From Mustelus asterias (taxonomy: Eukaryota), in NCBI RefSeq assembly GCF_964213995.1, contig NC_135830.1:11842001-11906000 (forward strand): 64,000 bases of DNA. The letters are read 5' to 3'. The notes below the pieces were generated by a model that was not told the DNA's origin, searched no databases, and saw only the letters and a list, made by a program, of their open reading frames with translations. This document shows, piece after piece, positions 1 through 64,000 of this stretch. The first letter of the stretch is position 1. Each line of letters starts with the position of its first letter. Both the position numbers and the translations under genes were made by a program.

Positions 1-245
1 GAGCAGGAAGTTCAAAGATACAACTTGAAAATGACATGATTTGACATGTGTGCTTTGTGTGTATCTGACATGTATGTTGTACGTGTCGTGTGATTCTTCT
101 TCAGAGTTTATCGTTAGTGTTACATCACTGAATTTTCCAGTTCCCATGCAAGTTCATCCAGCTGGAAGATTTAGCTGTTGCTCCCTTCACAGACGCTGTG
201 AGGCGTGTTTTCATTAAATGAAGAATTGAACAATAAGTTATTCAC

Positions 246-306
246 TACGTGACTGGGAATTGAAACCGCGTCACGGCGCCGATCCTGATCACTAGACCCT
301 CAGTGA
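246..306 (-). pseudogene. Decayed tRNA-Glu remnant
   Basis: Reverse complement resembles vertebrate tRNA-Glu (D-arm GGTCTAGTG, T-arm); anticodon arm deleted, many substitutions. Confidence 0.5.
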
Positions 307-842
307 CGCTGATGTGAGAAATTTGCAATGAGTTGATCATCTCTGTACCCATTGCTTCATTTCCAATAACTTTCAATAAAAATAAGTCACAATGAGGAAT
401 GACGCGAAGTGGACATGACAGGATTTGAACCTTAGTTAGAAAATCCTAATCCATCCCCTGGGCCGGGACTACAGTCTCAATGTTTGCAATCAAGCTATTT
501 ATAGACAACCGTTCAGCCTGCGTTCCCGTTTGTATTCTCTATCGGAGAAACTCCAATCCTTCCAGTTTTGACAAAGGGTGATCTGAACTCGGAACGTCAA
601 CTCTCTTTCCTCACTGATGCTGCCAGATCTGCTGAGATTTTCCAGCATTTCCCTTTTTGTTTCCAATTCCAGCATCTGCAGTAATTTGCACACTCCTTCC
701 ACGCACGCTCCTTTGCTTCAACAACTGTTTACAGTGGTATGTGTCTCCTCTTTCTTCCTGCCATAAACGACACAGCACAAACTCCTGACTTCAATCTGAA
801 CTGCTGGAATTCAGCTGCAGAGACCAAAACATAAACTCATTC

Positions 843-913
843 TAGTAGCAGCTGGATTCGAACCCACAACTGCACAAAAACAGGAGGGGTTTAACCTGCT
901 CCGCCACGCTACC
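843..913 (-). pseudogene. Decayed tRNA-Leu remnant
   Basis: Minus strand starts GGTAGCGTGGCGGAGC and has GTGGGTTCGAATCC, matching the tRNA-Leu 5' end and T-arm; central part degenerate. Confidence 0.55.
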
Positions 914-1136
914 ATGTAATTATCCTGTTGTCTACTGATAACGTTACTGAAATTCATTAGCAGCGAAGGAGCTGAGAAAGGCCATCTGTTGGCTTGAGCC
1001 TGCTCCTGCACTAAATAAATTCATTCTCAACTGTGTAACAAACAGATATCACATCCAGTCAGAAACAGAATGAGCTGCAGTGAAGGTCCAGCAGCATTTA
1101 AACTGCCCTTAATCTTGTCTGGTTCCCAATATCCTG

Positions 1137-1272
1137 ATTGGAGATGACGGCGTTGGACTGGGGTAAACACACTAAGAGTTTTAACAACACCTGGTTAAAG
1201 TCCAACAGGTTTATTTGGTAGCAAATGCCATTAGCTTTCCGAGCGCTGCTCCTTCGTCAGATGGAGTGGATA
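1137..1272 (-). mobile_element. Short Penelope-like terminal fragment (hammerhead + 3' tail)
   Basis: Matches the tail of the PLE at 5069-5215; flanked by a 13-bp TSD TCCCAATATCCTG (1124-1136, 1273-1285). Confidence 0.8.
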
Positions 1273-1994
1273 TCCCAATATCCTGTCAGATATGACATGA
1301 AAACCTCCTGTTGAATTTGCTCAGTCTTCACTTCAGGACCAGAGGTAAGATTGTGTTTTATATGTTTCACCAGGCAATAACTGACATTTGTTTTTATGGT
1401 TTGGATGAGAACAACAAATCTTCATTTCCTGACCTGTAATCTAAACAGCAGTGAAAGTGTCAAACTCTAACCATCAGACCAGCCTGTTTTACAGTTTTTC
1501 CTTATCCACGCTGCTTTTGTTATTTTAATTTTCGTGCCATATGACATTCACCACAAGCAAGTCTCTACCGCAAAATGGCACCTTCTGTTTCCACCACAAT
1601 GGTATATTCAGTCAATTGCAACAGACGTTCCACGCACAGTTGTTACTTTCGCTTCCAACGGTTCGAAACTCGACAGAAACTTTTCCAAATTTTTTCGTTG
1701 CAGAGTGAGGGAAAGGTTTAGTAATTCAGTGCGAACGCGGTGGTAAATTGGTGGGATTGGTTTACAAGGGTTTTGGTTTGAGAACCTGAGCATACAGTGC
1801 AGGGAATCCATCAACACAATACTCACACAGGAAAATCAAGACATTTTCAAAAGGTTACTACGCTTGCGGGCATTCACTTTATCCCTGGTCACCAGTTTAG
1901 AGGACGCCATGTTTGTTGGTTCAGACAGTTGGCTGTGTGTATATTGTTATTCATTCATGGGTTGTGGATGTGTACCCCACTCGCTATTTCTGTT

Positions 1995-3715
1995 ATTCAT
2001 TGTCTCTATATATCTTCTGTACATTCTCTCAGTCTCTCTGACTGTTTTTATTACGTTTACCTCTTTTGCTCTTTGCTCTCTCTATTCTCTCGCTCTCTGT
2101 GTGTAACCAAGGTTCAGTGGATTGATTTCTGCGTTTCTCCTGGGAAGAGAGATTCAGTGGGATGAGTCTCTTCGCTCTGGAGTTAGAGTAATCAGAGGTG
2201 ATCTTGTTGAAATGTCTGAAATTGGGAATCAGTTTAACAGTGTACATGCTGAGAGGCTGTTTCCCCCACCTCTGGCTCGATTACTTCGAACAAAACAAAA
2301 GTCGAAAGATGTAAGAGGAGTTTGTAATGTTTGGGAGAGGTGAAGCCAAGAAGTGGAAGATGTGACTGATGTAATATTGATGATTGAGAGGAATGCATGG
2401 TAACCTTATGGATTCCATAGATCGATTCATTGTAAACTTTGAAATCAGAACAAGCGAAAACACCAGATGGAACAATTATATTTGTCTCCATGCATTTTTG
2501 GTTATAGAAAGGGCATTTGTTCTCGTGCCCGGCCAGTTCAGTCGGTAGAGCATGAGACTCTTAACCTCAGGGTCGTGGGTTCTAGCCCCACGTTGGGCGT
2601 CGGTGTTTTAAACTTTGCCCCATTTATGGGTGAATTCCAGCTCTCCTTTCCTCCAGAAATGTCACCGCTCAAACTCACTCTTTCACCATCTTACTTTGTT
2701 TCCCTCCTAGTTGTGGGTTTATGACTGAAAACTGCCTCCAGTTCACTGGAAGGCGGGAAGTTTAGCACTGAACTCAGCGAAAAATGTTGTTCTCATTTAG
2801 TACGATAGTTAAACCCAGATCTGGGAGATTGTGTCAGTGGGAACAATAATCATCTCCATTGTCACTCAATCACGCCAGCCTTCCATCCTATTACATTGTT
2901 CTTTCCTCCTCTCCCTCTCTATTTTCCTTGACTCTGTACTTGTTTATCAACCACTAAATCCCTCATCTCTTCCAGTTTGGGTAAAAGGTCAGCAACCTGA
3001 ATCATTCACTTTCTTTCCCTCTCCAGGGAAGCTGCTGAAGCTGATGAGGACTTCCAACATTTTCTGTTTTGAGGTGGGATTTGCAGCAACTGCAGTTCCT
3101 TGTTTTGGATCACAGTGGATCACTTTTCTCTGACTGAATCTTACCTGTTTCAACAGTTAAAGGGCAGAGGTTTTAAATACTAAGTCGCCAGAATGTGTTA
3201 CCCTGTTTTACATGAAATGGAACAAAATGACAATTAATCATTTCATAAATACTGCCAATGCAATATATATTTCGTTGTCAACGCCAGCATTTGTTGTCCA
3301 TTCTTATTTCCCCTTGAACTGAGTATTTTACTCGTCCATTTCAGATGGAACTTAAAAGTTAATAACGTTGCTTTGTGTCTGGAGTCCCATAGAGGCGAGA
3401 AAGGGGAAGGATGGCAGATTTCTTTCTGCAAAAGGTCCAGATGAATTTTCCTGACCATCAGAAAGCAAAGCTTCATTAATGAGACTAGCTTTCACTTCCG
3501 TTTCAGTTCTAGACTGCGGTGGGATCCGGACCTGTGGCCTGGGCCACAGGATTCATACTCCACTGATTTTACCACTACGTCACCATCTTCCCGGAGGAGT
3601 GTCAGTGTATGTCCTTCACATGGAATCAAACTGCTTAATTTCACATTGAAAACAAACATTGAAAGCAGTGTACTGTGGAAATCAGTGTCAGGCACTCAGG
3701 AAACCGGGGAATTAA
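1995..3715 (+). repeat. tRNA-Lys-containing duplicated unit, copy A
   Basis: Colinear and highly similar to 22780-25062; a more diverged inverted partial copy lies at about 8160-8970. Confidence 0.85.
2527..2599 (+). tRNA. tRNA-Lys(CTT), probably pseudogenised
   Basis: 73 nt, four changes from canonical vertebrate Lys-CTT, including T8C and T-loop TTCGA>TTCTA; T5 terminator follows. Confidence 0.85.
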
Positions 3716-5158
3716 TGATAAATCTATTGCTTTCATTCAAAGACAGAAAAATGTGGTGAATCCTCAGCGTGAGTGATGAAGGAGCTGCGCTCCGAGAGCT
3801 CGTGATTCCAAATAAATCTGTTACACTTATACCTGGTGAGAATTCTTACCGGGTACTGAAGGGCATTTCATTTATAATTCGCGAAAAGATGATTTTTATA
3901 AAATTAACAGCTTTCAGCAAATTGCACCACAATCACGTTGCACACGATGCAGCGAGTTACTCTCCTGGCCTCATTGTATCAGCCCCAGAGGGCGATTGCT
4001 CAAGAACACAAAAAGCTCAGCGATAAAGTGGTCGGTGGCTTCATTCACCAGGTATCAATCTAGAGCATGAGACCTTTCTCTTCAAATCACACACACACAC
4101 ACACACAAGCACACACTTGCTCAATAATGCTCAGGTCACCTCAATTTCCGTGTTGGGTTGTCTAGGTGATACCCTGTACACTTTTGTAGTCTGATAAACG
4201 GGCCATCAGGGCTACACTCTGTAGACTGGAGAAAATTATTTTTGAGAGATGAATTGCATGCTGAATAAATGAATTAAGAGTTTCTATGGGTATATAAATT
4301 AGGAACCCCGTGGCTAAGGTAAATGTGAGGCCTCAACTGAATGAAATGAGTGAATTGATAACAAAAATCACAAATGATGGATATGCTAAATAATAATTTT
4401 GCATCAGTCATCAGCGTTGAAGATAATGCAATCATCCCGAGGTTATCAGATGGGCTGATTGCAAATAATGAATTAGGGATAGAGTATCAGAGAAACTCAA
4501 TGGTCTAAAGGAGTACAAGTCACCAGGATCCGATGAACTGCACACTAAGTTTTTAATGGAAGTGCAGCAGAGGTAGTGGACCCATTGCTTGAAAATTTTC
4601 ATATATCGCTAAATTGCCGGAGCTTACCAGAGGAATGGAAAACAGCAAATGTCACTCTTTTGTTCAAAGCGGGAAAATCGCCAGTTGGTTTAACATCTAT
4701 CATCGGCAAGACATTGGAGTCACCAGTCAAAGAGTAAATAACTAATCATTTATGAAAAGTGAATATAATCGAACCTTGTCCACATAGATTAATGAAAGGT
4801 AAATCGTGTTTCACAAAATTGCTCAAATTCTGTGAGGATGAAACAGAGAGAATAGGTAGAGGGGAACTTCTAAGTGTACTGTCTTTAGATTTGCAAAATA
4901 CATTTGCCAAGGTGCCACGTAAGAGGCTGGTGTATGAGGTAAAAGATAAATGATTTGGAGGGAGTGTATTGTTTCGATTAAAAACTGTCCGTCAAACAGA
5001 GAGGTCCTTTTCATAGTGGAAAACGGGTCCTTTTTCAAAGTGGAAAGATGCAACTGTGGAATAATGATGTGGAGATGCCGGCGTTGGACTGGGGTAAACA
5101 CAGTAAGAAGTTTAACAACACCAGGTTAAAGTCCAACAGGTTTATTTGGTAGCAAAGG

Positions 5159-5203
5159 CCACACAAGCTTTCGAGGCTCTAAGCCCCTTCTTCAGGTGAG
5201 TGG
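5159..5203 (-). ncRNA. Minimal type-I hammerhead ribozyme motif in PLE pLTR
   Basis: CAC-CTGAAGA-A-GGGGC/TTAGA/GCCTC-GAAAGCTT-GTG: both core boxes, stem II, palindromic AGCT in place of stem III, stem I CAC/GTG. Confidence 0.7.
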
Positions 5204-5407
5204 GAATTCTGTTCACAAACAGAACTTATAAAGACACAGACTCAATTTACATGAATAATGGTTGGAATGCGAATACTTACAACTAATCCAGTCTTTAAGA
5301 AACAAAACAATGGGAGTGGAGAGAGCATCAAGACAGGCTAAAAAGATGTGTATTGTCTCCAGACAAGACAGCCAGTGAAACTCTGCAGGTCCACGCAACT
5401 GTGGGAG

Positions 5408-6898
5408 TTACAAATAGTGTGACATAAACCCAATATCCCGGTTGAGGCCGTCCTTGTGTGTGCGGAACTTGGCTATCAGTTTCTGCTCAGCGACTCTGCG
5501 CTGTCGTGTGTCGCGAAGGCCGCCTTGGAGAACGCTTACCCGAATATCAGAGGCCGAATGCCCGTGACCGCTGAAGTGCTCCCCAACAGGAAGAGAACAG
5601 TCTTGCCTGGTGATTGTCGAGCGGTGTTCATTCATCCGTTGTCGCAGCGTCTGCATAGTTTCCCCAATGTACCATGCCTCGGGACATCCTTTCTTGCAGC
5701 GTATCAGGTAGACAACGTTGGCCGAGTTGCAAGAGTATGTACCGTGTACCTGGTGGATGGTGTTCTCACGTGAGATGATGGCATCTGTGTCGATGATCCG
5801 GCACGTCTTGCAGAGGTTGCTGTGGCAGGGTTGTGTGGTGTCTTGGTCCCTGTTCTCCTGAAGGCTGGGTTGTTTGCTGCGGACAATGGTCTGTTTGAGG
5901 TTGTGCGGTTGTTTGAAGGCAAGAAGTGGGGGTGTGGGGATGGCCTTGGCGAGATGTTCGTCTTCATCAATGACATGTTGAAGGCTCCGGAGGAGATGCC
6001 GTAGCTTCTCCGCTCCGGGGAAGTACTGGACAACGAAGGGTACTCTGTCCACTGTGTCCCGTGTTTGTCTTCTGAGGAGGTCGGTGCGGTTTTTCGCTGT
6101 GGCGCGTTGGAACTGTTGATCAATGAGTCTAGCGCCATATCCTGTTCTTATGAGGGCATCTTTCAGCGTCTGGAGGTGTCTGTTGCGATCCTCCTCATCC
6201 GAGCAGATCCTGTGTATACGGAGGGCTTGTCCGTAGGGGATGGCTTCTTTAACGTGTTTAGGGTGGAAGCTGGAGAAGTGGAGCATCGTGAGGTTATCCG
6301 TGGGCTTGCGGTACAGTGAGGTGCTGAGGTGACCGTCCTTAATGGAGATGCGCGTGTCCAAGAATGCAACCGATTCCGGAGAGTAGTCTATGGTGAGCCT
6401 GATGGTGGGATGGAACTTGTTGATGTCATCATAGAGTTGTTTCAGTGATTGTTCACCATGAGTCCAAAGGAAGAAAATGTCATCGATGTATCTAGTGTAT
6501 AGCATCGGTTGAAGGTCCCGTGCGGTGAAGAAGTCTTGTTCGAACCTGTGCATGAAGATGTTGGCATATTGAGGTGCAAATTTGGTCCCCATGGCTGTTC
6601 CGTGTGTCTGGATGAAGAACTGGTTGTTGAAGGTGAAGATATTGTGGTCCAGGATGAAGCGGATGAGATGTAAAATTGCATCTGGAAACTGGCAGTTGTT
6701 GGCGCTGAGCACTGAGGCCGTTGCAGCAATGCCATCGTCATGGGGGATGCTGGTGTAGAGTGCTGAGACATCCATTGTGACGAGGAGCGCTCCTGGTTCA
6801 ACTGCTCCATGTGTGCCGAGTTTCTGTAGGAAGTCCGTCGTGTCGCGACAAAAGCTGGGGGTTATTTGTACAATGGGTTTCAGGATGCCCTCGACATA
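5408..6898 (-). CDS. PLE reverse transcriptase + GIY-YIG endonuclease (5'-truncated; Cys-rich linker suggests Neptune-like)
   Basis: MDVSALYTSI, GTAMG, YIDD, Cys linker CHSNLCKTC, NVVYLIRC...WYIGET, R..EH, GLN. The first ~10 aa of the track ORF come from the inverted pLTR. Confidence 0.92.
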   Translation of the reverse strand, partial: YVEGILKPIVQITPSFCRDTTDFLQKLGTHGAVEPGALLVTMDVSALYTSIPHDDGIAATASVLSANNCQFPDAILHLIRFILDHNIFTFNNQFFIQTHGTAMGTKFAPQYANIFMHRFEQDFFTARDLQPMLYTRYIDDIFFLWTHGEQSLKQLYDDINKFHPTIRLTIDYSPESVAFLDTRISIKDGHLSTSLYRKPTDNLTMLHFSSFHPKHVKEAIPYGQALRIHRICSDEEDRNRHLQTLKDALIRTGYGARLIDQQFQRATAKNRTDLLRRQTRDTVDRVPFVVQYFPGAEKLRHLLRSLQHVIDEDEHLAKAIPTPPLLAFKQPHNLKQTIVRSKQPSLQENRDQDTTQPCHSNLCKTCRIIDTDAIISRENTIHQVHGTYSCNSANVVYLIRCKKGCPEAWYIGETMQTLRQRMNEHRSTITRQDCSLPVGEHFSGHGHSASDIRVSVLQGGLRDTRQRRVAEQKLIAKFRTHKDGLNRDIGFMSHYL

Positions 6899-6920
6899 GT
6901 TCTGTTTGTGAACAGAATTC

Positions 6921-6965
6921 CCACTCACCTGACGAAGGGGCTTAGAGCCTCGAAAGCTTGTGTGG
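6921..6965 (+). ncRNA. Minimal hammerhead ribozyme motif (inverted pLTR)
   Basis: CCACTCAC-CTGACGA-AGGGGCTTAGAGCCTC-GAAAGCTT-GTGTGG. Confidence 0.7.
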
Positions 6966-8988
6966 CTTTTGCTGCCAAATAAACCTGTTGGACTTTAACC
7001 TGGTGTTGTTAAACTTCTTACTGTGGAATAACACAGGGATCAGTTCTTGGCCCGAAATTGTTCACTAATTACATTCTTGACGTGGAGGAAGGAACAGCAT
7101 GTAATGTTTCCAAAAATGTCATTGACATGAACATAGGTAGAACCGCAATCTGTGATGAGGATATTGTGATTCAGCAATGTTGAAAAGGCAGATTATTATC
7201 TACATGGAGGGACACTGCTGGGCAATGAAATAGAGAGGGATCGAGGTGTTCCAGTGCTTGAATCACAAGAGCTAGCATGTAGGTTCAACAAGTAGATAAG
7301 ATGGTAAACCACATTTTGGCCGATATTGCAAAGGGTTTCATGTTTAACTATACAGAGTTTCAGTTGCAATTGTATTCACTGTTAATGAGAAGTCGCCTGG
7401 AATTTTGCATTCAATGTTGGTCCCGTTATCTAAAAAAATGTTGAAGCCGATTCTCTCGCCTCATTGCTAAGATGAGAGGGTTGACCTATCAAGTGAGACT
7501 AAATCGTTTGAGTCTGTATACATTGGAGTTCATGAGAGTGAGGCGTGATCTCACTCCACCAGTCTCACCATATTCCTGAGCTCGAATTCCAGGGTTGCCA
7601 AATGTGATTAATATCCCAGAAAGAGATAGTTGTTTGTTTTTATATTTTAGTGGCATCAAGTGAGATCGAGGATCAGCCATTATCATACTGAATGGAAGAG
7701 TAGACTCGAAGAGACAAATGACCTCCCCCTGCTCTTTGTTTCTATTTTCACGAGATTGGCCTCTGCGAGGAGGCAGTGTTCCTACATTGAGAGGTTGAGT
7801 AAATTGTACCAGTATTCTCTGCAGTTTAACGGAATGAAAGGCGATCTCATTGAAATTTTCAGCATTCTGAATGTCTGTGATAGGATGGACGTTAAGACAG
7901 ATACAAACCTTCTCTCCCGTGTGTTCCCCTCTCCCTTTTTCTACCTGTGAGCTTTCTTAAAATCTGTAACATTTATGTCTTCTTTCAGTTCTGATGAGAT
8001 TTCAGTGACTTGAACCCTTCACTCTTTCTCCCGCGACAGATTGGGTCTGACCTACTGAGGATTCACCACATTTTCTGTTTGTGAATGGTAACGCGAGACG
8101 TCTAGTCAATTCCACTCTATCTGGTATATGATAGCGGTTTTAACTGTACAATTGTTTAAATCTTTGTTTTCAACGTGAAATGTCCTTGTTTGATTACACG
8201 GGGGAGATTAACACTTACACTCTTCCGGGATGGCGGTGACACTGTGGTAAAATCAGTGGAGCATGAATTCCCCGGGGCGGAGGAACACAGGTTCAGGTCC
8301 GACCATAGCCTGGAAATGAAACTGAAATTGAAGGTTGTATCAGTAAATAAGCAATTTTTCTAATTGTCATGAGAACTCATCTGGACCTTTGCAGAAGGAA
8401 ATCAGCCATATTTACCCAATCTGGACTAGATGAGAACCCAGACCCACAATAGCGTTATTGTTTCTTAGCGGTGCTCAGAAGCAAAATATTCAGATTAAGC
8501 CGAAATAGGAACGGCCAACAAATGCTGGCACTGACAACCAAATACATATTACATGAGTAACATTTCATCAACTGACAAATTCCCATTTTGTTTCCTTTCA
8601 TGTCGAACAGGGTGACATATTCTGGTTTCTTATTGTTTGAAAAGCTCATCCCTTTAACTATTTAAAAACGTAACGTCCAGTCAGAGAAAATTGAACCGAT
8701 GTGACCCAAAAACATGATACCCCAGTTTCTGCCAACCCCGCCACAAAATAAAAGAAATGCTGGAAACATTCAGCTGGTCAAACGGCGTCTACGGAGAGGG
8801 AAATAGTGTGAAAGACTGAGGTTGCTGATCTTTTATCTTAACTGAAAGGAATTAGAGATTTTTTGGTTTGCAAACAACTACAGAATCAAGGAAAATAAAG
8901 GGCGAAAGGAAGAAAGGACAAACGGTCCTGTGATCGGGGAGCTGGCTGGATTGATGTTCTGACAATGGGAATGATACTGAAAAACAAA

Positions 8989-9047
8989 AGTGGCAGAGAA
9001 TTTGACTGCAGATCTCCCGGTCCTTGGTCCAAATCCAGGTTCCCTCT
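8989..9047 (+). pseudogene. tRNA-Cys(GCA) pseudogene lacking its 5' end
   Basis: AGTGGCAGAGAATTTGACTGCAGATC...CAAATCCAGGTTCCCTCT matches the 3' 80% of Cys-GCA. Confidence 0.7.
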
Positions 9048-10472
9048 TTCGTGATATTTTTCGTTTGTTGTTTCCATATGATAAAAAATGCTGCATGACA
9101 GAAAACCAATGACTGGCTGAAAAGCACTTTGTGACGTGTACTGGGATGTTCGGGAAAGGAGCTATATCAATGTCAAACTGTGTTTCTTTACTTAATTTCA
9201 ATCCCAGTCCACTGGTAACTGGCCATCGTCAGTTTCCCCCCAACTGTTATACCAAACCATCTAACCCACGCCCATAATACTGAACAGCTCCGCGAAATCT
9301 CTGTTTAACCTTCTTTGCTCTAAAGAGAACAATGCCGGTCTTTATACTCCCTCCACAAAACTGTATTTCCTCATCCCTGGACATGATGCAAACGGAGGAT
9401 TGAGAGCAGATTTTGGAAAAAAATGTCATTTGGCAAGTGGGGAAAATGGAGGAAAAAACCAAACCAGAAAACCACAGTCTCCAGCTTTGTGAATCTTTAG
9501 AAACTCTTTTGGAATGGGAATCAAAGGAGATTGAAGGCTGAACAGACAAACTGAGCAGAGACAATCAAGGCACATTTCCCTTCTTTATGATGCTGGAACA
9601 TTGACTCTGATTTTATCAGTCAAATTCACTGATCAGAGATATTGAATGGACTCTCGTTAATGCACATCAGGTATTCAAACCTAATATCAGCTCGGGACAG
9701 TCATGATATTTGGTAACAGCCAAGAAAACGAAAGGCTTGAAGGGCAAAGGCACCAGTTCGAGGAAAGCTGGTTCCCGATGGCATGGATGTGTCTGAAATG
9801 GGTGGGCTCTGGCTGTTAGACGTATCTTGTGTCTACATCTAACCCATTAGAAATCCATTCAATTACAATTCTAACAAATACATTAATTATTCTCTCTTCC
9901 TCAGTTCCACAGTGAGTGAGAGCAATATTGCTCCAGCTCCCATTCTCCAAGCACCCCCTGCCAGCAGAAAGCACGGGCGATTTTGCTGGGTGTTTTTGCG
10001 AGAAAATGGTGAAGAGTAAATATTCAATAGATTGATTGATACCCAATTCAGTTCACATTCAGCAAGAAACTTGAATTCGGAAACTTCAGAGCAGTGGATT
10101 TTGATAATGTTACTGCCTCGTTTAGCACCTGGGGCCTGCGGAAATATGAACTGAATGTGATAACCCTATCAATACAGAACGTTCCCTCAGGATAAAATGA
10201 CTGGTCTAGAAGGTCAAACTGTGCAGTTTAATTGAACTTCAGAACCTGTTTTGTGGACGTGCAATTCGGCTGAACCCCTTATTCACGCGGCAGGGAAATT
10301 GTTCTAACATTAGAATAATAAAATGACATTTGTGCCATTTTTCTCCATTTCGCCATAACTGAGCATTTTGCAGAATATCATTTAATACTTGGGGAAGCGT
10401 AAATGCAGTTAGGCTCTGTGATAGTGTTTTCTGTCAATACTTAAATGGGGGTGTCGTAACTTTCCCTCAAAC

Positions 10473-10597
10473 TGTCGAGATGCCAGCGTTAGACTGAAGT
10501 GGGGACAGTAAGAACTCTCACAACACCAGTTTAAAGTCCAACAGGTTGCTTTGGTATCACGAGCTTTTGGAGAGCTGCTCCTTCATCAGGTGAGTGA
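10473..10597 (-). mobile_element. Short PLE terminal fragment with a degenerate hammerhead
   Basis: Same tail family as 1137-1272; minus strand reads CTGATGAAGGAGCAGCTCTCCAAAAGCTCGTG. Confidence 0.7.
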
Positions 10598-10781
10598 GCG
10601 TTTCCTCACACTGAGTGATGAGTACGTTTGCACACTGTTGCGCTATTTCAAACAGGGAACCTTTCAGATGTTAGGAGAATGCATTAAACTGTACACTTCA
10701 GAAACAGAGAATACATGGTTCTGAAATACAGTCAGACTGCACGGTTCGGCATTCTAGCTGGTTCCAAAGTTGTTACGAATC

Positions 10782-10850
10782 GTTTCTGTAGTGTAGCTAG
10801 TATCACGTTCACCTAATCAAAGATTCCCAGTTCGAAATCGGGCGGAAACC
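10782..10850 (+). pseudogene. tRNA-Val pseudogene
   Basis: GTTTCTGTAGTGTAG...TATCACGTTC...GTTCGAAATCGGGCGGAAAC; deletion in the anticodon arm. Confidence 0.75.
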
Positions 10851-11459
10851 TTTGTACATACTTCAAACCTCAGAGTAAGGAAAAGAGCAATAATTCCTGT
10901 TTATTGTTTATTGAATATTAACTGAATACTGTATCTTACACTGTGTTACATTTACCTTTTCCCTTCACAGTTCAGTGCAGACAGAATATGATTCAGTGAC
11001 TCTCGTTTCCAGCTCTGACGCTTCAGAAAGCTTCTCTCAAATCTGCACATTCCGGGTGATTGTTGTTAACTTGTGTCAGATTTTGAAATAGCTCTTGTAG
11101 CACCACCTTCGTTAATAACAGTCACTTAAAGCCACATTTCAGACAGGGAAACAAACTTTTCAATGGTTCTCTCTTTTCTGGCTCCATAGTGAGTGAGACA
11201 GTGACAAACAGCAGGATTTTCCACCGCACTCTCCAATCACCCGCTGCCAGCAGAAAATCGCGACTGCAAATGCTTCTGTATGTTATTTTAAACTCAGAGT
11301 GGGGATCAATAATTTATTGTTCGAAATTAACTGCTGTTACAATGCATGTTACATTTCCCCATCCATCTAAAGTTCTGTACACACTCAAACCCAATATTTT
11401 TCCCTGACTCCCGTTTCCAGCTCTGGCGGTTCAGAAGGATTCCCTCAAATCCGGCTTTT

Positions 11460-11770
11460 TATTTTGTTCGTTAGTGGGACATGGGCGTCGTTGACCATCA
11501 TTTACTGCCGATCCCCAGTTGAGATACAAACACATCGCTGCGTCTCTGGAGTGACATCTGGGCCAGATCAGCGAAGAACAGCAGATTTCCTTCCCGAAAG
11601 GACATTAGCGAATCATGGGTTTTTCCAACAATGGATAGTCTGTTCATGGTCATCAGTGAATTCTTAATTCCAATCTTCTTCATTGTATTCAAATTTCACC
11701 AGCTGTCGTGGCAGTCCCCAGAATATTAATCGGTCGAGCGATACTACCACTAGGCCATCGTCCCACCTAA
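11460..11770. repeat. Dispersed ~300-bp repeat (SINE or LINE tail), related to 37300-37630
   Basis: Shared blocks TGGGACATGGGC, GCAGAT..CCTTCC.GAAAGGACATTA and TTCATGGTCAT in both copies. Confidence 0.55.
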
Positions 11771-12800
11771 GACATCTGCGCCAGGTGAGGCTCAAGCTCA
11801 CAACCTCAGCATAGCCTGCTGGCTGTATTGCTGTATAATAATCACACGCTAACAGATTGCGCCACTGGAGCACTACGCCCCATTGACTGGCGTCAGATTA
11901 TTAATGGCTCCAACAGCGTCACCTCCGGCGAAGCCACACTTCAGTCGAGGAAACAAGCTCATCAATGATTCGCTCTTCCACGTCTCCACAGTGATTGAGA
12001 CAGGGACAAGCAGTTGGATATTAGCCTGCATTCTCCAATCACCCATCCGCTGCCAGCAGAATGCGGCGACTGCAACTTCAATCAGCGGGTTTCTGCCCAT
12101 TTCTGGGACACAGGATCCAACACGGTTCAAACCTCCCAATACACCGAACACAAACGCATGTAGATTATACCCCGTTCATGAACCTTTGAGCAGCATTTAC
12201 ACAATACCCCAATCAGTCACAAACTATATTCACAGCAACTTCCCAAAACTTTTCAGTGATAAATTCCTTCATTTGAGTGATACACTGAGTGTTGTGAATC
12301 TGGAAATGAACACAGTGGGATTTGTGTTACCCAGTGACTTGTTTCCCACTGTTTGTCCGTCAGGTTTGCAATTCCATTTGCGTTGTACATTGAAGCGAAT
12401 CTCATTTCAAAATGAGGAGAAAACAAGGAAAATATTAAATCTTGGAATAAATTCTGATGGAAATGGATCACAATATCTGGAAGGAATTGCAGTTGTGAAT
12501 GGTGTTATTGATGATTGAGTGGGAAATATTGGACACTTGGGCTTCCGTTGGTCAGTTCCCTTCCCTCATATTGAATTCCTCCCTGTTAAATGAGAAATTG
12601 ATTCATTTTACCTGCACGTTCAAAGGAGAAAGGGAATAACCACTACACCACGGTAATACTACGGAATCAACGTAACCAAAGAGGCTTGTATGGAATTGTA
12701 AATCGTGCGGTCATGTTGCAGCTCTGGACCAGAGTTTGCAGAAATTGAATTGTGGTCATTGACACCCTAGTTTAGGAAATCATTGGCAGCTTGTGTCTCA

Positions 12801-13615
12801 GTGTCTGTGGTACAATTGGTCAGCGCGTTCGGCTGCTAATTGAAAGGCTAGTGGTTCGAGACTTGTGAATGCAAGCAGGCTTTTTCCGCTGAGGCTCGGG
12901 GAGAAAAAAACCAGAGGGCATGGGTTAAAGGTGAAAGGAGAAAAGTTTAAAGGAAATATTAAGGGGGGCTTCTTCACGCAGAGAGTGGTGGGAGTGTGGA
13001 ATGAGCTGTCGGATAAAGTGGTAAATGCGGGGTTACTTTTAACATTTAAGAAAAACTTGGACGGGTTCATGGATGAGAGGGGTGTGGAGGGATATGGTCC
13101 AAGTGCAGGTCAGTGGGACTAGGCATAAAATGGTTCGGCACAGACAAGAAGGGCCAAAAGGCCTGTTTCTGAGCTGTTATTTTCTATGGTTCTTTCTATG
13201 GTTCTGGAGCGTAGGAGGCTGAGGGGTGACCTTATAGAGGTCTATAAAATAATGAGGGGCATAGACAAGGTAGATAGTCAATATCTTTTCCCAAAGGTAG
13301 GGGAGTCTAAAACTAGAGAGCATAGGTTTAAGGGGAGAGATACAAAAGTGTCCAGAGGGGCAATTTTTTCACACAGAGGGTGGTGAGTGTCTGGAACAAG
13401 CTGCCAGAGGTAGTAGTAGAGGCGGGTACAATTTTATATTTTAAAAAGCATTTAGATAGTTACATGGGTACGATGGGTATAGAGGGATATAGACGAAATG
13501 CGGGCAATTGGGATTAGCTTAGGGGTTTTAAACAAAAAAGGGTGGCATGGACAAGTTGGGCTGAATGGCCTGTTTCCATGCTGTAAACCTCTATGACTAT
13601 GACCATCCAGGCCCG
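12801..13615 (+). pseudogene. tRNA-Asn pseudogene split by CR1 insertions (12801-12862 + 13603-13615)
   Basis: 5' part matches Asn up to GGTTCGAG (anticodon mutated to GCT); 3' CCATCCAGGCCCG resumes after the LINE tails. Confidence 0.75.
12863..13602 (+). mobile_element. Two tandem 5'-truncated CR1 3' ends
   Basis: TRGH.LK, FFTQRVV..WN.L motifs twice; tails TTCTATGG (13203) and CTATGA (13602). Confidence 0.85.
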
Positions 13616-14889
13616 AGCTTTTGCTTTGTTCTCACCATCAGCATTCATCGACAAACAGTTGCGGGTTGGCAATGGGTCCGTGAGCGTCAATAAAAAATAG
13701 CCCTCAAGTGTTACCGGCTGTACTGTTATCTGGTGTTACCAACATTATTTAATGACTATTGATTTCAAACATATTACATGTAACATTGTATATTGGCTGC
13801 CATTACACCATTTAACTGAACAATTGCAATCAAAACATGAATTTGTGGCTGAGCATTTGTTCCAATTCCATATCCCTGCTTCCATTCGTTACTGGATAGA
13901 TCATAAATCTGTCTAACCCAGGCTGAAATGTGTTCAATGATGGAGCATCTTCAATCCTCTGGCGTAGAGAATTCCCAATATTCACTACCTTTCGAGTGAA
14001 GAAATTTCTCCTAATCTCTGTGCTAAATCATCAGCGCCTTATCCTGAGATTGTGCCCCGTGTTTTAGATTCCCGGGCCAGGGACAATAATGTCTCAGCAC
14101 CCACCCTATCAAACTCATAGAATCATAGAATCCCTGCAGTTTTTCAATGCGACCTATTCTTTCTCGTTAAAACTATTGACATTTTCCAGCATTTTCTGTT
14201 TTTGATTCCGTTTCCAGCATCCTCAGAATTTGCTTTTATTCTGTCTAAAATGCGGAGATCCAAACTGCACACACTATTCCAAGTGTGGTCTCAACAAAAA
14301 CCTGAATAACTGTGTACATTTCTGCAATCAGTAACTGGATCAGAAAGATGAGATATCTGTGTCTCTTTGTACTGTCATCTCGAAACCCCATATCCTCTCA
14401 ATGCTGTGTGTCATACATTCGCTTTCCCTGCTTTCCAGGCAAAACTCAGGTTCACCAAATGCCTGTGTCCGTATCAAGCAGCTAATTAACTCTGGGAAAT
14501 CGACAGCCAGAGGGAGCTGGATGAGAGGCAGCGACATAAACAGGAAGAGAAGCGACATGATCGTGCTTGGTAAATTACTTGTGTCAGCTGCTCTCCGTGA
14601 TGAATGCCTGCCCTGTGTTGCCTTGTAAGATTCACACAAGTCACAGTGATGATTTTGGTGGGTGTTAGGAATTGGAAGTGCCACATAAGCAGCTAGTTCA
14701 TCTACTGTCGATTTCATGTTCCAGATAATAGGAATCGCTGTTTTCATTGGCTGATGCAGTCCATTGTGTTCGATCTAAACATGAACATTTAAAGGAGAAA
14801 ATTGTTTTTGGTGAATAAATAGTTTCAAATAAAAATAGAAGGCAGATGTTTCATGGCTAAATTCGTTTTCTAAGGCTTTTGCATTAACT

Positions 14890-14961
14890 TCCCTGGTGGT
14901 CGAGAGTCACGGATTCGTCGCTTTCACCGCCGCGGCCTGGGTTCGATTCCTGGTCAGGGAA
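14890..14961 (+). tRNA. tRNA-Glu(TTC), D-arm degenerate (likely pseudogene)
   Basis: TCCCTGGTGGTC...CGCTTTCACCG...GGGTTCGATTCCTGGTCAGGGAA, 72 nt; A-box altered. Confidence 0.8.
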
Positions 14962-15542
14962 TGTAGATTAATTGCTGTTCAGCAACCTTGCGTTACTTCA
15001 TGGTCAGCAGTACTCCCCTTGGAGCCAGTATTACATCTGAATTGGAAATGTTGGATACAAAGAAAATCGAGAGAGGCTGCAAAGCGTTGACGATAGAAAT
15101 GATGATACGGGTTTAAATCTGGCTGTTAATGGGGTAGATTTTATTGTTTCCATTCGCACAAATACCTCGCAGATCTGTTTCCAAATCTCCGGCTCAATGA
15201 CAAGAAAGTCTTTAATTAAATTAAACAGTAAACTCTCCGACCTCCAGTGAAGTGGAGGCAGTTTTCACTCAGAAAACAGTAACTGTGAGATTAACAGCGT
15301 TGGATGGAGAAAGACTCCGTTTGAGCGGTGACACTGCGGGAGGAATGGAGCGTTGGAGTTCAGCCAGAAAAGCAGCCAAATTTTTTTTTAAATGGCTCCC
15401 AACATGGGCTGGAACCCACGGTCCATTAACGGTGATAAGTTAATGTTGTTCAGCAGGATTACTGCAAGATGGTTTATCACAGGTTGATACGAGCACTACT
15501 CTTTGAATGCAGTGAGCTGCAATAAAATTGAATGCAGTGGAA

Positions 15543-15830
15543 AGGGCGGCCCGGTGGCACTGTGGTTAGCACTGATACCTCACAGCGCCAAGGACTCAGG
15601 TTAAAAATTTCGGGTCACTAGCTGTACGGAGTTTGCATGTTCTCACCGTGTCTGTGAGGATTTCTTCTGGGGGCTCTTGTTTCCTTTCCAAAGATGTGCG
15701 TGTTAAGTTGATTGACCATGCTAAATTGACCCTAATGTCAGCGGAATTAGTAGGGTTTAAGGGAACAGGGCGTGGATGCGGAGTCGATGGGCCGAATGGC
15801 CTCCTTCTGTACTGTTCGATTCTATGACAG
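15543..15830 (+). mobile_element. tRNA-derived SINE (shark HE1-like)
   Basis: Head GGTGGCACTGTGGTTAGCACTG; core GGAGTTTGCATGTTCTC...GATGTGCG.GTTA; CR1-like tail GATGGGCCGAATGGCCT...TTCTATGA. Confidence 0.8.
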
Positions 15831-15950
15831 TTTATGACAGTAGACCTGCAGAGTTTCACTGGCTGTCTTGTCTGGAGACACGACACATCTTTTTAGCCTG
15901 TCTTGATCCTCTCTCCACTCACATTGTTTTGTTTCTTAAAGACTTGATTA

Positions 15951-18900
15951 CTTGAGCAGGCTGGCAGGTAGGATAGCTGAGGAACAGTGGAGGATTTTTA
16001 AGGAGATCCTTTTCAGTTCTCAGCAAAAATATATTCCAGCAAAAAACAAGGATTGTAAGAAAAGGGAGAACCAGCCGTGGATAACGAAGGAAATAAAGGA
16101 GAGTATTAAAATAAAAACAGCTGCGTACAGAGTGGCCAAAAATAGTGGAGAAACAAGTGATTGGGAAAAATTTAAGAAACAACAAAGAGAGACTAAGAAA
16201 GTGATAAAGAAAGGAAGGATAGACTATGAAGCTAGGCTAGCAATTAATATAAAAAATGATAGTAAAAGTTTTTATAAATATATAAAAAGGAATAGAGTGG
16301 CTAGAGTGAATGTTGGACCCTTGGAGGACGAGAGGGGGGAGTTAATAGTGGGAAATTAGGATATGGCTGAGTCTTTAAATACGTTTTTTGTGTCGGTCTT
16401 CACGGTGGAGGACACAAATAGTTTGCCAAATATTAACGATAGAGGGTTGGCAGCAGGAGAAATACTTAATACGATTAATGTTACCAGAGAGGCAGTGCTC
16501 GGTAGACTAATGGGACTGAAGGTGGACAAGTCCCCGGGTCCGGATGGAATGCATCCCAGGGTATTGAAAGAAATGTCAGAGGTAATAGTGGATGCGTTAG
16601 TGATTATTTATCAAAACTCGTTGCATTCTGGGGTAGTGCCGGTTGATTGGAAAACGGCTAATGTTACGCCGCTGTTTAAAAAAGGAAGGAGACAAAAGGC
16701 AGGTAACTATAGGCCGGTCAGCTTAACGTCTGTAGTAGGGAAAATGCTGGAATCCATTATTAAAGAGGAGATAGCAGGGCATCTGGATAGAAATGGTTCG
16801 ATCAATCAGACGCAGCATGGATTCATGAGGGGAAAGTCGTGCTTGACGAACATGTTGGATTTTTATGAAGATGTGACTAGGGCGGTTGATGGAGGAGAAC
16901 CGGTGGATGCGGTGTTTTTGGATTTCCAAAAGGCGTTTGATAAGGTACCCCATAAAAGGCTGCTGAAGAAGATTAGGGCACATGGAGTTGGGGGTAGTGT
17001 GTTAAAGTGGATTGGGGACTGGCTATCCGACAGGAAGCAAAGAGTCGGAATAAATGGGTGTTTTTCCGGTTGGAGGAAGGTAACTAGTGGCGTGCCGCAG
17101 GGATCGGTACTTGGGCCGCAACTGTTTACCATTTATATAGATGATCTGGAGGAGGGGACGGAGTGTAGGGTAACGAAGTTTGCAGACGACACAAAGATAA
17201 GTGGAAAAGTGAATCGTGTGGAGGACGGAGAAGATCTGCAGAGAGATTTGGACAGGCTGAGTGAGTGGGCGAGGATATGGCAAATGGAGTATAACGTTGA
17301 GAAATGCGAGGTTATACACTTTGGAGGAAATAATAACAAATGGGATTACTATCTCAATGGAAACAAATTAAAACATGCTACCGTGCAAAGGGACCTGGGG
17401 GTCCTTGTGCATGAGAATAATGTAAGGAGGAGCTACACGATAAATGGAAGAACCATAAAGGGTGTAGAGACGCAGAGGGACCTGGGTGTGCAAGTCCACA
17501 GATCTTTGAAGGTGACGTCACAGGTGGAGAAGGTGGTGAAGAAGGCATATGGCATGCTTGCCTTTATAGGACGGGGCATAGAGTGTAAAAGTTGGGGTCT
17601 GATGTTGCAGATGTATAGAACGTTGGTTCGGCCGCATTTGGAATACTGCGTCCAGTTCTGGTCGCCACACTACCAGAAGGACGTGGAGGCTTTGGAGAGA
17701 GTACAGAGGAGGTTTACCAGGATGTTGCCTGGTATGGAGGGGCTTGGTTATGAGGAGAGATTGGGGAAACTGGGGTTGTTCTCCTTGGAAAGACGGAGGA
17801 TGAGGGGAGACTTAACAGAGGTGTATAAAATTATGAAAGGCATAGATAGGGTAAACGGTGGGAAGCTTTTCCCCGGGTCGGTGGTGACGTTCACGAGGCG
17901 TCATAGGTTCAAGGTGAAGGAGGGGAGGTTTAACACAAATATCAGAAGGACATATTTCACACAGAGGGTCGTGGGGGCGTGGAATGTGTTGCCGGGCAAG
18001 GTGGTGGAGGCGGACACACTGGGAACGTTTAAGACTTATCTCGACAGCTATATGAACGGAGTGGGAATGGAGGGATACAAAAGAGTGGTCTAGTTTGAAC
18101 CAGGGAGCGGCGCGGGCTAATTGTTCCTTGTTTCTCGTGGAAGTGGAAATGACTAGGGTTGGGAAGCATTTTCCGATCAGGGCCATTGTGATCTCCTGGA
18201 CTCGTTTCGATCGCCTCAGGGGGTCGGAGAGGAATTTCCCAGATTTTTTTTTCCCCATATTGGCCCTGGGGTTTTTCACTCTGGGTTTTCGCCTCTCCCT
18301 GGAGATCACATGGTCTGGAATGGGGGGGTGGGGGTGAGTTAATAGGTTGTAATGAACAAAGCATCGTAGCTGTGGGGGACAGCTCGGTGGATAGGATATT
18401 GGTATGTAGATAGGCTGGAAAATTGGGCGGGGATCCTGGATTCAGGATTCAATCCTGGACCGGGGAGCGGCGCGGGCTTGGAGGGCCGAAGGGCCTGTTC
18501 CTGTGCTGTATTGTTCTTTAAAAAGACGCAAAAGCCCAGTCTGCAGGTACAACAGGTGATCAAGAAGGCAAATGGGATGTTGGCCTATATTGCGAGGGGG
18601 ATAGAATATAAAAGCAGGGATGTCTTGATGCACCTGTACAGGGCATTGGTGAGGCCGCAGCTGGAATACTGTGTGCAGTATTGGTCCCCTTATATGAGGA
18701 AGGATATATTGGCATTGGAGGGAGTGCAGAGAAGGTTCACCAGGTTGATACCGGAGATGAGGGGCTTGGATTATGAGGAGAGGCTGAGGAGATTGGGTTT
18801 GTACTCGTTGGAGTTTAGAAGGATGAGGGGGGATCTTATGGAGACTTATAAGATAATGCGGGGGCTGGATAGGGTGGAGGCGGAGAGATTCTTTCCACTT

Positions 18901-19218
18901 AGTAAGGAAGTTAAAACTAGAGGACACAGCCTCAAAATAAAGGGGGGTCGGTTTAAGACAGAGTTGAGGAGGAACTTCTTCTCCCAGAGGGTGGTGAATC
19001 TCTGGAATTCTCTGCCCACTGAGGTGGTGGAGGCTACCTCGCTGAATATGTTTAAAGCGCGGATGGATGGATTCCTGATCGGTAAGGGAATTAAGGGTTA
19101 TGGGGATCAGGCGGGTAAGTGGTACTGATCCACGTCAGATCAGCCATGATCTTATTGAATGGCGGGGCAGGCTCGAGGGGCTAGATGGCCTACTCCTGCT
19201 CCTATTTCTTATGTTCTT
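15951..19218 (+). mobile_element. 5'-truncated CR1 LINE 'A' (15951-17415 + 18524-19218)
   Basis: RT motifs (KSPGPDG, GVPQGSVLGP, KFADDTK); VLVHE|TQKPSLQVQQVIKKANG rejoins across the insertion; tail CTTATGTTCTT. Confidence 0.93.
17416..18523 (+). mobile_element. 5'-truncated CR1 LINE 'B' nested in CR1 'A', with an extended 3'UTR
   Basis: Second QRDLGV motif and its own C-terminus (stop 18093); tail GGAGGGCCGAAGGGCCTGTTCCTGTGCTGTATTGTTCTTT; same subfamily as 47642-48011 and 49388-49746. Confidence 0.9.
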
Positions 19219-19606
19219 AGTTGTAAGTATTCGCATTCCAACCATTATTCATGTAAATTGAGTTTGTGTCTTTATATGCTCTGTTTGTGAACAGAATTCC
19301 CACTCACCTGAAGAAGGGGCTTAGAGCTCCGAAAGCTTGTGTGGCTTTTGCTACCAAATAAACCTGTTGGACTTTAACCTGGTGTTGTTAAACTTCTTAC
19401 AGTATAGAATCGAACAGTGATTTTGACTGTAGGAACCAAAAGAGGCAACGCAAATATAAATTGCCGTGGGTAATTGACGGGATTATGGAATGGGACTGAT
19501 TTTTCTCTTTGCTGTTGAAACTGGCAAAAATATCACTCCTGTTTTCGATCAGGAAATAATTCCACCACCACTTAAATCATGTGGTGCAAGAAAACATACA
19601 TTTTCA

Positions 19607-19672
19607 TTCCCTGGCTGGGAATTGAACCACTGTGGTGAAAATGCCGAATCATAACCACCAGAACACCAGGGA
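19607..19672 (-). pseudogene. tRNA-Glu(TTC) pseudogene
   Basis: Minus strand TCCCTGGTG...GATTCGGCATTTTCACC...GGTTCAATTCCCAGCCAGGGAA, with a small deletion. Confidence 0.7.
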
Positions 19673-20359
19673 AAGTACCTGAAAGAACTTTAATCTAACC
19701 TATCCTTGCGAACCTAGCACATTATTTCTATTTCAGTAGTTTTTATTTTTAAACCAGGGACAAGTCTGTCTGACAAGTGCCTCTTGGTATAAATAAATTT
19801 ACTGCGGATGCTGGAATCTGAAACAAGAACAGAAAATGCTGGAAAATCTCAACAGATCTGAAAGCACCTGTGAAGAGAGAATAGAGCTAATGTTCACTGT
19901 CTCCATGACCCTTCGTCAGAGCTGAAGACAAAGAAATTTGGACGAGCTTTATATTGTAATGGTGAGGGATATGGGTGTGGGGTGGGTGACAAAGGTGTCA
20001 CATGTAAATAAGGAAAAAGTGAATTTTAATGGTCGTGATCATGGCGAAGAAGGGTGCCTCAGGCTGCCCATTAAGAGACGGAATGTATAAATGGCAGGAA
20101 AAAGGAAATGTAAGAGACGGCCCGAGTGGGGTGGAGGGAGAGGGGGCAACAAAATGGAAAGTGAGATTTTAAATAAACAATGCAAAACATGGAAATTAAA
20201 AAATATATATCTGAAAGAAGATATAAAATAATAAAACGAAGTAAAACAAAATAAATAGAAATGGGGTGAAGATGGAGCAGAGGAGATGTTCTGAAGTTGT
20301 TGAACTCAATGTTAAGATCGTAACGCAGTTAGTGCCGAATCGGGAGATCGGGCGATGTT

Positions 20360-20610
20360 TGCATTGGAGCGCCTCTTGGTACCGTTATTTATTGCCCCTT
20401 CCGTCACGTTACGGACGATCAGGAGTCGACTGATGGTAATCAGCGGCTTTGGATTTGACCTGATTTTTGTAAACCGGGCAATCTTGGGCAAATTGTAGCA
20501 TTGGCGGTTGACACCAGTGTTGTAGCTGAGGAACAGCTCAGCTGAGGTTGCGGCAAGTTCTGAAGCGCAATTCTTCAGCACCATTGCCGGAATATTTTTC
20601 AGGGCCATAG
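20360..20610 (-). mobile_element. Non-LTR retrotransposon RT fragment
   Basis: NIPAMVLKNCASELA..., a decayed RT N-terminal region. Confidence 0.6.
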
Positions 20611-21104
20611 AATTTGTTCTTTCCAATACCTTCAAGCTTTCTTTTTCTTGAATTAAATGGAACAGTGAAGTGTATCCGTTCCATTCAGTGTCTAACCCAC
20701 TCTGGCTCCATAATTATTGCTCTCGATAGATCTGCCTCAGTCCTTCCGCCTCTCAGTCTAACTATTCATTTCCCACTTTTGTTTTTGTCCCTTGTATTCT
20801 CTCCCTGCCTGTGTGGAACCAAGATTAATTGAATTGATTCCTGAAATGAGGCGGATGTTGAGCTGGGCATCCGCCCTGATTTTAACTGGCGAAGGAGATT
20901 CAATGGGACCTGCGACCCAATCCCCCTCCATTGATTCTCTTCACTGCCAATACCAGATTTAATAGCAATGTGTTCTGCTGGTGTTGTTGATGGGAAGTCT
21001 GAGACACTAAATTTAGGATAGCGAAATTTTTGGATGAGGGGGATCACTTAAATTACTATAAACGTTATGAACACCTTTGGTCAAACATGTGGTTTCTATT
21101 CGCC

Positions 21105-21250
21105 CGACTCCCCCTTGGGAGCGAGTCCCACATTCTCCCCCCCACTCCCCTGTAGGAACGAGTCCCACATTCTCCCCCACTCCCCGTGGGAGCAAGTCCC
21201 ACACTTTCCCCCACTCTCCGTGGGAGCAAGTCCCACATTCTCCCCCATTC
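21105..21250. repeat. Minisatellite, ~32-34 bp unit, ~4.5 copies
   Basis: GGGAGCAAGTCCCACATTCTCCCCCACTCCCCGT repeated. Confidence 0.85.
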
Positions 21251-21367
21251 CATTTTGCTGAGAGGAACCAGCAGACAGAATGTGAAGCGAGCAACTGACG
21301 GGTTTGTCGGAAGAGTTTAGTTGCTCCAGCAGTAAACCGGAACTGCTTCAAGTACACACGTCGCTAT

Positions 21368-21440
21368 CTTTCTGTACTATACTGGTTATCACCTTCATTT
21401 CGTACGTAAAAGGTCTCCTGTTCAAGACCAGGCAGAAACG
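21368..21440 (+). pseudogene. Heavily decayed tRNA-Val
   Basis: TTTCTGTA...TGGTTATCAC...AAAGGTCTCCTGTTCAAGACCAGGCAGAAAC, 73 nt colinear with Val. Confidence 0.6.
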
Positions 21441-22592
21441 TTTCCAAACGGTTTTATTTCAAAACGATTCAGATTTCAGAATTATTCTCGTTTCTCACGA
21501 AACATTAATTGAGCCGTTGATTTTTTTGCGGCATTGAAGACGGAAATCACTCAGTAAAGAGATTAAAAGGGAAGGTCTGTGATAGAGAGCAAAACAGGCT
21601 GGATTGAATGACACAAGGAATGATGGACAAGGGCAACAGTGGTTGCTTTTCATTATTTTTAAACTTTACTGCTTTCCTGGATGAATTCCAGCTCTCCATT
21701 CCTCCGGCGGTATCTCAGCTCAAACTGAGACTTTATCTCTTCAGCTTTGTTAGTCTCACAGTTACTGCTTTCTGCATGAAAACTGCTTGCAATCAGTCGA
21801 AGTCAAATAGTTTATTGCTAAATTCAGTGAGACGTTTCTTGTCATTCAGCACGATATTTTTATCCAGAAGTGAGTAATATTTCTGTCAATGCAAACGGTT
21901 AAATCAGACCAATTACCACTCAGATTGTACCTTGTCTACATCGTCAGCGCTTTGCATCCTCTCACTGTCTTTCATTATCCGTATTTGTTCTCGACCTGTT
22001 GCCCATGTGACATTTCCAATTCGGAAGCAAAACTACAAATCTCACTCCACTGATTCTGGCAGAGCTGCTTTCGAGTACAAAGATTACAGGTTTGTTTATC
22101 AAAACATTTAAATTTTAATTCATCGAAGCCAGTCTGCGACGCTGAAAGTACTGAACCCTAACCACTGGATCACCAGGATCTCATTTTCCTGATCCTCCCA
22201 AAGCCTTACTACAGGAATGTGCACAGTGCCAATTATCCACATTCACACACTCCTTCCTGTCTGTTAACTCATGAAATTGTTTATATTTTCACGGTGACTT
22301 TCAGTGTAACGAAAGCAGAGCTCTGATGAGCTGATGTTGTTCAGCATTTTTAACACAACGGGTTCATAAATGTTCGATGCAAGCATTGCCCTTTGAACAT
22401 GGTGAGCTACAGTGAAATTTAATGCGCTTGAAGCTAGCTTACTTATTTTTACATGAGGAACCAGCAAGGGCAATTTAAATATGAATTGCTGTAGGTAATT
22501 GACGGGATTGTGGCATGGGACTGATATTTTTCCCTGCTGTTCAAATTGGCGCAGGTATTGAGTGAACATTTTCAGGCTGCTATTGTGTGCTG

Positions 22593-22664
22593 GGTTCCGT
22601 GGTGTAATGGTGAGCGCTCTGGACTCTAAATCCAGCGACCTGAGTTTTAATCTCGGCGCCACCT
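22593..22664 (+). tRNA. tRNA-Gln body with a CTA (amber-reading) anticodon, probably a pseudogene
   Basis: GGTTCCGTGGTGTAATGGTGAGCGCTCTGGACT-CTA-AATCCAG...; T-loop TTTTAAT and two acceptor-stem mismatches. Confidence 0.8.
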
Positions 22665-23298
22665 TACTTTAATTTGAAGATGATTGATATGCTGAAGGGC
22701 GTTTAATTTTCTCACAAAGTACGAAAAGAGAGGACAATTTATCAGCCAGTTCAACTGCTATAGCAATGCACATTGCTGAGCCTCATTGTCTCGATATAAT
22801 CTCCCTCGGTCTCTCTGACTGTTTTTATTACGTTGACCTCTTTTGCTCTTTGCTCTCTCTCTATTCTCTCGCTCTCTGTGTGTAACCAAGTTTCACTGGA
22901 TTGATTCCTGCGTTTCTCCTGGGAGGAGAGATTCAGTGGGATGAGTCTGTTCGCTCTGGAGTTAGAATAATCAGAGGTGATCTTGTTGAAATGTCTGAAA
23001 CTGGGAAACAGTTTAACAGTGTTCGTGCTGACAGGCTGCTCCCCCCAGCTTTAACGAGATTACTTTGGACAAAAATAAATATGTAAGAGGAGTTTGCAAT
23101 GTTTGGGAGAGGTGAGGCTAAGAAGTGGAAGATGTGAATGATGTAAAATTGATGATTGAGTGCAACGCATGGTAACCTTCGGGATTCTGTAGATCGATAC
23201 ATTGTAAACTTTGAAATCAGAACAAGCTGAGACAGCAGATGGCAAACACATATTTGCCTCCATGCATTTTTGGTCATAGAAAAGGCATTAGCTCTCGT

Positions 23299-23371
23299 GC
23301 CTGGCTAGCTCAGTCGGTAGAGCATGAGACTCTTAATCTCAGGGCCATGGGTTTGAGCCCCACGTTGGGCG
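23299..23371 (+). tRNA. tRNA-Lys(CTT), probably pseudogenised
   Basis: 73 nt; T-loop TTTGA (C56T) damages the B box; other transition changes. Confidence 0.85.
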
Positions 23372-24275
23372 TCGTTGCTTTAAACTTTGCCCCATTTTTG
23401 GGTGAATTCCAGCTCACCGTCCCTCCAGAAATGTCACCGCTCATACTCACTTTTTCGCGATCTTATTTTGTTTATCTCATCGTTGTGTGTTTGTGACTGA
23501 AAACTGCCTCCAGTTTTGCACTGAAATCAGCGAAAGATTTTTTTCTCATTTAGTACGAGATTTAAACCCAGACCTGGGAGATTGTGTCAGTGGGAACAAT
23601 AATCATCTCCATTGTCACTCAATTACTCCAGCCTTCCACCCTATTACATTGGTCTTTCCTCCTCTCCCTCTCTATTTTCCTTGACTCTGTACTTGTTTAT
23701 AAACCATTACATCCCTCATCTCTTCCAGTTTGGGTAAAAGGTCAGCAACCTGAATCATTCACTTTCTTTCCCTCTCCAGGGAAGCTGCTGAAGCTGATGA
23801 GTGCTTCCAACATTTTCTGTTTTGAGGTGGGATTTGCAGCAACTGCAGTTCTTAGTTTTGGATCACAGTGGATCACTTTTCTCTGACTTAATCTTACCTG
23901 TTTAAACAGGTAAAGGGCTGAGGTTTTAAATACTAAGACTCCAGAATCTGGTACCCAGTTTGACATGAAATGGAACAAAATGATAATTTATCATTTCATA
24001 AAATACTGCCAATGCAATATGTATTTCGTTGTAAACGCCAGCATTTCTGGCCATCCCTATTTCCCCTTGAACTGAGTATTTTGCTGGGCCATTTCAGAGG
24101 GAAGTTAAGAGTCAATCACGTTGCTTTGCGTCTGGAGTCCCATGGAGGCCAAACAGGGGAAGAGTGGCAGATTTCTTTCTGCAAAAAGTCCAGATGTGTT
24201 TTCATGACAATCAGAAAACAAAGCTTCATTACTGAGACTAGCTTTCACTTCCGTTTCAGTTCTAGACTGTGATGT

Positions 24276-24869
24276 TGTTGTGGGAAAAATCCACTAGTAG
24301 TCAGAATTCGTGATTCAGAAAACACGATTTATTTAACGGAGCTCCGTGGAGACAAGGCAAATGTCTGTAGCAAACCTTCTCTCGGTAAAATGTCGGGAGC
24401 GGTCCATCTTTATACTCTTTTACACAATGGATGGACCGGTGATTTGAACATTATCACATCGTTTAGGCAGGTACAAACAGATATAGACATTTAACATTGT
24501 ATTGTTCTTACGAATGGGTACATTTCCATCTGTCTGTATCTATCAATGGTTGGTTTCGGCTCATTCAGGTGTTAATTGGTTTCCTCGCATTCATATTTTC
24601 CCGCTCTTCCTATGGTTAACCTATTCCCTTTGTTTCGGGCTTTCCTTGTCTTAAAATATGTTTTGACCCTCGGCTTGGCTTCCTGAGGTGTTTGTTTACT
24701 CTGAGTCGCTGTCTGTGATTTAGAAATGGCTTGTCTGTTAGGTTTTGATTTAAAGTGATTTCTGATAAGTGGGAGCCGGGGTCTGCTTTTTTTGGCTCCT
24801 TTCCCAGTTAACTCTTTATGTGCCAGGCAGCCATTTTAAAGTGTCCTTTCCTTGTATTTTCCCCTTACA
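24276..24869 (-). mobile_element. Solo LTR
   Basis: Absent from paralogous copy A; TG...CA ends with short inverted termini (TGTTGTGGGAAAAAT...ATTTTCCCCTTACA); TATAAA then AATAAA on the minus strand. Confidence 0.8.
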
Positions 24870-25181
24870 GTGGGATCCGGACATGTGAGCCTTGGTCTCC
24901 GGATTCAGACTCCACTGATTTTACCACTATGTCACCATCATCCGGGAAGCGTGCAAGTGCAAAGCCTCCACGTGGAATCAATCCGCTTAATTTCACAAAA
25001 CAAACATTTAAAGCAGTGTACTGTGGAAATCAGTGTCAGACACTCAGGATACCGGGGAATTGACGAGACATCTATAGGGCAGAAGGGGCTATTTTTGTGC
25101 TGTAAAACTCTATGACTCTATGACCTCTTTCCAGAAATTGCATTGGCTCCGAAATTGACGCATGTTGTACATTTTCTGCAG

Positions 25182-25573
25182 TCAAAAATCCACAGGAACC
25201 CTCCGTTTCTGTCCTCCTGCCCTCGGCAGAAGAAGTCTCCGCTCAGAGATTCGTCTCCCTCAGCTGCTTAGTGAGAGGTTTCTCCCTCCGAGTGCTCTTC
25301 CTCACGTGGCCCATCAATGACAAGCCGGTGAATCCTGGGAACTACAAGAACACCGAGGTGATGGCGGAGAACGGCAATAGCTCCTTCTTCATGTGCAGCC
25401 TGTTATCCATTGCAGCGGAGGAGTGGTCCAGTGGCGCTTCTTACTCATGTGTGGTGGGACATGAAGCCATCCCTTTGAAGATCATCAACAGAACGGTTGA
25501 CAAATCCAGCGGTAAAACCAGTTCTGTGAACATTTCTCTTGCACTGTTGGACAGCGTTAATTCATGTCAATGA
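25182..25573 (+). CDS. IGHM: IgM heavy chain C-mu4 exon + secretory tailpiece
   Basis: Acceptor TTTTCTGCAG, phase 1; (V)[33 protein letters not shown]...[25 protein letters not shown]...[15 protein letters not shown] closely matches shark IgM C4 as I recall it; internal donor G|GTAAAA at 25511/25512; AATAAA at 25601. Confidence 0.93.
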
Positions 25574-26909
25574 GAATCAAACAGTTACGTTCAGAACTTC
25601 AATAAAATAATAAAAGGTCTTTCCTCCAATGATGAATGAAAATACCCAATCGCTTAATTGATTGTTTTCCAGTTTTAATTCTATGAAGTCTACATGGTTT
25701 GGGTGTCATATTTCCAAGTCTCGGACCTAAATCTTGTCGAACCAGTGCTTCCAGATCAGAGTCATGCACCCTGGGTTAGAGACAGACAAGAGCACATTCA
25801 TTACAGAATTCTGCAAAATAGCTTCAACAACCTTCCTGCTGCTGAGGCGAAATCCAACGAATTCATATTTCAGATAAACAAATACAGCATATTTAGATCT
25901 TGGTGTTCCTGCTTCTCTCATCTTCCATCCCATTAACATTGATATGAGCCTTAAATTGCTGCACTACACACACTGCGAACTGAAGTGAGGGTCACACAGA
26001 CATGGAGCAACAATCCCCCATCGTGGGGCGGGGGGTGGGGGGGGGTGGTAGAATGGAGGGAGGGGGACGGGGGCTTAAATTGTTAACACACTGGATTCCC
26101 ACTGTCCCAGAAAAGTGAGGGGGAGGGGCATTGGATAATCCACTGAACCACCACTCCACAAACAAAGAGAGTGGGAGTGGCATTAGGAAAAGCATTGTAG
26201 CCCCACTTGCTCAACAAAGAGAAGAGGATAGGGAGGAGTTAATCCACTGAATTAGCACTCCCCAAAAAAGAGGGGGAAGGATATTAGTTAATGTACTCTG
26301 CCCCCAATTCCCCACTAAAGAGATAGAGAGGGGAATGTCGTTAATCCACTGTACCCCCACTTCACCAACAAAGAGAGGTGGAGGGACAGTAGTGAACCAA
26401 CTCTATCTACAGCTCCTTCGCAAGGAGAACAGGAATGGAAATTGTTCAGCCCATAGAGCGAGGGAAACTATGAACTCACCACTCTCCTTCTCTCCGAGCA
26501 GAAGATATGGAAGAGATCGGCTTTCTACGCATGGGCTCAGTAACCAAGAGTGCATTTGGGTTTCTACATTTCTGGCTGCAAATTCTAAACTTCCAATATG
26601 CTAATCATGTTGCGGAATATATATTTATGGAACATTATTTTCAAAATTTAAACACTCTTGTTCCAGTCCATCGTTTGCGAACATTGATTTCTCACAATCC
26701 AAATTTAAACCGCTCCCTGGGTTTTCATACACCTAGCCCTGATTTTTATGTTGTTAAATAAATTGTGACATTAATTCAACTAATTTCGCCTTGCATCTAC
26801 AGAGACTGTTGAAAACATTTTCCATAATTCACACCCGTCAGGGTCAAATTCCCTTATTTCCATGCTGTGAGATTTAGTACAATAGTAAATATACAGGCGA
26901 CCGACAAAA

Positions 26910-28205
26910 CTGCACACAGTTGACAGACACCCACATGCACGCACACAGAAACACACACCACACACAACCAAATACACAAATACACATACAATCAAATATA
27001 CACAAAGGAAAAGACAAACACACACACTAATTCATACAAAAACACACATACATACACACTCACAAATAGACACATACGCCCTCACAAAAACGAGCACATG
27101 CATACTCACACACCCAAAAACACAAATTAAATATACACAAAGAAAAAGACAAACACACACGCGATTACACACATACAAAAACACAAATACACACACATTC
27201 ATAAATGCACACATACGCCGACACAAAAACGAGCACATGCATACTCACATGCACAAATTTGTACACACACAAATATAAGCATGCACAAAAATTAAGAAAC
27301 AAAGGAATACGCGGGTGTATAAACAGAGACAAAGATATACAAAAATAAACTCATATATGTCCATGTAAATACGCAAATACACAGACACACAAGTGCCATC
27401 TCTAGTACACACAAACACACACATTCACAGAAGCATATAGACAGACAGTAACACACAAACAGATGCATCTACACAAAGATGCATACTTTCCTACACACAT
27501 GCAAGCACGCAGACAATTGCAGAAATGCACAGAAAAACACACATAGGTACAGACACACACACACACGCAAACACACAGCTCCACACACGAAAAACACATG
27601 CAAATACGCAGGTACTTACAAGGGCACACATGCACACAGACATACACAAACACTGACACTGAAAGACATCAGCACATTAGTACACACACATGCATTAGTT
27701 ACATAAATGCACATGTATACATACAAACATGCACTCATCATAGAATTCGAGAAATGCACATAAAATACACACATGTGCATACTGACGCAAAACTGTACAC
27801 GACACCCACACACACACAAACACAATGGCTACACAAATACATACACTGAAACGCACACAAACACGCATGCACTCTCACACAAACAAGTAGACACAAACGC
27901 AAACATATGAAATACAGACAAACAGAATCACCCAAGGACATGGAACGCAAATATAACCTTAATGAAAGAATATGGATTTAAAAATGCACAAGCTCACACA
28001 CAAATGTAGACACACAGACGCACGTTAACAGGATACACATGGACACACAAATACATAGATCAACAGCAAATTATTCAGACACACATGTAGACGCAAATAT
28101 TAATATGCCAATGTACAAGAAAACAGAAACACATACATCAATACAAATGAGGACAAAACATATGTCAAATCATCTTTATAAAGTTCTAACAAAGCATAAA
28201 TGCAC

Positions 28206-28265
<60 letters not shown>

Positions 28266-28590
28266 TCACAGAAAAACAAACACGTATGCATTGACAGATA
28301 GGTGGAAGACCAAAAGCATATTAACACATATATTAACAGGCATGAATGCATAAACATGCATAAATATAAACATTAATAAATGAACAAATACTTGAACACA
28401 CAATAATAAACGCATATATACACATTCACAGAGAAACATAATGTACACACAGATACAGACACATGAATTTACAAATTAACACACATTGGCACAGGGTCAC
28501 ACATTAACACAAACATACATGAACACACAAACAAATAATAATGCAAAGCACGGGATGCGCATGCGCACATAAACAAACTCAAAAACAAAG
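26910..28590. repeat. CA-rich low-complexity tract in the IgM C4-TM intron
   Basis: Degenerate (CA)n/(ACAT)n; near-pure (CA)n at 28210-28265. Confidence 0.9.
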
Positions 28591-29131
28591 GTCAGGCTAT
28601 TGATGGAAGTATAATTCAAGTTACTTTTTAAAGGGCATTTTCTCCAACAATTGTTTCAATAATAAAATAACTCAACCAATATTCTGAAAGAGAAACTGAT
28701 TTAAGTTAGTAATGTGACAAGTGATTCCATCCCACAGATAAACAAACAAGTTGGATACTCACGTTCGAGTTCTTCAATAGCAACATTTACAGTTTACAAA
28801 TAAACAGATCAGAAATCTCCCTCGAAACACATCATGATATTCTCCAATAATAGGTAGCATGAAATTGTTGGAAAATGAGCAGATACTGAAGAAAAGTTGC
28901 CATATTTTCCCATACAGTCTGTACGAGGAATGTAAGAAAGAACATGTATGAAAATAGTTACAGAGATCGGTTACTGAGTGTCACGAACTCAATAGTAGAT
29001 ATATATGAAAATTCAATGAGAGAATGAATTAATAGCTTAGGAAGGAGAAATGAGAATATACAAAGTAACATTTAGATATGCTGGATAAATAAAGCAATCT
29101 AATTATATTTTCTCGGCTCTGACCCCCATAG

Positions 29132-29259
29132 ATTCCACAGGCCGCATCTGGATTGAAGGCAATGAGGATGACAACAGCAACATCTGGACAACCGCTTCTA
29201 CATTCATTGTTCTGTTCTTCCTGAGCATTTTCTACAGCACTGCGGTCACTCTGGTGAAG
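29132..29259 (+). CDS. IGHM: IgM transmembrane exon TM1
   Basis: AG acceptor and GTGAG donor; DSTGRIWIEGNEDDNSNIWTTASTFIVLFFLSIFYSTAVTLVK (CART motif), in frame with the C4 internal donor. Confidence 0.93.
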
Positions 29260-29398
29260 GTGAGATGAATCAATCCACTCACATTTCAAACTGGCAGAAG
29301 GGATTTGAAAGATCTCTCAATGTTTCATTGATTAAAAACTCTAACATTAATGCCCCGCATCATTAACATCTGCTTCATTGTTGTATTCTTTTTTACAG

Positions 29399-29407
29399 AT
29401 CAAGTGA
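29399..29407 (+). CDS. IGHM: IgM TM2 exon (IK-stop)
   Basis: TTCTTTTTTACAG|ATC AAG TGA gives cytoplasmic tail KIK; AATAAA downstream (29643). Confidence 0.85.
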   Translation: MK

Positions 29408-29923
29408 TGGGTTGAATTATGGACGCTGTAGATTTCCCTCAGTTGATTATGAAGATTTATGTATGACACACATAAAATATCTGCTCTCGGTGAATCTAAG
29501 AGTAAAATTCTCTCAGTTTATCATTCTGCACCTGAAATTCAGACAGTCGTGGTCGGTATTTCAAATTTCAATATGAAATGTCCGAGGTTTGGTTTTGTAA
29601 TGTAACTGTAGTTGATAGTTTCCCTGTAGTTTAAATTTCATGAATAAATCAATGATTTTTCTCGTTCCTTTTTCTCAATTGTTCATTCCCCGATAAGTTT
29701 AACTTCTGTTTAATCTTTCTTGTGGCCGTTGTCGTTGTACATATATTGGACAGCTCGGAGCAGGCGTGTTCTATTCTCAATGTGAAGATAAAATCGTTAT
29801 GTTCACTTTTGTCAACTTTAAAACAAACCTTTATGTTAAACGTTCTCTGAATTTTTAAAATAAATCTTGAATGAAATAAATAACTAATTCTGACTTTGCT
29901 TAACTCCTTTCTTTAAACTCACC

Positions 29924-30217
29924 GAGCACAGTGGTTAACATTGCTGCTTTACAGCGCCAGGGTCCCGGTTCGATTCCCGGCTTGGGTCACTGTCTGTGCA
30001 GAGTCTGCACGTTCTCCCCCTTTCTGCGTGAGTTTCCTCCGGGTGCTCTGGTTTCCTACCACAGACCGCAAGATGTGCTGATGAGATGCATTGGCCATGC
30101 TGAATTCTCCCTCAGTGTACCCAAACAGGCGCCGGAGTGTGGCGACGAGGGGATTTTCACACGAACTTTTTTGCCAAATTAATGTAAGTCTGTTTGTGAC
30201 ACAAATAAATAAACTTA
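29924..30217 (+). mobile_element. tRNA-derived SINE
   Basis: CACAGTGGTTAAC...CCCGGTTCGATTCCCGGCTTGGGTCACTGTCTGTG core; AATAAATAAAC tail. Confidence 0.8.
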
Positions 30218-31204
30218 AATACTTTCTCCGGAACCCATCGGCACCGCTCCATTTCCCCGATTACACGGTTACCCCGTTTTCCCAGGCAGGTATTTTTCCC
30301 CAGTCCTGTCTGGGATGTGTTTGAACTCACGGTCCCTTCCGTGAAAGAGGCAATGCACCACCCAGTGAATCATCTGTGTAAAGAAATCTGTACCGCTGCC
30401 TCTTGATGATAAACTCCAGAATCAGAATGGTTGACCAGCGAAGCGAACCTCTGTGATTTCAGGCATAAACAGGTCTGTCACTGTCGAATGTCAGGTAATT
30501 TTCAATAGCAAGGCCTCGGCTTCATCAAAGGCCGATACAGCACAATATATGGGAGAAGAAAACTTCCTGGACACTGTCGCACCTAACACTGTGATATCTA
30601 CGGCGTTGGTTGTCAGAGTTAATCTCTCTCCCTAACTTCCGATTAAATAGTTCCAAGGCAGGGACGCCACCAGCTCGATAATAAAACTCGGAGAGAACAG
30701 TGGGGTATCAACCATGAGGGAACTAGATATCTTTTCTGCAAAAACATGTAATCGAGTACACATTTCCTCCAAATGATTGCCAGCGTTTGGGGTCGATGAG
30801 ATATACTCGGGGGAAAAAACGTAGAAATTCCCAGATCCTGGGGTCAATCGAAAGCAACAAATGAGCAGAGGTTACTGGAAATGTTCCCAGAGAATGCGGC
30901 TTCTTCTGCTACAGAGACTCCAGCTTAGCATTTTCTCTTAAACAGAATTTTTCTTAAATATATATTTTGCCCCCATGTTCTGTTAGAAATTCACATCTCC
31001 ATTTTCTGGTGAACACACAGTGACGATCATAAGACCATAAGACCGTAAGACATAGGAGCAGAATTAGGAACCACTCGTCCCAAGGAGTCTGCTCCCCCAT
31101 TCAGTCATGTCTGCTTCAAGATTTCCTTTGATGTAAAAAATACCACTGTCTCTCTTATTAATTTTTCGATTATGCATTATCCCCAATAATCGTCATTACC
31201 ACCC

Positions 31205-31562
31205 GCTGAACTGACTGAACATCACCCCAGTGACCCTTTCTCCATGTTCCATCCCCCCTGACACCGTCAGCTGAACTCACTAATCTTCACCCCAGGGATC
31301 CTCTCTCCCGGCTACATTCCTCCTGATACCATCCCCCTGAACTCACTGAGCATCACCCCAGAGATCCCCTCTCCCTGCTCCATTCCCTCTGATTGCATCC
31401 CCCTGAACTCACTGAACGTCACCGCAAGGATCCTCTCTCCTGGCTCCATTCCGTCTAATAACATCCCCCTGAACTGCCGAATATCACCCCAGGGGTCCTC
31501 TCTCCCTGTTCCATTCACTCTGACACCATCCCCCTGAAGCCACTGAATATCACCCCAGTGAT
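31205..31562. repeat. Minisatellite, ~66-bp unit, ~5 copies
   Basis: CATCCCCCTGAACTCACTGAACATCACCCCAGGGATCCTCTCTCCCTG.TCCATTCC repeated. Confidence 0.85.
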
Positions 31563-32645
31563 CTGCCGGTGAAATTCAAATCTTCCCGCCCTGACCATTC
31601 TGTCCACCTCCAACTCACTAAGTTCTTCCGCAGACTATTGATAACAGCAGCATCTCCTGAGGATTCTGGTTTGGTCCTTTGTATTTTCTGACATTTTATT
31701 TTCTGAAGCTGGGATCTTTTGATTGTAATGTCCTGAAGTTCAGCTTCGAGATCTGAGTTGGTTACATATCATATCAACTTCAGAGAGATAAAAATGAACC
31801 CCTGCATGCGTGTTCAGAAAAACTGCTCTTAATGGTGGAGTGGACTCGATGGGCCGAATGGCCTTACTTCCGCTCCTATGTCTTATGGTCTTATGGTCTT
31901 ATAGTTACAATACTCTTTGACACATCATATCCACCGCCCCATGCAGCTATGTGCCCAACCCCCTCATTCTGTCACTTTCACCTTCAATCGGTAAGACTCC
32001 CCATCTCCATGTACTTTCCCCAAGCTCGGGAGGTCTCACGTTGGTCAGGGCCATTGTTTTTTTCTAAGGCATGCGGTACTGAATCTGGGAATGAGTGACT
32101 GGATAATGGAGAGGGAGATTTGTTTTACATAACACCTGTGCCAAAACTGTCCTATAATGTCATACCAGATTGTAGAGGGAGGTTTTTATTTCTATCTTTG
32201 TATAACCTGCTGGACTTAGTAATATGCTTAGCTGACAATCAGCACGCACACAAATACACCCACACCCACACACGCACGCACGGACACACACACATTTATA
32301 CATTTTGGCTGTTTTGAGACTTTGCTGGTTAGGGTTACGACAAGATTCTATTCATACCTAATTTTAGTACAACCTTATAAAAGATAGAATTATTAATATG
32401 AATAAAATGAACATGTATTATGACACTGAAAACGAGCAACCTGAAACAATTGATTGCAGTTGGTGTGCAAATAAGCAAAGGTTTCAAATGGAAAAAAGGA
32501 TAAAACAGAACGATAATAATAATTCAGCGTTAATAATGATCCCCAAAAAAATCATGTCACAATATTTGCACAGAAAGGTAGAAGTTTTTAGTCTGGATTC
32601 CACTGAATGGCGCTCCAGCACTTCAGATGTGGCCAAAAATATCCA

Positions 32646-35600
32646 AAACATAGAACATAGAGCAGTACAGCAGAGAACAGGCCCTTCGGCCCACGATGTT
32701 GTGCCGAGCTTTATCTGAAACCAAGATCAAGCTATCCCACTCCCTATCATCCTGGTGTGCTCCATGTGCCTATCCAATAACCGCTTACATGTTCCTAAAG
32801 TGTCTGACTCCACTATCACTGCAGGCAGTCCATTCCACACCCCAACCACTCTCGGCATAAAGAACCAACCTCTGATATCCTTCCTGTATCTCCCACCACG
32901 AACACTATAGTTATGCCCCCTTGTAATAGCTCCATCCACCCGAGGAAATAGTCTTTGAACGTTCACTCTATCTATCCCCTTCATCATTTTATAAACCTCT
33001 ATTAAGTCTCCTCTCAGCCTCCTCCGCTCCAGAGAGAACAGCCCGAGCTCCCTCAACCTTTCCGCATAAGACCTACACTCCAAACCAGGCAGCATCCTGG
33101 TAAATCTCCTCTGCACTCTTTCCAGCACTTCCACATCCTTCTTATAGTGAGGTGACCAGAACTGCACACAATATTCCAAATGTGGTCTCACCAAGGTCCT
33201 GTACAGTTGCAGCATAACCCCACGGCTCTTAAACTCCAACCCCCTGTTAATAAAAGCTAACACACTATTGGCCTTCTTCACAGCTCTATCCACTTGAGTG
33301 GCAACCTTTAGAGATCGGTGGATATGAACCCCAAGATCTCTCTGTTCCTCCACAGTCTTCAGAACCCTACCTTTGACCCTGTAATCCACATTTAAATTAG
33401 TCCTACCAAAATGAATCACCTCACATTTATCAGGGTTAAATTCCATTTGCCATTTTTCAGCCCAGCTTTGCATCCTATCTATGTCTCTTTGCAGCCAACA
33501 ACATCCCTCCACCTCATCCACTAGTCCACCAATCTTGGTGTCATCAGCAAATTTACTGATCCACCCTTCAGCCCCCTCCTCTAAGTCATTAATAAAAATC
33601 AGAAAGAGCAGAGGACCAAGCACTGATCCCTGCGGCACTCCGCTAGCAACCTGCCTCCAATACGAACATTTTCCATCGACCACCACCCTCTGTCTTCGAT
33701 CAGACAGCCAGTTACCTATCCAATCGGCCAACTTTCCCTCTATCCCACACCTCCTCACTTTCATCATAAGCCCACCATGGGGGACTTTATCAAACGTCTT
33801 ACTAAATTCCATGTATATGACATCAACTGCCCTACCTTCATCAACACACTTAGTTACCTCCTCAAAAAATTCTATCAAATTTGTGAGGCACGACTTGCCC
33901 TTCACGAATCCGTGCTGACTATCCCGGATTAATCCGCATCTTTCTAAATGGTCGTAAATCCCATCTCTAAGGACCTTTTCCATCAATTTACCAACCACCG
34001 AAGTAAGACTAACCGGTCTATAATTACCAGGGTCATTTCTATTCCCTTTCTTAAACAGAGGAACAACATTCGCCATTCTCCAGTCCTCTGGCACCATCCC
34101 CGTGGACAGCGAGGACTCAAAGATCAAAGCCAAAGGCTCTGCAATCTCATCCCTTGCCTCCCAAGGAATCCTAGGATACATTTAATCAGGCCCAGGGGAC
34201 TTATCGACCTTCAGTTTATTCAAAAGTGCCAGGACATCCTCCCTCCGAACATCTATTTCCTCCAGCCAATTAGCCTGTAACACCTTCTCTTCCTCAAAAA
34301 CATGGCCCCTCTCCTTGGTGAACACTGAAGAAAAGTATTCATTCATCACCTCGCCTATCTCGACTGACTCCATACACAAGTTCCCACTACTGTCCTTGAC
34401 CGGCCCTAACCTCACCCTGGTCATTCTTTTATTCCTCACATAAGAGTAAAACGCCTTGGGTTTTCCTTGATCCGACCCGCCAAGGACTTCTCGTGTCCCC
34501 TCCTAGCTCTCCTCAGCCCCTTTTTCAGCTCATTCCTTGCTAACTTGTAACCCTCAATCGAGCCATCTGAACCTTGTTTCCTCATCCCTACATAAGCTTC
34601 CCTCTTCCTTTTCACAAGACATTCCACCTCTTTCGTGAACCATGGTTCCCTCACTCGGCCATTTCCTCCCTGCCTGACAGCGACATACCTAACAAGGACA
34701 TCCAGTATTTGTTCCTTGAAAAAGTTCCACTTTTCATTAGTTCTTTCTCTGACAGTTTCTGTTCCCAACTTATGCCCCCTAATTCTTGCCTAATCGCATC
34801 ATAATTACCTCTCCCCCAATTGTAAACCTTGCCCTGCCGTACGGCCCTATCCCTCTCCATTGCAATAACAAAAGACACCGAATTGTGGTCACTATCTCGA
34901 AAGTGCTCTCCCACAACCAAATCTAACACTTGGCCCGGTTCATTTCCCAGTACCAAATCCAATGTGGCCTCATCTCTTGTCGGCCTATCCAGATATTGTG
35001 TCAGGAAACCCTCCTGCACACCCTGCACAAAAACTGCCCCATCCGAACTATTTGACCTACAAAGTCTCCAATCAATATTTGGAAAGTTAAAGTCCCCCAT
35101 GACAACTACCCTGTGGCCCCCACACATATCCATAATCTGCTTAGCAATTTCTTCCTCCACATCTCTATTACTATTTGGGGGCCTATAGTAATCTCCTAAC
35201 AACATGACCGCTCCTTTCCTATTTCTAACCTCAGCCCATATTACCTCAATGTGCAGATGCCCCTCGAAGTGCCTTTCCGCAGCCGTTAAACTATCCTTGA
35301 TTAACAATGCCACTCCTCCACCTCTTTTACCAGCTTCCCTACACTTAGTGAAACATCTATACCTCGGAATGTCCAACAACCATTCCTGTCCTTGTTCTAC
35401 CCACGTCTCCGTAATGGCCACAACATCGTAGTCCCAAGTAGCAATCCACGCCCCAAGTTCATCTACCTTGTTCCGGATGCTCCTTGCATTGAAGTAGACA
35501 CACTTCAACCCACCTTCCTGTCTACCGGTACCCACCCTTGACCCTGGTACCTTCCGCAATACCTCACCACCCTCACTGAATTCTGGACTACAACTCCTTT

Positions 35601-37157
35601 TCCCACTTCCCTGACAAATTAGTTTAAAACCCCCTGAAGAGCCGTAACACATTTCCCTCCTCGGATATTGGTGCCCCTCTGGTTCAGGTGCACCCCGTCC
35701 TGTTTGTACAGGTCCCACCTTCCCCAGAATGTGTTCCAATTATCCACGTATCTGAAACCCTCCCTCCTACACCATCCCTGCAACCACATGTTTAACTGCA
35801 CTCTCTCCCTGTTCCTCAACTCGCTATCACGTGGCACCGGCAACGTACCAGAGATGACCACATGTTTTGTCTTGGCTCTCAGCTTCCAGCCCAGCTCCAG
35901 AAATTCCTGCTTTAAAATACCCGTCCCTTCGCTTACCTATGTCATTGGTACCAATGTGTACCACGACTTGTGACTGTTTCCCCTCCCCCTTCAGAATCTG
36001 GAAAACACGGTCTGAGACTTCACGGACCTTGGCATCCGGTAGGCAACATACCATCCGTGAGTCTCTTTTGCTGCCACAGAACCTCCTATCTATCCCTCTA
36101 ACTAACGAGTCCCCAATAACTATTGCCCTCCCGCTCTGCCCCTTACCCTCCCGAGCCACAGAGACGGACACAGTGCTGGGGATCCTCTCACTGCGGCTCA
36201 CCACTGGTATGTCATCCCCCTCAACCGTATCCAAAACGGAATACTTGTTGCTCAGGGGAACGACCACCGGGGATCCCTGCACGGACTGCTTCCTCCCAGC
36301 CCCTCTCACCGTCACCCATCTGTTTTCATTCCTCGGAGTAACTGTATTCCTAAAGCTTCTGTCTATGGCCACCTCTGCGTCCCTAATGATCCTAAGTTCA
36401 TCCAACTCCAGCTCCAGTTCCCTAACACGGTTTTGGAGGAGCTGCAGATGGGTGCACTTCCCACAGGTGTAATCAGCAGGGACACTGTCGTCGTACCTCA
36501 CCTGAAACATAGTGCAAGAGGAACATAGCACTGCCTGCACACCCATCCCCTCTAGATACCTTGCCAGTATCAGGTAGAAAGTGCAAAAATGAATTCAAAC
36601 TCACCCCTGCTCGCCCTTTCTGCCTAAGCCCTGTGAGCCAAAGCCTTATAGCTCACACTCTGCTTCCCACTCACTCCCCGCCCGCTCCCGATGCTGCCCG
36701 CTGTATACTGCAGCCTATCTTTTATACTTCGCGCGCTTAAAAAACCCTTCCCAGACTCCTTAGCAGCCCACTTCCAGTTTTCACTTGAAACTTAAAATTC
36801 TACTGCAAAAGTAAAGGCCAAAAAAAAACACGCACGAGCTGACAAATTAAATAAATAAACAATTCAATTAATCTCTCACCAGCACTGCTGCCTCCAATCA
36901 CTCCCTCTCAGCTTGCTCCAGTGGAACAATGAGGGGGAACCTCCCAGGTAACCGACTTTTAAAGTTAAAATAAAAACCCTTCCCAGACTCCTTAGCAGCC
37001 CACTTCCAGTTTTCACTTTAAACTTAAAATTCTACTGCAAAAGTAAAGGCCAAAAAAAACCACACACTAGCTGACTAATTAAATAAATAAACAATTCAAT
37101 TCATCTCTCACCAGCACTACTGCCTCCAATCACTCCCTCTCAGCTTGCTCCAGTGGA
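32646..37157 (-). mobile_element. Near full-length CR1 LINE, inactivated by frameshifts and stops
   Basis: ORF1, then APE endonuclease + RT in pieces (34651-35628, 34436-34768, 34182-34439, 32727-34181); tail TTCTATG; duplicated 5' region. Confidence 0.95.
35619..36546 (-). pseudogene. CR1 ORF1 (Zn-finger/coiled coil + SGNH esterase), one frameshift near 35900
   Basis: CxxC..CxxC, heptad region, IVIGDS, VHIGTNDI, DGVHLN. Confidence 0.88.
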
Positions 37158-38249
37158 CCATCAGTTTATTGGTATCACGGGTGACAGTTGTGATTACAGG
37201 AAATATCTTTGTCAAGGGGCAATACTTCACACGACGGGACATTTAGGGAGGAGCTTGCATCCACATTCCAGGCTTTATGGCAAAGAGGTTTACTTTTTTT
37301 TTCTATTCATTCATGGGACATGGGCACCGCTGGCTGGCCAACATTTCTTTGCGCATCCCTATTTGCTCTTGAAGAGAAGTTGAGAGTCAACTACGTTACT
37401 GTGTGGGCAAGGACGCAGATGTCCTTCCTGAAAGGACATTAATGAACCAGTTGCTTTTCCAACAATCAACAATGGCTTCATGGTCATTAGTAGATTCTTA
37501 ACCGCCGACTTTTTTTATTGAATTCAAGTTCAGCTGCCATGGCGGGATTCGAACCCTGGCCCGCAGAAGATTAGCTGAATTTTTGAATTAATATTCCTGC
37601 GACAATGAAATGAGGTCATCGCCCCCACTGTACATTGTATTTCATAGTCCATTGAAGCTGGCTCGTCCGAAGAAAGAGGCTAATATTGAGTTCAATAAGA
37701 TTAGTTCCTCGACGTGTCATAAACATATTTTGTGATACTTTGTTGATTTTGAGAACTGATTCTTATCCCCTGTCTTATTCTTATCCCCAGTGGAAATTAT
37801 CTGGTAAGTACCCGATTCTTGCATTCCTTTATTCGTGTTCGTGCCAGATTGACAAAACTTCCTGATAAAGAATTGAACCTTGCAGCCTCCCTCTGTGTAA
37901 ATAATAATTCCTGCATTACAGTATCGACTGCACTTGAAATCAAATCCATTGTCTGTAAAATGCATTTGGAGACCCTGAGTATGTAATATTAGGTTCAAAA
38001 ATTAGGGTCAATGCTGTGACAAACTTCCAGAGATGAATTAGTTTGAAGGACAGGACTAAGGTAGTCAATATTACACTGACATTGCACTAATTAGAAACAT
38101 ATGTTTTCATTGTAGTTTGTCAATTTACACTGGTGTTGTGCCCTACCAACTAATTGCGCGTGTGTATAATGAACTACATAAGTATTACATGACATGCTAG
38201 CCTGTATAATGTTTAGACGGTCTTACTTTCAAAAAAACAGAGACAAATG

Positions 38250-38626
38250 GTGATCTTATAGAGGCCTATAAAATAATGAGGGGCGTAGATGAGGGAGGTA
38301 GTCAACATCTTTTCCCAAAGGTAGAGGAGTCTAAAATTAGAGAGCAAACGTTTAAGTTGAGAGGGGAGAAATACAATAGGGCCCAGAGCGGCACTTTTTC
38401 ACTCAGAGGGTGGTGAGTTTCTGGAACGAGCTGCCAGAGGTAGTAGTAGAGGCGAGTACAATTTTGTCTTTTAAAAAGCATTTCGACAGTTACTTGGGTA
38501 AGATGGGTATGGAGCGAGCTGAGACAACCGTGGGCAATTGGGACTAGCTTAGAGGTAAAAACTGGGCGGCATGGACAAGTTAGGACGAAGGGGCTGTTCC
38601 AAGCTGTCAACCTCTATGACTCTATA
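38250..38626 (+). mobile_element. CR1 3' fragment
   Basis: Same subfamily as 13204-13602; CTCTATGA tail. Confidence 0.8.
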
Positions 38627-39287
38627 ACACAATTCTTAATGTTTGCAATTGCACACATTGGTTATACTGCACTTGACACTGTCTCATTTAGTGTTGAACA
38701 AGGCCTTGCCTTTGTTTAAATCAGACAAGATCGAGTTCAGTTACCAGTGTATTTGAGACAATGACTCTTCTCATAGCCTGAGTCTCTGTCTCAGTCTTAA
38801 ATGAAGCAGAAAGCGCTCCGGTTCGAATTAGATCAGTCCCTACGTTTGGTATGAAAATAGTAAAGCTTGTCTGAATTTCATTGCACTCAATAGTTTTAAA
38901 GGAGATTTGATCCTGTTTGTGATTGCATCATGGTATATTTGGGATTAGTAACAGTGTTTTGTTTCTATTATTCGACAATATCCCCTGTCACTGTTCATAT
39001 TGCAGGAGGCCAAGTGTGATGCATACCAACCGCACACCCCGCCCCCCCCCCACCCCGCCTCCTCGACTCCCAACACCATTCACACTCAGTCGGCAAACAA
39101 TGAATGGATAGGTGGCATTCAGGGATCCAAATGGGATTTGGATATGCCACTGCAAAATCTGTCTGCAGCATTTCTTTAAAAAGCACTTCATGCACTGTTG
39201 ATGACGGTTCGGGAGGTCTCAGGTCATGAATAACGCGGTTGACATGCAGAAAAGGAGGAAAGAAAGAAGGAAAGGAAGCGGGAAAGA

Positions 39288-39435
39288 NNNNNNNNNNNNN
39301 NNNNNNNNNNNNNNNNNNNNNNNNNNNNNNNNNNNNNNNNNNNNNNNNNNNNNNNNNNNNNNNNNNNNNNNNNNNNNNNNNNNNNNNNNNNNNNNNNNNN
39401 NNNNNNNNNNNNNNNNNNNNNNNNNNNNNNNNNNN
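39288..39435. other. Assembly gap (148 N) within a GA-rich microsatellite
   Basis: Run of N. Confidence 0.99.
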
Positions 39436-39999
39436 AAGCGGGAAAGAAAGAAAGAGAGAAAGAAATAAATGTAGGAACCACAGCAACAAACGTGAACTGA
39501 CGAAGAACACTGTCCCCTCCCACCCGCCCCGCCCCCATCCCCCACACCTCCCCCCCCCCCACCCTTCCCCCTCCCCCGCCCCCATCTCCTCCACAAGAAA
39601 ATGGTAATGAGAGAAATAAGCAGACACTGATTTTCGTGGTGTTAAATGAGAATGCACAAAATCGGGTTTTAATATTACAACATCACATTTGAGAGGGCAA
39701 ACACAGAACGTGGCTTCGCATCTCATCCAGTATTTGGACCACGCATCAGTTCAGGACTCCTTCAATATTGACAACACGGAACACTTTGTGCAACAGGAAA
39801 TGCCCTAAATACATGAAGGGTGGGATGTTGAACGTGGGACTTATAAATTCCTGTGTGTGTGTGTGTGTGTGCGCGCGTGAGAGAGACACAGAGAGAGAGA
39901 GCGACAGAGAAAGACAGAGACAGACAAACAGATAAAGAGAAACGGAGAGACAGAGGCAGCTACACACTGGGCTACTCTGATGTTCCTGGGAAATAATTG

Positions 40000-40910
40000 T
40001 TAATTTTTCCACTGTTTAAACCCACCAGTGAGCATGGTGAAGGGACAGATCAGCAATTTCTTCAGCTCCTCTCTGAACTTGTTCTGGGCCACTGCATAGA
40101 TGAAGACATTGTTGCAGGAACTGAGTGACTGGAACATGTTAGTTGCCTCTTGAAGGATATAGTCTGGACTATTGAAATCCAGGCTGGTGAGGTAGCCCGC
40201 ACTTGCGAGCCGTGCATAGAGGAAATGTCCGACATAGGTAGCCCACAGGAGAAGAAAACTGAGCGAGATGGCGAAGAGCAGGACAATGGACTTCCTGCGG
40301 TTTTCCATCTCCGGATCTCCCTGGTTCTCGTTGCCCCGGAGTCTCCTGCGGGCACTGCTGGCCGCTAAGATGTGTCTTACAGTCAGGGCGTTGAGTAGCA
40401 GAATGAGGAGGAACGGAAGAAGTGGGGTTAAGATTTTGTCCAGCCAGTCATAGGCCAGCCAGGCTGGAGCTGTGTAGAAGGTGACCTTCATGTCGCAGAA
40501 CCAGGGCACCCCATCCAGGATGTACAAGGGCTGGTAGACAAAGTAGTAAGGGAAGTTTTCCACACAGCTGAGGGCACAGACTATCCCTATAACCCGCAAT
40601 GCTGTTTTGTCGGCGCAGTATCTGGTCTTCAGGCTGTGACAGCAGATGGCCACGAAACGGTCGATGGTGAAAGCCACAGTCAGCCAAACTGAACCATCCC
40701 GAGTCGCAAAGGCCAGCAAGGCACTGACTCTACATGCGGGGGTGGTGGATAGGACACTGTTAGAAAAGTAGATGCGTCCGATCCGATTGAGGATGACGGC
40801 AGTGATGATGACCAAGAAATCACTCACCGCTATCGCCACCAGGTAGTAGGTGATGCACCGGGAGAGTCCACACCGCTCTCGGCATAAGATTACAATCGCC
40901 AATAAGTTCG
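40000..40910 (-). CDS. GPR139/GPR142-like class A GPCR, exon 2
   Basis: Acceptor CTCTCACAG; ANLLAIVIL..CGLSRCITYYLVAIAVSD, SVWLTVAFTIDRFVAICC, DPEMENRRKSIVLL; open to the stop. Confidence 0.9.
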
Positions 40911-41645
40911 CTGTGAGAGGTAAAAAGAGTGAAAAGCTACAGGGCAGAATCCAAAAACCAATTACTGACTCATCGAATCAGTTACCGAATCCGTCCTTAT
41001 CTTACCTTTTGCCACCCCCAGACTCTAGTAGTTGGCATTCGTTCAATATCCAATGCTGAACTAAACATGTGTCATTGTAGAAAGTATTGCAATCTGAGCC
41101 CGCCACAAACTCTGTTTCCTGGTCAGCTCGCGATTAGTTACCCAACTTCAGCTCATTCCAAACAATTGTTACTGATGCCGTTATTCACAACAGGCCCAGT
41201 ACATCAATCAAGTCTATGCTCGCTAATTTTTTATTGATTCCCAGTCCAGCAGTGTCTCGTTTTTAATAATCTCATCCTCCTCATCTTTAAATATCTCCAT
41301 AGTCTCGTCATTCCAGGTCCCTGCAGCTTCCTGCAGCCAACTGAGTTCACAGTTTACCTCCAACTCTGTCCCCTTGTGTGTCCCTGATGTTTATCCAGCC
41401 TTTGGCAGTAGTTACAGCTTTAGCTGTCGAGGCCCTATTATCTGGAACTTCCGCTATCAACGGTTGTTTCTCGCCATCCCTCTTTAGGACGTTCATAATT
41501 CTTTGATCAAATTTTGTGTGAACTATCTACTTATGTCCTTCGGTTTTAAATGTCTTTGTGAAAGTTCTCCCCATACGTACAGCAGTGGCTGAAGAAACAA
41601 GAGCAGCTTTACCTTTTCCATCTGCAATCACAGATGATTAATAAT

Positions 41646-41951
41646 GGGTGACATGGTGGCACAGTGGTTATCACTGTTTCCTCATAGTGACAGGAATCCG
41701 GGTTAAATTGTGAGATACTGTGTGGCGTTTGTACGTTCTCCTCGTGTCTGCATGGGTTTCCTCTGGGTGCTCCTGTTTCCTCCCACAGTCCAAAGATATG
41801 CGGGTTAGGTTAATTGGCCATGCTAAATTGCCCCTTAATATCAAGTGTACCAGCAGTGTTATTACGAGAAGTTAAAGGGATAGGGCCAGGTGGGAATATG
41901 GTCGGTGGAGCCTCGATGGGCCGAATGGCCTCCTTCTGAATCAATGGTTCT
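41646..41951 (+). mobile_element. HE1-like SINE in the GPCR intron
   Basis: Same head, core and tail as 15543-15830. Confidence 0.78.
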
Positions 41952-42092
41952 AAATGTTGACCTTGTCACGGACACCCACAAAAATATCCAAAATAAAAAT
42001 CAAATGTAGAAAATCTATCAGCACAAGAAAAACCTGCATAGCAGATTTAAACTCTTGATTATCCATTCATCCCTTTGAAACCTTTATATTCA

Positions 42093-44080
42093 ACACGGAT
42101 TCATGAAGGGTCAGTCTTGCCTCACAAATTTGATTGAATTCTTTCAAGAGGTAGCTACGTGTGTAGATGAAAGTAGAGCAGTTGATGTCACATACATGGA
42201 TTTTAGTAAGGCGTTTGGTCAGGTCCCCCATGGTTGGCACATGAAGAAAGTAAGGAGGTGTGGGATGGAGGGAAATTTGGCCGATTGGATTACTAACTGG
42301 CTATCTCATAGGAGTGGAGATGCCGGCGTTGGACTGGGGTAAACACAGTAAGAAGTTTAACAACACCAGCTTAAAGTCCAACAGGTTTATTTGTAGCAAA
42401 AGCCACACAAGCTTTTGGAGCCCCAAGCCACTTCTTCAGGTGAGTGGGAATTCTGTTCACAAACAGGGCATATAATGGTGCCCTGTTGATGAATTAACAC
42501 TGCTTGACAATCACCAGGCAAGACTGTTCTCTTCCTGTTGGGGAGCACTTCAGCGGTCGCGGGCATTCGGCCTCTGATATTCGGGTAAGCGTTCTCCAAG
42601 GCGGCCTTCACGACACACGACGGCACAGAGTCGCTGAGCAGAAACTGATAGCCAAGTTCCACACACATGAGGACGGCCTCAACTGGGATATTGGGTTCAT
42701 GTCACACGATTTGTAATCCCCACAGCTTGCCGGGACCTGCAGAGTCTCACTGTCTGGAGACAATACACATCTCTTTAGCCTGTCTTGATGTTCTCTCCAC
42801 TCACATTGTTTATATCTTAAAGACTGGATTAGCTGTAAGTATTCGCAATCCAACCATTATTCATGTAAATTGAGTTTGTGTCTTTACATGCCCTGTTTGT
42901 GAACAGAATTCCCACTCACTTGAAGAAGGGGCTTGGGACTCCGAAAGCTTGTGTGGCTTTTGCTGCCAAATAAACCTGTTGGACTTTAACCTGCTGTTGT
43001 TAAACATCTTACTGTATCTCATAGAAGACAGAGGGTCGTGGTGGATGGAAAATTTTCAGACTGGAGACCAGTTACCAGCGGTGTCCCACAGGGATACAAC
43101 AGTACTGGGTCCTCTGCTATTTGTGTTTTTTTATCAATGACTTGGAGGAGGGGGCTGAAGGGTGGATCAGTAAATTTCCTGATGACACCAAGATTGGTGG
43201 AGTAGTGCATGAGGTGGAGGGCTGTTGTAGGCTGCAAAGAGACATTGATAGGATGCAGAGCTGGGCCGAAAAATGGCAGATGGAGTTTAACCCTGATAAG
43301 TGCGAGGTGATTCATTTTGGTTGGACAAATTTGAATGCGGATTACAGGGTCAACGGTCGGGTTCTGAGGAATGTGGAGCAACAGAGATCTTGGGGTTCAT
43401 ATCCACAGATCTCTGAAGGTTACCACGCAAGTGGTTAGAGCCGTGAAGAAGGCCTATAGTGCGTTTGCATTTATTAACAGGGGATTTGAGTTTTCAGAGC
43501 TGTGGGGTTATGCTGCAACTGTACAGGACCTTGGTGAGACCACATTTGGAATATTGTGTGCAGTTCTGGCCACTTCACTATTAGAAGGATGTGGAAGCAT
43601 TGGAGAGAATGCAAAGGAGATATACCAGGATGCTGCATGGTTTGCAGCGTAAGTCTTATGAGGAAAGATTGAGGGTGCGAGGGCTTTTCTCTTTAGAGCG
43701 GAGGAGGATGAGAGCCGACTTAATAGAGGTTTATAAGATGATGAGAGGGATAGATAGAGTGGACGTACAGAGACTATTTCCTCGGGTGGATGTAGCTGTT
43801 ACTAGGCGGCATGACTGTAAGGTTCATGGTGGGAGATGTAGGAGGGATGTCCGGGGTAGGTTCTTTACTCAGAGAGTGGTTGTGGTGTGGAATGGACTGC
43901 CTGCCGTGATCGTGGAGTCAGACACTTTCGGAACTTGCAAGCAGTTATTGGATAGGCACACGGAGCACACCAGAATGATAGGGAGTGGGATAGCTTGATC
44001 TTGGTTTTGGTCAAAGCTCGGCACAACATCGACGGCCGAAGGGCCTGTACTGTGCTGTACTGTTCTGTGTTTCTATGTTT
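42093..44080 (+). mobile_element. 5'-truncated CR1 interrupted by a PLE
   Basis: HGFMKGQSCLTNL...WLSH|RRQRVVVDG; C-terminus RMIGSGIA as in the 32.7-kb element. Confidence 0.9.
42312..43014. mobile_element. PLE fragment with inverted pLTRs
   Basis: 42312-42473 is a minus-strand tail; 42505-43014 is a plus-strand GIY-YIG C-terminus + pLTR; TSD TATCTCATAG (42302-42311, 43015-43024). Confidence 0.9.
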
Positions 44081-44675
44081 CTTTCCTTAATTAATTCCTA
44101 TGACTACATTAATATTGGGGGCTGCCCAGTGATAAATCAGTGTATTGTAACTATTAAATCATTGCAGACGCCGCACTGCAAATTCTTGCAATCACGACAT
44201 GATTTTTTAAAATATTCGATCTCATCTAATTCAAAGAATGCAATAGTTGATTCACCAATAAATCACGGCACGAAAATGCACGGTACTTCCAAAATAACAT
44301 TCCGAACACCAGCGAATTTCACAACATTTAATGAAACTCAAAGTTCGACAATATAACAGATGCAAAGTCATCAAATATAGTGCAAATTAGGCCACCCAAT
44401 TAAATGCATTTCTATCTTTGTGCAGCAGAATAAATTGAATCATGTCTTGGAATAGTCCATGATTCAATCAAGTAAAGCATAGAATTTACCAATATACGGT
44501 ATAATATCAAATAAGGCGCCTATATACATATGTTGGTACCCCGTTGAAGTTCCTTAAACTCATCAGTGCTAAATAGCATAATGAGCCCGTTCCTGAAAGA
44601 GAAGAGCCCAAATTATTGTGGTTTTTTTTAAAAAACGATACAACTTAAATAACTTTTTTGAGTTCCATTTCTTAC

Positions 44676-44745
44676 CAGGGACACCTATAGCAGCAAGAAT
44701 AGGGTAGTAAATGGCATAGAAGAGACCTTTCGCTGGTCCGTGCAT
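44676..44745 (-). CDS. GPR139/GPR142-like GPCR, coding exon 1
   Basis: ATG...MHGPAKGLFYAIYYPILAAIGVP + G|GTAAG; phase 1 joins exon 2 to give 326 aa. Confidence 0.85.
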
Positions 44746-45239
44746 CGTCTCTCAGAAACTAAAGGGTTTTCAGAAACTTAAAACTTTGCTCTGTGACACA
44801 TTCAAAGAGTCCCTCATTTATTCTGAATGAGAGTCTCCGGGGGAACAATTAGGTAACAACCTGCTCCTTAGTTACACTTTGGTAAACAAACAGATTAACT
44901 CACCATTTCACGTCTTCCACTTGCCATAATGGCAACATGGATGATTACATTTTGCACTTGGACCGACTCAGGATTTTGTGCTTTGCCCGTCTCCACAAAC
45001 CCATGGCTTTGTGTCCCCTCCAAGTGGAATGGATGGCGGCAGATACTGAACTGTGGTCCGATATTTAACTAAAAATCGTCACTTCCATTCTCTGACACGC
45101 TACCAACTATTTACTGTTTTTAGGTGCCAGATCAGTTCTTGCATTTGGTTTATTCATCAGTGCATAATGCTCCCAAAATATTTCAATATATCTACAACTA
45201 TACTATTACAAATCAGGACTTGGTAACATGGCGGGGGGT

Positions 45240-45921
45240 CTATTCAGCTGGAGATAATTTCATTTAAATTCTGGGCCATATGGGAATTGCAGGACGCTTC
45301 CTTAGATTGCATCTGGCTTCCTTGTATAGGTCAGGGTCGCCTGACTTGAACGCCTCAGACCGAGAATTCAGCAAGCAGTGGATATCCCTGTTCAACCATG
45401 GTTTCCGGTTGGGAAACACTCAAATTTTCCTCTTTGGCACACACTCTTCTATACACTTACAAATGAAGTTAGTTACTGTAGTGGTGTACGCGTTCAGGCT
45501 AGTCGCAAAGTTTTTCAAAACTGACTAGCCTACTGACTCTAAGCAGCCCCATAGGAGATCATCTGATTCCTCAGACCAACATTGCATGACTTTCTTTGAT
45601 GGATTCTCCCGCTTCAGTTTTTGCTTGTAAGTCGGGAGCAGGAACACAGCCTTGTAGTCTGATTTGCCAAAGTGTGGGCGGGCGATAGAGTGGTAGGCAT
45701 GTTTGATATTTGTGTAGCAGTGGCTCAGGATGTTTGGGCTTCTGATGGAACAGGAGATGTGTTGGCGGTAACTTAGTAGTACGCTCTTGAGCTTGGTCTG
45801 ATTGAAGTCCCCGGCCACGCTGAATAAGGCCTCGGGATGTTTCATCTCAAAGCTATTTTTAGTGATGTATATTACATCCAGCGCGATCTTCAAATCCACA
45901 TGGGGTGGGATATAATGGTCC
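45240..45921 (-). mobile_element. LINE endonuclease fragment (Rex1/Babar-like)
   Basis: YIPP, VAGDFNQ, HCYTNIK, RPHFGKSD motifs. Confidence 0.7.
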
Positions 45922-46109
45922 ACAGCAACTACAATTGCCTGTTCAGAATTTCTATCCTGGACTGAATGTGACTAATTTTGTAAACATCGTTTACAAGTGA
46001 TGTGAGGAAACATCACATCCAAATCAGACAGAGTCTCGGTTTATTAGGACCTGAATATCCTCAGAATTTGAACGTGGAATGCGAAAAGTTTGTCTGTTCT
46101 GCCTGGAAG

Positions 46110-47225
46110 AGAAGATGTTAAACATCAGTGTGACTGAAAAGCGAGTAAGAGTGATCCAGTGATCTGACTCTGGAAAGAGCTTTAACCAGTTACACAGGCT
46201 GAAAATAATCACACCATTCACAGCGACGAGAAACTGTACACGTGTTCTGTGTGTGGACGAGGCTTAAACTGATCATGCAACCTGGTGAGGCACATGGACA
46301 TCAGCACCATGGAAAAACAATGGAAATGTGAGGACTGTGGGAAATGATGCAGTTACATTTCCCTGCTGGAAAGCCATTGCCGCAGTCACACTGGAGAGAG
46401 GCCATTCACCTGCTCTATGTGTGGGGAGGGATTTATTCAGTCAGCTGGGCTTTGGTCTCAAAAGCAGATTCACACTGAGGAAGAAACATTCATCTGTACT
46501 TCCTGTGGGAAGAGATTCAGACACTCTTCAGCACTCACTGTGCACCAAAGCACTCAAACTGTGGAGAGGCCTTTCAATTATTGCGTGTGTGGGAAGGAAT
46601 TCACTCAGTCATTCCACCTGCTGTCGCACCAGGGAATTTATGCTGGGAGAGGCCATTTGCCTGCCCCGAGTATCTGAAGGGATTGAGTGGGTCATCCCGC
46701 TTACTGTCACACCAGAGAGTTCACATGGAGGAGCAACCATTCAGCTGCACTGGCTACGGAAAGAGTTTCAGACAGGCATCCTCTCTTGTTGCACACCAGC
46801 GAAATCACACTGGACAGAGACCGTTTACTTGCTTTGTGTTTGGAAAAGATTCACAGTTTCACCAACCCTGCTGAGACACCAGCGAATTCACACTGAAGAG
46901 AAGACATTCAGCTGTTTTGACTGTGGAAAGAATTTCAGGCAGTCATCCAACCTCACTGCTCACCGACACACACACTGCAGAGACCATTCACATGCTCCGT
47001 GTGCAGGAAGGGATTCAATCGGTCATCCAGCCTCTCTGCTCACCAGCGGGTTCACAGAGAGAGAGGCCGTTCACTTGCTCTGTGTTTGGAAAGGGATTCG
47101 CAAATTCTTTCAATTTGCTGGCTCACCAACATACACACACTAAGAGGGCATTCAACTGTTCTGTGTGTGAGAAGGGATTCACTCAGTCTGAATGGCTCCT
47201 AAGACATCAACAGGTTCATAAGTGA
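46110..47225 (+). pseudogene. C2H2 Kruppel-type zinc-finger pseudogene
   Basis: Repeated C..CGK.F.....L..HQR.HT(G)E(R/K)PF units spread over three frames, with stops and lost Cys/His. Confidence 0.88.
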
Positions 47226-47641
47226 CTGCAGGGGTTGGATTCTGCTATCATTGCTGCTGTTCAGTATTGATAGTCTGACAATAATTTATTTCTACTGATG
47301 TTAACAAAGCCTATAACTTGCTGGGATTTAATATTCTGGAAGTGTCACTGATTTTCGGTGCTGCAATGTCGCTTTTTAAAAGCAACACCTGTGATCTCCT
47401 CCCTTAACTGAAGATCTCGCAACAGAAATCTGCTTAGAATAAAATTATGAACTTTTGCTTCAATTCCAATTTGATCTTTGGAGCAATTTAGTATCTGAAA
47501 GATTCATCTGCAGGGGACAAAGTATTGATTTTCAATGCTCTTATTGAGATTTTCTCGAGTGCTACTCTTTGATTTTTAAGGACTATGTTTTGATTTCCAG
47601 AGAATCTTTTTCCATTCTCACCAATTCCTTTAGTAGTAGTA

Positions 47642-48011
47642 ATAGAGGTGTATAAAATTATGAAAGGCATAGAAAGGGCGAACGGTGGGAAGCTTTTTCC
47701 CAGATCGGTGGTGACGTTCACGAGGGGTCATAGGTTCAAGGTGAGGGGGGGCGGGGGGCGGGGGGGGGGGAGGTTTAACACGGATATCAGAAGGACGTAT
47801 TTCACACAGACGGTGGTAGGGGCCTGGAATGCGCTGCCGGGCAAGCTGGTGGAGGCGGACACACTGGGAACGTTTAATATTTATCTAGATAGCCACATGA
47901 ACGGAGTGGGAATGGAGGGATACAAAAGAATGGTCTAGTTTGGACTAGGGAGCGGGCTTGGAGGGCCGAAGGGCGCGTTTCTGTGCTGTATTGTCCTTTG
48001 TTCTTTGTTCT
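47642..48011 (+). mobile_element. CR1 'B'-subfamily 3' fragment (short 3'UTR)
   Basis: YKIMKGI...GMEGYKRMV; TTCTTTG tail. Confidence 0.85.
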
Positions 48012-49387
48012 AGTGATGTGGTCACGGAGTGACATCACCTTTTGTGTTCGTGTTGAATATCTTTTGAGTTTACTTCTTTAAATAAGATAGCACAAATACT
48101 GACGACTGTGTATATATTAAATCTTTAAATTGGAATGTATAAATAAGAGTTTTTTTGGAAAGCTATTCCAAAACATTGCACACCAGTGAAATTTAAAAAT
48201 ACTCCGACATTCCATTTCCAAAATGAGATTTCTAACTATTTGACACAAGGTAACTCATTCGAGGCAAACTTGTTTCTTGGCTCAGATGTGTGGATTTTGT
48301 GTGGATTTAGATTAATAATCCATCAATAAACTCACTGAGATCAGCTCAGACCGGGGGTTCTGTGTGTTGTCTGTGAGCGTTCAGCTGCAAACGAAAGCAA
48401 TTTAGAATATGAACCTGGATGAATGCATCTCAATTTCTAATTTGACCCACGTGATTGGTAAGTCAGTTCAGAATACCTGGTTAATCAAATTCCTGACCTG
48501 TACACCCACCTTCTGAGATGTATAAAAGTAGTCGAGAATTGTTGAGCAGAATGTGGAAAGCTCTGTGTCGCCGGTGGTTGAATCACTCTCTTTGAGGATT
48601 ACACGGCCATGAGACTAATTCTGTAGCGTGAATACGGAGGGAATAGAAGGATCCGGGCCGAGTGAGGGTGGAAGATTTTTTTTTGTAGTTTTTTCAGGAC
48701 ACCATGATCAGCACAGGTCCTGAAGGGCCGAAGGGCCTGATCCTGTGCTCTCCTTTTGTTTGTTATTTTGTTCTTTGTTTTAACTGAATCACTGAGTGCT
48801 TTCAGAACTTTCTCATTTTAGTTTACATTTCCTGAATGAGCGTTGGGACACATACCGCAGGATCTCCGCCCCCACCTCTGGCCAAGTCAACTGTTCAATA
48901 TCCAGCTACCTTACTGCGATTTGACAGAAAATCAATTGCAATGGTATCTCAGCTCTCTGGTTTATCTTTCCAGCGGCCTGTCATCCACTGCTTCACGCTG
49001 ATTGGACAGGAATCATCCAACCATCGCCCTCTTGGAATGTGGGTTTACAATACCCAGAGTGCACCAGTGGAGATAGGCAGAAGAAGTGAGGTCATGGAGC
49101 GGGAATGAGGTAACCAAAAGGAAGTGAAGTCACAGAGGACACGCACACAGACACCTGGGGTTAAGGGTTAAGATTTGCATTGTCAATTCGGAGTCCGAAT
49201 GGGGCAGGGGTTAAAGCGGAACTGAAGGCTCATTAGGGTCAGCGACAGAAAGAGAGAGGGAGAGATAACTAGCATAGAAAGACAACAACAGGATCAGTAA
49301 CCGTGAGAGACGGGGAGAGAGAGATAAATACCATCGGAATAAAACAAAAGGATCAGATACCCAGAGGGAGGGAAGGAGAGAGAAAGA

Positions 49388-49746
49388 GAGAACAAAGAAC
49401 AAAGAATAAAGAACAATACAGCACAGGAACAGGCCCTTCGGCCCTCCAAGCCCGTGCCGCTCCCTGGTCCAAACTAGACCATTCTTTTGTATCCCTCCAT
49501 TCTCACTTCGTTCATATGGCTATCTAGATAAGTCTTCAACGTTCCCAGTGTGTCCGCCTCCACCACCTTGCCTGGCAGCGCATTCCAGGCCCCCACCACC
49601 CTCTGTGTAAAATATGTCCTTCTGATATCTGTGTTAAACCTACCCCCCTTCACCTTGAACCTATGACCCCTCGTGAACGTCACCACCGACCTGGGGAAAA
49701 GCTTCCCACCGTTCACCCTATCTATGCCTTTCATAATTTTATACAC
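49388..49746 (-). mobile_element. CR1 'B'-subfamily 3' fragment (short 3'UTR)
   Basis: Same C-terminus and tail on the minus strand. Confidence 0.85.
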
Positions 49747-50859
49747 GAGAGAGAGAGATAATCATGATGATGGAGGATAACTCTGGAGTTGCATACAATA
49801 ATAGTTCAATTGTTAAAAAAAACTGAATTGTATATTTCAATATGGACACAAACATCAAAAATGGCTGGGAATGTAAACAAGCCACTGACAGCAATGTCTG
49901 CAGCGTCTCTCTCGAAGGAATAATGGAACACCACCCTCTGTTTCCAGACAAAGTAACTGTAAAACAATTGAAAGACTGGTTACCATCTCCGGTAATGACA
50001 AAGGGACATAACAATTTTTATCTGAAAGACCTGGGTGTTAATTACCTTATTGAGAATGTTTATCCTGGGTTTCCACTTTGAAGACTCAAAACACACCAGT
50101 TAAAAGCTATCCCAGAGATTTGTCCAGGGCTACTGCCTCTTAGTCAGTCGGTATGCGTGTGGGTCTGAGCCAATTATCTGAAAAAACACTTGGAAGTTTG
50201 CCACATGGAAAACGAAACGGTAACTGGAGCAGTGCCCCTACAAAAATATCCAGCTTTTGCAGGAACATCTAAAATTCCTTCTCTGATTGCGAAAGTCAAT
50301 CAACCAGCAGAACGATTGCAACTGGAAAAGGTTCTGAAATCTCTCTACTTAACTGCAGGACACCAGAGCTGAATAACAACTACGGGAACAATCTGTATCG
50401 ACCACAGCGCTCATTGTCTGCTCCTTGCCACTCAAGGACAGTTCCATACAACGTTTTATTTATATTTGCTTGCGATTGGACACAATTGTTATGTCTAATC
50501 TGATTGAATGTAGATTCATATGTTTTACCATTTATTCTTACCCTTATTGTTGTGAATAAACTTACTCTGTCTTCACCCAAGAAAGCCTAGTTAAATTGGT
50601 TGCTTTTTAAAACATTTTTATTGAGCCAGAAAAAGCTATTGAAGGGAAAGCGATCCTTGCAATATTCAAACTTCATGCTAGGAGCAGAGGGTGGATTGGA
50701 AAAAGGCATGGAACCAGCCATCCACACCCAGGTTTGTGTTAATTGGGGAGATGCGGGGGGAGGGGGGTGGGGGGGGGGGAGGTGTGGGGGTGGGGGGATG
50801 GGCAGCGGCCTTACCCAGATCAACAAACTGTGGGAAACGTCACCTGGGGCTGGTCTTAA

Positions 50860-51430
50860 CAAAGCAGAGAGGGGCAGAGAGACAGAGATTGAGGGGGAGT
50901 GGAACAGACTGACGGCGAGAGAGAATGGGTGAGGCAGACAGCAAGAGAAACAGATAAAAATAGGGAGAGAGGGAGAATGAAATAGAGAGGTAAAGAGGCA
51001 GAGACGGAGAAAGTGAGAGGGCAAGTGAGACAGAGAGTGGGGAACAGGAAAACGGCAGAGAAAATGAGCCAAAGAGACACAGCCAGAAAGAGAGTGAGGA
51101 GAAGGAGAGGGCTGAGAGGGAGTTGTGAAAGAAGAGAGACATAGGCATCAGGAGACAGAAAGAGTGACGGACAGAGGCAGAGAGAGATAGAGAGGTAGGG
51201 ACAGGCATGCAGAAGATGAAAAACAAAGATGAGAAAGATGAAAAAGAAAAAAAAAAGCAAAGATAGAGGCGAGAAATAGCTGGAGACAGAAAGACTCGCA
51301 GAGGGAATAGAGCGAGTGATCGAGGTTTAGAGAGAGGTCGATGTGGAGAGGGAAACACAGAGAAAGAGAAATGCAGAAAGATAGCAATAGTTGAGAGGGA
51401 CGGGATAAGCAGAGAGGGAGCCAGTGAGAC
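50860..51430. repeat. GA-rich low-complexity tract
   Basis: Degenerate (GA)n. Confidence 0.85.
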
Positions 51431-52139
51431 AGACTTACCAAAAGAAATGAGTCCGTCTTGCTGAAAGCACTGGCGTGCTTATGATCCGCGGTTCATGAGG
51501 AATAATTTTTATTCCCTCAAGTTTCACAGTGCTCCAGTGGTTGCCTCTGTTTCATCCGCCCAGCAACAACTTTACTGCTGCAAGAATTGTGGAGCTCCAT
51601 TTAAACCGCTCCCCAGGACTTGTTACACAACGACTGCAGGGGATGTCCGGCAAGAATTCAGCATCGCATTGTTGACAGGACGCCCTCAACAGGATGCTGG
51701 ATGGTGTGGAAAGGAGGTGGGACATACTTTACCCCCACTCCAGATGACAACCTTCCAGCAGGGTCAGAATTTTCAGCTGGAATGCAGTGGCAGCCCTGGT
51801 GAGTGCAAGTGCGTTCCAGTAGAAGATGGAGAAGCATTGTCGGAAGAAAAGGAATGATCTTCTTCATTCAGCCTGAGTAAGTTTCACAGGGCTCGGCGTT
51901 GGGACCCTTGCTGTTTGCGTTATATATTAATGATATAGACGTGGGAGGCACAGTTGTTTAATTTGCAGATGACACAACGATTGGCCAAGTAGTGGATAGA
52001 GTAGAGGATAGCTATAGTCTCCAAAACAATATCGATGGGTTGGTGAAATGGGCGGTAAAGTGTCAGATGGTTTTTGACATAGAGAAGGTCATGCATTTAA
52101 GGAGGTCAAGCAGTTAGAGTGGATGCCAAAAGAACACAT

Positions 52140-52710
52140 CTGTTGTTTCCCAACGGAACGAACACGGATATCTACTGCTTGATGAAGTGCAGGCCTGAGG
52201 TATTCAAGTCGGGTGACCGTGACCTATACAAGAAAGCCAGATAAGATCTACACGAACCATCAAATATGTCGAGAGACAGTAGCAGACAAAGCTAGAGTCC
52301 CAGGCTCGCCACACGGACTCACGTTGATGTATTCAAGAAAATACAGGCTACACGGCCAAGGCATGTAGAATCGCCGGCACCAATGCACCCCTCCCAGATG
52401 AGCTCAATGTATTTGATATCCGTTTTGAGCAAGATGTCGGTGAGAGCTCGCCTTCCACCCTGGAAGCCTCGGCTGAACCGCTATCGAGGTCACCATCCAG
52501 ACATCAGATCGGCCTTCTCGAAAGTTAACCCCCGGAAACCGACTGGCCTGGATGGGGTACCCGGACGGGCAGTCAGAACCTGCGTGGACCAGCTGGCTGG
52601 TGTATTTGCAAACATCTTTAACCGCTCCTTACACCGATCTGAGGTGCCTTTCTGCTTCAGGCAGACGATCACCATCCTTGTACCAAAGGCAACGTGCCTC
52701 AATGATGATC
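52140..52710 (+). mobile_element. Rex1/Babar-like LINE fragment
   Basis: VNPRKPTGLDGVPGRAVRTCVDQLAGVFANIFNRSL...VP. Confidence 0.7.
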
Positions 52711-53009
52711 AGAAAGTTGGAAAGCCAAAGAGCAACTCTTGCCGCTCTGCACCGAATTCCCACTTCGTTCCAAATGCAACAATATCCTCCCTCACTCTGG
52801 CTGTGTCTCACTCAGTATGCGCTCACTCTCAACCGTTGGTGCTCCCACTGACTTTCGATTCCAAAGGGACGTTCCAGCATTTTCCTGCTGCTGAGGTTGT
52901 TGTGTGTGCGGGTGTGTTGTGCAGATTTGGAAGCTGAACTGGACATTGTCAGAGTTGCTGGGATTGCTGTGTATGGCCTCTGGATTTCTAATCCACTTCC
53001 ATATCCACT

Positions 53010-53420
53010 GCACCAACCGCGCTCAGTCTGCCACCCCGGCCCTTTAAATACTCGCCTCCTCCCCCGGCACAGCCAATCACAACATCGTTTTTTCCCCGCG
53101 CTCGCGCTCCGAACCTTGGGACTTAAATCGTGGCTCATCGCCCCGCCTCCTCCAGCTCGTGCTGTCGGAGCAACCAATCAGAACATTGCCCTCGGGCCTT
53201 GGCCGTTAGGGTTTGAAGGTTTAGCTCCGCCCCTCCAGCTCGTGCTGACTGACTAACTCCCCAATCAGAGCGGGAGCATCTTCCCCGTGATCCATCTAGC
53301 CCCTCCCCCACACTTTCGTGCTGTCTGACCCTCAATCAGAGCGGGAGCTTTTTTCCCACGCTCCCTTTTCCGGCCGCTCGCGCTTTTGCCGTTGGGAGTT
53401 TAATGGCTGAGCTCGCGAGG
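53010..53420. promoter_or_regulatory. CpG-rich, multi-CCAAT promoter-like island
   Basis: CCAATCA near 53073, 53174 and 53261, TCAATCA near 53332, GC box, TATTTAAA on the minus strand near 53045. Confidence 0.45.
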
Positions 53421-55006
53421 CCACTCCTTCAGTCTCCTCCAGTCACTCTGCAGAGCGGCCTCAGGGGCTCCTCCAGCCCGCTTCCCAGTCACTCATAACC
53501 CTCAGGGAAAAAGGGGAAGCATGCAAACCGAGAGTGTGTGGGTTGTAGGGATTATTGAAGCCAATTCCAGCCGCATTCTCTTTCGGAAAACCAACAGCAA
53601 AAAAAACCTCCCAGAAACCTGGAGTGTGGGGGGTGTGTATTGATGGAGCGAATTCCTCTTTCAATCTCTCGGTGCAAAACCAGCAGCAAAAACACACAAA
53701 TTGCTGAGGAAAAGACCAGGTGCATCTCGGCGGTGCTCCGGCTACAGGGTTGTTGAAGATGTCGTGGCGTTTGGTGTCTTTTACCGAATCCACCAGGAGT
53801 CCGGGCGCGGCGTCCAGTTTGCCGTTGGTCCCTCTGGACCGTCCAGCAACATCGATAATGCAGTCAAAGTCACTATTAGTAAAATAAAGGTAATCATGAG
53901 GGCTTTAAATTTGTATTCGTAAACATTTGAAATGAGCTCTAATTTTAGGTGTGTTTAATTTACGGTTTCTGTGCCTGGAAGCTGTAGTTGGATTCATGTT
54001 GGACAAAGGTGTTTATGTGTATGGGGGTTGGTTAATTTCTAAAAGTTTTTGTTGTGCTTAGATAGAGCGACAGCGTGAAGAGGAAACTAAGCGGACAGCA
54101 CAGGTGAAGTGTTGCTTATCAAATGGAGGTCCTTATAAGGTAAAACGCTTTTTAGTTTTAGTTCAGCTAATTTGAGAGCAATTGGAGCCAGATAACTGAT
54201 AATAAGCAACTCTTAACTCTGCAACGGAGATGGAAATCGGTGGATCTTGTGTTGGTTCATTCTTCATTTAAATCCAAAATTAAATGATTTGGTTAATTTT
54301 ACATCTCAAGAATTTTGTTTCAGAGAACTGAAGGCAGTTATTCATCTCTAAGCCAATTTTCCAGGCTCGATAATCGTGAACTCTCATCTTGACATATCAA
54401 ATGTGTTAAGGAATGGATCAGGAACCCCAGAGTATAGTATGAAGCCTGACTAGATCCCAACAGTTTTTCTATTTTGGCTTTCGTGTGAGAATGAAGTGTT
54501 CCACACCAGGTGTGATTCTATTGACACGGGGTAGTTTTCATCGAAACAAACTTTATTTAACAATACAGGTTTAACATAACAAACGGATTAGCTTAACGTT
54601 TATCAATTGGAATACTTAAAAATGACAAGGCACAATTCTCAGCTCCGAACGAATCTCTATTAGTTCCAATTCAAGCAATATTCTTAGTATAATATTAAAC
54701 TCCTCTTCAAAATCAATTAGCAATACACAGGCTTATTTGCTTGTTCTTGTTAACAGTCCTTTGTATATTTGTACTTGGGCTGCCAGTCCTCGAGCCTTCA
54801 GAGCACCTCTGGAGAGAAAGAGAGGGAAAGATTATTTCTCCTTGTAGGTCCCAAAGAGGAGCCTTAGGGGAGCGAGTGAGAGAGAAAGAGAGAGAGCGAG
54901 CGAGAGAGAGAGAGACAGAGTATCTTACTTCCTTTAGGACCTGACAGTGACTGCTTGCTTTTCCCTCCTACCCTTATGCACATGACTGCCAATGAACTTA
55001 ATCAAA

Positions 55007-55266
55007 ACCCAGGATTGGGTGACTGTCTGTGCAGAGTTTGCACATTCTCCCTGTGTCTCATGGGTTCCCTCCATGTGGCCCAGCGTTCTCCCAGTCCAAA
55101 TATCTACGGGTTCGATGGACAGGCCATGCTAAATTGTACCATAGTGTAAGGGGGACTAGCAGGGTAAATAGGTGAGATTACGTGGACAATATCTGGGTGG
55201 GATTGTTGACGGTGCAAGCTCAATGGGCCGAATGGCCTTCTTCTGCACTGCAGATATTCTATGATT
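55007..55266 (+). mobile_element. 5'-truncated HE1-like SINE
   Basis: Core GACTGTCTGTGCAGAGTTTGCAC; tail GGGCCGAATGGCCT...TTCTATGATT. Confidence 0.7.
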
Positions 55267-55774
55267 CCGTCCCGCTCAGGGCGGTCAGTGAGTCTGAGAA
55301 CATTAACCACCCCAGCTCAACTACAAATGTTCACTTTAGAGAAACTCCTTTAAGATACGGATACATGGAATCAGACATTGGAAGCAGTCGGCATTTTCAT
55401 CGGACTGAAAGGACAACTGACAGGAAAAGGAAAGAAAAATAACCCATGGTCAAGGTTACTGCAAGGAAGAAGGGATTTCTTCTCCATAACTTCCTTACAG
55501 TAGAGGTCTTTATTCTAATGATTAAAACGTTGTACACATGTTCCTGGTGTAGGTGAAACAACAGTTATGAATAGTTGGTATAACGTTGGCGTTGTCCTTG
55601 GAGGATAGTTGCATTGAACAAGTGAATTATCTGGGATGCGTTCAGAGATTGGTAGGAACTGCAGGACTGTGTAAGGGTTTATGCTCCATGCGGTCATGCT
55701 GATGTGCAATGGCACTGGTTACTGGGCGCAGTCACAGGAGTAAAGCAGCTAGTGTCATTGGCTGGAAATTCAGA

Positions 55775-57709
55775 ATAGAGTCATAGAGGTTTACAGCATG
55801 GAAAGAGGCCCTTCGGCCCAACTTGTCCATGCCACCCTTTTTTTTAAACCCGTGAGCTAATCCCATTTGCCCGCATTTGGCCCATATCCCTCCATACCCA
55901 TCATACCCATGTAACTATCTAAATGCTTTTTCAAAGATAAAATGGTACCAGCCTCTACTACTACCTCTGGCAGCTTGTTCCAGACACTCACCATCCTCTG
56001 TGTGAAAAAAAATGCCCCTCTGGACACTTTTGTATCTCTCCCCTCTCACCTTAAACCTATGCCTTCTAGTTTTATACTCCCCTACATTTGGGAAAATATA
56101 TTGACTATCTACCTTGTCAATGCCCCTCATTATTTTATAGACCTCTAAAAGGTCACCCCTCAGCCTCCGGAGAAAGAAGTCCCAGTCTATTCAGCCTCTC
56201 CTTATAACTCAATCCATCAAGTCCCGGTAGCATCCTAGTAAAACTTTTCTGCACTCTTTCTAGTTTAATAATATCCTTTCTATAATAGGGTGACCAGAAT
56301 TGCACGCAGTATTCCAAGTGTGGCCTTATCAATGTCTTGTACAACTTTAACAAGACGTCCCAACTCCTGTATTCAATGTTCTGACCGATGAAACCAAGCA
56401 TGCCAAATGCCCTCTTCCCCACTCTGTCCACCCGTCATTCCACTTTCAAAGAGCTATGAACCTGTACCCCTAGATCTCTTTGTTATGTAACTCTCCCCAA
56501 CGCCCTACCATTAACTGAATAAGTCCTGGCCTGGTTCAATCTACCAAAATGCATCACCTCGCATTTGTCTAAATTAAACTCCATCTGCCATTCGCCAGCC
56601 CACTGGCCCAATTGATCAAGATCCCGTTGCAGTTGGAGATAACTTTCTTCACTGTCCACTATGCCACCAAGCTTGGTGTCATCTGCAAACTTACTAACCA
56701 TGCCCCGTATATTCTCATCCAAATCATTAATATAAATGACAAATAACAGTGGGCCCAGCACTGATCCCTGAGGCACACCACTGGTCAAAGGCCTCCAGTT
56801 TGAAAAACAACTCTCTACAACCACCCCCTGGCTTCTGTCAAGAAGCCAATTTTGTATCCAATTAGATACCACACCCTAGATACCGTAAGATTAACCTTAA
56901 TCCAACAACCTACCATGTGGTACCTTGTCAAAGGCCTTGCTAAAGTCCATGCAGACAACATCAACTGCACTGCTCTCATCTACCTTCTTGGTTACCCCTT
57001 CAAAAAACTCAATAAAATTTGTGAGTCATGATTGTCCACTCACAAAGCCATGTTGACTGTCCCTAATCAGTCCCTAAATCTCTAAATGCCTGTAGATCCT
57101 GCCTCTCAAAATACCTTCCAACAATTTACCCACCACAGACGTGAGGCTCACTGGCCTGTAGTTCCCAGGCTATTTGCTACAGCCTTTTTTAAACAAAGGC
57201 ACAACATTTGCCACTCTCCAATCTTCAGGCACCTCACCCGTGACTATCGATGATTCAATTATCTCGGCCATGAGACCCGCAATTTCCTCCCTCGCCTCCC
57301 ACAACTTCCTGGGTTATACCTCATCAGGTCCCGGAGATTTATCTACCTTCATGCGCTTTAAGACTTCCAGCACCTCCTTTTCTGTAATGTGTACAGTCCT
57401 CAAGACATCACTATTTATTTCCCCAAGTTCCCTAACATCCATGCTTTTCTCAATAGTAAATACTGATGAGAAATATTCATTTAGCATCTCACCCATCTCT
57501 TGTGGATCTGCACACAGATGACCTTGTTGATCCTTAAGCGGCCCTACTCTCTCCCTTGTTACTCTTTAGCTCCTGATGTATTTGTAGAAGCTCTTTGGAT
57601 TCTCCTTTGCCTTATCTGCCAAAGCAATTTCGTGTCCCCTTTTTGCCCTCCTGATTTCTCTCTTAACTGTCCTCCGACGCGCCCTATAGTCTTCAAGGGA
57701 TTCACTTGA
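55775..57709 (-). mobile_element. 5'-truncated degraded CR1
   Basis: Fragmented RT ORFs (KSPGPD, GVPQGSVLGP, KFADDTK, RPHLEYC); CTCTATGA tail. Confidence 0.9.
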
Positions 57710-59636
57710 ATATATCAGAGCTTTAATTGTCGTAACTCCTGGCCACTGTCAGGATGTAGGAGTGAGGCAGAATCGTGGATGGAGCGGGACTGAAAAATAC
57801 ATATTTCAATCCCAGCATCACTAGTCAAACTACTTTGTGCAATTTTTAATTTGTCTCTCTAACACACCAGATACAGTAATATCTCGGCATGTATGTCACT
57901 GCAGACACAGAGGGTAGTTCCAAACTTCACTTATTTTGATTTTGACAATCGGATAAAAGTCTTTGTTATTTATAAATTACCTAGTGGAATAAAGGCTCCT
58001 CTAACAACAGAAGGTCCTGTCAGGTATTATCAGTGATGAAAGCTTGCACAAGTGAAATATTCCAATGGCCTTTACAACATTGAACGTGGAAGTAAAATTT
58101 GTTTATTTAATAACCAGATATTTTTTCAAAAGCAACCAGTTCTCACAATGGTTTGGTCAATACACCGCAAATTATAACCATGTCGACGGTTTCCTTATTA
58201 TAACGTGGCCAGAAAGAGAGGATAGCTGCTGTGTGGCTTTATAATGACTGGAGTCAATGTGTTGGGAACATTTTCCATTTCAGGCCTGATATTTTTAAGA
58301 GGTATTTCCGATCTCTTTCTCATTGTGAATAGGTGCTGATCTGATTTGTAAAATTTACAATGGTTGAAGCCGGGAGAAAGGACAGACATATATTCGTGTC
58401 ATTCACCGTCATGAGGCGAGTTTCGAGGTACTGTAAAATCAAGGTGTCGGGCAGAATTTTTGAAAATTGGATTGTGTTGTGAGAATAATCGAAAGCTGAA
58501 TGTCAGTGGGACTGTTGAATCAATGTCAATATTACAAGAGTTAATAAAGACTCCCACCCTTGTCACCATCAAAAATAAATTCACCATTTTATGTCTAAAC
58601 CTGACCAGAGGAAGCTGTTTCTCCTGGGCTTTCTCAGCGTTGTCACCCTCTGGAAGAAACGTTAAAGCAACTCAGTGTTTGCTCTATCAGATGTACCTGA
58701 AGAAGCTGACACTGGATTAAACTAATTCACCATCGCCTCTCCTCTCCATCCCTCTCCCCATCCTCTCCCCCAACTTCCCGCCACCCCGCCCCCCCCCCTC
58801 CCGCCATACAAACATACACACACACGCACGCCACCCAAGAATCTCAATGCCCTGAGAGCAGCCTGGTTCACACAGGGACTGAGTATTGGGTAAGAGTGAT
58901 CACGGCGTTGCATCATTTAATTTGATAATGGAAAAGTACAGGGAACATTCCAAACAAACAAAAACAATTCACGGCAGGAAAACTGATTTCCATGGGAAAT
59001 CCAGAACGTATCCGGCTCAGATAAATCAGTATCAAATACCATCAGGCAAAACTTTGTAACTGAACTTTGAAGAAGATATATACTAGGTACACACAAGGCA
59101 AATTCACATGGAGGGGAAAGATGAGGCAAACAAATGCAAAGCTCCCTCGATGGTGAGAGAGACAGAGATTAATATTAAGTAGATGAACAAACGGGTTTAT
59201 AACAGATGTCAGGTGGGTAGTACAATTGGGAAGGGGGATGTGTGACACTATTGTGTCTTTAAGAATTGCATTTTAATCATGTTTCTCTGCAGATCTTTCA
59301 AGCAGGCCTCGCCTTTCTTGCATTGTTGCCATGATGTCTGTGCCAGTATATTTTATTGTTGTTGAAGCAATATAATTTTGATTTATAATGTTGGCCTAAT
59401 GCAGTGACCTGGAGTTTTGTGACCCCTCTGGGAAATGTTGATTTGCGAATGATTGACAGTTGGTACCTTCTGACAGTCTTTCTTATGACACGTAAATTCC
59501 AAAGGTTTTAGTTTCAGTGTGGTTAGAAGCTAGTTGGACTGCAGGCTGAAAGCAGTGTTTGTTTTTGACTCTGTTCCTGGTGTTGGAAATTCTGCTGTTG
59601 GTGGCTGGCTAACTAAAAGCTAGAGGCATGGTTATT

Positions 59637-60216
59637 TGCTCGGGCTGCAGTAGAGTGTGACAGTTGGTGTCTCACTGAGGGAGTGCTGCTCGGGCTGCAG
59701 TAGAGAGTGACAGTTGGTGTCTCACTGTGGGAGTGCTGCTCGGGCTGCAGTGGAGAGTGACAGTTGGTGTCTCACTGTGGGAGTGCTGCTCGGGCTGCAG
59801 TAGAGAGTGACAGTTGGTGTCTCACTGTGGGAGTGCTGCTCGGGCTGCAGTAGAGTGTGACAGTTGGTGTCTCACTGTGGGAGTGCTGCTCGGGCTGCAG
59901 TGGAGAGTGACAGTTGGTGTCTCACTGTGGGAGTGCTGCTCGGGCTGCAGTAGAGTGTGACAGTTGGTGTCTCACTGAGGGAGTGCTGCTCGGGCTGCAG
60001 TGGAGAGTGACAGTTGGTGTCTCACTGTGGGAGTGCTGCTCGGGCTGCAGTGGAGAGTGACAGTTGGTATCTCACTGTGGGAGTGCTGCTCGGGCTGCAG
60101 TGGAGAGTGACAGTTGGTATCTCACTGTGGGAGTGCTGCTCGGGCTGCAGTGGAGAGTGACAGTTGGTGTCTCAGTGAGGGAGTGCTGCTCGGGCTGCAG
60201 TAGAGTGTGACAGTTG
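59637..60216 (+). repeat. 50-bp tandem monomer array (~11.6 copies) at the CR1 5' end
   Basis: CGGGCTGCAG recurs exactly every 50 nt from 59641 to 60191. Confidence 0.95.
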
Positions 60217-60261
60217 GGGAAGTGTGGGGAAGTTTTTTGTTTTCTTTTTTTCTTGCTGGTA

Positions 60262-61191
60262 ATGGCTTCAGGGATGGCAGTTCAGGCAGTATGCTGCATC
60301 TCCTGTGGGATGTATGTGGTGAGGAAATCCAGTAGTGTTTCAGGAGATTTTAGTTGTAAGAAGTGCATTAGATTGCAGCTTCTGGAGGAGCGTGTAAAGG
60401 AGCTGGAGGGGGAGGTAGAGGAACTCCGCATAATTCGGGAGGCGGAGGTGGAAGTTGATAGGAGTTATAGAGAAATAGTAACTCCTAGAAATGAGGCTTG
60501 GGTCAATGCCAGGAGGAGGGGTAAGAAGCAATCGGGAAGACAATCCCCTGGGGCGGTTCCCCTCCATAATAGGTTTTCGGTGCTGGAGGCTACAGTTGAG
60601 GAGGAATCAACTGAGCATAGAGAGCAGATCTCTGGGGGTGAGCCGAGTGAGAAAGCTCAGGTGGTTAGGGGCTGTAAAAGACTGGGCCTTGTGATTGGGG
60701 ACTCCACAATTAAGGAGACAGATAGGAGGGTCGGAACTAAAGGTAGGGACTCAGGGTTGGTGTGTTGCCTACCAGGGGCTGGGGTCCGGGATGTGTCTGA
60801 CAGGGTATTCAGGACTCTTAGGGGGGAGGGAGATAAACCACAAGTTATTGTACATGTGGGGACACACGACATAGGGAAGATAGGGGAAGGGGATATTAGG
60901 CAGGGATTTATGGAGTTGGGGTGGAAACTAAAGGCCAAGACTGACAGAGTGGTTATCTCTGGACTCTTGCCTGTACCACGGGATAGTTTAGAGAGGAATA
61001 GGGAGAGGGAAGGTTTGAATTCATGGCTGAGGGGATGGTGCAGGAGGGAGGGGTTCAGGTACTTAAGCAATTGGGGCTCGTACTGGGGAAGGTGTGACCT
61101 CTATGAGAAGGATGGTCTACACCTTAATCAGAAGGGGACCAATATCCTGGGGGGTAAATTTGCTAAGGCCATGCAGGGAGGTTTAAACTGA
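60262..61191 (+). CDS. CR1 ORF1p (Zn-finger, coiled coil, SGNH esterase), intact
   Basis: MASGMAVQAVCCISC..CKKC, LVIGDS, VHVGTHDI, DGLHLN. Confidence 0.92.
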   Translation: MASGMAVQAVCCISCGMYVVRKSSSVSGDFSCKKCIRLQLLEERVKELEGEVEELRIIREAEVEVDRSYREIVTPRNEAWVNARRRGKKQSGRQSPGAVPLHNRFSVLEATVEEESTEHREQISGGEPSEKAQVVRGCKRLGLVIGDSTIKETDRRVGTKGRDSGLVCCLPGAGVRDVSDRVFRTLRGEGDKPQVIVHVGTHDIGKIGEGDIRQGFMELGWKLKAKTDRVVISGLLPVPRDSLERNREREGLNSWLRGWCRREGFRYLSNWGSYWGRCDLYEKDGLHLNQKGTNILGGKFAKAMQGGLN

Positions 61192-61242
61192 TTCGGGGGG
61201 GGGGGAGGGATCCTGAGTAGTGGGGCTGAAAGTGAGGGATGC

Positions 61243-64000
61243 ATGGATGGGGACTGCAATGCACGGCATTGCAGAGGTGGGGTGGAGCAGGGTTTGAAAT
61301 GTGTATACTTCAATGCCAGGAGTATTCGCAATAAAGTGGGTGAACTTGCAGCGTGGATCAGTACCTGGGACTTCGATGTTGTGGCTATTTCAGAGACATG
61401 GATAGAGCAGGGGCAGGAATGGATGCTGCAGGTCCCGGGGTTCAAATGTTTTAGTCGAAGTAGGGAAGGAGGTAGAAGAGGGGGAGGGGTAGCATTATTG
61501 GTCAGAGATTGTATCACAGTGTCAGAGAGGAGGTTTGATGAGGACTTATCTGTTGAGGTAGTATGGGCGGAGATTAGAAATAGGAGAGGAGAGGTCACCC
61601 TGTTGGGAGTCTTTTATAGACCTCCTAAAAGTTCTAGAGAGGTTGAGGAAAGGATTGCGGAGTCAATCCTGCTTAGGAGTGAAAGTAATAGGGCAATTGT
61701 TATGGGGGATTTTAACTTGACTAATATTGACTGGAATTGTTATAGCTCTAGCTCGTTAGAGGGGTCAGTTTTTGTTCAAAGCGTGCAGGAAGGTTTTTTG
61801 ACTCAGTATGTAGACAGGCCAACTAGAGGTGAGGCTATATTGGATCTGGTGCTGGGAAATGAGCCAGACCAGGTGCTAGACTTGGAAGTTGGTGTGCATT
61901 TTGGTGATAGTGACCACAATTCGGTTACGTTCACCTTAGTGATGGAAAGGGATAGGCATGAACCTCGGGCCAATGGTTTTAGCTGGGGGAAGGGTAATTA
62001 TGAGGCTATTAGGAGAGAATTAGGAAACATAGGTTGGACTAGGAGATTACAGGGACTGGGAACGTCCGACATGTGGAGTTTTTTCAAGGAGCAGCTACTG
62101 CGAGTCTGTGATAGGTATGTCCCTGTCAGGCAAGGAGGAATTGGTAGGGCTAGGGAACCGTGGTGCACCAAAAAAGTTTCTTTGTTGGTTAAAAAGAAAA
62201 AGGAGGCTTATGTTCGGATGAGACGTGAGCACTCGGGTAGTGCACTAGAAAGCTTTAGATTGGCTAAGAGGGAGTTGAAGAGCGAGCTTAGAAGGGCTAA
62301 AAGGGGACATGAGAAGACTTTGGCGGATAGGGTTAAAGAGAATCCTAAGGCGTTCTATAGGTATGTCAAGAACAGAAGGTTGGTTAGGGCAAGTTTAGGG
62401 CCAGTTATAGATGGCAGAGGGAAGTTATGTGTGGAACCGGAGGAGATTGGTGAAGCATTGAACCAATATTTCTCTTCGGTGTTCACGCAAGGGGACATGA
62501 ATATAGCTGAGGAGGACACTGGGTTGCAAGGGAGTAGAATAGACAGTATTACAGTTGATAAGGAGGATGTGCAGGATATTCTGGAGGGTCTGAAAATAGA
62601 TAAATCCCCTGGTCCGGATGGGATTTATCCAAGGATTCTCTGGGAGGCAAGAGAAGTGATTGCAGAGCCTCTGGCTCTGATCTTCAGGTCGTCGTTGGCC
62701 TCTGGTATAGTACCAGAAGATTGGAGGTTAGCGAATGTTGTCCCATTGTTTAAGAAGGGGAACAGAGACTTCCCCGGGAATTATAGACCGGTGAGTCTCA
62801 CTTCTGTTGTCGGCAAGATGTTGGAAAAAATTATAAGGGATAGGATTTATAGTTATTTGGAGAGTAATGAATTGATAGGTGATAGTCAGCATGGTTTTGT
62901 GGCAGGTAGGTCGTGCCTTACTAACCTTATTGAGTTTTTTGAGAAAGTGACCAAGGAGGTGGATGGGGGCAAGGCAGTGGACGTGGTATATATGGATTTT
63001 AGTAAGGCGTTTGATAAGGTTCACCATGGTAGGCTTCTGCAGAAAATGCAGATGTATGGGATTGGGGGTGATCTAGGAAATTGGATCAGGAATTGGCTAG
63101 CGGATAGGAAACAGAGGGTGGTGGTTGATAGTAAATATTCATCATGGAGTGCGGTTACAAGTGGTGTACCTCAGGGATCTGTTTTGGGGCCACTGCTGTT
63201 CGTAATATTTATTAATGATCTGGATGAGGGTATAGTTGGGTGGATTAGCAAATTTGCTGATGACACCAAAGTCGGTGGTGTGGTAGACAGTGAGGAAGGG
63301 TGTAGTAGTTTGCAGGAAGACTTAGACAGGTTGCAAAGTTGGGCCGAGAGGTGGCGGATGGAGTTTAATGCGGAGAAGTGTGAGGTAATTCACTTTGGTA
63401 GGAATAACAGATGTGTTGAGTATAGGGCTAACGGGAGGACTTTGAATAGTGTGGAGGAGCAGAGGGATCTAGGTGTATGTGTGCATAGATCCCTGAAAGT
63501 TGGGAATCAAGTAGATAAGGTTGTTAAGAAGGCATATGGTGTCTTGGCGTTTATTGGTAGGGGGATTGAATTTAGGAGTCGTAGCGTTATGTTGCAACTG
63601 TACACAACTCTGGTGCGGCCGCACTTGGAGTACTGTGTGCAGTTCTGGTCCCCACATTACAGGAAGGATGTGGAGGCTTTGGAGAGGGTGCAGAGGAGGT
63701 TTACCAGGATGTTGCCTGGTATGGAGGGGAGATCCTATGAGGAGAGGCTGAGGGATTTGGGATTGTTTTCGCTGGAAAGGCGGCGGCTAAGAGGGGATCT
63801 TATTGAAACATATAAGATGATTAGAGGTTTAGATAGGGTGGATAGTGATAGCCTTTTTCCTCTGATGGAGAAATCCAGCACGAGGGGGCATGGCTTTAAA
63901 TTGAGGGGGGGTAGTTATAGAACCGATGTCAGGGGTAGGTTCTTTACCCAGAGGGTGGTGAGGGATTGGAATGCCCTGCCAGCATCAGTAGTAAATGCGC
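61243..64000 (+). CDS. CR1 ORF2p (APE endonuclease + RT), open to the window end; true start uncertain
   Basis: YFNARS, SETW, GDFN, SDHN, KSPGPDG, QGSVLGP, KFADDTK and FFTQRVV all in one frame; no closed ORF reported in that frame, implying no internal stop. Confidence 0.9.
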   Translation, partial: MDGDCNARHCRGGVEQGLKCVYFNARSIRNKVGELAAWISTWDFDVVAISETWIEQGQEWMLQVPGFKCFSRSREGGRRGGGVALLVRDCITVSERRFDEDLSVEVVWAEIRNRRGEVTLLGVFYRPPKSSREVEERIAESILLRSESNRAIVMGDFNLTNIDWNCYSSSSLEGSVFVQSVQEGFLTQYVDRPTRGEAILDLVLGNEPDQVLDLEVGVHFGDSDHNSVTFTLVMERDRHEPRANGFSWGKGNYEAIRRELGNIGWTRRLQGLGTSDMWSFFKEQLLRVCDRYVPVRQGGIGRAREPWCTKKVSLLVKKKKEAYVRMRREHSGSALESFRLAKRELKSELRRAKRGHEKTLADRVKENPKAFYRYVKNRRLVRASLGPVIDGRGKLCVEPEEIGEALNQYFSSVFTQGDMNIAEEDTGLQGSRIDSITVDKEDVQDILEGLKIDKSPGPDGIYPRILWEAREVIAEPLALIFRSSLASGIVPEDWRLANVVPLFKKGNRDFPGNYRPVSLTSVVGKMLEKIIRDRIYSYLESNELIGDSQHGFVAGRSCLTNLIEFFEKVTKEVDGGKAVDVVYMDFSKAFDKVHHGRLLQKMQMYGIGGDLGNWIRNWLADRKQRVVVDSKYSSWSAVTSGVPQGSVLGPLLFVIFINDLDEGIVGWISKFADDTKVGGVVDSEEGCSSLQEDLDRLQSWAERWRMEFNAEKCEVIHFGRNNRCVEYRANGRTLNSVEEQRDLGVCVHRSLKVGNQVDKVVKKAYGVLAFIGRGIEFRSRSVMLQLYTTLVRPHLEYCVQFWSPHYRKDVEALERVQRRFTRMLPGMEGRSYEERLRDLGLFSLERRRLRGDLIETYKMIRGLDRVDSDSLFPLMEKSSTRGHGFKLRGGSYRTDVRGRFFTQRVVRDWNALPASVVNA

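Follow-up and report, generated by a model that had tools for sequence, protein, structure and literature searches.

Can a LINE retrotransposon that encodes no poly(A) carry an RNA structure that clamps poly(A)? The question is raised by a hairpin in the 64,000-nt stretch of DNA analysed here (the window), which an initial annotation described as a double-ENE-like, poly(A) triple-helix fold in the 3'UTR of a shark CR1 LINE. ENEs have been reported from viruses, from MALAT1/NEAT1, and from transposons of plants, fungi and slime mould as well as a stickleback retrovirus (PMC7583470), and one ENE was shown in 2025 to raise retrotransposition (PMC12501189). The annotation was aware of no ENE in a vertebrate LINE, and no LINE ENE was found in the accessible sections of the ENE, CR1 and shark literature searched (including PMC12707130, PMC8704770, PMC10078130 and bioRxiv 443036), a body of work that excludes the lists in Tycowski et al. 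2016 and both papers of Torabi et al. 2021, which could contain one. Sequence strings sought in papers and in one CR1 supplement gave nothing relevant.

The hairpin belongs to a young, 5'-truncated LINE (17417–18519, + strand) that comprises the C-terminal 224 aa of ORF2, a stop codon at 18091–18093 and a long 3'UTR, and is nested in an older CR1. The ORF2 of the older element is recognisable before the insertion (16360–17416, + strand) from its RT domain (Pfam RVT_1, E 5e-34) and from the frames flanking the junction, and picks up again from about 18526 to 19128. We take the inserted element to be a CR1 on the strength of its anatomy and its bird, turtle and shark homologues, rather than of a repeat-library search; the CR1 features present are ORF2 homology, 5' truncation, a terminal hairpin with microsatellite, and no poly(A). 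Its elasmobranch character, also part of the annotation, is borne out by the best 120 of 1446 homologues, among which the closest named ones are from Stegostoma (68% identity) and Hypanus (65%), with skates and rays at 52–59% and birds and turtles at 35–54% identity to the inserted ORF2; two near entries labelled bacterial in the same set (P0006 and P0114) are probably contamination. The ESM Atlas held only unnamed chordate clusters, and ORF2-based locus searches returned no match, one weak match (35%) and no match.

The long 3'UTR is due to an extra segment with sharp boundaries. Just 3' of the ORF2 stop lies the first copy of a 23-nt direct repeat (18096–18118, + strand), a 91% match to the second copy at 18456–18478, and it is followed by a 360-nt segment (18119–18478, + strand) that includes this second copy and was delimited by alignment with sister copies. 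Two of these in the window (49407–49746, − strand, and 47640–47999, + strand) lack exactly 18119–18478, and their ORF ends are 85–93% identical to the focal copy. The ordinary CR1 3' terminus (18479–18519, + strand), namely a GAAG-loop hairpin (18483–18496) with a TTGTTCT-type repeat and no encoded poly(A), is also found in the sister copies and in further CR1 families of the window. A tblastn search with the ORF2 end gave 12 matches in the window, of which only the focal copy carries the long UTR; one of the other 11 is clipped by the window end, one is an opposite-strand fragment, and the remaining ones continue for no more than about 70 nt before terminating in a small hairpin and microsatellite. 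Since nearly all other ORF2 ends are short, the short UTR is the usual state of the family and the long form was most likely gained; alternatively, the short copies of this subfamily could derive from deletion between the repeats. The element had been attributed to the 3'UTR of a CR1 lineage; it does lie in a CR1 3'UTR, in sense orientation, but only in a long-UTR sub-lineage. Roughly 135 nt separate the fold from the ORF and 220 nt separate it from the CR1 3' end, a placement close to the 3' terminus of a mobile RNA without introns that is also that of transposon ENEs (PMC13541005, PMC7583470, PMC10078130).

Several other features of the segment and the window are recorded here as separate observations. 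The segment start (18119–18138) resembles the CR1 terminal repeat, which hints at flanking-DNA capture between two CR1 3' ends, and a second small stable hairpin (18437–18460; z about −2.5 over it) lies just 5' of the second repeat. At the 3' junction of the inserted CR1 (18520–18525), four to five A that are lacking in the sister copies fall outside the host frame, and an AG may be a 2-nt target duplication. Elsewhere, tRNA-like Rfam matches at the gathering threshold (2527–2599, 14890–14961, 22593–22664 and 23299–23371) are probably heads of tRNA-derived SINEs; about 15545–15830 there is a SINE-like stretch with a CR1-type tail; tandem CR1 3' ends occupy 12868–13500, a 5'-truncated copy standing directly behind another; and a 528-aa open frame (5408–6994, − strand), unrelated to the CR1 ORF2 C-terminus, is possibly another retroelement. 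A scan for bacterial promoters and terminators was empty and is irrelevant here.

The predicted fold agrees closely with the one annotated. All four nested helices (18187–18196/18301–18310, 18226–18232/18292–18298, 18238–18243/18280–18285 and 18253–18257/18267–18271) were recovered where they had been claimed, as were the two U-rich internal loops, AAUUU (18233–18237) opposite UUUUCG (18286–18291) and U9 (18244–18252) opposite U5CAC (18272–18279). Pair probabilities also support the side hairpin (18208–18226, + strand) and the resulting three-way junction, with G18226 common to the side hairpin and the lower stem. The whole predicted stem extends over 18167–18330 (+ strand), the basal helix being longer than first noted and reaching 18167–18185/18311–18330. 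Above the junction, the core (18226–18298, + strand) consists of a 7-bp lower stem, the AA-U3 × U4-CG loop, a 6-bp central stem, the U9 × U5-CAC loop, a 5-bp top stem and a 9-nt apical loop. For 18170–18320 the minimum free energy is −64.6 kcal/mol (z −4.35), and 0 of 200 shuffles were equally stable. Core pair probabilities in the local fold are 0.85–1.0, the U tracts are unpaired with a probability of at least 0.9 in both the local and the UTR-only context, and U makes up 21 of the 28 internal-loop bases (binomial P 6e-7). The + strand folds at −72.7 kcal/mol and the − strand at −56.4 kcal/mol; a minus-strand reading was dropped on account of this worse energy and the CR1 orientation, the z scores of both strands being similar (−3.08 and −3.39). 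Co-folding with oligo(A) made no difference, as expected, since ViennaRNA has no triplex model.

How far does this anatomy match that of known ENEs? U tracts on both strands of an internal loop with short flanking helices, as in single ENEs, are present, and so are two U-rich loops separated by a short duplex. The PAN ENE and TWIFB1 dENE sequences were taken from Table S1 of PMC10855403 and compared by eye. In both, the 5' strand has a U-run and then C, and the 3' strand has G, then a U-run, then extra bases (PMC10855403); by this comparison, both loops of the CR1 fold have the same polarity. The upper loop resembles the KSHV PAN ENE in its five opposed U pairs, in the CC/GG on top and in a short 3'-strand bulge below; it differs from it in that the stem beneath begins with A-U, G-C and A-U instead of G-C pairs, in the presence of a second loop underneath, and in having no fixed poly(A) site nearby. 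The rice TWIFB1 dENE (hAT transposase mRNA; PDB 7JNH) likewise has two stacked U × U loops with C-G top closures, extra bases after the 3' U-run, a short top stem and loop, and a location in the 3'UTR of an intronless mobile RNA. In contrast to TWIFB1, the central stem here is 6 bp (plus U4 × CAC) rather than 10 bp, the lower loop is U3 × U4 with AA × CG rather than U4 × U5 with a 3-nt bulge, the lower stem is uninterrupted and capped by a three-way junction, there is a competing helix, and the host is a LINE.

The lower loop, with room for about three triples, is a marginal one. Plant dENEs have a 3–4-nt bulge and an interrupted stem at this point (PMC7583470), whereas the CR1 fold has a 2 × 2 AA/CG element followed by the uninterrupted 7-bp stem. 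A conserved adenosine triad and a 3'-end pocket motif, described for dENEs in a review (PMC13541005), are not evident either, the core loops having two unpaired A only, both on the 5' strand. Flanking G-C pairs are a general feature of ENE loops (PMC7583470, PMC12501189, PMC12707130) and are essential in the Evade ENE (PMC12501189); here C-G runs lie on top of both loops, A-U comes first beneath the upper loop, and the G-C pairs beneath the lower loop sit two bases from its U tracts. The U3 × U4 lower loop with its missing 3-nt 3'-strand bulge and uninterrupted stem, and the A-U below the upper loop, all count against a clamp. The annotated double-ENE likeness stands as regards two opposed U loops, which far exceed chance, and fails as regards the lower bulge of TWIFB1; with this feature absent, we do not file the element as a TWIFB1-type dENE, although it may work like one. 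A further parallel is offered by the ENE of Arabidopsis Evade (Copia93), in which four U tracts likewise lie in an unusually long post-ORF spacer of a successful retrotransposon; when this ENE is deleted, the half-life of the RNA and the copy number both fall (PMC12501189). Evade differs in being an LTR element with a measured poly(A) tail, whereas the present element is a non-LTR CR1 that ends in a microsatellite and is known from sequence.

Public sequencing runs indicate that the segment occurs in several organisms. It is partly present in 20 of the 24 runs listed, and 14 of the 24, from seven coded organisms and eight studies, hold at least half of 34 sampled words, the best holder perhaps being the source of the window itself; depth and variants were examined in four of the 24 (X1, X13, X15 and X16). 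The depth of the hairpin relative to the ORF2 end is 0.46 in X1, 0.64 in X13 and 0.83 in X16, ratios that come from different organisms and have no bearing on RNA enrichment. A depth of about 1e6 in X1, against 18–24 on apparently unique pieces, would correspond to the order of 1e4 copies, although contig depths added together cannot be read as a copy number. The RNA run X15 covers the site with a single 134-nt piece flanked by adapter; X16, with a small word share of 0.18, is RNA by guess only. Contigs of X13 and X16 continue from the segment into the CR1 terminus, a joint that skips the segment occurs in X1 and X13, and X1, X13 and X16 have depth across the segment, so that the two forms, long and short, are found together in at least two organisms. 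The segment is a mark of a high-copy CR1 sub-lineage and not of CR1 in general. Against a clamp, short-UTR relatives have spread too, and both sister copies in the window are without the segment.

Variation within the segment is compatible with constraint on the hairpin, the depletion being not significant. At a 4% threshold there are six substitution sites in 337 segment-specific bases. None falls in the 73-nt core, an unremarkable outcome (P 0.23), and none of the six is compensatory, both of which count against a clamp; 18180–18316 contains a single site, 18216 in the loop of the side hairpin (depletion P 0.22). The variants that do occur leave the fold intact: 18174 changes a C-G pair to U.G, 18179 and 18216 are unpaired, and the core indels are one-base losses from U9 (7% of X1 depth) and U5 (9% of X1 depth), the latter tract also being U4 in the sole X13 contig that covers the core, a shortening that counts against a clamp. 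Substitutions are few, and the family is too young in these data to inform on covariation. Larger changes lie outside the hairpin. An extra stretch near 18135–18138, absent from the focal copy, is present in X13 and X16, the main X16 form has lost 74 nt (18333–18406), and among the rows listed all large indels of X13 and X16 fall outside 18140–18321; a rare X1 joint, among the joint rows listed, deletes 18300–18477.

These data bear on the idea that one source copy of CR1 took up a genuine ENE from another RNA, such as an LTR element, a virus or a lncRNA, and that this ENE has since been a neutral hitchhiker. The discrete segment between direct repeats, its absence from the other 11 ORF2-end matches (one of them clipped by the window), the abundance of short forms, the lack of CR1-encoded poly(A) and the non-significant constraint on the core would all fit such an origin. 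Set against this are the failure of metagenome, viral and Rfam searches to find a donor RNA for the segment, and the sparing of the hairpin by the large X13 and X16 indels and by the best-supported loose ends of X1, which among the rows listed lie at the segment edges with none inside. We regard neutral hitchhiking as unlikely, if still worth serious consideration.

A more direct complication is that the hairpin can fold in another way. The annotation had noted that the apical loop could pair with an upstream strand as a pseudoknot; the complementarity is real and indeed grows, but the strand also supports a mutually exclusive fold. The proposed pseudoknot forms the central 6–7 bp of a 12-bp helix (18178–18190/18256–18268, within 18178–18268, + strand) with one U.U mismatch and −21.8 kcal/mol. 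When the 9-nt apical loop was randomised, 0–0.4% of 5,000 trials per mode gave such a match (P 0.002–0.004, post hoc). The full helix takes bases from the top and basal stems and therefore excludes the ENE fold. In the energy model, the ENE state is ahead by 13 kcal/mol in 18170–18320 and by 1.4 kcal/mol in the UTR alone, behind by 2.8 kcal/mol when folding starts from 18040, and tied from 17980; the probability of its pairs drops to 0.48 once the ORF2 end is included, and is 0.12–0.60 under span limits. Long-range fold predictions of this kind are unreliable, and triplex energy is outside the energy model. As the 3' end grows, the prediction makes the alternative the dominant fold between 18283 and 18313, then the ENE state between 18319 and 18331, and returns to the alternative at 18337–18343. 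A G7-T-G5 run after the basal stem (18322–18334) pairs with 18289–18301 in the alternative fold and survives, altered, in the X16 deletion variant. Pseudoknot and triplex, too, are probably mutually exclusive, since an arm of some 30 bp stiffened by poly(A), given A-form geometry, would be unable to bring its tip to the 12-bp basal stem. The competing fold, predicted within about 3 kcal/mol in longer contexts and sometimes favoured, argues against a clamp; it weakens the ENE reading in its simple form, and the idea of a switch derives from it.

One could go further and regard the hairpin as a structured switch or protein platform, recognised by ORF2p or U-rich binding proteins, with the U loops as hinges and a ligand other than poly(A). 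The non-random 12-bp complementarity and the near-isoenergetic folds in context would suit such a role, as would the three-way junction and long basal stem, which are foreign to described ENEs, and stringent LINEs do bind ORF2p through 3'UTR structures (PMC4176376). Hinges, however, need neither U on both strands of both loops nor the polarity of ENEs, and the ORF2p-type terminal hairpin is a separate structure that is sufficient in short copies. A non-poly(A) ligand seems improbable to us.

Could the two loops be accidental? They were sought with a descriptor (a U-run of at least 3, a stem of at least 4 Watson–Crick pairs opening with G-C, an opposed U-run, and a second stem of at least 4), which matched only the two loops at 18226–18298 on both strands of the 64 kb. 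The nested double form was found in 0 of 60 window shuffles, in none of a further 400 dinucleotide and 300 5-mer shuffles of the window, and in none of 4 × 20,000 local shuffles of the segment or core; these rates are optimistic, since the descriptor was composed after the site had been seen. Single-loop matches occur 1.5–2 times per shuffled window, so that one loop alone is weak evidence. An origin by fold-back duplication and homopolymer slippage in G/U-rich sequence could draw on the G/U-rich segment, its varying U-run lengths and the post hoc descriptor. It is nevertheless very improbable: no double match arose in the 700 dinucleotide and 5-mer window shuffles or the 80,000 local ones, which keep composition and short runs, and in an inverted duplication each U would face an A rather than another U.

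Searches for similar folds elsewhere gave no relative of the element. Rfam has no credible match at the fold, with sub-threshold chance matches only, and an exact 22-mer had 0 matches in metagenomes. Pattern searches gave two loci and none in viral data and, for the core pattern, 15 loci in metagenomes; in BLAST, none of these 17 loci matched the CR1. One that was inspected, 3' of an ORF resembling a bacterial ammonium transporter, was rejected because it looks like a terminator. Five loci (L005–L007, L011 and L016) have a U-run-flanked hairpin after a transporter-like ORF that is superficially single-ENE-like and is probably a bacterial terminator.

Any clamp would need a third strand, and the element does not encode one. 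Scanning it revealed no A-run longer than 4 and neither AAUAAA nor AUUAAA; there is a weak AAUGAA at 18351, but part of it is a position found to be variable in 47% of X1 depth. The absence of an encoded poly(A) or canonical signal is a further point against a clamp, and it means that a tail would have to come from read-through polyadenylation. Within the CR1 group, only Zenon has a poly(A) tail according to a 2026 survey (PMC13343379). Stringent LINEs are recognised instead via a terminal stem-loop and a short repeat (PMC4176376, PMC5135761, PMC3747384), and the hairpin with short repeat at 18479–18519 is like the 3' stem-loops of UnaL2, ZfL2 and the shark HER1/HE1 pair. The ENE-like fold is unlike these in being separate, much larger, about 190 nt upstream and absent from short-UTR copies. 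As the terminal hairpin and repeat are kept separately, priming need not be prevented if poly(A) is buried. The MALAT1/MEN-beta triple helix, too, has a vertebrate U-rich internal loop. A blunt triplex of the MALAT1 kind, using an A-rich tract encoded in the genome and defining a processed 3' end, would explain such loops in a LINE without poly(A) and could point to the five A at the 3' junction of this copy, yet it is extremely improbable, given a longest internal A-run of 4, U tracts without C/G interruption, sister copies without the junction A-run, and neither a tRNA-like nor a MALAT1 match in Rfam over 17900–18700.

On balance, we consider it reasonably probable that the hairpin stabilises read-through transcripts by clamping their poly(A), perhaps under the control of a conformational switch. 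According to this model, Pol II would pass the TTGTTCT end, and polyadenylation would take place at a downstream genomic site. The nascent RNA would first form the 18178–18190/18256–18268 helix and would refold once transcription has produced the basal 3' strand. The tail of the CR1 RNA would then pass through the loops, forming U.A-U triples, and be protected from deadenylation. The upper loop would do most of the work with up to five triples and the lower loop would contribute about three, and the spare U4 × CAC could stretch the 6-bp central stem to about 9–10 steps, near the 10-bp spacing of TWIFB1. Poly(A) binding would lock the ENE state because the rigid triplex rod would keep the apical loop away from the base. 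Longer RNA life may in turn provide more templates, and the terminal hairpin, a structure of its own, would still be recognised by ORF2p in the manner of stringent L2 LINEs.

A working ENE in CR1, if true, would extend the strategy to non-LTR elements; since CR1 elements end in a microsatellite, it would also inform how the 3' ends of CR1 RNA arise. Long- and short-UTR forms of one subfamily, side by side, are a natural comparison with and without the segment, and the 73-nt core, which can be tested at little cost, might be a compact stability element for RNA engineering. A bolder and decidedly tentative extension, which we think may be true but would not expect to be, is that a vertebrate LINE without poly(A) captured a poly(A)-gated RNA switch, passing from a closed nascent state to a double ENE that is locked by a read-through tail, and through its very high copy number seeded elasmobranch genomes with thousands of portable triple-helix elements that, where inserted in sense, would stabilise or retain host transcripts. 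CR1-group elements make up 22–34% of elasmobranch genomes (PMC13343379), and at this abundance sense insertions could affect host RNAs.

Follow-up and report, generated by a model that had tools for sequence, protein, structure and literature searches.

Esterase-type CR1 elements are the dominant LINEs in many vertebrates, and the -1 frameshift site of coronaviruses works together with a pseudoknot. In IBV, the heptamer that directs the -1 frameshift between ORF1a and ORF1b is U_UUA_AAC, according to the available portion of PMC5009743; the same portion, in which the term 'CR1' does not occur, describes natural G-quadruplex-stimulated frameshifting as unknown as of 2016. Among non-LTR elements, ORF2 of Dictyostelium TRE5-A and TRE3-A needs a -1 frameshift, as stated in a passage of a review (PMC5911963). 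The translation of LINE ORF2 is treated as an open question in the sections available of two reviews (PMC3894237, PMC2881922), where the worked cases are instances of reinitiation. No report of a slippery site or of frameshifting in CR1 was found in the open-access literature, and an earlier mention in subscription papers, the CR1 papers of the 1990s among them, or in Repbase reports or bioRxiv supplements is possible. The words 'frameshift' and 'slippery' do not occur in the accessible part of PMC13343379, and matches in the accessible part of the PMC4316615 supplement lie solely in the 3' part of ORF2.

The ORF1-ORF2 junctions of the two CR1 copies

Two CR1-type LINEs in the window, i.e., the whole 64-kb stretch of DNA analysed, include an ORF1-ORF2 junction: copy A on the minus strand (about 37,200-32,700) and copy B on the plus strand (about 59,600 to the window end). 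The remaining CR1 copies are 5'-truncated. The closest named relatives of ORF1 are found in sharks and rays, which points to cartilaginous-fish DNA. ORF1 carries an SGNH esterase (Pfam Lipase_GDSL_2, E 5e-7, marginally under the curated cut-off), with copy B ORF1 matching PDB 4C1B at E 2e-21, while ORF2 comprises an APE endonuclease followed by a reverse transcriptase, RT (PF03372, PF14529, PF00078); a protease domain that could cut a fusion was not detected in the domain search. Based on the likeness of their junctions to rows labelled LINE/CR1 and on the ORF1 tree, both copies are best assigned to CR1 clade LINEs with an esterase ORF1. They share 89 of 223 four-fold sites, which is near saturation at silent positions.

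The features of copy A are the following:

36740..37157, minus strand: 5' UTR tandem duplication, 232-bp unit, 1.8 copies
35619..36546, minus strand: ORF1, with Cys motifs, a coiled-coil-like stretch and the SGNH esterase; frameshift near 35,920
35650..35652, minus strand: -1-frame ATG, 8 codons 5' of the heptamer
35622..35628, minus strand: heptamer U_UUA_AAC, the final two ORF1 codons (Leu-Asn)
35619..35621, minus strand: ORF1 stop TAA, adjoining the heptamer
35602..35611, minus strand: G-rich tract, first base 10 nt 3' of the heptamer; candidate stimulator
35509..35621, minus strand: linker, its -1 frame free of stops and of Met
32727..35508, minus strand: ORF2 (APE endonuclease and reverse transcriptase), starting in the -1 frame; two frameshifts, one stop

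An earlier note on this DNA had reported a phased U_UUA_AAC ahead of the ORF1 stop of copy A and a -1 frame leading into the endonuclease without a methionine, and both observations were confirmed. ORF1 ends in GGG GTT TTA AAC TAA, with the heptamer at 35628-35622, and the -1 frame continues as FKLICQG...GLKCVYFNARS through a linker of 42 codons, for which the probability of staying open is 0.056 by shuffling; the earliest ORF2-frame ATG past the heptamer lies at 35205 (codon 142), within the endonuclease. Copy A is decayed: besides the frameshift in ORF1, ORF2 is interrupted by frameshifts near 34,750 and 34,500 and by a stop at 34184. The upstream -1-frame ATG at 35652-35650 is likely a copy-specific mutation, copy A reading K-C where copy B and close homologues have K-F.

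Copy B presents a different arrangement:

59637..60217, plus strand: 5' UTR tandem array, 50-bp unit, 11.6 copies, 96% matches
60262..61191, plus strand: ORF1, intact, 309 aa, SGNH esterase
61182..61188, plus strand: heptamer U_UUA_AAC, phased, then TGA at 61189-61191
61195..61205, plus strand: G11 run, one base beyond the register of copy A and relatives
61243..61245, plus strand: ORF2-frame ATG in the linker, 5' of the endonuclease; absent from copy A
61192..63999, plus strand: ORF2, 936 codons without a stop as far as the window edge; APE starts at 61294 and is followed by RT

This is the sole intact copy in the window with both ORFs, yet it lacks the -1 geometry as assembled. The statement that the copy at 61 kb has the same phased heptamer before its stop was borne out (61182-61188), and this terminal site is the single phased canonical heptamer in the 310 codons of its ORF1; what differed was the frame of ORF2, which as assembled lies in frame 0 behind the TGA, whereas the -1 frame ends 12 codons on, after FKLIRGGGRDPE. 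Pairwise alignment of the two copies places a single extra base in copy B at the G11 run, which accounts for the assembled frame. Between heptamer and endonuclease, copy A has 135 nt and copy B 127 nt. Copy B thus appears to carry one surplus G in the homopolymer, arisen by mutation or by assembly error.

The heptamer letters are abundant in the window, TTTAAAC giving 31 matches against 12.1 expected, so that their presence by itself means little. Codon usage is more informative about the two junctions: with the heptamer codon counted, TTA is used in both copies at 3 of the 75 Leu shared by A and B, and AAC at 2 of the 27 shared Asn. Both are minority codons in these elements (TTA, 16% of Leu; AAC, 23% of Asn), and together with the preceding T their joint frequency is about 1%. 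Given the diverged silent sites and the minority codons, the heptamer in both copies exceeds chance; nonetheless, two copies prove little, and the evidence is the family.

Conservation of the heptamer in relatives

At the protein level, three homology searches, one of which contributed its best 150 of 1,592 matches, provided 187 ORF1 relatives. Exclusion of 50 in which the esterase D-x-x-H block was unaligned or unrecognisable, and of 12 ending outside 22-40 residues past D-x-x-H, left 125. Among these listed matches, the last three residues are codable by X XXY YYZ in 96 of 125, the background being 192 of 2801 internal tripeptides (6.9%), and a compatible tripeptide 1-7 residues ahead of the stop was found in 0-3 of 125. 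Compatible ends were likewise present in 86 of the 115 unique tails and in 42 of the 67 tails thinned to less than 65% identity, again among the matches listed. The compatible ORF1s end in LN, GN, KN or GF, the residues encoded by the four eukaryotic -1 sites most prone to slippage. The residue ahead of LN, which needs a U-ending codon, is E, Q, K, M or W in 1 of 81 rows among the matches listed, where the next three positions have these residues in 29, 23 and 14 of the 81, and it changes 23 times on the tree; ahead of GN, where a G-ending codon is required, Q occupies 10 of the 13 positions listed.

The named carriers of LN include six sharks and rays, a swallow, snapping turtles, a tortoise, two lizards and a snake, so that this ending is found in a bird as well. 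Compatible ends were absent (0/6) from an L2-like teleost clade that includes Astyanax and Misgurnus and mostly has the DGLHP motif of PDB 4C1B. Homologues that do not fit amount to 29 of 125 (25 of 67 after thinning), counts that ignore kinship among rows, and some of the 29 are probably decayed copies. Changes among LN, GN, KN and GF on the tree number only 4, and an independent-contrast test of LN versus GN, with 1-2 independent pairs only, was not significant. A search for longer fused forms gave two matches, neither an ORF1-ORF2 fusion, which is weak evidence, and the ten matches to the ORF2 N-terminus have predicted internal starts, mostly short of the junction.

At the DNA level, published consensus rows were taken from the accessible part of the PMC13343379 supplement through a search that was led by the motif and covered the initial 400 bases of every row, to which the following counts refer. 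The search for TTTAAACTA gave 23 matches, namely 16 CR1 junctions (one row starting at the heptamer), one Crack-labelled junction, two CR1 5' UTRs and four positions elsewhere in L2 or Rex1 rows. Including one TGA row, TTTAAAC followed by a stop stands at the junction of 17 CR1 rows with 11 species prefixes, which read as alligator, crocodile, bearded dragon, bullfrog, coelacanth, bowfin and five cartilaginous ones (elephant shark, stingray, sawfish, catshark and dogfish); in two additional CR1 rows the printed sequence shows the heptamer but no stop after it. The synonymous variants TTAAATTAG, TTGAACTAG and CTAAACTAG gave eight matches in these rows, none of them in CR1. Anchoring the search on the endonuclease retrieved five CR1 rows, two with the full heptamer, one starting inside it and two starting downstream, while anchoring on the esterase retrieved ten rows, all with the heptamer, but with anchors taken from rows already seen. 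Within the reach of this motif-led search, the heptamer conservation at CR1 junctions that the earlier note had proposed to look for was therefore upheld in 17 rows, and the synonymous variation that it had named as damaging to its case was encountered at none of the CR1 junctions. Pattern searches for DNA relatives in GTDB genomes returned 119 matches, none of which was confirmed, and plasmids and phages contained none.

The -1 frame is open from the heptamer in copy A and in some relatives, and closed in copy B as assembled. A Hypanus gene model (P0031) reads REG-FKL-NLQGAGI to YLNARS, passing from the esterase straight into the endonuclease; a model of the turtle Chrysemys (P0066) has FKL at the same place, a third (P0191) has QGDGN in frame with the endonuclease and is likewise open, and a fourth (P0195) joins a different frame to the endonuclease. 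When six consensus rows of the same supplement portion were read by eye, the -1 frame reached the endonuclease in two and failed in four, but these rows visibly drop bases, and frame reading in them is consequently weak. Collectively, the rows point to a heptamer site conserved at the DNA level across jawed vertebrates, from sharks to reptiles.

Downstream context and the route to ORF2

The 3' stimulator sought 5-9 nt downstream did not materialise as a stem-loop or pseudoknot in either copy, the only shared feature being a G tract. In neither copy did local folding or a stem search reveal a pseudoknot, or a stable hairpin or stem 4-12 nt past the heptamer; the folding energies of this region are weaker than those of 52-93% of element windows. 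In a long-range duplex scan, the best partners differed between A and B and no shared partner stood out; a weaker one common to both lies near +1,400 nt (-16.6 and -19.4 kcal/mol). An Rfam scan of the window returned tRNAs only and no frameshift family. The 3' structure that defines a canonical -1 signal was thus not found in A or B. As for the G tract, copy A has a weaker form than its relatives, and a run of at least 4 G starting no more than 13 nt past the heptamer was noted by eye in 14 of the 17 rows from the supplement portion. The 80 nt 3' of the heptamer contain 7 C in A and 10 C in B, and G4Hunter scores rank in the top 1% for B, where the homopolymer inflates them, and in an unremarkable top 7-43% for A. 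The tract may be an RNA element, or may merely reflect Gly-x-Gly coding in a G-rich strand.

Programmed -1 frameshifting at the esterase-type CR1 junction, yielding ORF1p and a minor ORF1-ORF2 fusion, is the explanation that we regard as probable. Most ribosomes would terminate at the end of ORF1 and yield ORF1p; a smaller share would shift back by one base, with tRNA-Leu and tRNA-Asn presumably re-pairing on UUU and AAA, and would produce an ORF1-linker-endonuclease-RT fusion. In copy A, the junction peptide is predicted to run GVLN and then LICQGSG, so that F-K, although encoded in the -1 frame, would be missing from the protein. The relative amounts of ORF1p and RT would be set in the manner of retroviral Gag and Gag-Pol. 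Since no folded stimulator was found, an unusual one is indicated, and, more speculatively, the pause might come from the abutting stop codon together with the 3' G tract, acting as a G-quadruplex or a protein site, with no pseudoknot. Family conservation supports the fusion by -1 frameshifting that the earlier note had put forward, with the geometry of copy B and the absent stimulator as reservations.

The worked alternative is that ORF2 is made separately by termination-reinitiation, of the SART1 type (UAAUG) or the AUG-independent L1 type, with the conserved letters aiding pause or restart. SART1 and L1 are described as working in this way in the available portions of PMC2881922, PMC3894237 and PMC5009743, and the alternative can draw on the linker ATG of copy B, on the varied linker positions at which predicted ORF2 homologues begin, and on 3 of the 17 CR1 rows of the supplement portion, all shark, in which by eye a UAAUG supplies a -1-frame AUG. 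Nevertheless, UAAUG is missing from the other 14 rows and from both window copies (TAATT in A, TGATT in B), and with no ATG in the linker of copy A, the conserved ATG ahead of the endonuclease that would have spoken against frameshifting did not emerge. Nor does reinitiation account for a triple-triple heptamer locked in frame ahead of the stop, or for relatives whose endings suit other shifty heptamers; we hold it improbable as the explanation of this junction, though it could coexist with frameshifting. The frame of copy B admits a further reading, in which translation of ORF2 in that lineage would rely on UGA readthrough in frame 0 or begin at the linker AUG, leaving the heptamer as a relic. 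Its two ORFs are indeed intact, with ORF2 in frame 0 behind the TGA, but the frame difference is confined to one G11 homopolymer, whose flanking sequence agrees in the -1 register with that of A, of P0031 (QGAGI) and of shark rows (QGDGN, QGDGI), and the stop varies among TAA, TAG and TGA across the CR1 rows of the supplement portion, which makes this reading very unlikely.

Selection on the protein could also preserve the ending, if Leu-Asn were retained as the end of a helix, as a degron or as a binding site, with the heptamer as a by-product. The terminal N309 is nearly invariant (at least 90%, comparable with the catalytic S148, D284 and H287), and 60 of the 96 compatible rows among the matches listed have 26 aa between D-x-x-H and the C-terminus. 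Yet this distance ranges from 22 to 39 aa while the ending persists, L swaps with the dissimilar residues G and K, and the codon choice, jointly about 1% with the preceding T, is used at all junctions seen; little credence is consequently given to a purely protein-based constraint. Finally, the letters might form a DNA or RNA signal unrelated to decoding, such as a processing, packaging or RT-pause site, in line with the two consensus rows of the supplement portion that start within the heptamer and with the enrichment of the 7-mer in the window. The locking of the heptamer to reading frame and stop, and the fit of distant relatives' endings to different heptamers, leave this last reading scarcely credible.

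The -1 frameshift reading therefore stands as an ancient and directly testable recoding candidate, resembling a viral -1 site by sequence but failing on 3' structure; because the signal consists of seven bases, a reporter can test it directly. A bolder version, in which the -1 fusion has been made since before the split of sharks and bony vertebrates, swapping among the four strongest heptamers in distant lineages and relying on pseudoknot-free stimulation by stop and G tract, is offered tentatively, and we consider it rather doubtful. If true, a LINE would for the first time show a natural frameshift stimulated by a G-quadruplex or a protein, and a membrane-binding esterase would be tethered to the RT. 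With a frameshift in CR1 as such, the true ORF2 protein would become a fusion of some 1,250-1,300 aa, to which ORF1 contributes 309 aa and ORF2 more than 936 codons, and both the annotation of CR1 and its rebuilding for retrotransposition assays would change.

Comparison with known systems

The CR1 junction shares with coronaviruses, and IBV in particular, the same heptamer in the same phasing and a polymerase in the -1 frame; it differs in that no 3' hairpin or pseudoknot was found in A or B, in that the 0-frame stop adjoins the heptamer, and in belonging to a nuclear retrotransposon. TRE5-A and TRE3-A are non-LTR elements like CR1, but amoebal and targeted to tRNA genes, and the review passage describing them gives no heptamer. 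SART1, with its UAAUG coupling, and L1, with its unconventional reinitiation, have in common with CR1 a bicistronic LINE RNA and an ORF2 dependent on ORF1 translation; these two give free ORF2p, whereas in CR1 the conserved signal precedes the stop and a fusion would be expected. The esterase ORF1p of ZfL2-1 (PDB 4C1B; available portion of PMC3905857) represents the same type of SGNH esterase ORF1, as the E value of 2e-21 indicates, whereas the teleost clade with its DGLHP motif had no heptamer-compatible end in six, unlike CR1. The likeness to retroviral Gag and Gag-Pol lies in the order of a structural ORF first and a frame-shifted RT ORF after it, in the low ratio predicted, and in distant CR1-like ORF1s whose end residues fit such heptamers, the differences being the non-LTR nature of CR1, its APE endonuclease and esterase ORF1, and the undetected protease domain. 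A frameshift in CR1 would thus give LINEs a strategy like that of Gag and Gag-Pol.

CR1 copies within the window

Tandem 5' UTR units are common to both ORF1-bearing CR1 copies in the window, the decayed copy A and copy B with its intact ORF1, and PMC13343379 describes repeat units at the 5' end of ORF1-less elements. The remaining CR1 copies are 5'-truncated and do not include the junction; two of them (43017-44080 and 42086-42309) share 85-87% identity with copy A.

CR1 features in the window
59637-60217, plus strand: copy B 5' UTR tandem repeat, 50 bp x 11.6 units
36740-37157, minus strand: copy A 5' UTR tandem repeat, 232 bp x 1.8 units
15943-18012, plus strand: CR1 copy, 5'-truncated, without junction
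56005-57712, minus strand: CR1 copy, 5'-truncated, without junction
43017-44080, plus strand: CR1 copy, 5'-truncated, without junction
42086-42309, plus strand: CR1 copy, 5'-truncated, without junction

Other coding-like and tRNA-like features

The 528-aa frame is likely a Penelope-like element. The 7TM receptor ORF has no obvious N-terminal Met, and the zinc-finger remnant is apparently frameshifted. The four tRNA-like sequences (two for Lys, one for Glu, and a fourth whose anticodon is CTA) are possibly SINE heads or pseudogenes.

Other features in the window
5408-6994, minus strand: open frame of 528 aa that matches RT and GIY-YIG
40000-40977, minus strand: rhodopsin-family 7TM receptor ORF in a single exon, 325 aa between stops
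46289-47143, plus strand: C2H2 zinc-finger gene remnant
2526-2601, plus strand: tRNA-like sequence
14889-14962, plus strand: tRNA-like sequence
22592-22665, plus strand: tRNA-like sequence
23298-23373, plus strand: tRNA-like sequence

ORF1 relatives and the heptamer

Among the protein-search relatives, P0010, labelled as a Pseudomonas aeruginosa SGNH hydrolase, shares 58% identity with the window's CR1 ORF1 and ends in GLN; its source is likely elasmobranch contamination in a bacterial assembly. P0027, a Pristis gene model that carries the name 40S ribosomal protein S24 isoform X2, is a CR1 ORF1, which is likely a case of misannotation or exonisation.

In several distant ORF1s (P0096, P0117, P0126, P0149, P0169, P0176), FF or GF lies one residue ahead of the stop, which would fit U- or G-type heptamers placed one codon earlier. 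Two consensus rows of the PMC13343379 supplement, ScyCan_CR1-1b and ScyCan_CR1-14, start inside the heptamer, a hint that the junction may be a point of 5' truncation or the edge of a subfamily.
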